From: Dipteris shenzhenensis
Taxonomy: Eukaryota
Strand: one strand, 5' to 3'
NCBI GenBank assembly: GCA_047967505.1
Contig: CM106538.1
Length of the DNA stretch: 64,000 nt
Shown here: one piece after another, positions 1 through 64,000 of the stretch
Position numbering within the stretch: position 1 is the first letter of the stretch
How the letters are laid out: every line of letters starts with the position of its first letter
Notes under the pieces: generated by a model
The model's database searches: none
What the model saw: the letters and a program-made list of their open reading frames with translations, nothing else
Told to the model about the DNA's origin: nothing
Position numbers and translations under genes: made by a program

Positions 1-246
1 TTGGGCTCGGAAATTTGATGAGGAACATGGTGTTACCACTAAGCAACCCCGCTTATCCAATAACTCTCCTTGCAAATATTTTGGCGGAAATCATTCATCC
101 TTTCGGTGTTACAAGAGCGTTATGATCGCGAACGTACTCAAGCATATGCTGCTCAACAATAAGATGCCCATACACATCAAGAGGCAAATCATATCTGTTC
201 TGATGTCTCCCCAAAAAGGATACTTCATGTTCGAGATGGTTCCACT

Positions 247-3200
247 TTTATTGTTGATTCTAGTGCTATTGGTAATATGACATATCAATCATCTCAATGG
301 CTACATGATTATCATGCTCTTCCTCACAAGAAATTGGTTTATCTTGCTGATGACACTACTTGTCAAGTCATGGGCGTGGAGATTTATATCTTGGCACTTT
401 TTCTTCAACAAGAGTATTGCGAGGCATTCTCCATGTTCCAGATCTTCAGAGAAATCTTCTTTCTGTTGCACGACTTGTTGATCTCGGTCTCTTTATTGGC
501 TTTGACCACACACAGTGTCGGATTGAAAAAGATGGACATACCATAGTAGTTGCTCCTCGGAATGGTAACCTCTTTCAACTTTCCTTAAATGATGATATTG
601 CTAATGTGGTTACAGCCCCTGGTGATTTGGACTACAAGCTATGGCATCATCATTTTGTTCATTCAGATTTTGCCAAGCTACTTACTATAAATCATCATGA
701 TCTTGTGGATGGTATGAATCTCCCAGCTCGTCCTCACATGGGCCTATGTGAATATTGCGCTCTTGGCAAGCATCATCGAAAACCCTTTCATGCATCTACT
801 TCAACTCATTCACATGCTTTATTGGATCTTATTCACACTGATATATGTGGACCTTTTCCTCCATCCAAGTCTTTCTATAGGTATTTCATCACTTTCATTG
901 ATGATTGGTCAAGATATACAACTGCATTTCTCTTGCGACATAAGTCAGAGGCCTTATCAGTATTCAACCAGTATAAAACTGCTGCAGAACTTCATACTAG
1001 TTTTCGGATCAAGACCCTTCGTAGTGACAACGGTGGAGAATATATTTCTAATCTTTTTAATGATTATTGCATTGATTGTGGCATTCATCGTGAATATACT
1101 GTTCCATACTCTCCTCAACAAAATGCTCATACAGAGCATAAGAATCGCACTTCTCTTGATGCTATGCGATGTATGTTCCTTCATTCTGGATTATCTCGAA
1201 GCTTTTGGGTAGAAGCACTTTTGACAGCCATCTCTGTGCAAAATCATCTTCCTACAACTACACCTTCTGGTCAGATACCAATCACAGCTTGGATAGGGGA
1301 GACTCCTTCTGTATCACATTTTTAAACTTTTGGTTGCATTGCTTATATTCATGCACCAAAAGAGACACGGAAAAAGCTAGATCTTCCTGGCAAAAAGGTC
1401 ATATTCATTGGATATTCTCCCAATTTTAAAGGTTATAAATTCTATGATCCCTCTTCTAAGAAGGCTCGGGGGGGTCACTCATCATATGTAACCCTATCAC
1501 GTGAGTTCAACAGAAGGATATTTTTAATTCCTAAATTTCTCAAAAATTAATATACATAAGGGAGCATTTAAAATGAAACGTAAAAAAATTTACAGATTTG
1601 TATAGAAAAAGGGTACGTTTTATTAAGGAAAAATTTACAGATAAGGGATTTTACAAATAGGCCTCGAACGCACGTGATATAGAGGGTTCATACATAGTGA
1701 CCCCCCTGAGTAAGAAGGTGATAATCAATCGTGATGCCATATTCAATGAGCAGTTAATGGGAGGGGCATGGTCTAACGAGGATGCAGAGGACACTGAGTC
1801 CTTACTTTCTGCCTTTCCTTTTCTATTTGATACTGCTTCCACTTCTGATGTCATTACTACTCGTTCATCTGATGGCATCACTGCTACTACATCTATAGAG
1901 CAATGTGTTGACAATTTTGATTTGGATCCTACACATACACATGCCTCTGAGGATAGTGTTGATATTTATGTTGATCTGCCTATTGATTTTGAACATGGTT
2001 CTACTCATGATTGTGTTGATGACTTTGAAATCATTGATCATGCAATGGTTGCTCATGAAGACCCTACTACTTATACAGAAGCTATCTCTTCAGCACAAAA
2101 GAGTCAATGGAGAGTCAATGGCAAGAGGCAATGGAAGCTGAATATGATTCTTTGATCTCTAAAGGTACATGGGTTCTTACTGAACTACCTCCTGGTCGCA
2201 CTCCTATCAAATGTAAGTGGGTTTATAAAACCAAAACTAAAGCTAATGGTTCTTTTGACAAGTTTAAAGCTCGTCTAGTTGCAAAAGGATACTCACAAAT
2301 TGTAGGAGTTGATAATCATGAAACTTTTTCACCCATTGTTTGTAGCACAAGTATTCGGGTACTCTTGGCTTTTGCTACTCAATTTGATTTGGAGATTCAT
2401 CAAATGGATGTGAAAACTACTTTTCTTAATGGAGATCTTAAAGAGGAGATTTATATGGAGCAACCAAAAGGGTTCATACTTCCTAGTCAGGACCATCTTG
2501 TTTGTCGCCTTCATCGTGCTCTTTATGGTCTAAAGCAAGCTTCCCATTCTTGGTACATGAAAATTGATCAGTTTCTAACATCTCAAGGTTTCAACTCTTG
2601 TTTCTCTGACCCCAACTTATATGCCAAACATGATGGTGCTCTTTTTGTCATTCTTGCTCTTTATGTGGATGACACCATACTTGTTTCCAACAATCTTGAT
2701 TTCTTGCAACATGTTAAGAAAATCTTATCCTCAGCATTTGATATGGTTGATCTTAGTGACATTCATTCATGTCTTGGTATTCAAGTTCAGCGATTTCATC
2801 ACAAAGTAATTTTGCTACTTCGACAAATAAAATTCATTCAAGATGCAGTTCAAAAGTTTGGCTTGATGAATGCTCACTCTGCGACCACTCCTTGTCTTGT
2901 GAGCTCTGTCAAAAATACTCAATTGACTCATGATGTTGAGGTTTCACATCAACCTTATGCCAATCTTGTTGGTTGCCTACAATTTGTCAGTTTGAACACT
3001 CGACCAGATATTCTTTTTACTGCCAATTTTCTAGGTCAATATCTGGCTGCTCCCTCAATGCAACATTGGTCTGCAGCAAAACATGTTCTAAAGTGTTTGA
3101 AAGGCACTTCTGATTTTGGATTAGTTTATCAACGTCATACAGAATCATCTTCTGTGATGTCTCTTGATCTTTTGGGATATACAGATGCCGATTGGGCAAG

Positions 3201-3609
3201 CTCTCACTTCTCTATGTAGTCTACAAGTGGTAATTGCTTCTTGGTCAATAGTTGCTTGGCCTCTTGGGCAAGTAAGAAACAAAGTTGTGTTGTTGTTTCT
3301 ACCACAGAATCTGAGTATGTAGCGGCTTCTCTAGCAGCTCGAGAATTGGTTTAGCCACGATAATTGCTTGTAGATATTGGTCATCCTCCATCATCCAGCA
3401 CTCCTCTAAGATGTGATAATCAAAGTGCCATAAGTCTGGCTAAAGACTATGTTCAGCATAACAAATCCAAGCATATTGCTGCTCATTACCATTATGTCAG
3501 ACATGAAGTGAAGAAAGGGATGATAATGATTGAACATTGTCCCACTTCTCAGATGATTGCAGATATTCTCACCAAAGGACTTAGTGAGCCACGCTTCACA
3601 GTGCTATGA
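247..3609 (+). pseudogene. copia pol (PR-IN-RT-RH) with frameshifts, stops and a MITE insertion
   Basis: ORFs 360-1325, 2107-3219 and 3364-3609 carry successive pol motifs and are separated by stops and frameshifts. Confidence 0.92.
1465..1710. mobile_element. 246-bp MITE with 8-bp TSD
   Basis: Ends are CTCGGGGGGGTCACT and AGTGACCCCCCTGAG, an imperfect inverted repeat extending ~45 bp. TAAGAAGG is duplicated at 1457-1464 and 1711-1718. It interrupts the copia YDPSSKKVIINRD motif. Confidence 0.9.
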
Positions 3610-3819
3610 TCAGAACTTAGAGTTCTTGCAGCTTCTCTCTTCCAAGATTAACACACCTATGGGTGACCTTTTGTATATAAATGCACATCTGCATTACATA
3701 CTTGTAAATAATTGTACAAATGATCAACTTGTATACTTGTATATAGGAGCTCGGGTTTTTCCCTTATGCTCCCCAAGGGTTTTTTCATTCGAAGCTAGAG
3801 ACCTTTGTTTGAGTGGGGG

Positions 3820-3958
3820 TGTTAGAGCCATATATAGCTTGCCCTAACTTGACCTAGGTCTCACCTATATATATGTAACTAGTGATCAATATGAATCAGT
3901 CTTTGGGAGTCTATTTGGTGTGTCTATCATCTCTTCTTCTTCTTCTTCTCTCTCAACA
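3820..3958 (+). repeat. 3' LTR of the first copia (139 bp)
   Basis: Starts TGTTAG right after the polypurine tract GAGTGGGGG and ends TCAACA; gypsy-like sequence follows immediately. Confidence 0.75.
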
Positions 3959-4459
3959 CTTGCCATATGGTTCATGCAGCTCCTTAACTTGTACAGACCC
4001 ATCGCTATGTTCCTTGATGACTTTGTATGGACCGGTCCACAGTGGCAGAAACTTCTTATCCATTTGGTGGTCCAATGTGTTATCAAAGCATAGAACAATA
4101 TCCCCCTCAGCAAAGCATCTTTCCCATCCCTTGCGAATCTTAGCATCCAAGCGGGCCTTCTGTCGATTCTTTTGGATCTTTGTTTGGTGTAGTGCAAGGC
4201 ATTGGGTTTCATCTAGCTTCTCAAGTTGCACCAATCTGGCCTCTACATGTTCATCTTCTGTCATCCTCTGTTATTGTGCCAATCTCAAGGCCGAAATCTC
4301 TATCTCTAATGGTAAAACTGCCTCAGTTCCATACACCAACTCAAAAGGAGTATGACTTGTAGACGTTTTATGAGTGATGTTGTAAGCCCACATGGCTTCA
4401 GTGACCTTCTGATCCCACTGGCTCCTGTTTCCTGTGGCCATTTCTCCCATGGTTAACAC
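3959..4459 (-). pseudogene. Ty3/gypsy integrase C-terminal fragment
   Basis: WDQKVTEAMWAYNITHKTSTSHTPFELVYGTEAVLPLE and KFLPLWTGPYKV (GPY/F region); in-frame stop present; truncated on both sides. Confidence 0.88.
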
Positions 4460-4507
4460 CTATTTCATTAATTTTGGACTTTTTCTGTTGTTTTTGGATG
4501 AAGCCCA

Positions 4508-4610
4508 AAAATCCTTCCCAAATGAAAAGTTTACTTTGTGAAAATATCCTTCCCAAATCAAAATTTTACTTTCTGAAAATATTCTTCCCAAATCAAAAGT
4601 TCACTTTGTG
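4508..4610. repeat. three ~33-bp tandem repeats
   Basis: An AAAAT(A)TCCTTCCCAAAT(C/G)AAAA(G/T)TTTACTTT unit occurs three times. Confidence 0.7.
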
Positions 4611-5044
4611 GCACTAATATATTCACATAAAAATATTGTTTTTTCAATCTATACTTTTGCACCAACAGGCAAGAATTTGAAATAATCCTATATTAGAAAT
4701 TCTAGCTATATCTAAGTTATTTGTTAATTTAATTATTTTTAATATTTTTCCTTGATGTGATAAATTTATAAATCCATGAAAGGAGACTTAAATATTTCAT
4801 GAAAACAACATTGTCACTCGCAATATGCACAAAATTTTTAAAACTTTTAATAAATAGAAAAAAGACATGATGCCATAAGACCCAAGTTTTGTATTGAACC
4901 AAAGAGGTATAATAGCAATTATAGCTATTATTATATGATTACATTGAGAGACGTTGCTCTCAGCTAGAGTCTTTATATCCAAAATGATATAGATAGAACA
5001 TATGTTTACAATTTAAATTGTTGCTCTTAAAGAGCCTCAATTCA

Positions 5045-5430
5045 TGCCATCTGCAAAATTTGACTCCCCATTGTCTTATTGCTCAATGTCACGACAGTCC
5101 CTTGCCATGTGCCATCTGCATTAACTCCCACTTGTCTTGCCAAGCCTTGCCCCTTGGGTGCATTGACTCCCCATTGTCTTATTGCTCAATGTGATAGTCC
5201 CTTGCCAGGTGCCATCTGCATTAACTCCCTATTGTCTTGCCAAGCCTTGATCCTTGGGTGACATCCAGTGCAAAATACACGTGCCATCTGTATTAACTCC
5301 CACTTGTCTTGCCAAGCCTTGCCCCTTGGGTTCTCTTATTGCTCAATGTGATAGTCCCTTACCAGGTGCCATCTGCATTAACTCCCTATTGTCTTGCCAA
5401 GCCTTGACCCTTGGGTGACATCCAGTGCAT
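5045..5430. repeat. composite short tandem repeat
   Basis: Recurring GTGCCATCTGCATTAACTCCC, TTGTCTTGCCAAGCCTTG and CTTATTGCTCAATGT modules. Confidence 0.75.
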
Positions 5431-5725
5431 ATTTTGACTCTCATTTGACATAGGAGGTGATGACTCTGATTATAATTGTCTTGAATTCGCTTCTTGCCTA
5501 GTACCCAAATAAAATCCTTCAATGGACTTCAATACAAAGCTTTAATCATGGACATTCTTCATTTGCGCTGTCTCCTTCTACTTCCTCCATGGCGAGCATC
5601 CTTAAAAATTCGTGTATATGCAAAATACTTTGCTGTGGTATTTTTATTTTTCCTTCTACCTCATATCCCATGCGCTTCTTTGATTTCTTTGCCCTTGAAT
5701 GCCAAGACACTATGATTGTCTCTGT

Positions 5726-6653
5726 TAGGTATGTTATCTGACCAAGTACTTATCGAATGGGTGTGCGGCTTTGAGAACATTTCAATACCACCTAGGTTAA
5801 GGTGTAGGAAAAGTATTGTGCCCATGGGATATGCTTTGCATGGTCGATCGAGCATTAAATACCATTTTTGCCTTAGTGTCATGCACATCTGTAACAAAAC
5901 ACGCTACTAGGTGTGTTATCCGATCAAGTACTTATGTGATGGGAATGCCACTTTGCATGTAATTCAATTCCACCTAGTTTAAGGTGTGTGCAAAGTATTG
6001 TGCCCATCGGATATGCTTTGCATTATCGATCAAGCATAAAACACCGTTTTTGCCTTAGTGTAATGCACAACTATATAAAAACGCGGTCCTAGGTGTGTTA
6101 TTCAAACAAGTACTTATCAGATGGGGGCTCCACTTTGCATGCAAGTATCTTTCAACTAGTTTGAGGTGCATGAAAAGTATTGTGACCATTGGATATGCTT
6201 TGCATGGCTGATCACGCATTATACATCGTTTTTCCCCTAGTGATATGCACATCCGCAAAAAAACACGCCCTTAGGTGTGTTATCTGGCCAAGTATTTATC
6301 GGATGGGTGTGCCTCTTTAATAACATTTCAATACCACCTAGGTTGAGGTGTAGGAAAAGTGTTGTGCCCATCCGATATCCTTTGCATGGTCGATCCAGCA
6401 TGAAATACTATTTTTGCTCGTGTCGTGCACCATTCATAAAAAATCACGCTGCTAGGTATGTTATCCGATCAAGCACTTATGGGATGGGCGTGCCACTTTG
6501 CATGTAAGTCAATTCCACCTAGTTGAAGGTGTATGCAAAGTATTATGTCCATCGGATATGCTTTGCATTGTGGATCAAGCATAAAACACCATTTTTGCCT
6601 GTGTCATGCACAACCATATAAAAACATAGCCCTAGGTGTGTTATTCAAACAAG
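5726..6653. repeat. ~181-bp satellite, left part, with 3-monomer (~545 bp) higher-order periodicity
   Basis: TAGGT(G/A)TGTTAT starts at ~5727, 5908, 6090, 6272, 6453 and 6633. Variants TATCTG, TATCCG and TATTCA alternate. The array is cut mid-unit by the transposon. Confidence 0.93.
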
Positions 6654-6750
6654 GGGAGGTAGCAAGCTAAGGGTGTCCACTTCCGGACCACTTTCGGGTG
6701 AGTGTGACACCCGCTCGAGTGAAAATACAAAGGTTTTGCTTCGGTCTCCA

Positions 6751-7440
6751 ATACCTCGATCGAGGTATAAGCTCCAATGAAAATCACACACGAGCACAAC
6801 CGAGCCTAGCCAATACCTCGATCGAGGTACGTAGCTTTTTCACCGGACCGAGCCTCTACCTCGATCGAGGCTTGCTAGCAAGCCAGCTATACATGCCACA
6901 TCTACCTCATTCGAGGTATCGTGGCAATCCAGCTCAACCTCGATCGAGGTCAGGTGGCATGTCCAGCATACCTCGATCGAGGTATGTGCCATCCGACAGG
7001 GCAGCCAACAGGGCGGATGACATACCTCGATCGAGGTATGCTGGACACATGACTTGGCATCCCGCTTCTGCCAACACACCACGATCGAGGTATCGTGGCA
7101 TGTCAAAACCTCCATCGACGTGGACGTACCGAGATGTATGGGCATGTCACAATACCTCGATCGAGGTATCGTGGCATGGCAATACCTCGATCGAGGTAGA
7201 TGTACAGAGATGTATGGGCATGTCAAGAATACCTCGATCGAGGTATCGTGGCATGCCAACGAGATGTATGGGCATCTCAAGAATACCTCGATCGAGGTAT
7301 CGTGGCATGCCAATACCTCGATCGAGGTAGATGTGCCGAGATGTATGGGCATGTAAAGAATACCTCAATTGAGGTGGCTAAACCCTAATTTTTCTTATAA
7401 AAGGAGAGCGACCCCCTCATTCCGCATACCTCGATCGAGC
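6751..7440. repeat. subterminal array of the palindrome ATACCTCGATCGAGGTAT (~15 copies)
   Basis: Perfect or near-perfect 18-bp palindromes spaced roughly 30-65 bp apart; the spacers resemble one another. Confidence 0.92.
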
Positions 7441-7560
7441 TCTGCCTCATCCACCGATTTCGGATTTGCCGGACTTCGACGGAATTGCGCGAGCGACGGA
7501 GAGCCACGAACGGACATCGACGGAGATGGACGGAGCAGGAGCGGGAGAGTCCAGGTAGGG
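7378..7560 (+). promoter_or_regulatory. putative promoter and first exon of the RING cargo gene
   Basis: Telo-box-like AAACCCTAA, TATA-like TTATAAAA and a GC-rich segment, then donor-like CCAG/GTAGGG at ~7555 followed by an abrupt AT-rich tract. Confidence 0.45.
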
Positions 7561-8852
7561 TTTTTTTTAATGTAGCATTTTCTTTTATGTAGAATTTGAT
7601 TAAATTTTAGTTTATAAGAAAAATTATAAAATGCATTTTAATGTTTTTCTGAAATTTATGAATTACGAGATTTTTTATTTAAAATGTGAAATTTTTTTTT
7701 TTTTTTTAAATAGAGCTTTTTTTAGTAAATAAAAAAACGTTCATATTAATAATTATAAAATATTTATAAATTTGAAATGTATTTGTAAATGTTTTTTTTT
7801 AATTTTTAAATTACGACATTCATAATTTAAAATGTGAAAATTTTAATTTTAAAAAACGTAATTTAAAATTTTAGTTTATAAGAAAAATTATAAAATGCAT
7901 TTTAATGTTTTTCTTAAATTTATGAATTACGAGATTGTTTATTTAAAATGTGAAAATTAAATTTTTTTTTAAATGGAGCTTGTTTTAGTAAATAAAAAAA
8001 GTTCATATTAATAATTATAAAATATTTATAAATTTGAAATGCATTTGTAAAATTTTTTTTAATTTTTAAATTATGACATTTATAATTTAAAATGTGAAAA
8101 TTTTAAATTTAAAAAACGTTTAATGAGGCATTTTTTATTCAAAATGTGAAAATGTTAAATATTTCTGTTTTTTTTATGTAGCATTTTCTTTTTGGTAGAA
8201 TTTAATTAAATTTTAGGTTAAAAGAGAAATAATAAAAATTTTCTAAATTTGAAATGCAATATAATGTTTTTTTGAAATTTATGAATTACGACATTTTTTA
8301 TTTAAAATGTGAAAATGAAATTTTATTTTCAAAATAGAGCTTTTTTAGTAAATAAAAAAACGTTCATATTAATAATTATAAAATATTTATAAATTTGAAA
8401 TGCATTTGTAGATTTTTTTAAAATTTTTGAATTAGGACATTTATAATTTAAAATGTGAAAATTTAAAATTTAAAAAACGTTTAATGAGGCATTTTTTATT
8501 CAAAATGTGAAGATGTTCTATATTTCTGTTTTTTTTATGTAGCATTTTCTTTTTGGTAGAATTTAATTAAATTTTAGTTTATAAGGAAAATTATAAAAAA
8601 TTTCTAAATTTATAATGCATTTTAATGTTTTTTTAAAATTTATAAATAACGACATTTTTTATTTAAAATATGAAAATGAGATTTTTTTTTTTAAATAGAG
8701 CTATTTTTATTAAATAAAAAAACGTTCATAGGAATAATTATAAAGTATTTATAAATTTGAAATGCATTTGTAAATTTTTTTTTTATTTTTGAATTACGAC
8801 ATTTAAAATTTAAAATGTGAAAATTTTAAATTTAAAAAACGTTTAATGAGGC
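7560..8852. repeat. very AT-rich degenerate tandem repeat (probable intron)
   Basis: Recurring TTTAAAATGTGAAAA, ATAAATTTGAAATGCATTTGT and AAAAAACGTT blocks; mirrored at ~24000-25540. Confidence 0.8.
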
Positions 8853-11024
8853 ACAAGACTCGCTCGACTTATCAAATTAATAAGACATTTTGTATAAGAC
8901 TCGCTCGACTTATCAAATTAATACACAAACATAAACCTACTAGTCAACTATTGGAGTTGGACATTAAAGATTGACTAGTGACATGGTTGGTGACCAAAGC
9001 TTGAAGTTGACTAGACACTTTGGGACAAGCAAGTTCTTTAGAAGGAAACTAGGTTTAAGCTTGGGTAATCATCCCTAATATATTGTAAAATTACTAATGA
9101 TAAATCATCCTTTAACTATTTGGCAATTAGTAAGGATCGATTCTACTAGGAAATATGTTGAAGGCATATGTCCCCTATTAGTCAATAGATTGATTAGACT
9201 AAGCATGCATGATAAGGCTATAGCTTGGAAATGCCTAGATAGTGGCTTAGTCCAAATCTTCAATATCCCTTAAGAAGACATGAAATAGTGGCTTAGACCT
9301 TAAGAAGACATGGAATAGTTTGCAAATGTCTAATTCTTCTAAGTTATGCATAGACTCTAGCATAACTGAAAAAAGAATATTACAAGATTGAGAATATTTG
9401 GATGGGTCTTCAAGAACTCGAATATTACGGTCTGTGCCTATAAACTGTTTCAGATTCTTATGCTATCACTATGGCATGCTTTAGATCTAGCACTTTGATC
9501 ATGTTTGTTGTCTAGTTCCATAATTCATCTACTTCTCTTATATGTATAAGAAGAAAGAAATACGCCATAGAGAAATTGAAAGTTTAACTAGAATACCTAA
9601 CATTCATTGCACATGGGACTCTAGTGGATCTATATTCATTCCACATTCATGCTAATATATGCAAGTGTTTTGATCAACTATAGACCTAAGTTCAAATAGA
9701 GCCTGTTAATGACTGAATCTCTCCTAATCATCCCTTAATGATCATCTCATGATCATAGATAAGAGACTTAAGAGAGAGAGAACTCCATAACCTTCAAGAG
9801 TCGACATTTGAAGCATCCCATTCCATGTTGTTTGCTACATGGCAGCTTGCCATGTGGCACACATACATCCCTTTTTGCACTGTAGGGAAACCTATGACTA
9901 ATGTTAACAACATTTATCTTGTCTTTTACAAATGACTAAGATGTTTTCCCAAAAAGACTTTGTAACAATAATCACGTGAACCACCTCATAACCAAAATAG
10001 TGCGGATGCTACATATCTCCTTTCCCTCGTTGAAACTATGTCACACATGGAATGTCAACCACATGCTCAAGGAATTATATGCTAGTTTCATTGTAAGCAA
10101 GGGTGGTCTCTTTCTTGCTAGTCCAACCATAGGCAACGGTGACGCTTATTACTTGAGCTCAACCAAAATTAACATTAGTTATCGTATGCAACCCTTCCCA
10201 TTGCATAGGGACATCCAAGGATTTAATTTTCAAAGTTTTTGAATCCTCTTCTAGGGATCTTGTGCCCTTTGTTGTTGCTACGTATGTGGATGATCTCATT
10301 CCAAAACTATTTTTACAACTAGAAGTCGAGTGACTCTTATACAAAATGTCTTGAACCAAGTGATGATCTATAGGAATGGCCACTAGTTGAGGTGGATTGC
10401 CCAACCAAAATAGATAATATTGAAAAGGCTTAATTATTTTCTCAAAGTTCTCGCTTTAAAAGGTCTGTAGTGTGAACCCGCTCTCTTTTTTAATGTGTAG
10501 TCCGAGAAATACTAGATGCGCCTTGCTTGTGTATTGTTCAAAGTAATGTATTAGGTATCCTTCTATCTCCTCCATATCTATTGCAAACCCAAGGCAGTAA
10601 AGCATTCAAAGAAGGTCTTATTAACCAAACCTCTCCACTATCTGTCCTTAGTATAGGGGCCATTAGTGGACAATGTGGTCCTTACACCACATGTGGAAAA
10701 CTTTCATATTGGATAAAAAGTGAAAAAAGGGAAACATATAAGGAGAAAATATTTGAGACATCTAAGTTTTAAAATGCAATGACTAGAGTGAAAAAATTCT
10801 AATCAAAATTAAGAATTATTAATAATATTGATTAATATTGAGCCACACATTTGGCCCATCTATCGGTAGGTGCATAGGATCTACCTCATCAAGGAGTACG
10901 TACAAATAGTTTTCATTACGTAAATAGATTATAAGTCATATTGAATAGAATATTATTTTCATTACCCAAATAGAATATTAATTTCCATGTGTTTTTTTTG
11001 TGCATGTGCCAGCCCAGCGCACAG

Positions 11025-11374
11025 GTTCTAGCACCACTATTTGTATGCAGATAGAGATGCTGAGAGCTTAGATGAGGGCACTGCAGGATGCTAGGGCACC
11101 CCCTGACTTGGTTGCGAGCCTGGATTCAGTTATTGAGGCTCTGAGTCGATTGGACACAGTTGAGGACGTTGTGGATAGCTTTCAGGCACAGGCCGAGGCG
11201 GAGATCACTGGTGGTGGCTTGGATTGGAGAGCCATTCGACAGTTGTTTGAGCGGGAGTCACATCACAGGGAGGCCTTGGACGACATGTTTTGGGATGGTC
11301 ACACCGAGGCGATGCGACCACGATCAGGGCTCCCCTTGCATATTTTATGGTGTAGGCACCCCATCATAGCAGCA
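11025..11374 (+). pseudogene. RING cargo gene of the outer copy, 5' part, interrupted by the nested insertion
   Basis: Near-identical to the reverse complement of 21838-21490. The frame ...HPIIAA resumes as HIYPRYL at 26450. Extra TAG at ~11068. Confidence 0.85.
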
Positions 11375-12643
11375 GGGTGGAAGCAAGCTAAGGGTGTCCA
11401 CTTTTTGTTCACTCCCCAATCCTAAGGAGGTGGAAAAACAAGCTTTTTAGCACACAAAAATGCAAATCTCATCTACTTCCCTATGGATCTAGTCTTTGAA
11501 GTCTTCTGACACAACATCACAGTTGCTATTGTGCACGCAATCGTATAGTCTGATCGAAAATTCGATGCACACACAAAAAATTTCTTTGTGTCACACGGCA
11601 TGGTTCCAGGGTGGTCACACGTTTGTCACGAACAAAGAGTGTCATATAAAATTCTAAATTTCTCACTCATTTTAGATTAAATGTTATTAAAACTTTGTAA
11701 GTGGTCTCTTTGCATTATGTAGAGCTTAACTTGATTTATTGGTAATTTTTTGAATGATTTATCTAATTATAAATAATTATTTATAATAAATAAAGTCATA
11801 AAATACATGCATTTTAGTAGCACACCACATTTTTTTAGTATTTTGAATAATTAAGCAAATCCAATTCGGTGGAAGGTTGGTAGGCACATAAGGGTGTGTG
11901 GTTGAATCATCAAATCCCAAATCCAACGGTTAGATTTAGGAAGATTGAAGTTTAATTTTTACTTTTACTCCTCAGAGGATCAACAAAGAATATTAAAAAT
12001 AAATCTAGTAATTCTCAAACATAACCAAACATTTCAAAAATGTCAATATTTTTAGTCCTCTGCATGATGAATAAGAGGAAAAAATTTTGGTTAAATTTGA
12101 GCAAGGGAAACGTACGATATGGCCTCCAAGAGTGAAATCTCTCTTTTGTGGGTGAAAAAGGGCCACCCAAGCCTAATACCAAGACAAGGTAGGCTTGGTA
12201 TTAGGCTTGGTGAGGTAGGCTAGGAGCATCACCGATCCTAGTGGCAAGCCTTTGGAGTCTGCATGCTGCCCATGTGGAAGGCTGAGTCATCAAAACCATG
12301 CCACGTTGTTAGACCACGTGGTGCCATCTCATCAAGCAGATGTGACATCACTCCTTGCCATGTCACCTTACATTGCCACACGTGCTGCCACATGTGCCAC
12401 CTCATCATTCCACATCATTTGCCATGTGATCACACAATGCCACCTTGGCATACCTCCTCTCCTGGCCACGTCACCAATCCCTCCACCTCAATTTGCCATG
12501 TCATCTACCACCTCATGAATGCCAACTCGTCATGCCCAGTACCACATCATGACCATGCAGGAAGAGACTATATCACCACATCATGACCATGCATGGTGCC
12601 ACATCAGCCAGATGCATACACATGACGATGTGCGATGCATACA

Positions 12644-12784
12644 ATACCTCGATCGAGGTACATATGATGGGTGAGGCATACATTACCTCGTTCGAGGTAT
12701 GTGACCGAGGAGACATACAGATACCTCGATCGAGGTTCATACATACATGCATGCGCAATGCACTAAATACCTCGATCGAGGTAT
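12644..12784. repeat. four ATACCTCGATCGAGGTA-type palindromes upstream of the transposase
   Basis: Copies at ~12644, 12684, 12721 and 12767; TATA-like CTATAAG at ~12919. Confidence 0.88.
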
Positions 12785-13013
12785 AAGCTCTGATCGCGGC
12801 TCTGGGCATAGCAGACCTCTCCACCAAAACTAAGCCAATTAGTATCAATCTTAGCACCTCTCCACCAATAATAATGAAGAGCAATCTAAGAGCAATCTAG
12901 TGGATGAGTTGAGGCTCTCTATAAGACACCACGTTTTGGTTCATTTCACCCATTCTTAGCCATTCTTGCCTCCTCATCACTTTGTCACACCTTCCATCCT
13001 ACTTTCATTGAGA

Positions 13014-15932
13014 ATGGGTTCTCAAAGCCGTAGAGCTAGTAGACGTGAAAGATGTAGGAACCCCCCCCAAATCTCATTGACGAGGAGTGCAAGCGGAAGG
13101 CTCGTGAGCGCAAGAGAGCCTCTAGAGCTCGAGCTCGCGCTGCCACCACTGATCCACCTCCAGCTCTACCTCTACATCCCACCTCCACCCCCACCCCCAC
13201 CTCCATTGTCCCCCCATGCTCATCCGCTCCCCTACCTCTAGCCTCCGCCCTTCCCCTAGCCACCTACATTTTGGCCTCCACGTCTACCTCTTCCCCCTCC
13301 ACCCTCCCCCCTCCCCCTCCCCCCACTCCGCTTGGCGCCTCCCTTCCCCCGTCCACCGTACCATCTCCCATTGATCCCGTTGCCCCACCTTGCAGCAGCA
13401 GTGTTGCTTCACGACGTGACTTGCCGAAGTCCACTATCCGTCGTCGTGCTAGCAAGATTGTGCAGTCTTTTTTTTGTGACCTCACGCCAGCTTCGCAGTC
13501 TTCTCTTCTTACGTCCCTGATTGATCACCCTGACTTGGTAGAGTGTAGGAGGCTTGCTGGTCTTGGTGCACGTAGAGATAGGGTTGTATCTAGCGAGGTC
13601 CTTAGCAGTGTTCGATGTTCCTATGCTTCTATTAAGCATAGGAACTCCAGTGATGCCTTGGCAGCACGTCGTGCTATTGTGGCTGCCATTAGTAGGCCTC
13701 ATATGATAGGCCATGTGCGTACCGCTTCACGTCTTCTTCAGATTGCACTGCGCACATTGCGAGTAGGCATCATTAGGAGGTAGAGTCTAGAGGATAGTGA
13801 GACTGATGCTCTTTGGGCTTCGAGTGGTCGTGCACCTCGCTGCGATCGATTGTTGGATGATTCCACTAGGTCCTTCATACAACAGTTTTGGGAGGAGCAT
13901 TGCAGAGCATCCCCGGTGTTCAAGAAGGCATTGCGGAAGAGGGTGTCACGCGGTGTGTACATTGAGCATGGTGCATGTTTTTTGGAGTGTACCCAGACTG
14001 AGTTGTACACTCAGTTTGTAGAGGCGCACCCGGAGTTCAAGATTGGGCAGAGGTCATTTGAGCGATGCAGGCCATGGTTTGTGCGATGCTCTCAGGAGCG
14101 TGACACATGCTGTTGTCGCTACCATGTGGATTTTGGATTGATGTATGACGTATTCCGTTCCCTTGATGGTCATAGGGGAGTGGTTCCTACTAGCCCTCGC
14201 GACTTCATTCATTCCATATTGTGTACTCGTACGAGATGGTGATGCTTTATTCCACTCCCTTGATTGTGTGGAAGGCACGTGTACTTTGTGTGGTGACTTT
14301 GCCAGAGTGCCACGAGTTGCACTAGATACTTGTGATGTGCAGATGGTTTGTTGGCAGCAGTATGAGTACTGTACCTTGACATTAGATGGTGGTGCACAGT
14401 CGAGGAGGTTGCAGCTTGTGGGGAAGGAGACACCACGTGTTGTATTCATTGACTGTTTTCGAGGGAAGCTGTACCGCTACATACGCCACTCGCACACTGC
14501 GAAATGGGAGGATCGTCAGTTTCGTGCATGTTTGAGGACATTTCCTATAGGGGTGGTTGTCTCAGTGGTGGACTTTGCGGAGAATTACACCTTTGCACCA
14601 CAGCATGAGATCCAATCGGAGTATTATTTCTCCGAACAGGTGACGTGTGATTGAGTGTTGATTTTTTCCCCGCCTCATTATATTGAATTATTTCAATAGT
14701 CATATTTTTTTTTCAATGCCATATTGCAGGTTGCTATATTTGTGCACATTAGCTATCGTCATGCACAGGCTCATGTGGATGGCATTGATAGCACCATGGA
14801 CTCACGCATCATTGTGCGAGAGTATCACTTCTACATTAGTGATGATCGATCGCATGATGCCCATTTTGTGCAGCATTGCTTCACTTTGCATGATAGTTTC
14901 TTGAGGGATCATGGTGTCACATGGCAGCGGTGCTGGATTTGGTCAGACGGTTGCGGCGGCGGTCAGTTCAAATCCGCTAGACAGTTTTATTGGTTCTGCA
15001 GATGGCACCATGAGACAGGCATTCCGATCACATGGAGCTACTTCGAGACAGGGCACGGTAAGGGAGAGCACGATGGTGCAGGTGCTTGCATGAAGCGTGC
15101 TTTGCGTCGATACCAGTTGCGTCACAGTGCCGATCGCTTCAAGGATGCACATGATGTGGTGTGGTGGTGCAGCCAGCACTTATCCACTAGTGCTACGTCC
15201 TCGTTTCAGTCACGTGACGATAGGGTGGTGAGCCGGTATTTTTGGTGCGTGGACATTGGGAGTCTTGATCGGTCGAGGCCTTTTGATTGTCGTTCTGTGC
15301 CTGGCACTCTTGATTTCCATTCCATCAGGAGTGTAGGTGAGTCTCACCCTGCGATCTTTTCTCGACGGTTTGCATGTTTTTGCTCTGCATGCATTGATGA
15401 TGATTGGGGAGGGTGCTCCATGATACCATGGGCCGATCCATGGGTACGGCGAGTGCTTTCTCCCTTCCAGCCTTGGGAGGAGATACATGATGATCAGGAT
15501 GCGGGATTCAGTTCCTCTAGAGATTATGACCAGCTTACAGATATTTTGCGTATTGGTGATATCTTCGCGGTTATTGCTTCGGAGGGCAATGAGGAGGGTG
15601 TGGATTATTACTTGTTGCGATGCTCTATGCTGAAGAGTGTGCTGAATGAGGATACAGTGGATGGGCATGGGATGCACTTCAATGCTCATAGCATGATCGT
15701 CGGTGGCCACTATTTTCAGCAGATACAGAGGCGTGGTCGCTATATTGAGTTCCAGGAGTACATGGCGGATCGGGAGGCATACATGTATTCTCATCTTGTT
15801 GTTGGGATCAAGATTACTTTGAGTCGTGTTCGCACTCGCAAGGCGACGTCCACTCCACGATGGCGCCTTGCAGTGGCGGATCACGAGAGCATACTTGCAA
15901 CTATTGGCATGAGAGCTGATCCTGAGGAGTAG
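13014..15932 (+). pseudogene. Sola2-type DDD transposase, two exons (intron 14640-14729), ~940 aa when repaired
   Basis: Motifs VDFAENY..QHEIQSEYY, WSDGCGG(G)QFKS and FETGHGKGEHDGAG; Cys clusters DTCCCRYH, CVEGTCTLCG and RRFACFCSAC. The GT-AG intron joins SEQ/VAIFVH. Lesions: frameshift ~13065, TAG ~13781, 4-bp insertion ~14226. Confidence 0.88.
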
Positions 15933-16264
15933 CACATTACATATCTTATTGTTTGGGATCATCAGTTGATCAGATTGATTTTTATTGGGTATCACTAGTT
16001 GATTACACTTTTTTGTATTCGATATGTATTGGCTCACTGTGTGACCATACCATTGTAATTTTCATGGACTCATATTTTGTATTTCACTATGATGGCTGTA
16101 TACACGTTCATACACATCATTGTATTAGATTCTATTTTTAACATGATGTCCGATGTCTTCTCAATGGGATTTGTTGTGTTTGTAATACAAAAAATTGTTT
16201 ATTAGTAGTAATGTTGTAATTTGTTTTGTGCATTAGGACATTTTAAAAACGTGACTAAGAAAAT

Positions 16265-18335
16265 AGCGCACGTACTAACGAAATACGCGTGTGGACTTGC
16301 TTATTGGGGATGAAACTTTGCACGACTCTTAGGCCACCCTAGCCAATAGTCCACGCGAGATTTGGTCTGAATTGATTTGGTGTGCGCCACGTGGAAGGTA
16401 CAATGCGTACATTTTTACAATCCCTACTAGCACTCGTGACTACGTATGAGCTATGGCGCATGTACTAACGAAATGCGCGTGTGGACTTATCTGTTGGGAA
16501 TGAAACTTCGCACAACTCTTAGGCCACCCTAGACATACATCCACGCAAGATTTGTTCTCCAACTTATTTGGTATGCGCCACGTGGAAGGTATAATGCGTA
16601 CATTTTTACAATCCCTACTAGCACGACTACGTGTGAGAAATGGTGCACGTACTAACCAAATATGCATGTGGACTTATCTGTTGGAGATTAAACTTTGCAC
16701 GGCTCTTAGGTTACCGTAGACGTACATCCACGCAAGATTTGGTGCCCAACTGATTTGGTATGCGCCACGTGGAAGGTACAATGCGTACATTTTTGCAATC
16801 CCTACTAGCACGACTACGTATGAGCTATGGCGCATGTAATGAGGAAATACGCGTGTGGACTTATCTGTTGGAAATGAAACTTCGCACGACTCTTAGGCTA
16901 CCGTAGGCGTACATCCACGCAAGATTTGGTGCCCAACTGATTTGGTATGCGCCACATGGAAGGACAGTTGCGTACATTTTTACAATCCCTACTAGCACTC
17001 GTGACTACGTATGAAAAATGGCGCACGTACTAATGAAATACACACGTGGACTTATCTGTTGGGGACGAAACTTCACACGCCTCTTAAGCTACCCTAGATG
17101 TACATCCACGCAAGATTTGGTCTCCAACTGATTTGGTATGCGCCACGTGGAAGGACAAATGCATACATTTTTACAATTTCTACTAGCACGACTAAACCCT
17201 AAACCCTAAACCCTGGACCCTAAATCCTAAACCCTGTTGGGCATGAAACTTCACACGCCTCTTAGGCTACCCTAGACGTACATCCACGCAAGATTTGGTC
17301 TCCAACTGATTTTGTTTGCGCCATGTAGAAGCAATCCCTACTAGCACGGCTAAACCCTAAACCCTAAACCCTAAACCCTGGACCCTAAATCCTAAACCCT
17401 GTTGGGGACGAAACTTCACATGCCTCTTAGGCTACCCTAGACGTACATCGACGCAAGATTTTGTCTCCAACTGATTTGGTTTGCGCCACGTAGAAGCAAT
17501 CCCTACTAGCACGGCTAAACCCTAAACCCTAAACCCTAAACCCTGGACCCTAAATCCTAAACCCTGTTGGGGACGAAAATTCACACGCCTCTTAGGCTAC
17601 CCTAGACGTACATCCACGCAAGATTTGGTCTCCAACTGATTTAGTTTGCGCCACGTAGAAGCAATCCCTACTAGCACGGCTAAACCCTAAACCCTAAACC
17701 CTAAACCCTGGACCCTAAATCCTAAACCCTGTTGGGGACAAAACTTCACACGCCTCTTAGGCTACCCTAGACGTACGTACATCCACGCAAGATTTGGTCT
17801 CCAACTGATTTTGTTTGCGCCATGTAGAAGCAATCCCTACTAGCACGGCTAAGCCCTAAACCCTAAACCCTAAACCCTGGACCCTAAATCCTAAACCCTG
17901 TTGGGGACGAAACTTCACACGCCTCTTAGGCTACCCTAGACGTACATTCACGCAAGATTTGGTCTCCAACTGATTTAGTTTGCGCCACGTAGAAGCAATC
18001 CCTACTAGCACGGCTAAACCCTAAACCCTAAACCCTGGACCCTAAATCCTAAACCCTGTTGGGGACGAAACTTGACACGCCTCTTAGGCTACCCTAGACG
18101 TACATCCACGCAAGATTTGGTCTCCAACTGATTTGGTTTGCGCCACGTAGAAGCAATCCCTACTAGCACGGCTAAACCCCAAACCCTAAACCCTAAACCC
18201 TGGACCCTAAATCCTAAACCCTGTTGGGGACGAAACTTCACACGCCTCTTAGCTACCCTAGACGTACATCGACGCAAGATTTGGTCTCCAACTGATTTGG
18301 TTTGCGCGACGTAGAAGCAATCCCTACTAGCATGA
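16265..18335. repeat. internal tandem array: ~187-191 bp units grading into ~158-169 bp units with (CCCTAAA)n
   Basis: The anchor CTAGCAC recurs at 16427, 16618, 16805, 16992, 17183, 17341, 17506, 17671, 17840, 18005 and 18163. Seven telomere-like blocks lie in 17192-18221. Confidence 0.93.
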
Positions 18336-19866
18336 CTACACGTTAGCGTACCACCAAAGTCAAAAGAAAATAGTAAAATTAAATTGTGGCCTAACATGTC
18401 ACACCTTCCTTGTACTCCCATACATGAGTGGAGTTTAAAAGGGAGAAGTGGGATTGTTAATATGTGTATATTTTTTTGGTGCATAGCCTGTGCAACAACC
18501 CTTTCTTTTTACATAAACCAAATACCAACACTTTTCCTTATACCAATCGCCAATCCTTTCTCTTGTACATAAACCACTAAATGCAAAAGAAAATAGTGAA
18601 ATAAAATGGTGGGCTAGCATGCTACACCTTCCTTGTATTCCCGTATACATGCATTAATTGCCAATTGTGTTGATTTCTCTTCTTTATGTTCATTATCTTT
18701 TATACATGCATAATAATTAGATTGGTGCATTGGCAAATGTCATATTAAGGAAATTGAAATAGTCCTTAGAAACTTGGAAGGCATATGCGATTGTGATTTG
18801 GAAGGCACATGTGATTGTGGTTCGAATATGACAAATAATTAGGTCTTGTTTTCTTTGATCACCAATTAGCACAAGTATTGTTAACAATAACAGACAAATT
18901 AAACACTGAGTCATAATAAATAACAGCAAAATCATGCAGAGGACAAGTCTAACTCCATTTTTGAAAAAAATCCCCTAAAAATTTATATTTTTTAAAAATT
19001 GTAGGGACAAAATATACGCTTCATGTCAATAATATTAAAAAACTAGAATTGTGAAAAAAGAATGCATAAAATATTACTTATATTTTATTGCAGAACCTAA
19101 AAATGTCTAGTATTACCATTTGCAAAAAGTATTCTCTCCTTTAATTTAAAAAACATGACAAATTGCAAAGGAGAAGAAACTGCTTCATTCAACTAAGAGA
19201 GTTGCTAGAGCTTTTTCTTTGAAATACCAATTGTTTTCTATGCAAGTGCCCATATCAAATTGAAAGTTGGTAAAATTGATGTTACTTTAATATCTAATTT
19301 CATTTGATGAAACAATTTTACATTGGGCTATGGCATTGTCTAAAAAAAGTAATTTTCTTTTTATACAAATTAGTTTATCAAATGGTTGAATTTCAACATA
19401 TTTTGATATTAAGATCGGAAGGCTAGATTTGGAAGCATGAATATGACAATAGTTGTCTTTTTGAAAAATTGATGAAAATTTGGATTTTGAAACACACTTT
19501 ATTGACAAACATGAATAGAATAAAATTTTTGTTTAAAAAATGAAAAACTTTTATCCGCAAAATAAAATTTTCATCCAAAATAAGATGAATTTTGATATGT
19601 TTAATGTTTAATGTTTGCAATTAATGTTTAATGTTTACAATTACTTCACATGGCATTCTTTTTTAAATACCTTATGTATTAAACAAACTATAAACTGAGA
19701 TAAACTGAGATAAACAAAGTGTGAAGAACATCATGAAAGTACGAAAATGCTCATACATCATAAAAGTGGGAACAATATCATGAAAGTACCAAAATGAATC
19801 TGTACATCATCATCATCATGCTGCAAAAGTGCATCCCTATACAAGAAACGTGTGAAGCCTAAACAA

Positions 19867-21838
19867 TCAATCTGAATCTGAATCTGATAACTCTACATAT
19901 GATCCTCTAGTGGAACGCTGACGTGGCTCCTGTATGACTCGCTGCCCAACCGTCCGCTGTGTGCCCTCAGGCAATGCCGGCTCAGATGGGCTAGCCTCAT
20001 CACCTGCATGAGATGGGCCAGCCTCATCCTGATGAGGAGGAGGGCATGCTGCACGCGCCACTGCTGCCATCTCTGCATCCCTCGCCTCCTCTATGTACGC
20101 GCGTCTCAGCTCCCATAGCCGTGCATCTGCGAATACTCGTGCCTCAAATCCAGCGCGAGTAATCGTCTCTACATGTGAAATACGCTGGTCTCGGCCCCGC
20201 CCTAGCTGCTGCTCCACCCACTGCTGCAATGATGTCTGCAGCTCTGCCTCTCGCTCAATCCGGCGTGCCTCCTCCGCTCGTGCCTCGTCACCTGGCATGA
20301 AGTCACCGTACGAAAAGCGGCATGGAACGCATGATGCAACCACTGATGTATCCGCACACTCCTGCATCAGCAATGCTCTCTGTGCCTCCTCCCTGTAGTG
20401 CTCTGTCAGGACTACACGGGCGAATGGATCAACAGCCTGACGATGACCAGGATATAGATCATCCATGCCCAGTCCTCTGTATGTCGCCACATCAATGTCG
20501 GCAAAGCATACCGGGCACATTGAACGTGCCACCATGTGGCGGGTCATGCAGTGGAGATGTGCGATGTGGCCGCACCCTAGACCAAACCACCCTACGGTGT
20601 CAAATTCCTCGTGGCAGAGGACACAAGTGGAGGTAGGAAGCCTCGCTACGACTGCTGCGTCTATCGGTGTCCTAGTCGGCACATCTACAGGAGGAGCAGG
20701 GTATAGGGCCACACTGGGGTCGATCCTATGGCGCGACGGATCATGACTGATATGCCTCAACTGCAAGATATAGTGCTCTGCGCGATGGTATGCTATGCGT
20801 GTCCGAATCCTCTGCTCCTCCAAATCTGTCTGCAAGAGTCGTACGCGAGACTCCATCTCCTGACGCAAGAGTCGTACGCGAGACTCCATCTCCTGACGCA
20901 ATAGATGTGCCTGCAATGCAAACATGTCGCGTACATGGTGAGAATTAACCAAAAAACTTCAGTTCAAAACACGCTACAAAAAAATAAACTAACATAATCA
21001 AAATAACTAACCTCGTCCCTAGACTCGGCCAACACAGCCTCCAACTCTGCAATCCGTCTGTCTCGAGCCTCCAACTCGTGCTGAGGCGCCGTAGATGTGG
21101 GAGGTGGTGTAGATGTGGGACGCTCCATCGATGATCGAGGTGGGGGAGGTGGAATCGCAATAGATCTCGATAGGGCCGAGACCATGTGCTGCAAGGATGA
21201 TGCCACTGAATGAACATCTCCCCTAATCTGTCCTCCCACCGCTCACAATGCCGGTGCAGGGATGGTGTGCAACTCTGGTCCCTCGCGTCGATGCCGAACA
21301 CCTACAATCTGCCGCTCCTGGCGCCCCATCCTACCACGTCCCGCTCCTGATCCTGGACGGGTACTGAGGTAGTCCACCCGATGACCAAGGACAAACTCAG
21401 CATAAAGCTGCATGGCAAACGACCTCGCTATCTGGCGGTTGTGAGGCAACCGACCACCATTCGCAGCAAGATATCTCGGATAAATGTGTGCTGCTATGAT
21501 GGGGTGCCTACACCGTAAAATATGCAAGGGGAGCCCTGATCGTGGTCGCTGGCCCTCGGTGTGACCATCCCAAAACATGTCGTCCAAGGCCTCCCTGTGA
21601 TGTGACTCCCGCTCAAACAACTGTCGAATCGCTCTCCAATCCAAGCCACCACCAGTGATCTCCGCCTCGGCCTGTGCCTGAAAGCTATCCACAACATCCT
21701 CAACTGTCTCCAATCGACTCAGAGCCTCAATAACTGAATCCAGGCTCGCAACCAAGTGAGGGGGTGCCCTAGCATCCTGCAGTGCCCTCATCTCAGCTCT
21801 CAGCATCTCTATCTGCATACGAATAGTGGTGCTAGAAC
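19867..21838 (-). pseudogene. transposon cargo gene encoding a coiled-coil plus RING-H2 protein (intron 20911-21011)
   Basis: CVLC-x13-CGHIAHLHC-x10-CPVC matches C3H2C3. The GT-AG intron joins ESRDE/AHLLRQ in frame. One premature TGA at ~21243, where the other copy reads CAA. The protein ends YVELSDSDSD; upstream exon(s) uncertain. Confidence 0.85.
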
Positions 21839-23999
21839 CTGTGCGCTGGCTGGCGCATGCACAAAAAAAACACATGGAAATTAATATTCTATTTGGGTAA
21901 TGAAAATAATATTCTATTCAATATGACTTATAATCTATTTACGCAATGAAAACTATTTGTACGTACTCCTTGATGAGGTAGATCCTATGCACCTACCGAC
22001 CGGTAGATGGGCCAAATGTGTGGCTCAATATTAATCAATATTATTAATAATTCTTAATTTTGATTAGAATTTTTTCACTCTAGTCGTTGCATTTTAAAAC
22101 TTAGATGTCTCAAGTATTTTCTCCTTATATGTTTCCCTTTTTTCACTTTTTATCCAATATGAAACTTTTCCACATGTGGTGTAAGAACCACATTGTCCAC
22201 TAATGGCCCCTATACTAAGGACAGATAGTGGAGAGGTTTGGTTAATAAGACCTTCTTTGAATGCTTTACTGCCTTGGGTTTGCAATAGATATGGAGGAGA
22301 TAGAAGGATACCTAATACATTACTTTGAACGATACACAAGCAAGGCGCATCTAGTATTTCTCGGACTACACATTAAAAATGAGAGCGGGTTCACACTACA
22401 GACCTTTTAAAGCGAGAACTTTGAGAAAATAATTAAGCCTTCTCAATATTATCTATTTTGGTTGGGCAATCCACCTCAACTACTGGCCATTCCTATAGAT
22501 CATCACTTGGTTCAAGACATTTTGTATAAGACTCACTCGACTTCTAGTTGTAAAAATAGTTTTGGAATGAGATCATCCACATACGTAGCAACAACAAAGG
22601 GCACAAGATCCCTAGAAGAGGATTCAAAAACTTTGAAAATTAAATCCTTGGATGTCCCTATGCAATGGGAAGGGTTGCATACGATAACTAATGTTAATTT
22701 TGGTTGAGCTCAAGTAATAAAGCGTCACCGTTGCCTATGGTTGGACTAGCAAGAAAGAGACCACCCTTGCTTACAATGAAACTAGCATATAATTCCTTGA
22801 GCATGTGGTTGACATTCCATGTGTGACATAGTTTCAACGAGGGAAAGGAGATATGTAGCATCCGCACTATTTTGGTTATGAGGTGGTTCACGTGATTATT
22901 GATACAAAGTCTTTTTGGGAAAACATCTTAGTCGTTTGTAAAAGACAAGATAAATGTTGTTAACATTAGTCATAGGTTTCCCTACGGTGCAAAAAGGGAT
23001 GTATGTGTGCCACATGGCGAGCTGCCATGTAGCAAACAACATGGAATGGGATGCTTCAAATGTCGACTCTTGAAGGTTATGGAGTTCTCTCTCTCTTAAG
23101 TCTCTTATCTATGATCATTAAGGGATGATTAGGAGAGATTCAGTCATTAACAGGCTCTATTTGAACTTAGGTCTATAGTTGATCAAAACACTTGCATATA
23201 TTAGCATGAATGTGGAATGAATATAGATCCACTAGAGTCCCATGTGCAATGAATGTTAGGTATTCTAGTTAAACTTTCAGTTTCTCTATGGCGTATTTCT
23301 TTCTTCTTATACATATAAGAGAAGTAGATGAATTATGGAACTAGACAACAAACATGATCAAAGTGCTAGATCTAAAGCATGCCATAGTGATAGCATAAGA
23401 ATCTCAAACAGTTTATAGGCACAGACTGTAATATTCGAGTTCTTGAAGACCCATCCAAATATTCTCAATCTTGTAATATTCTTTTTTCAGTTATGCTAGA
23501 GTCTATGCATAACTTAGAAGAATTAGACATTTGCAACTCCATGTCTTCTTAAGGTCTAAGCCACTATTTCATGTCTTCTTAAGGGATATTGAAGATTTGG
23601 ACTAAGCCACTATCTAGGCATTTCCAAGCTATAGCCTTATCATGCATGCTTAGTCTAATCAATCTATTGACTAATAGGGGACATATGCCTTCAACTTATT
23701 TCCTAGTAGAATCGATCCTTACTAATTGCCAAATAGTTAAAGGATGATTTATCATTAGTAATTTCCCAATATATTAGGGATGATTACCCAAGCTTAAACC
23801 TAGTTTCCTTCTAAAGAACTTGCTTGTCCCAAAGTGTCTAGTCAACTTCAAGCTTTGGTCACCAACCATGTCACTAGTCAATCTTTAATGTCCAACTCCA
23901 ATAGTTGACTAGTAGGTTTATGTTTGTGTATTAATTCGATAAGTCGAGCGAGTCTTATACAAAATGTCTTATTAATTTGATAAGTCGAGCGAGTCTTGT

Positions 24000-25540
24000 G
24001 CCTCATTAAACGTTTTTTAAATTTAAAATTTTCACATTTTAAATTTTAAATGTCGTAATTCAAAAAAAAAAATTAATTTACAAATGCATTTCAAATTTAT
24101 AAATACTTAAAAATTATTCCTATGAACGTTTTTTATTTAATAGAAAGAGCTCTATTTAACAAAAAAAAATCTCATTTCACATTTTAAATAAAAAATGTCG
24201 TAATTTACAAATTTTAAAAAAACATTAAAATGCATTATAAATTTTGAAATTTTTTATAATTTTCCTTATAAACTAAAATTTAATTAAATTCTACCAAAAA
24301 GAAAATGCTACATTAAAAAAATAGAAATATAGAACTCCTAATTCAAAAATTTTAAAAAAATTTACAAATGCATTTCAAAATTATAATATTTTATAATTAT
24401 TAATATGAACGTTCTTTTAAAATACAATTTCATATAAAAAAGCTCTATTTTGAAAATACAATTTCATTTTCACATTTTAAATAAAAAATGTCATAATTCA
24501 TAAATTTCAAAAAAACATTATATTGCATTTCAAATTTAGAAAATTTTTATTATTTCTCTTTTAACCTAAAATTTTTTATTATTTCTCTTTTAAATTCTAC
24601 CTCATAAAAAAAATAGAAATATTTAACATTTTCACATTTTTAATAAAAAAAGCCTCATTAAACGATTTTTAAATTTAAAAATTTCACATTTTAAATTATA
24701 AATGTCGTAATTTAAAAATTAAAAAATAAAATTTACAAATGCATTTGAAATTTATAAATATTTTATAATTATTAATATGAACTTTTTTTATTTACTAAAA
24801 AAGGCTCTATTTAAAAAAAATAATTAATTTTCACATTTTAAATAAAAAATCTCGTAATTTATAAATTTAAGAAAAACTAAATTTATAATGCATTTTATAA
24901 TTTTTCTTATAAACTAAAATTTTAAATTACGTTTTTTAAAATTAAAATTTTCACATTTTAAATTATAAATGTCGTAAAAAAAAAATTTTACAACTACATT
25001 TTAAATTTATAAATATTTTATAATTAATTGCAATCAACGTTTTTTTATTTACTAAAAAAAGCTCTATTTAAAAAAAAAATAATTAATTTTCACATTTTAA
25101 ATAAAAAATCTCGTAATTTATAAATTTAAGAAAAACTAAATTTATAATGCATTTTATAATTTTTCTTATAAACTAAAATTTTAAATTACGTTTTTTAAAA
25201 TTAAAATTTTCACATTTTAAATTATAAATGTCGTTATTTAAAAAATAAAAAAAAAAATTCAACTACATTTCAAATTTATAAATATTTTATAATTAATAAT
25301 ATCAACGTTTTTTTATTTACTAAAAAAAGCTCTATTTAAAAAAAAAATTTAATTTTCACATTTTAAATAAAAAATCCCGTAATTCATAAATTTGAGAAAA
25401 ACATTAAAATTTCAGAAAAACATTAAAATGCATTTTATAATTTTTCTTTTAAACTAAAATTAAATCAAATTCTACATAAAAGAAAATGCTACATAAAAGA
25501 AAATGCTACATAAAAGAAAATGCTACACAAAAGAAAATGC
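24000..25540. repeat. AT-rich degenerate repeat (inverted counterpart of 7560-8852)
   Basis: Reverse-complement similarity to 7560-8852 with unit gains and losses. Confidence 0.8.
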
Positions 25541-25660
25541 CAACCTGGACTCTCCCCCTCCTGCTCCGTCCATCTCCGTCGAAGTCCGTTCGTCGCTCTC
25601 CGTCGCTCGCGCTCTTCCGTCGAAGTCCGGCAAATCCGAAATCGGTGAATGAGGCAGAGC

Positions 25661-26348
25661 TCGATCGAGGTATGCGGAATGAGGGGGGTCGCTCTCCTTT
25701 TATAATAAAAATTAGGGTTTACCTACCTCGATCGAGGTATTCTTTCCATGCGCATACATCACGGTACATATACCTCGATCGAGGTATTGGCATGCCACGA
25801 TACCTCGATCGAGGTATTCTTGACATAACCATGCATCTCGTTCGCATGCCACAATACCTCGATCGAGGTATTCTTTCCATGCGCATACATCCCGGCACAT
25901 ATACCTCGATCGAGGTATGGCCATGCCACGATACCTCGATCGAGGTATTGTGACATGCCCATACATCTCGGTACATCCACGTCGATGGAGGTTTTGACAT
26001 GCCACGATACCTCGATCGTGGTGTGTTGGCGGAAACGGGATGCCAAGTCATGTGTCCACGATACCTCGATCGAGGTATGTCATCCGCCCTGTTGGCTGCC
26101 CTTTCGGATGGCACATACCTCGATCGAGGTATGCTGGACATGCCACGTGACCTCGATCGAGGTTGAGCTGGATGGCCACAATACCTCGACGAGGTAGATG
26201 TGGCATGTGTAGCTGGCCTGCCAACAAACCTCGATCGAGGTACATGCTCGGTTCGGCAAAAAAGCTACGTACCTCGATCGAGGTATGGGCTAGGCTCGGT
26301 TGTGCTCGTGTGTGGTTTTCATTGGACCTTATACCTCGATCGAGGTAT
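25661..26348. repeat. subterminal palindrome array of the inner copy
   Basis: About 15 ATACCTCGATCGAGGTAT-type copies, mirroring 6751-7440. Confidence 0.92.
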
Positions 26349-26449
26349 AGGAGACCGAAGCAAAACCTTTGTATTTTCACTCGAGCGGGTGTCACACTCA
26401 CCCGAAAGTGGTCCGGAAGTGGACACCCTTAGCTTGCTACCTCCCAGCA

Positions 26450-28038
26450 CACATTTATCCGAGATATCTTGCTGCGAATGGTGGTCGATTGCCTCACAAC
26501 CGCCAGATAGCCAGGTCGTTTGCCATGCAGCTTTATGCTGAGTTTGTCCTTGGTCATCGGGTGGACTACCTCAGTACCCGTCCAGGATCAGGAGCGGGAC
26601 GTGGTAGGATGGGGCGTCAGGAGCGTCAGATTGTAGGTGTTCGGCGTCGACACGAGGGACCAGAGTTGCACACCATCCCTGCACCGGCATTGCAAGCGGT
26701 GGGAGGACAGATTAGGGGGGATGTTCATTCAGTGGCATCATCCTTACAGCACATGGTCTCTGCCCTATCGAGATCTATTGCGATTCCACCTCCCCCACCT
26801 CGATCATCGATGGAGCATCCCACATCTACACCACCTCCCACATCTACGGCACCTCAACACGAGTTGGAGGCTCGAGACAGACGGATTGCAGAGTTGGAGG
26901 CTGTGTTGGCCGAGTCTAGGGACGAGGTTAGTTATTTTGATTATGTTAGTTTATTTTTTTGTAGCATGTTTTGAACTGAAGTTTTTTGGTTAATTCTCAC
27001 CATGTACGCGACATGTTTGCATTGCAGGCACATCTATTGCGTCAGGAGATGGAGTCTCGCGTACGACTGTTGCAGACAGATTTGGAGGAGCAGAGGATTC
27101 GGACACGCATAGCATACCATCGCGCAGAGCACTATATTTTGCAGTTGAGGCATATTAGTCGTGATCCGTCGCGCCATAGGATCGACCCCAGTGTGGCCCT
27201 ATACCCTGCTCCTCCCGTAGATGTGCCGACTAGGACACCCATAGACGCAGCAGTCGTAGCGAGGCTTCCTACTGCCACTTGTGTCCTCTGCCACGAGGAC
27301 TTTGACACCGTAGGGTGGTTTGGACTAGGGTGCGGCCACATCGTACATCTCCACTGCATGACCCGCCACATGGTGGCACGTTCAGTGTGCCCTGTATGCT
27401 TTGCCGACATTGATGTGGCGACATACAGAGGACTGGGCATGGATGATCTATATCCTGGTCATCATCAGGCTGTTGATCCATTCGCCCGTGTAGTCTTGAC
27501 AGAGCACTACAGGGAGGAGGCACAGAGAGCATTGCTGATGCAGGAGGGTGCGGATACATCGGTGGTTGCATCATGCATTCCACGACGCTTTTCGTACGGT
27601 GATTTCATGCCAGGTGCCGAGGCACGAGCGGAGGAGGCACGCCGGATTGAGCGAGAGGCAGAGCTACGGACATCATTGCAGCAGTGAGTGGAGCAGCAGC
27701 TAGGGCGGGGCCGAGACCAGCGTCTTTCACATGTAGAGACGATTACTTGCGCTGGATTTGAGGCACGAGTATTCGCAGATGCATGGCTATGGGAGCTAAG
27801 ACGCGCGTACATAGAGGAGGCGAGGGAGGCAGAGATGGCAGCAGTGGCGCATGCAGCATGCCCTCCTCTTCATCAGGATGAGGCTGGCCCATCTCATGCA
27901 GGTGATGAGGCTAGCCCATCTGAGTCGGCATTGCCTGAGGGCACACAGCGGACGGTTGGGCAGCGAGTCATACAGGAGCCACGTCAGCGTTCCACTAGAG
28001 GATCATATGTAGAGTTATCAGATTCAGATTCAGATTGA
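26450..28038 (+). pseudogene. RING cargo gene of the outer copy, 3' part (intron 26927-27027)
   Basis: CVLCHEDF...CGHIVHLHC...CPVC; premature TGA at 27685-27687 (TGG in the other copy). Confidence 0.86.
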
Positions 28039-29794
28039 TTGTTTAGGCTTCACACGTTTCTTGTATAGGGATGCACTTTTGCAGCATGATGATGATGATG
28101 TACAGATTCATTTTGGTACTTTCATGATATTGTTCCCACTTTTATGATGTATGAGCATTTTCGTACTTTCATGATGTTCTTCACACTTTGTTTATCTCAG
28201 TTTATAGTTTGTTTAATACATAAGGTATTTAAAAAAGAATGCCATGTGAAGTAATTGTAAACATTAAACATTAATTGCAAACATTAAACATTAAACATAT
28301 CAAAATTCATCTTTTTTTGGATGAAAATTTTATTTTGCTGATAAAAGTTTTTCATTTTTTAAACAAAAATTTTATTCTATTCATGTTTGTCAATAAAGTG
28401 TGTTTCAAAATCCAAATTTTCATCAAATTTTCAAAAAGACAACTATTATCATATTCATGCTTCCAAATCTAGCCTTCCGATCTTAATATCAAAATATGTT
28501 GAAATTCAACCATTTGATAAACCAATTTGTATAAAAAGAAAATTACTTTTTTTAGACAATGCCATAGCCCAATGTAACATTGTTTCATCAAATGAAATTA
28601 GATATTAAAGTAACATCAATTTTACCAACTTTCAATTTATGCTATTTACAAAAAGTATTCTAGAAATGTATATTGGTACAAAACTTATCCATGACTCCGA
28701 GGGCAATGTTGTTACCTATGTGTAAATCAATTGATAAAAAATTCTTTCAACACCAATGAACTTGAGGGAATGTGTGATCTAGAGATACTTAAACAACATG
28801 ACAAAAGGAAAAAATTCGAGAAATCACCAATGTGTGGACATGCTTAGTTTGTAGGGTGTAGAAATTCTTTTATATGGATTTGATATGGGCACTTGCATAG
28901 AAAACGATTGGTATTTCAAAGAAAAAGCTCTAGCAACTCTCTTAGTTGAATGAAGCAGTTTCTTCTCCTTTGCAATTTGTCATGTTTTTTAAATTAAAGG
29001 AGAGAATACTTTTTGCAAATGATAATACTAGACATTTTTAGGTTCTGCAATAAAATATAAGTAATATTTTATGCATTCTTTTTTCACAATTCTAGTTTTT
29101 TAATATTATTGACATGAAGCGTATATTTTGTCCCTACAATTTTTAAAAAATATAAATTTTTTGGGGATTTTTTTCAAAAATGGATTAGACTTGTCCTTTG
29201 CATGATTTTGCTGTTATTTATTATGACTCAGTGTTTAATTTGTCTCTTATTGTTAACAATACTTGTGCTAATTGGTGATCAAAGAAAACAAGACCTAATT
29301 ATTTATCATATTCGAACCACAATCACATGTGCCTTCCAAATCACAATCGTATATGCCTTCCAAGTTTCTAAGGACTATTTCAATTTCCTTAATATGACAT
29401 TTGCCAATGCACCAATCTAATTATTATGCATGTATAAAAGATAATGAACATAAAGAAGAGAAATCAACACAATTGGCAATTAATGCATGTATACGAGAAT
29501 ACAAGGAAGGTGTGGCATGCTAGCACACCATTTTATTTCACTATTTTCTTTTGCATTTAGTGGTTTATGTACAAGAGAAAGGATTGGCGGTTGGTATAAG
29601 GAAAAGTGTTGGTATTTGGTTTATGTAAAAAGAAAGGGTTGTTGTGGCTATGCACCAAAAAAATATACACATATTAACAATCCCACTTCTCCCTTTTAAA
29701 CTCTACTCATGTATGGGAGTACAAGGAAGGTGTGACATGTTAGGCCACAATTAATTTTACTATTTTCTTTTGACTTTGGTGGTACGCTAACGTG

Positions 29795-32060
29795 TAGTCG
29801 TGCTAGTAGGGATTGCTTCTACGTGGCGCAAACCAAATCAGTTGGAGACCAAATCTTGCGTGGATGTACGTCTAGGATAGCCTAAGAAGCATGTGAAGTT
29901 TCGTCCCCAACAGGGTTTAGGATTTAGGGTCCAGGGTTTAGGGTTTAGGGTTTAGGGTTTAGCCGTGCTAGTAGGGATTGCTTCTACGTGGCGCAAACCA
30001 AATCAGTTGGAGACCAAATCTTGTGTGGATGTACATCTAGGGTAGCCTAAGAGGTGTGTGAAGTTTCGTCCCCAACAGGGTTTAGGATTTAGGGTCCAGG
30101 GTTTAGGGTTTAGGGTTTAGGGTTTAGCCGTGCTAGTAGGGATTGCTTCTACGTGGCGCAAACCAAATCAGTTGGAGACCAAATCTTGCGTGGATGTACG
30201 TCTAGGGTAGCCTAAGAGGCATGTGAAGTTTCGTCTCCAACAGGGTTTAGGATTTAGGATCCAGGGTTTAGGGTTTAGGGTTTAGGGTTTAGCCGTGCTA
30301 GTAGGGATTGCTTCTACGTGGCGCAAACCAAATCAGTTGGAGACCAAATCTTGCGTGGATGTACGTCAAGGGTAGCCTAAGAGGCGTGTGAAGTTTTGTC
30401 CCCAACAGGGTTTAGGATTTAGGGTCCAAGGTTTAGGGTTTAGGGTTTAGGGTTTAGCCGTGCTAGTAGGGATTGCTTCTACGTGGCGCAAACCAAATCA
30501 ATTGGAGACCAAATCTTGCATGGATGTACGTCTAGGGTAGCCTAAGAGGCGTGTGAAGTTTCGTCCCCAACAAGGTTTAGGATTTAGGGTCCAGGGTTTA
30601 GGGTTTAGGGTTTAGGGTTTAGCCATGCTAGTAGGGGTTGCTTCTACGTGGCGCAAACAAAATCAGTTGGAGACCAAATCTTGCGTGGATGTACGTCTAG
30701 GGTAGCCTAAGAGGTGTGTGAAGTTTCGTCCCCAACAGGGTTTAGGATTTAGGGTCCAGGGTTTAGGGTTTAGGGTTTAGTCGTGCTAGTAGAAATTGTA
30801 AAAATGTATGCATTTGTCCTTCCACGTGGCGCATACCAAATCAGTTGGAGACCAAATCTTGCGTGGATGTATGTCTAGGGTAGCCTAAGAGGCGTGTGAA
30901 GTTTCGTGCCCAACAGGGTTTAGGATTTAGGGTCCAAGGTTTAGGGTTTAGGGTTTAGTCGTGCTAGTAGAAATTGTAAAAATGTATGCATTTGTCCTTC
31001 CACGTGGCGCATACCAAATCAGTTGGAGACCAAATCTTGCGTGGATGTATGTCTAGGGTAGCCTAAGAGGCGTGTGAAGTTTTGTGCCCAACAGGGTTTA
31101 GGATTTAGGGTCCAGGGTTTAGGGTTTAGGGTTTAGTCGTGCTAGTAGAAATTGTAAAAATGTATGCATTTGTCCTTCCACGTGGCGCATACCAAATCAG
31201 TTGGAGACCAAATCTTGCGTGGATGTACATCTAGGGTAGCCTAAGAGGCGTGTGAAGTTTCGTCCCCAACAGATAAGTCCACGTGCATATTTCATTAGTA
31301 CGTGCGCCATTTTTCATACGTAGTCACGAGTGCTAGTAGGGATTGTAAAAATGTGCGCAACTGTCCTTCCATGTGGCGCATACCAAATCAGTTGGGCACC
31401 AAATCTTGCGTGGATGTACGTCTACGGTAGCCTAAGAGTCATGCGAAGTTTCATTTCCAACAGATAAGTCCACACGCGTATTTCATTAGTACATGCGTCA
31501 TAGCTCATACGTAGTCGTGCTAGTAGGGATTGTAAAAATGTACGCATTGTACCTTCCACGTGGCGCATAACAAATCAGTTGGGCACCAAATCTTGCGTGG
31601 ATGTACGTCTACGGTAACCTAAGAGCCGTGCAAAGTTTAATCTCCAACAGATAAGTCCACATGCATATTTGGTTAGTACGTGCGCCATTTCTCACACGTA
31701 GTCGTGCTAGTAGGGATTGTAAAAATGTACGCATTATACCTTCCAGTGGCGCATACCAAATAAGTTGGAGACCAAATCTTGCGTGGATGTATGTCCAGGG
31801 TGGCCTAAGAGTCGTGCGAAGTTTCATTCCCAACAGATAAGTCCACACGCGCATTTCGTTAGTACATGCGCCATAGCTCATACGTAGTCACAAGTGCTAG
31901 TAGGGATTGTAAAAATGTACGCATTGTACCTTCCACGTGGCGCACACCAAATCAATTCAGACCAAACCTTGCATGGATGTATGTCTAGGGTGGCCTAAGA
32001 GTCGTGCGAAGTTTCATCCCCAACAAGCAAGTCCACACGCGTATTTCGTTAGTACGTGCG
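29795..32060. repeat. internal tandem array with (TTTAGGG)n blocks, outer copy
   Basis: Eight GGGTTTAGGATTTAGGGTCCAGGGTTTAGGGTTTAGGG-type blocks at ~29912-31137, followed by the longer non-telomeric units. Confidence 0.93.
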
Positions 32061-32395
32061 CGAATTTTCTTAGTCACGTTTTTAAAATGTCCTAATGCAC
32101 AAAACAAATTACAACATTACTACTAATAAACAATTTTTTGTATTACAAACACAACAAATCCCATTGAGAAGACATCGGACATCATGTTAGAAATAGAATC
32201 TAATACAATGATGTGTATGAACGTGTATACAGCCATCATAGTGAAATACAAAATATGAGTCCATGAAAATTACAATGGTACGGTCACACAGTGAGCCTAT
32301 ACATATCGAATACAAAAAAGTGTAATCAACTAGTGATACCCAATAAAAATCAATCTGATCAACTGATGATCCCAAAAAATATGATATGTAATGTG

Positions 32396-35319
32396 CTACT
32401 CCTCAGGATCAGCTCTCATGCCAATAGTTGCAAGTATGCTCTCGTGATCTGCCACTGCAAGGCGCCATCGTGGAGTGGACGTCGCCTTGCGAGTGCGAAC
32501 ACGACTCAAAGTAATCTTGATCCCAACAACAAGATGAGAATACATGTATGCCTCCCGATCCGCCATGTACTCCTGGAACTCTATATAGCGACCACGCCTC
32601 TGTATCTGCTAAAAATAGTGGCCACCTACGATCATGCTATGAGCATGAAGTGCATCCCATGCCCATCCACTGTATCCTCATTCAGCACACTCTTCAGCAT
32701 AGAGCATCGCAACAAGTAATAATCCACACCCTCCTCATTGCCCTCCGAAGCAATAACCGCGAAGATATCACCAATACGCAAAATATCTGTAAGCTGGTCA
32801 TAATCTCTAGAGGAACTGAATCCCGCATCCTGATCATCATGTATCTCCTCCCAAGGCTGGAAGGGAGAAAGCACTCGCCGTACCCATGGATCGGCCCATG
32901 GTATCATGGAGCACCCTCCCCAATCATCATCAATGCATGCAGAGCAAAAACATGCAAACCGTCGAGAAAAGATCGCGGGGTGAGACTCACCTACGCTCCT
33001 GATGGAATGGAAATCAAGAGTGCCAGGCATAGAACGACAAACAAAAGGCCTCGACCGATCAAGACTCCCAATGTCCACGCACCAAAAATACCGGCTCACC
33101 ACCCTATCGTCACGTGACTGAAACGAGGACGTAGCACTAGTGGATAAGTGCTGGCTGCACCACCACACCACATCATGTGCATCCTTGAAGCGATCGGCAC
33201 TGTGACGCAATTGGTATCGACGCAAAGCATGCTTCACGCAAGCACCTGCACCATCGTGCTCTCCCTTACCGTGCCCTGTCTCGAAGTAGCTCCATGTGAT
33301 CGAAATGCCTGTCTCACGGTGCCATCTGCAGAACCAATAAAACTGTCTAGCGGATTTGAACTGACCACCGCAACCGTCTGACCAGATCCAACGCCGCTAC
33401 CATGTGACACCATGATCCCTCAAGAAACTATCATGCAAAGTGAAGCAATGCTGCACAAAATGGGCATCATGCGATCGATCATCACTAATGTAGAAGTGAT
33501 ACTCTCGCACAATGATGCGTGAGTCCATGGTGCTATCAATGCCATCCACATGAGCCTGTGCATGACGATAGCTAATGTGCACAAATATAGCAACCTGCAA
33601 TATGGCATTGAAAAAAAAATATGACTATTGAAATAATTCAATATAATGAGGTGGGGAAAAAATCAATACTCAATCACACGTCACCTGTTAGGAGAAATAA
33701 TACTCCGATTGGATCTCATGCTGTGGTGCAAAGGTGTAATTCTTTGCAAAGTCCACCACTGAGACAACCACCCCTATAGGAAATGTCCTCAAACATGCAC
33801 GAAACTGATGATCCTCCCATTTTGCAGTGTGCGAGTGGCGTATGTAGCGGTACAGCTTCCCTCGAAAATAGTCAATGAATACAACACGTGGTGTCTCCTT
33901 CCCCACAAGCTGCAACCTCCTCGACTGTGCACCACCATCTAATGTCAAGGTACAGTACTCATACTGCTGCCAACGAACCATCTGCACATCACAAGTATCT
34001 AGTGCAACTCGTGGCACTCTAGCAAAGTCACCACACAAAGTACATGTGCCTTCCACACAATCAAGGGAGTGGAATAAAGCATCACCATCTCGTGTACACA
34101 ATATGGAATGAATGAAGTCGCGAGGGCTAGTAGGAACCACTCCCCTATGACCATCAAGGGAACGGAATACGTCATACATCAATCCAAAATCCACATGGTA
34201 GCGACAACAGCATGTGTCACGCTCCTGAGAGCATCGCACAAACCATGGCCTGCATCGCTCAAATGACCTCTGCCCAATCTTGAACTCCGGGTGCGCCTCT
34301 ACAAACTGAGTGTACAACTCAGTCTGGGTACACTCCAAAAAACATGCACCATGCTCAATGTACACACCGCGTGACACCCTCTTCCGCAATGCCTTCTTGA
34401 ACACCGGGGATGCTCTGCAATGCTCCTCCCAAAACTGTTGTATGAAGGACCTAGTGGAATCATCCAACAATCGATCGCTGCGAGGTGCACGACCACTCGA
34501 AGCCCAAAGAGCATCAGTCTCACTATCCTCTAGACTCTGCCTCCTAATGATGCCTGCTCGCAATGTGCGCGGTGCAATCTGAAGAAGACATGAAGCGGTA
34601 CGCACATGGCCTATCATATGAGGTCTACTAATGGCAGCCACAATAGCACGACGTGCTGCCAAGGCATCACTGGAGTTCCTATGCTTAATAGAAGCATAGG
34701 AACGTCGAACACTGCTAAGGACCTCGCTAGATACAACCCTATCTCTACGTGCACCAAGACCAGCAAGCCTCCTACACTCTACCAAGTCAGGGTGATCAAT
34801 TAGGGACGTAAGAAGAGAAGACTGCGAAGCTGGCGTGAGGTCACAAAAAAAAGACTGCACAATCTTGCTAGTACGACGACAGATAGTGGACTTCGGCAAG
34901 TCACGTCGTGAAGCAACACTGCTGCTGCAAGGTGGGGCAAGGGGATCAATGGGAGATGGTAGGGTGGACGGGGGAAGGGAGGCGCCAAGCGGAGCGGGGG
35001 GAGGGGGAGGGGGAGGGGGAGGGGGAGGGGGGAGGGTGGAGGGGGAAGAGGTAGAGGTGGAGGCCAAAATGTAGGTGGCTAGGGGAAGGGCGGAGGCTAG
35101 AGGTAGGGGAGCGGCTGAGCATGGGGGGACAATGGAGGTAGGGGTGGGGGTGGAGATGGGATGTAGAGGTAGAGCTGGATCAGTGGTGGCAGCGCGAGCT
35201 TGAGCTCTAGAGGCTCTCTTGCGCTCACGAGCCTTTCGCTTGCACTCCTTGTCAATGAGATTTGGGGGGGGGTTCCTACATCTTTCACGTCTACTAGCTC
35301 TACGGCTTTGAGAACCCAT
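32396..35319 (-). pseudogene. Sola2-type transposase of the outer copy
   Basis: Reverse complement of 13014-15932. Exon 1 is open for about 540 codons. Lesions differ from the inner copy: TAA ~33688, TAG ~33397, 1-bp deletion ~32645. Confidence 0.88.
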
Positions 35320-35548
35320 TCTCAATGAAAGTAGGATGGAAGGTGTGACAAAGTGATGAGGAGGCAAGAATGGCTAAGAATGGGTGAAATGAACCAAAAC
35401 GTGGTGTCTTATAGAGAGCCTCAACTCATCCACTAGATTGCTCTTAGATTGCTCTTCATTATTATTGGTGGAGAGGTGCTAAGATTGATACTAATTGGCT
35501 TAGTTTTGGTGGAGAGGTCTGCTATGCCCAGAGCCGCGATCAGACCTT

Positions 35549-35686
35549 ATACCTCGATCGAGGTATTGAGTGCATTGTGCATGTATGTGTGAACCTCGAT
35601 CGAGGTATCCCTAGGTGTCCTCGGTCACATACCTCGAACGAGGTATTGTATGCCTCACCCAGCATATGTACCTCGATCGAGGTATT
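35549..35686. repeat. four palindromes upstream of the outer-copy transposase
   Basis: Mirror of 12644-12784. Confidence 0.88.
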
Positions 35687-36965
35687 GTATGCATCGCACA
35701 TCGTCATGTGTATACATCTGGCTGATGTGGCACCATGCATGGTCATGATGTGGTAATATAGTCTCTTCCTGCATGGTCATGATGTGGTACTGGGCATGAT
35801 GTGGCATGATGAGATGGCATTCATGAGGTGGTAGATTGACATGGCAAATTGAGGTGGAGGGATTGGTGATGTGGCAAGGTTGAGGAGGTATGCTAAGGTG
35901 GCATTGTGTGATCACATGGCTGATGATGTGGAATGATGAGCTGGCACATGTGGCAGCACGTGTGGTAATGTAAGGTGACATGGCAAGGAGTGATGTCACA
36001 TCTGCTTGATGAGATGGCACCACGTGGTCTAACAACGTGGCATGGTTTTGATGACTCAGCCTTCCACATGGGCAGCATGCAGACTCCAAAGGCTTGCCAC
36101 TAGGATCGGTGATGCTCCTAGCCTACCTCACCAAGCCTAATACCAAGCCTACCTTGTCTTGGTATTAGGCTTGGGTGGCCCTTTTTCCCCCACAAAAGGG
36201 AGATTTAACTGTTGGAGGCCATATCGTACGTTTCCCTTACTCAAATTTAACCAAAATTTTTTCCTCTTATTCATCATGCAGAGGACTAAAAATATTGACA
36301 TTTTTGAAATGTTTGGTTATGTTTGAGAATTACTAGATTTATTTTTAATATTCTTTATTGATCCTCTAAGGAGTAAAAGTAAAAATTAAACTTCAATCTT
36401 CCTAAATCTAACTGTTGGATTTGGGATTTGATGATTCAACCACACACCCTTATGTGCCTACTAACCTTCCACTGAATTGGATTTGCTTAATTATTCAAAA
36501 TACTAAAAAAATGTGGTGTGCTACTAAAATGCATGTATTTTATGACTTTATTTATTATAAATAATTATTTATAATTAGATAAATCATTCAAAAAATTACC
36601 AATAAATCAAGTTAAGCTCTACTAATGCAAAGAGACCACTTACAAAGTTTCAATAACATTTAATCTAAAATGAGTGAGAAATTTAGAATTTTATATGACA
36701 CTCTTTGTTCGTGACAAACGTGTGACCACCCTGGAACCATGCCGTGTGACACAAAGAAATTTTTTGTGTGTGCATCGAATTTTCGATCAGACTATACGAT
36801 TGTGTGCACAATAGCAAGTGTGATGTTGTGTCAGAAGACTTCAAAGACTAGATCCATAGGGAAGTAGGTGAGATTTGCATTTTTGTGTGCTAAAAAGCTT
36901 GTTTTTCCACCTCCTTAGGATTGGGGAGTGAACAAAAAGTGGACACCCTTAGCTTGCTACCACCC

Positions 36966-39900
36966 CAAGTACTTATTGGATGGGGGCTCCACTTTGCACA
37001 CAAGTCCTTTTCAACTACGTTGAGGTGTGTGCAAAGTATTGTCACCATCAGATATGCTTTGCATGGTCGATCACGCATTATACACTGTTTTTTCCCTAGT
37101 CATATGCACATTCGCAAAAAAACATGCCCTTAGGTGTGTTATCCAACCAAGTACTTATCGGATGGGTGTGCCTCTTTGAGAACGTTTCAATACCACCTAG
37201 GTTCAAGCGTAGGAAAAGTGTTTTGCCCATCGGATATCCTTTGCATGGTCGATCGAGCATTAAATACTATTTTTGCTCTAGTGTCATGCACATCCATAAA
37301 AAAACACGTTGCTAGGTATGTTATCAGATCAAGCACTTATGGGATGGGTGTGCCACTTTGCATGTAAGTCAATTCCTCTTAGTTGAAGGTGTGTGAAAAG
37401 TATTGTGCCCATCGGATATGCTTTGCATTGTCGATCAAGCATAAAACACCGTTTTTGGCTTAGTGTCCTGCACAACCATGAAAAAACATGGTCCTAAGTG
37501 TGTTAATCAAACAAGCACTTATCGGATGGGGGCTCCAGTTTGCACGCATGTCTGTTTCAACTAGGTTGAGATGCATGAAAAGTATTGTCACCATCGGATA
37601 TGCTCTGCATGGTCGATTACGCATTATACAACATTTTTCACGTAGTGATATGCACATCTGCAAAAAAACACGCCCTTAGGTATGTTATCTGACCAAGTAC
37701 TTATCGGATGGATGTGCCTCTTTTAGAACATTTCAATACCACCTAGGTTAAGGCGTAGGAAAAGTATTGTGCCCATAGGATATGCTTTGCATGGTCGATC
37801 GAGCATTAAATACCATTTTTGCCTTAGTGTCATGCACATTCGTAAAAAAACACGCTGCTAGGTGTGTTATCCGATCAAGTACTTATGCGAGGGGAATGCA
37901 ACTTTGCATGTAAGTCAATTCCACCTAGTTGAAGGTGTGTGCGAAGTATTGTGCCCATTGGATATGCTTTGCATTATTGATCAAGCATAAAACACCATTT
38001 TTGCCTTAGTGTCATGCACAACCATATAAAAACACGGCCATAGGTGTGTTGTTCAAACAAGTACTTATCGGATGGGGGCTCCACTTTGCACGCAAGTCCG
38101 TTTCAACTAGTTGAGGTGTATGCAAAGTATTTTCACCATTGAATATGCTTTGCATGGTCGATCACGCATTATACACCATTTTTTCCCTAGTGATATGCAC
38201 ATTCGAAAAAAAAAACGCCCTTAGGTGTGTTATCTGACCAAGTACTTATCAGATGGGTGTGCCTCTTTGAGAACATTTCAATATCACCTAGGTTGAGGCA
38301 TACTAAAAGTGTTGTGCCCATCGGATATTCTTTGCATGGTCGATCGAGCATTAAATACTATTTTCGCTCTACTGTCATGCACATCCGTAAAAAGACACGC
38401 TGCTAGGTATGTTATCCGATCAAGCACTTATGGGATGGGAGTGCCACTTTGTATGTAAGTCAATTCCACCTAGTTTAAGGTGTTCCCAAAGTATTGTGCC
38501 CATCGGATATGCTTTGCATTGTCGATCAAGCATAAAACACCGTTTTTGCCTTAGTGTCATGCACAACCATGAAAAAACATGGTCCTAGGTGTGTTAATCA
38601 AACAAGTACTTATCGGATGGGGGCTCCCCTTTGCACGCAAGTCTGTTTCAACTACATTGAGGTGAGTGCAAAGTATTGTCACCATCGGATATCCTTTGCA
38701 TGGTCGATCACGCATTATACACCGTTTTTTCCCTAGTGATATGCACATCCTGAAAAAAAACATGCCCTTACGTGTGTTATCTGACCAAGTACTTATCGGA
38801 TGGGTGTGCCTCTTTGAGAACATTTCAATACCACCTAGGTTGCAGTGTAGGAAAAGCTTTGTGCCCATCGATTATCCTTTGCATGGTCGATCGAGCATTA
38901 AATACTATTTTGTCTCTAGTGTCATGCACATCCATAAAAAAACACGCTACTAGGTATGTTATCTGATCAAGCACTTATGGGATGGGTGGTCAATTCTACC
39001 TAGTTGAAGGTGTGTGCAAAGTATTGTGCCCATCGGATATGCTTTGCATTGTTGATCAAGCATAAAACACTGTTTTTGCCTTAGTGTCAAGCACATTTGT
39101 AAAAAAACATGGTCCTAGGTGTGGTATCGGATCAAGTACTTATCTAACCGAGATGCCACTTTTCATGCAACTCAATAACACCTAGGTTGAGGTGGGTGCA
39201 AATTATTGTGCCCATTGGATGTACTTTGCATGGTATATCACGTATTAAACTCCGTTTGTGCCTCAATGTCATGCACAACCATAAAAAAACATGCTTTTAG
39301 GTGTGTTATCCGACCAACTGCTTATCAGATGGGTGTACCACTTTGCATGCAATCCAATACCATAATTTTTGAGACTCATTCAAAGTATTGTGCCCATCGG
39401 ATATGCTTTTCATTGTCAAACAAGCATTAAACACTATTTTGGCCTGAGTGTCATGCACAACCATCAAAAAACACGGTCCTAGATGTGTTATTCGACTAAG
39501 TACTTATGGGATGGGCATGCCACTTTGCATGTAAGTCAATAATACCTAGGTTGAGATGTGTACAAAGTATTGTGATGATCGGATATGCGTTGCATTGTCG
39601 ATTAAGCATAAAACAACATTTTTGCCTTAGTGTCATGGACAACAACCAATAAAAAACATGGTCCTAGGTGTGATATTCTAAAAAGTACTTGTCAGATGGG
39701 GGAGCCACTTTGCAAGAAAGTCAATTTCAACTAGGTTGATGTGCGTGCACAGTATTGTGTCTATCGGTTATGCTTTGCATGGGGGATCACACATTATACA
39801 CCATTTTTCCCCTAGTGTTGTGCACATCCGTAAAGAACACGCTCTTAGGTGTATTATCATACCAAGTACTTATTGAATGGGCGTTCCACTTTGCATGGAA

Positions 39901-40310
39901 TACCATACCATCACTTTTAAGGCATGTGCAAAGTATTGTGCCCATCGGATATGCTTTACATGGTAGATTGAGTATTAAATACTGTTTTTGCCTTGGTGTC
40001 ATGTACAACCGTCAAAAAACATGATCCTAGGTGTATTTTTCAAACAAGTACTTATCGGATGGGGATGCCACTTTGCACACAGGTCAATACTGCCTAGGTT
40101 GAGGAATGTGCAAAGTCTTATGTCCATTGGATATGCTTTGCATAGTCGATTGCACATTATACACCATTTTGTTCCTAGTGTTATGTACAATCGTCATAAA
40201 ATACATTTGGAGGTGTGTTATCTGAACAAGTACTTATGGGATGGGTGCACCACTTTGTATGCAAGTCAATACGACCTAGGTTGAGGCGTGTACAAAGTTT
40301 TGTGCCCATC
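36966..40310. repeat. ~181-bp satellite, right part (~18 units)
   Basis: Continues in phase from 6653. The 3-monomer pattern is clear to ~39000, and units are more diverged beyond that. Confidence 0.93.

Positions 40311-64000: not shown

Follow-up and report, generated by a model that had tools for sequence, protein, structure and literature searches.

Sola DNA transposons reportedly were first described as a superfamily in 2009, and the termini of elements belonging to the Sola2 group follow the rule 5'-GRG...CYC-3'. The Sola portion of PMC10741241 describes elements that encode a DDD transposase, generate 4-bp target site duplications (TSDs), occur in the moss Physcomitrella, and mostly measure 2-9 kb, although "some can be over 15 Kb". 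Sola RNase H-like domains, like those of Academ, are without Pfam similarity according to the relevant passage of PMC5751038, and a paper on the RNase H superfamily assigns Sola no more precisely than to a broad clade. The repeat table of PMC11539532 assigns 56.7 Mb to DNA/Sola-2 in Cryptomeria, and a preprint gives Sola2 as the most abundant DNA-transposon superfamily in Cupressus. Two-gene elements, termed Sola2-Fanzor, are described in part of PMC3627910 from Dictyostelium fasciculatum and Polysphondylium pallidum. Sola elements are listed in conifer and moss repeat tables, yet they have barely been described structurally.

The present work analyzes a 64,000-nucleotide stretch of DNA from Dipteris shenzhenensis (assembly GCA_047967505.1, contig CM106538.1), referred to below as the window, in which one large transposon, E1, lies inside another, E2. 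The best explanation of the locus, which we consider likely, is that E1 and E2 are two copies of one cut-and-paste family of about 15 kb, Sola-type and most likely Sola2, residing in a green-lineage genome.

Results

Ends, target site duplications and nesting

E1 measures 15,071 bp and is bounded by 29-bp terminal inverted repeats (TIRs) of the form GGG...CCC, which differ at 2 positions (GGGTGGAAGC... at one end against GGGAGGTAGC... at the other). E2 belongs to the same family and lies in the opposite orientation; it spans 30,312 bp including E1, of which 15,237 bp are its own, and the two copies align collinearly over their whole length, with 93-98% identity.

5726 to 6644: 182-bp satellite array, target of E2, left part
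6650 to 6653 and 36966 to 36969: TSD of E2, CAAG on both sides
6654 to 36965, minus strand: E2
11371 to 11374: TSD of E1, left copy, AGCA
11375 to 26445: E1
11375 to 11403, plus strand: TIR of E1, transposase side, GGGTGGAAGCAAGCTAAGGGTGTCCACTT
21489 to 21493, minus strand: counterpart within E1 of E1's own target in E2 (empty site)
26417 to 26445, minus strand: TIR of E1, gene-2 side
26446 to 26449: TSD of E1, right copy, AGCA
37019 to 40310: 182-bp satellite array, target of E2, right part

A 19-nt core of the TIR is matched at four sites in the window, compared to an expected count of 0.01, and these sites are both ends of E1 and both ends of E2. When the core was sought in 596 Gb of prokaryote genome contigs, where about 4 chance matches are expected, 2 exact 19-mers were found, both in MAG contigs and with flanks unlike the TIR; none was found in viral contigs.

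The empty site of E1 reads ...catagcAGCAcacattt... with one AGCA, and the 26-nt reconstructed empty site of E2 is matched by 6 satellite monomers, each with one CAAG and no more than 3 mismatches, where 0 are expected. Because uninterrupted paralogous sites exist for both insertions, the 4-bp duplication is proven for E1 and for E2. The 4-bp rule is shown for these two insertions only, because those of the 80 related metagenome loci that reach 5 kb yielded no TIR pair or TSD, only chance-like 12-mers. The self-nested pair demonstrates, with its own internal control, what the ends of a plant Sola-type element look like and that its insertion duplicates 4 bp. On this reading E2 entered the 182-bp satellite first, and E1 later entered the first exon of E2's gene 2 in the opposite orientation.

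A preliminary description of this DNA had claimed 29-bp TIRs starting with GGG, 4-bp TSDs on two independent insertions, a spliced transposase of about 940 amino acids with DFAENY, SDG..QFK and HGK..HDG motifs, a second convergent gene, and several internal arrays; the present analysis agrees on all of these points, with the transposase gene reaching 947 codons after splicing and repair.

The transposase gene

The predicted gene model starts with the ATG at 13014 and contains one intron, and its 947 codons are obtained once the lesions described below are bridged.

13014 to 14639, plus strand: transposase exon 1, with the predicted first catalytic Asp in DFAENY (14571-14588)
14640 to 14729, plus strand: predicted 90-nt intron, GT..AG
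14730 to 15932, plus strand: transposase exon 2, with the second and third Asp, an H/C cluster and the C-terminal barrel
15513 to 15890, plus strand: BAH-like beta-barrel at the transposase C-terminus (model residues 73-198)

Removal of the intron produces SEQ/VAIFVHISYRH (the slash marks the junction), which is collinear with intron-less homologues; no RNA run was listed among the sequencing runs consulted for the gene models, and the junction was not seen in the contigs of one possibly-RNA run, which stop at 14606 and resume at 14761, on either side of the predicted intron. The second Asp (14946-14948) lies in WSDGC, the WSDGC..QFK motif beginning at 14940, the third (15072-15074) lies in GHGKGEHDG (15051-15077), and the zinc-type H/C cluster follows at about 15318-15392.

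Both copies of the gene are pseudogenes, a point to which the preliminary description gave no emphasis. Three lesions disable the gene in E1, where a poly-C run at 13060 is short of one C, the codon at 13781-13783 is a stop, and 4 bp have been inserted at 14227-14230. In E2, where the gene lies on the minus strand at about 35319-32396, there are four, namely stops at codons 546, 613 and 877 and a 1-bp deletion near 32647, and the E2 copy also has an E>K change within DFAENY. The stops and frameshifts of the two copies are independent. Neither element is mobile by itself, and recent movement, if any, needed the transposase of another copy. Contigs of a public run (X1) have unbroken letters at all three E1 lesion sites, so less damaged copies exist elsewhere.

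Catalytic core and homologues

In an alignment of homologues, D476, D597 and D638 (numbering of homologue P0001, to which the window transposase is 53% identical) are invariant in 31 of 31 sequences, as are E479, D562, QFK and KG. An AlphaFold model (pLDDT 83.5) has the first aspartate on strand 1, the second where strand 4 ends and the third where the next helix begins. In structure the modelled core resembles the cores of retroviral integrases as well as TnsB, IstA, Mos1 and Hermes, and it matches 7jn3_A best (Z 10.0, rmsd 3.3, 155 residues aligned). The model and the alignment point to an integrase-like RNase H core with a D-D-D triad, whose members would be the catalytic residues.

The core is not recognized by standard searches. 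Pfam returned no family at E <= 1 to 10 for the four window transposase pieces or for homologues P0001 and P0002, and among 48 long relatives none had a Pfam family on the catalytic domain; a PDB sequence search gave no match (best E 0.43), and Foldseek with this model gave none at E <= 1e-3. At E <= 1e-3 the family nevertheless counts 15,235 cluster representatives, and 1,691 remain at E <= 1e-30; a protein from the moss Ceratodon is a homologue at 32% identity. The features described here could seed a profile for this transposase family, which Pfam does not model although its cluster representatives exceed 15,000. A word-index protein search using the alignment recovered only 9 proteins. An Atlas feature search produced leads only, consisting of unnamed echinoderm and mollusc clusters and one DUF7869 cluster; the protein itself has no match to DUF7869. 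A full-text literature search with the transposase motif strings gave nothing relevant among the matches listed.

The C-terminal domain

The C-terminal beta-barrel was modelled with a pLDDT of 86.5. Its best structural match is BAH1 of DNMT1 (Z 6.7, rmsd 3.3 over 89 aligned residues); of the top 15 matches, 10 are titled as BAH domains, and every Z is below 8. Foldseek with this domain model found no match at E <= 1e-3, and Pfam BAH did not match the transposase. These model-based comparisons give modest support to the suggestion that the domain is BAH-like.

Internal arrays and subterminal palindromes

Tandem arrays were located with TRF, and a 12-bp palindrome, CCTCGATCGAGG, is clustered inside both ends of E1.

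12647 to 12781: four copies of the palindrome, about 1.3 kb inside the transposase-side end
16261 to 18332: tandem arrays, 187 bp x 5, then 165 bp x 6.9
24662 to 25402: AT-rich 259-bp tandem array
25659 to 26345: 14 palindrome copies, lying 100-790 bp in from the gene-2-side end

Every 165-bp unit holds a CTAAACC run, which is a plant-type telomere repeat, and E2 carries the same 187- and 165-bp arrays at 29794-32069. The palindrome has 35 matches in the window compared to 0.01 expected, all of them within E1 or E2, and these subterminal copies are candidate binding sites for the transposase.

Gene 2

The second gene is convergent with the transposase gene and is predicted to encode a coiled-coil RING-H2 protein of about 635 codons.

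19867 to 20910, minus strand: gene 2 exon 2, with coiled coil, RING-H2 (20625-20506) and acidic tail
20911 to 21011, minus strand: 101-nt intron predicted from sequence, GTTAGT...GCAG
21012 to 21875, minus strand: gene 2 exon 1, from the first ATG

The C3H2C3 ligands can be read in the open reading frame (ORF) as C-x2-C-x13-C-x-H-x2-H-x2-C-x10-C-x2-C, and Pfam zf-RING_2 matches at E 2.2e-5, with 25.1 bits against a cut-off of 27.3. Beyond such sub-threshold RING-finger matches the protein found nothing in Pfam or the Atlas, where the feature search returned generic RING clusters under 0.9 that are leads only. In E1 the gene has an in-frame stop at 21245-21243 in exon 1, where E2 has Gln; in E2, the gene is interrupted by E1 and also stops prematurely at 27685-27687.

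A homologue of gene 2 adjoins the transposase in one of 80 related loci. At this metagenome locus, L050, the transposase is 39% identical to P0001 in the best segment, and the neighbouring ORF, which is on the same strand rather than convergent, is collinear with gene 2 in two blocks, the RING region (49% over 51 aa, E 2e-16) and an N-terminal block (32% over 72 aa, E 2e-4); its RING-H2 result is like that of gene 2. In another clade (L032, L033, L045 and L074) mutually homologous ORFs follow the transposase on the opposite strand, those of L033 and L045 being 64% identical over 357 aa, and these ORFs have no detectable similarity to gene 2.

Discussion

Superfamily assignment

The assignment of the family to a superfamily depends on TSD length, end sequence, the DDD residues, elimination and literature, because the comparison with Sola2 is by description only. 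CACTA/CMC elements have CACTA-type termini and TSDs of 2-3 bp (4 bp for Chapaev), and their transposases are of the Pfam Transposase_21 type; KDZ/Zisupton elements have a KDZ transposase domain and 8-bp TSDs; piggyBac and Kolobok duplicate TTAA; and Academ has a DDE transposase, with Glu as the third residue, and TSDs of 3-4 bp. CACTA/CMC (EnSpm, Chapaev) can be rejected on the absence of any Pfam family at E <= 1 to 10 and on ends that are GGG, not CAC, KDZ/Zisupton on the absence of a Pfam match and on the 4-bp TSD, and piggyBac/Kolobok on TSDs of AGCA and CAAG. Judged by description only, Academ is compatible with the 4-bp TSD, and the Asp found as third residue in all 31 homologues argues against it. 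Ginger transposases have a Pfam rve integrase core according to part of PMC5751038; the fold of the window transposase is integrase-like, but no rve match was found on the window pieces, P0001 or P0002, and Ginger is rejected.

The family fits Sola, probably Sola2: both insertions have TSDs of 4 bp, an RNase H-like core carries Asp in 31 of 31 homologues at canonical positions in the model, and the GGG...CCC at all four ends fits the Sola2 terminal rule. The Sola2-like identity proposed in the preliminary description is therefore upheld as to TSD length, ends, DDD core and absence of a Pfam transposase match, as a fit by description. In the proposed mechanism, the transposase of about 947 amino acids would recognize the 29-bp GGG...CCC ends, and probably also the clustered CCTCGATCGAGG palindromes; cutting would be performed by the integrase-like RNase H core using the three aspartates, and the ends would be joined to target DNA whose two strands are cut 4 bp apart, so that the 4-bp duplications arise.

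Alternative explanations

We consider it unlikely that the family belongs instead to some other or unnamed superfamily with 4-bp duplications, of which an Academ-like group is the main named candidate, with the likeness to Sola2 confined to TSD length and ends. Such an origin would be consistent with a Sola2 comparison made by features rather than by sequence, with the unnamed and DUF7869 clusters of the Atlas search, with best structural matches that are generic integrase and transposase cores, and with the part of PMC5751038 in which Academ shares with Sola the absence of Pfam similarity; against it, the third residue is Asp throughout, as the Sola portion of PMC10741241 states for that superfamily, homologues occur in moss, where the same portion reports Sola, conifer annotations from curated libraries label abundant plant elements Sola-2, and the ends fit the Sola2 rule. 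Very unlikely, in our estimate, is a composite origin of the 15 kb, in which a much shorter true unit has been inflated by nested unrelated repeats, namely the satellite arrays and the gene-2 segment. The roughly 2 kb of 165- and 187-bp arrays with telomere-like runs between the genes, the AT-rich array near one end, and the usual Sola size of 2-9 kb in that portion of PMC10741241 all favour inflation, but the whole internal order, arrays included, is common to E1 and E2 end to end, so that any acquired parts were already in the unit that transposed at least twice, and no extra TIR or TSD pairs were seen around the internal blocks.

The standing of gene 2 can be weighed separately from that of the Sola2-type family. 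It is doubtful that gene 2 is a captured host fragment or a passenger without a role, which would make the two-gene architecture incidental cargo. Conservation with L050 is limited to the RING and one short block, in a different orientation, 79 of the 80 related loci have no homologue, though most are short contigs, the protein is unrecognized apart from its sub-threshold RING matches, and the gene is broken in both window copies. Independent capture is nevertheless hard to argue, because the two collinear blocks adjoin distantly related transposases (39% between L050 and P0001, 53% between P0001 and the window). An opposite-strand downstream ORF also recurs in the L032, L033, L045 and L074 clade. 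We regard gene 2 as accessory to this lineage rather than as captured by chance.

Comparison with known systems

The combination of a transposase with a second element-encoded protein is familiar from En/Spm (CACTA), PIF/Harbinger and MuDR, and in En/Spm and Ac subterminal repeated motifs bind element proteins; TSDs are 3 bp in CACTA and PIF and 9 bp in MuDR, and the transposases are recognized by Pfam. The window family is like En/Spm, PIF/Harbinger and MuDR in its second protein and its subterminal repeats, but differs from them in its 4-bp TSD and in having no Pfam match to those families.

Chromodomain integrases of chromoviruses carry a chromatin-reader barrel at the C-terminus of an RNase H-fold integrase, and by analogy the window transposase appears to follow the same plan, with a chromatin-reader-type beta-barrel on an RNase H-fold enzyme; its domain is BAH-like rather than chromo, it belongs to another kind of element, and histone binding would be hypothetical. 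It is a rather unlikely, speculative extension that a green-lineage branch of Sola2 gained a BAH-like reader and conserved an E3-ligase-like RING-H2 partner, with integration steered by histone marks and host proteins ubiquitinated; a second downstream ORF that differs in identity would in that case be typical of this very large, Pfam-less transposase family. Should the BAH-like domain and its RING partner turn out to be functional, they would suggest that a DNA transposon guides its targeting by chromatin and manipulates its host.

With the Sola2 group the window family shares 4-bp TSDs, DDD, TIRs and a catalytic domain without a Pfam match, and it adds a RING-H2 gene, a BAH-like C-terminus, long satellite arrays and clustered subterminal palindromes, none of which, to our knowledge, has been described for Sola2. 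Both are also present in non-flowering plants and can be longer than 15 kb, as far as the relevant portions of the sources above extend. The Sola2-Fanzor elements, in the part of PMC3627910 that describes them, likewise pair a second gene with a transposase of Sola2 type, which at 888 aa is of comparable length, and their TIRs are short and their TSDs 4 bp long. Their second gene encodes a TnpB-like Fanzor1 nuclease where that of the window encodes a RING-finger protein; the dictyostelid TIRs measure 12-21 bp, and the dictyostelid TSDs are AT-rich (AWWT), which the two TSDs of the window are not. The preliminary description regarded Sola2 as smaller single-gene elements mainly of animals and protists and the window family as a possibly undescribed, large, cargo-bearing plant lineage. 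This claim to novelty is overstated, given Sola in moss and Sola elements of over 15 kb (PMC10741241, as above), Sola-2 in conifers (repeat table of PMC11539532 and the Cupressus preprint), and the two-gene Sola2-Fanzor elements (same part of PMC3627910). The window family is a well-preserved example of a kind of transposon already known in mosses and conifers, to which the RING partner gene and the BAH-like transposase end may be new details, and its gene models, predicted catalytic residues, palindromes and accessory gene could seed a curated plant Sola2 entry.

Element termini and target-site duplications

The Sola2-like transposon at 11375-26445 (E1, 15,071 bp) is bounded by a 29-bp inverted repeat with 2 mismatches (11375-11403 against 26417-26445) that starts GGG and ends CCC, and the 19-nt core of this repeat occurs at 4 sites in the window compared to the 0.01 expected by chance. 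The remaining two core sites, at 6654 and 36965, delimit E2, a second element which surrounds E1 and which BLASTN of E1 against the window identifies as a full-length copy of the family in the opposite orientation, collinear with E1 throughout (93-98% identity). Of the 30,312 bp between the ends of E2, 15,237 bp is its own sequence.

The flanking duplications are AGCA for E1 and CAAG for E2. The insertion point of E1 in E2 has a counterpart within E1 itself (21489-21493), which is uninterrupted and contains one AGCA. E2 is hosted by a 182-bp satellite, with ~5 copies in its left part (5726-6644) and ~18 copies in its right part (37019-40310), and the reconstructed empty site of E2 (26 nt, with a single CAAG) is matched at <=3 mismatches by 6 other satellite monomers, where 0 are expected. 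Both insertions (n = 2) therefore produced a 4-bp duplication, because the uninterrupted paralogous sites carry AGCA and CAAG once only. The preliminary description had claimed 29-bp terminal repeats starting GGG and 4-bp duplications on two insertions, and on both points it was correct.

The transposase gene

The same description proposed a spliced transposase of ~940 amino acids, a second convergent gene and several internal arrays, all of which were recovered.

Coding features of E1
13014 (ATG)-14639, + strand: transposase exon 1
14640-14729, + strand: transposase intron (predicted, 90 nt, GT..AG)
14730-15932, + strand: transposase exon 2
21875-21012, - strand: gene 2 exon 1
21011-20911, - strand: gene 2 intron (predicted, 101 nt, GTTAGT..CAG)
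20910-19867, - strand: gene 2 exon 2
20625-20506, - strand: RING-H2 finger of gene 2 (C3H2C3)

A codon walk on the E1/E2 alignment gives a transposase of 947 codons in which the motifs DFAENY, SDG..QFK and HGKG.HDG are present. The predicted splice joins SEQ to VAIFVHISYRH, and the product is collinear with homologues that have no intron; no splice junction for the transposase was seen in contigs from the public runs, none of which was listed as RNA. At L050:1698-2705, in a metagenome locus related by its transposase, a short in-frame AT-rich stretch resembling an intron breaks the SDGCAG..QFK motif; the transposase gene of the window has no intron at that point.

The transposase genes of E1 and E2 alike are pseudogenes. 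In E1 the poly-C run at 13060 is one C short, a stop codon occurs at 13781, 4 bp are inserted at 14227-14230, and the SDGC..QFK motif includes an additional in-frame Gly. In E2, codons 546, 613 and 877 are stops, 1 bp is deleted near 32647, and the invariant Glu of DFAENY is replaced by Lys. Across ~3.1 kb of the transposase region the copies are separated by 51 substitutions, and codon differences in the coding sequence comprise 17 synonymous and 25 non-synonymous changes. In contigs from one public sequencing run (X1) the letter at 13781 is intact and the 4-bp insertion at 14227 is absent, and the extra C at 13060 is present in 3 public runs; less damaged copies therefore exist elsewhere.

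Catalytic core and C-terminal domain

No Pfam family was found, even at E up to 10, in the transposase pieces of the window, in a 942-aa relative (P0001) 53% identical to the window transposase, or in a moss protein (P0002) 32% identical to it. Among 48 long relatives, none has a Pfam family in the catalytic region; 2 have a C-terminal OTU cysteine-protease domain (P0136, P0179) and 1 has SH3_Tf2-1 with a chromodomain (P0151). The family is an extensive one: a profile of 31 homologues retrieves 15,235 cluster representatives at E <= 1e-3, a number that falls to 1,691 at E <= 1e-30. Three Asp residues, in DFAENY, WSDG and HGKG.HDG, are invariant across the 31-homologue alignment, as are the Glu of DFAENY, the Asp of ISDD, QFK and KG.

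The AlphaFold model of homologue P0027 (pLDDT 83.5) has an RNase H-like core in which strand 1, the end of strand 4 and the start of the following helix each carry one of the three Asp. Structural alignment of this core ranks retroviral integrase cores first (7jn3_A, Z 10.0, rmsd 3.3, 155 residues), ahead of TnsB, IstA, Mos1 and Hermes; a Foldseek search with the model and a sequence search of the PDB returned nothing significant for the transposase.

The final 211 residues encoded by transposase exon 2 in the window were modelled together with 40 homologues (pLDDT 86.5), and residues 73-198 of this model form a beta-barrel whose top structural match is DNMT1 BAH1 (Z 6.7, 89 residues aligned). 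Further matches include ORC1, EBS and PBRM1, and 10 of the best 15 bear a BAH title, but no match of any kind reaches Z 8; Foldseek gave none at E <= 1e-3 for the barrel, and Pfam BAH did not match it. The model thus offers a lead, rather than a finding, that the C-terminus may be BAH-like.

The second gene and its counterparts

Gene 2 has ~635 codons encoding coiled-coil segments, a RING-H2 finger and an acidic tail, and Pfam zf-RING_2 matches it slightly below cut-off (E 2.2e-5). In E1, gene 2 contains an in-frame stop codon (21245-21243); the E2 copy is interrupted by E1 and has a different stop.

Only one of 80 related metagenome loci, L050, contains a gene 2 homologue, an open-ended ORF of 420 aa that immediately follows the transposase on the same strand. 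It aligns to gene 2 in two collinear blocks: 51 aa of the RING region at 49% identity (E 2e-16) and an N-terminal stretch of 72 aa at 32% (E 2e-4). When the longer 27 of the 80 loci were screened for ORFs of at least 180 aa away from the transposase match, 9 contained them. Four of these 9, from another clade of the family, have mutually homologous downstream ORFs on the strand opposite the transposase.

Acidic coiled-coil ORFs downstream of the transposase
L033:7029-8732, - strand
L045:3686-5302, - strand
L074:4388-5398, - strand
L032:6857-7903, - strand

The L033 and L045 ORFs are 64% identical over 357 aa, and none of the four resembles gene 2 or matches a noteworthy Pfam family. The transposase family thus repeatedly carries a second gene downstream, one that is not the same in every clade.

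Internal repeats and surroundings

The 12-bp palindrome CCTCGATCGAGG has 35 copies at <=1 mismatch compared to 0.01 expected, all within E1 or E2. It clusters 100-790 bp from the gene-2-side end (14 copies in E1, 13 in E2), with 4 further copies per element ~1.3 kb inward of the transposase-side end, and the palindromes are candidate transposase-binding sites. The internal arrays have 187-bp and 165-bp units between the two genes and 259-bp AT-rich units close to the gene-2-side end. Each 165-bp unit (17192-18332 in E1, 29795-31136 in E2) contains ~7 copies of CTAAACC, the plant-type telomere repeat, and interstitial telomere-like tracts are therefore spread along with the transposon.

The window is a region rich in transposons.

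Ty1/copia-type coding regions (domains for the three regions: Retrotran_gag_2, rve, RVT_2, SH3_retrovirus)
354-3219, + strand
44753-49297, + strand
58084-60846, - strand

G-/purine-rich low-complexity arrays of GGGA and GGGAGGGAG units, with long AG microsatellites, lie at 41574-42134, 49739-50441 and 51317-52823, and produce the strong GC skew there. A 26-bp tandem repeat (TGCCACGTCATCAC...; ~9 copies, 43818-44050) is flanked by a G-rich array and a copia element.

Classification and comparison with known elements

Neither Sola nor Academ transposases resemble any Pfam family (PMC5751038), and a review gives Sola a DDD transposase and 4-bp duplications and lists it in moss (PMC10741241). To our knowledge, only Sola and Academ among the superfamilies without a Pfam family fit a 4-bp duplication that is not TTAA. 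The invariant third Asp favours Sola over Academ, and the GGG...CCC termini agree with the GRG...CYC rule for Sola2 that the preliminary description also gives. Placed by these features, the element probably belongs to Sola and, a little less surely, to Sola2.

The suggestion that it represents an undescribed large plant lineage stands only in part. A published repeat table gives 56.7 Mb of Sola-2 in Cryptomeria (PMC11539532), a preprint names Sola2 as the most abundant DNA-transposon superfamily in Cupressus, and Sola2-Fanzor elements with two genes have been described in dictyostelids (PMC3627910). Judged from the literature, two of its details may be novel, the RING partner and the possible BAH-like domain; the element itself is therefore a new, well-resolved example of an already known kind of transposon.

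Follow-up and report, generated by a model that had tools for sequence, protein, structure and literature searches.

The window, a 64,000-nucleotide stretch of Dipteris shenzhenensis DNA, holds two nested copies of one ~15-kb transposon, the inner inserted in the outer, and each copy carries a transposase gene and a gene for a RING-H2 protein.

Two nested copies of one transposon

6654–36965, minus strand: outer, inverted transposon copy, split by the inner copy into 6654–11374 and 26450–36965
6650–6653 and 36966–36969: target-site duplication (TSD) of the outer copy, CAAG
11375–26445, plus strand: inner transposon copy, 15,071 bp, delimited by self-BLAST and end comparison
11375–11403 and 26417–26445: terminal inverted repeats (TIRs) of the inner copy, 29 bp each
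11371–11374 and 26446–26449: TSD of the inner copy, AGCA, 4 bp
13058–15932, plus strand: inner-copy transposase gene, in several frames, frameshifted, convergent with the RING gene
32632–35373, minus strand: outer-copy transposase gene, frames of 561 and 254 aa with a gap between them, possibly an intron
16260–18380: internal tandem arrays of 165–190 bp, inner copy, between the transposase and RING genes
29792–32061: internal tandem arrays, outer copy
25659–26345: subterminal array at the end of the inner copy nearer the RING gene, palindrome CCTCGATCGAGG in 14 copies
6754–7440, 12647–12781 and 35552–35682: further CCTCGATCGAGG arrays of 13, 4 and 4 copies

The window has exactly four occurrences of the TIR core, one at each end of the two copies. 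The outer copy targeted a 182-bp satellite, and each of the 6 satellite monomers matched has a single CAAG at the target site, which is the sequence of the empty site. The CCTCGATCGAGG 12-mer gives 35 matches against 0.01 expected, all of them subterminal, and these repeats are probably binding sites for the transposase.

The inner transposase contains the motifs VVDFAENY, WSDGCGG(G)QFKS and GHGKGEHDGAGA, and in the outer copy a stop truncates the C-terminal part of the protein. For the window transposase, Pfam gives no match at E ≤ 0.1 and PDB none at E ≤ 1; its named relatives come from Taxus, Cryptomeria and Adiantum, and the conserved aspartate-bearing motifs DFAENY, WSDGC and GEHDGAG are compatible with a Sola DDD transposase. 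A review describes Sola elements as having 4-bp TSDs and a length of 2–9 kb, with some exceeding 15 kb, and as present in the moss Physcomitrella (PMC10741241); excerpts of two other papers describe their RNase-H-like domains as without Pfam similarity (PMC5751038) and give Fanzor1, in Sola2, as the only second gene (PMC3627910). The window element shares with this group 4-bp TSDs of variable sequence (CAAG/CAAG and AGCA/AGCA), short TIRs (29 bp), a length of ~15 kb, a Pfam-less transposase and a non-flowering-plant context, and is unlike Sola elements as described in those excerpts in that its second gene encodes a RING protein, not Fanzor1. On the basis of TSD, TIR, size and transposase, the Sola superfamily is the best fit and the 15.07-kb element is best classed as Sola-like, a likeness of structural features and motifs rather than of direct alignment to a reference Sola transposase.

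The RING-H2 gene and its decay

21012–21818, minus strand: copy 1, exon 1, 269 codons, encoding the N-domain and a helical, Pro-rich linker
20911–21011, minus strand: copy 1, predicted intron, GTTAGT..TTGCAG, 101 nt, phase 0
19867–20910, minus strand: copy 1, exon 2, 347 codons and the stop
11045–11374, plus strand: copy 2, 5' segment of exon 1, up to the point where the inner element inserted, with TAG at 11069–11071
26450–28038, plus strand: copy 2, remainder, comprising the rest of exon 1 (26450–26926), the intron (26927–27027) and exon 2 (27028–28038)

Copy 1, which lies inside the TIRs of the inner element, is a two-exon gene running from an ATG at 21818 to a TGA stop at 19867–19869 and encoding about 616 aa (the gene in general, about 605–616 aa); 21838 is an arbitrary start, plausible ATG codons being found at 21818 and at about 21875 (the latter position approximate). 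The intron is predicted because it is needed to join two reading frames, is AT-rich (32% GC versus about 56% in the exons) and has splice sites that are intact in copy 2 as well. The open minus-strand frame at 19870–20958 spans 363 aa, and the N-terminal string GRLPHNRQIARSFAMQLYAEFVLGHRVDY is found at 21369–21455. Exon 2 encodes, in order, a long helix, an LYP motif, the RING-H2 domain, a YRxxGMDDLYPG block, a second long helix and the tail, and in copy 1 it has a 33-bp in-frame duplication (20869–20901) that is missing from copy 2 and from a public-run DNA contig. Three RNA runs (X15–X17), searched at 90% likeness, gave 0 reads, which counts as no test of expression.

Both copies of the gene in the window are non-functional. 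Copy 1 has an in-frame TGA in exon 1 (21243–21245) where copy 2 has CAA; an extra intron that would remove this codon was considered and rejected, copy 2 reading the stretch in one frame. Copy 2 is split because the inner element inserted into its exon 1 (TSD AGCA), and it contains two nonsense codons, the TAG at 11069–11071 and a TGA that arises from a G-to-A change at 27687 in the codon homologous to 20218–20220. Decay of the two copies involved deamination at CpG sites, nonsense mutations and self-insertion, and with both dead the value of the gene lies in its family rather than in the copies at this locus. In the abundant DNA contig of public run X2, 2 nt are inserted behind 21023, and under the two-exon model the reading frame is lost.

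The initial annotation had described an intron-containing, transposon-encoded gene common to both copies, with a coiled coil, a full C3H2C3 RING and a C-terminal YVELSDSDSD. The RING, the tail (19870–19899) and the position inside TIRs are borne out, and a phase-0 GT..AG intron of the same length is predicted in both copies. The gene is indeed present twice, but one copy is interrupted by a TGA and the other is split and bears two nonsense codons; long helices are predicted in the AF2 model, but a genuine coiled coil is not supported beyond a weak signal in a crude heptad scan.

The RING pattern C-x2-C-x13-C-x-H-x2-H-x2-C-x10-C-x2-C, at 20506–20625, has all 8 ligands at canonical C3H2C3 spacing, and the 8 intact RINGs of the family all conserve them; P0053 has Tyr replacements. 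Against Pfam zf-RING_2 (PF13639) the window RING scores 25.1 bits, under the curated cut-off of 27.3, as are P0052 (26.2), P0060 (26.4) and the relative on metagenome contig L055 (24.0); four of the seven relatives pass it (P0054, 35.6; P0055, 31.9; P0056, 33.0; P0059, 28.3). The family profile matches the RING-H2 domain of Arkadia (E 9e-8 over 49 residues, RING only), HRD1 (4e-7) and RNF165 (5e-7), and at E ≤ 0.1 it retrieves 54 different sequences from PDB; among the matches listed, almost all are RING or RING-type domains of E3 ligases, and the equine herpesvirus-1 RING (1chc) is a weak match (E 0.013). The RING segment of the AF2 model has a pLDDT of about 77–86 and superposes on the RINGs of RNF126, RNF165, RNF38 and RNF12 with an rmsd of 1.0–1.8 Å over 46–52 residues, most closely on RNF126, RNF165 and RNF12 (1.0–1.1 Å over 47 residues). 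Foldseek with the same model gave E-values of 0.02–0.06 and no match at E ≤ 0.001.

Read from the alignment, all 8 RINGs have a hydrophobic residue ahead of the second Cys, and 5 of them have a Pro behind the seventh ligand. Some RINGs contact the E2 through a Trp, and the matching position is not hydrophobic in most family members; directly behind the last Cys the window RING has Phe, and four of the seven others (P0054, P0055, P0056 and P0059) have Arg. In pattern, spacing and fold the domain is like those of RING-H2 E3 ligases (Arkadia/RNF111, RNF165, RNF38, HRD1 and EL5/ATL), but the likeness extends over only about 50 residues: the LYP motif, the YRxxGMDDLYPG and TRxxFxARVFAD blocks, the tail and the N-domain are without counterpart in any named family, and the window protein has no transmembrane or PA domain. 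A RING of this type would recruit E2~ubiquitin and make the protein an E3 ligase, and on balance we consider the product of the gene a putative E3 ligase.

Outside the RING, a wide structural search with the exon-2 model returned generic long-helix matches alone (Z at most 6.8) and a protein-atlas look-up of exon 2 returned generic RING clusters alone (0.87 or below). The N-domain, predicted with a mean pLDDT of 42.3, has no fold or family recognisable by Pfam, structure prediction or the atlas look-up (nothing above 0.77), and neither Pfam nor the atlas recognised a DNA-binding domain in the RING-gene protein. The long helices could mediate oligomerisation, and the N-domain and tail would select a partner or substrate.

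Family, linkage to the transposase and selection

The RING protein is conserved far beyond what chance would give: it has 41 library relatives at E ≤ 0.001, 11 at ≤ 1e-10 and 3 at ≤ 1e-30; the best match (E 2.5e-45) spans the whole of exon 2, and P0052 is 39% identical over query residues 17–363. Relatives at 30–39% identity retain all of the blocks, tail included: a family-specific N-domain with the signature GGLxW ... VLGxRVD[YF], a block past the RING-H2 of the form YRxxG[IM]DDLxPG, a second long helix with TRxxFxARV[FY]ADxR[IL]WE, and a tail QRT[IV]xxRV[IV]QxPRxRxxxxxY.E[LVI] followed by D/E/S, in which the order is basic, aromatic, acidic. In P0054 the N-domain is replaced by a KIX_2 domain. 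Two word-index protein searches and one full HMMER search yielded no named donor gene from a host. The word-index search with the RING open reading frame found no relatives among 7890 candidates, and that with a 12-row alignment found P0059 and P0053 alone among 8000. A scan of metagenomes with the RING alignment yielded 78 pattern matches and a scan of viral contigs 32, none of which was confirmed.

On L055, a transposase 38% identical to that of the window is followed 170 nt on by a 420-aa open frame whose N-domain (32% identity over 72 aa, E 2e-4; about 30% over the aligned N-region) and RING (49% over 51 aa, E 2e-16) are collinear with those of the window protein. The window and L055 transposases form one clade with support of 0.989, and the RING gene accompanies the transposase in both genomic contexts available for the RING family, the window copies and L055. 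The two genes are convergent and 3.9 kb apart in the window and in tandem, 170 nt apart, in L055, and because orientation and spacing differ the linkage could reflect two acquisitions. An accessory gene should lie inside the TIRs and recur with the transposase in independent lineages, as this one does; it should also be present in most autonomous relatives, and this one is found at 1 of 80 transposase loci. The other 79 are mostly short contigs, in which absence is weakly informative. Among the other loci of the window and L055 clade with at least 1.5 kb of sequence downstream (1.5–4.4 kb), 0 of 8 have the RING gene, and L012 and L010 have no long open reading frame downstream of the transposase. 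TIR-like ends with 6 or fewer mismatches were found in none of the 80 loci. A RING-like match at L080 (E 4e-4), in a frame 5.3 kb from the transposase within a 92-kb contig, was rejected as a short AT-rich frame lacking the family blocks.

Pairwise dN/dS between the two window copies is 0.37 (25 synonymous and 29 nonsynonymous changes; Fisher p 5e-4). When the changes are divided by type, nonsynonymous changes make up 5 of 17 non-CpG transitions (0.65 expected, p 0.003) and 10 of 19 transversions (0.80 expected, p 0.007), and CpG transitions are neutral (14 of 18; 0.73 expected). The high-depth X2 contig differs from the window gene by 23 synonymous and about 16 nonsynonymous changes with 0 stops (39 listed differences, 19879–20631). 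These biases indicate purifying selection on the RING gene during the active phase of the lineage, and the CpG-aware split points to a history in two phases, selection during activity and then methylation-driven decay. Divergence between the copies is higher in the RING exons (2.2–3.3%) than in the flanks and intron (1.0–1.5%) or the transposase region (1.7%), and the high synonymous divergence may be due in part to GC/CpG-driven mutation or to a mosaic origin.

We consider it likely that the RING gene is the second, accessory gene of a ~15-kb Sola-like cut-and-paste transposon, conserved and selected and then decayed. That it was maintained by the element and is not a random capture is supported by the conserved blocks and tail, the linkage in L055 and the synonymous excess among non-CpG changes. 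The initial annotation had also favoured a dedicated accessory, whose homologues should lie inside these TIRs, and had named dN/dS near 1, a close host donor and absence from most family members as signs to the contrary. Here dN/dS is 0.37, with non-CpG changes biased to synonymous, and the protein searches yielded no named donor; both window copies lie inside TIRs and the L055 relative stands beside a related transposase, but the wider transposase clade does in part lack the gene, at the eight loci mentioned above.

What the gene may do for the element

The conserved tail offers a candidate docking motif that can be tested directly. All 6 members that extend this far have it at their very C-terminus, followed by D/E/S runs with CK2-like serines; its Tyr is invariant (6 of 6), and five of the six read Y-[VY]-E-[LVI] and then D/E/S, P0086 having YMID. 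SUMO-interacting motifs (SIMs) have aliphatic cores of the form [VIL][VIL]x[VIL] or [VIL]x[VIL][VIL], and non-canonical SIMs exist. The SIM reading of the tail in the initial annotation is not supported: neither pattern is found in any of the six tails, and there is a single candidate motif. SUMO-targeted ligases usually carry several SIMs; in this family no conserved acidic-flanked SIM core is found elsewhere, the only others in the window protein being the helix sequence VRLL and its 33-bp duplicate. The tail matches the Atg8-type core [W/F/Y]xx[L/I/V] with an acidic or phosphorylatable flank, a pattern that is short and common, and as a lead only, the invariant Tyr fits this candidate motif at least as well as a SIM. 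We infer that the tail serves as a short linear motif for docking, of the Atg8 type or of a phospho-regulated SUMO type.

The most likely purpose of the gene, which we put forward tentatively, would be to modify or remove a host factor that limits the element through silencing, chromatin or repair; regulation of the transposase encoded by the element itself ranks second and seems doubtful. A more specific and unlikely form of the first is that a Sola-type lineage in non-flowering plants uses its own ubiquitin ligase as a counter-defence, the N-domain recognising a host factor of silencing or chromatin, the RING ubiquitinating that factor and the invariant Tyr-x-Glu-Leu-acidic tail bringing the complex to Atg8, for selective autophagy, or to chromatin marked with SUMO. 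If true, this would be a transposon analogue of the viral suppressors ICP0 and polerovirus P0. Quite unlikely, in our judgement, is a SUMO-targeted ubiquitin ligase whose tail binds SUMO and which degrades SUMOylated silencing factors or the transposase, like RNF4, Arkadia or ICP0. Arkadia, the best PDB match of the family RING, is a SUMO-targeted ligase, and the tail, with its fixed C-terminal place and acidic, CK2-like Ser run, resembles the C-terminal SIM of Daxx (IIVLSDSD); according to a review from 2026 on how plant transposons capture genes, plant MULEs carry a domain of the SUMO pathway, Ulp1/Kaonashi (PMC13317346). The Arkadia match covers only the 49 residues of the RING, however, and the tail motif is solitary, lacks an aliphatic core and is built around a Tyr, which lowers this reading.

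Two readings give the gene a different standing in the element. Second proteins are encoded by plant DNA transposons of the CACTA, MuDR and PIF groups, and a separate second gene inside the TIRs, with a transposase linkage that recurs in L055, is consistent with a transposition cofactor, rather than a counter-defence factor, that binds the transposase or the element ends and controls transposition, its RING serving to self-regulate how much transposase is present (as in RAG1) or purely as an interaction module. One study describes the ubiquitin-ligase activity of RAG1 as promoting efficient recombination (PMC8374863). Many related elements seem to manage without the gene, which argues that it is not essential to the transposase family, and the protein has no recognised DNA-binding domain; we regard a cofactor of this kind as rather unlikely. 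A captured (transduplicated) host gene, of no role for the element, kept by chance and now decaying, would agree with the frequent capture of host sequences by plant DNA transposons described in the same review (PMC13317346), with the patchy occurrence of the gene among relatives, with the KIX_2 domain of P0054 as modular shuffling and with the death of both window copies. Set against this are the retention of the complete architecture and its own intron, the matching architecture beside the 38%-identical L055 transposase, the synonymous excess both among non-CpG changes and against the X2 contig, and the lack of a named host homologue in the three protein searches; we regard capture as very unlikely.

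As an accessory gene kept by selection in some lineages and missing from others, and lying in its own orientation inside TIRs, the RING gene resembles VANC and Kaonashi of VANDAL MULEs and the second ORFs of MuDR, CACTA and PIF, but it has no sequence relation to them and none of those is a RING protein. The review describes VANC as an anti-silencing factor encoded by a transposon and Kaonashi as bearing a SUMO-pathway domain, and it contains neither the word 'RING' nor the word 'ubiquitin' (PMC13317346). Our literature search found no separate, conserved RING-H2 ligase gene in a Sola-type element, nor does the review mention one; two-gene DNA transposons and RING domains inside transposase-derived proteins are already known. 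If the protein is an active E3 ligase, it would offer a way to study how a cut-and-paste transposon interferes with protein turnover in its host. Herpesvirus ICP0 is a virus-encoded RING ligase, and the putative ligase described here is like it and RAG1/Transib in that a mobile or parasitic element supplies a RING ubiquitin ligase of its own. The RING of RAG1 is of the C3HC4 type and lies within a transposase-derived protein, whereas that of the window is a RING-H2 encoded by a separate gene.

Nested transposon copies and their RING genes

Self-comparison of the window revealed a nested pair of transposon copies, in which an inner element interrupts an inverted outer element whose own surroundings are a 182-bp satellite. 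CAAG, the outer element's TSD, is single at the insertion site in the satellite monomers matched by search (6 matches). Exactly four instances of the TIR core are present in the window, one at each element end. The 12-nt palindrome CCTCGATCGAGG, found 35 times against 0.01 expected, is confined to the subterminal regions of both elements and is unevenly distributed, with 13-14 copies at the end nearer the RING gene versus 4 at the end nearer the transposase gene. L031 and L065, two metagenome loci with transposase relatives, begin with similar TCGATCGAGG or CTCGACCGAGGG strings. The transposase and RING genes of each element are convergent, with tandem arrays between them.

Features of the two elements and of the inner RING gene (copy 1)
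11375-26445: inner element, 15,071 bp, TIR GGGTGGAAGCAAGCTAAGGGTGTCCACTT, TSD AGCA
6654-11374 and 26450-36965: outer element, inverted, interrupted by the inner element, TSD CAAG
5614-6653 and 36966-40400: 182-bp satellite array, target of the outer-element insertion
6754-7440, 12647-12781, 25659-26345 and 35552-35682: subterminal regions with CCTCGATCGAGG
13058-15932, plus strand: transposase gene of the inner element, damaged
35373-32632, minus strand: transposase gene of the outer element, damaged
16260-18380 and 29792-32061: internal 165-190-bp tandem arrays
19867-19869, minus strand: stop TGA, right after YVELSDSDSD
19870-20958, minus strand: open frame of 363 aa with complete RING-H2
20506-20625, minus strand: RING-H2 by sequence pattern, C-x2-C-x13-C-x-H-x2-H-x2-C-x10-C-x2-C
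20869-20901, minus strand: in-frame 33-bp duplication
21011-20911, minus strand: predicted intron joining the two frames, GTTAGT..TTGCAG, 101 nt, phase 0
21818-21012, minus strand: upstream frame from the ATG at 21818, with a Pro-rich helical linker inside
21369-21455, minus strand: N-terminal string cited in the initial annotation, within the upstream frame

The window is eukaryotic, with GC-rich exons within AT-rich DNA and satellites around. The minus-strand gene of the initial annotation, with its full C3H2C3 RING and YVELSDSDSD C terminus, was confirmed at 20506-20625 and up to the stop at 19867-19869. Its predicted intron has a GC content of 32% versus ~56% for the exons, and its conceptual product is 616 aa long, or 605 aa without the 33-bp duplication, which copy 2, the RING gene of the outer element, does not have. 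Both copies were said to carry the gene; both once did, and both are now dead. Codon 192 of copy 1 is TGA (21243-21245) and that of copy 2 is CAA, which suggests an ancestral CGA that was CpG-deaminated on either strand. An extra intron removing the TGA is ruled out because a single frame runs through the whole region in copy 2. Copy 2 is split in exon 1, the insertion point of the inner element, and is broken further by two stop codons, a TAG at 11069-11071 and a TGA at the counterpart of codon 20218-20220.

Among 1439 candidates, 51 are related to the transposase frame at E<=0.001; those with names are hypothetical proteins from Taxus chinensis, Cryptomeria japonica and Adiantum nelumboides. 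The motifs DFAENY, WSDGC..QFK and GHGKGEHDGAGA are invariant. Neither a Pfam family (E<=0.1) nor a PDB relative (E<=1) was found for the transposase. We call the element Sola-like, a class assigned by TSD type and size, because among the superfamilies compared by their characteristic TSD lengths a variable 4-bp TSD and this size are combined in Sola alone. Sola elements are described as having 4-bp TSDs, DDD transposases and lengths of 2-9 kb, some >15 kb, and as present in the moss Physcomitrella (PMC10741241).

Elsewhere in the window, a further inverted repeat pair (55723-57829 / 61893-64000; 2.1 kb arms, 96% alike, ~4 kb apart) probably represents a separate long-TIR element or a second nested pair. 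At 40001-42000 and 50001-54000, very strong GC skew (0.45-0.59) accompanies numerous short tandem repeats (families D5, D9 and D13).

The RING protein family and its C-terminal tail

When 1.84 billion representatives were searched with full HMMER, 41 relatives of the RING protein reached E<=0.001; of these, 11 reached <=1e-10 and 3 reached <=1e-30. Two word-index protein searches had missed these relatives. One of these, P0052 (388 aa), is 39% identical across query residues 17-363. The alignment shows conserved blocks RIA[YE]xRAEH[YF], LYP, the RING, YRxxG[IM]DDLxPG, TRxxFxARV[FY]ADxR[IL]WE and a tail block, QRT[IV]xxRV[IV]QxPRxRxxxxxY.E[LVI] followed by acidic/Ser residues. In P0054 (437 aa), a MED15-type KIX_2 domain (86 bits) replaces the family-specific N-terminal domain (N-domain) before the same helix/RING/post-RING module, which suggests that the targeting domain at the N terminus can be swapped.

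The family profile matched 54 distinct PDB sequences at E<=0.1, with solved RING-H2 domains including those of Arkadia (9e-8), HRD1 (4e-7) and RNF165 (5e-7); the likeness of the window protein to these ligases is confined to the RING. The window RING scores 25.1 bits in Pfam, under the 27.3 cut-off, which four of seven relatives pass. In the AF2 model (mean pLDDT 66; RING segment ~77-86), the RING superposes on those of RNF126, RNF165, RNF38 and RNF12 at 1.0-1.8 A; the Foldseek E-values are weak (0.02-0.06).

The initial annotation had likened the tail to a SUMO-interacting motif, and it resembles the C-terminal SIM of Daxx. Judged by the standard patterns for SIMs, Atg8-interacting motifs and CK2 sites, this reading is weakened: none of six family tails has an aliphatic SIM core, the Tyr is invariant, and five of the six have Y-[VY]-E-[LVI] with an immediate acidic/Ser run. 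The tail matches the core of Atg8-interacting motifs, [W/F/Y]xx[L/I/V], no worse than it matches a SIM. It is disordered in the AF2 model (pLDDT <50), as would be expected for a docking motif.

Selection and decay

Copies 1 and 2 differ at 25 synonymous and 29 nonsynonymous positions, and the dN/dS proposed in the initial annotation as a check came to 0.37 (Fisher p 5e-4). Because the exons are CpG-rich, the differences were split by class and each compared with its own neutral expectation.

Nonsynonymous differences between copies 1 and 2 by class
CpG transitions: 14/18, expected fraction 0.73, neutral
Non-CpG transitions: 5/17, expected fraction 0.65, p 0.003
Transversions: 10/19, expected fraction 0.80, p 0.007

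The synonymous excess lies in the non-CpG classes. In both copies the TGA was created by a CpG-class change; the TAG of copy 2 (11069) arose by a G-to-T transversion. The pattern reads as two phases, older purifying selection and then a methylation-driven decay of silenced copies.

Divergence between the copies is 2.2-3.3% in the RING exons, 1.0-1.5% in the flanks and intron and 1.7% in the transposase region, where 38 of 45 changes are transitions; transversions number 19/1812 in the RING coding sequence versus 7/2617 in the transposase region. The higher RING-exon divergence may reflect GC/CpG-driven mutation or a deeper mosaic/recombinant ancestry of the RING segment.

A contig of 2865 nt (word depth 341) from the public DNA run X2 covers 19623-22128 at ~96% identity and does not have the 33-bp duplication. 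Among the 40 differences listed of 105, 39 fall in coding 19879-20631, with 23 synonymous, ~16 nonsynonymous and no stop. A 2-nt CT insertion behind 21023, 11 nt before the predicted donor, breaks the frame under the exon model; possibly the abundant form in the X2 organism is itself out of frame, or else the splice donor is located elsewhere. Behind 20204 the contig carries an additional GCT.

Linkage to the transposase and possible roles

Scanning metagenomes with the RING alignment found no relatives; with the transposase alignment, 216 were confirmed. Eighty of these loci (472,482 nt) were kept and searched by tblastn with 14 queries, the family HMM and the RING-H2 pattern. Only L055, whose transposase is 38% identical to that of the window, has a RING gene: a 420-aa frame oriented like the transposase and lying 170 nt past it, within which the contig ends. 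Its N-domain is collinear with the window's, at 32% identity over 72 aa (E 2e-4) and ~30% across the aligned N-region. A helical middle follows, and the RING, 49% identical over 51 aa (E 2e-16), carries the DID..YR extension of the family.

In a FastTree tree of the transposase core (73 of 81 sequences; 8 loci with <60% coverage dropped), the window and L055 define a 35-tip clade with support 0.989. No RING gene was found in the eight other loci of this clade with 1.5-4.4 kb downstream, and in L012 and L010 no long frame follows the transposase. Among the 80 loci, DNA past the transposase extends at least 1.5 kb in 28, at least 4 kb in 13 and at least 6 kb in 8. The other 79 loci showed no RING gene, an absence that is weakly informative because most of them have <1.5 kb downstream. 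Presence is patchy and the gene's orientation and spacing relative to the transposase differ between the window and L055; the RING gene is therefore lineage-restricted, and has been either often lost or moved between elements.

The RING-H2 protein gene is conserved, selected and transposon-borne. That it forms a conserved family under purifying selection, lies inside a transposon and recurs in L055 supports the proposal of a dedicated gene rather than a random capture; a functionless passenger is improbable. We lean towards an E3 ligase, in which the RING would recruit an E2, the long helices would mediate oligomerisation, and the N-domain and tail would choose partners. A host-directed role, with a silencing, chromatin or repair factor as target, is the leading, though tentative, possibility, and control of the element's transposase is less likely. 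A SUMO-targeted ligase is improbable, given the missing aliphatic cores.

Interest in the gene is moderate at the level of the family and low for this decayed locus. Full-text literature searches yielded no report of plant DNA transposons, Sola-type or other, with a RING accessory gene; supplements and further papers may hold one. Besides the RING-H2 ligases, comparators are two accessory genes known from plant DNA transposons, VANC and the Ulp1-bearing Kaonashi (PMC13317346), the RAG1 RING (PMC8374863) and, for second genes in Sola, Fanzor1 in Sola2 (PMC3627910). One Phytophthora MULE transposase contains a C3HC4 RING.
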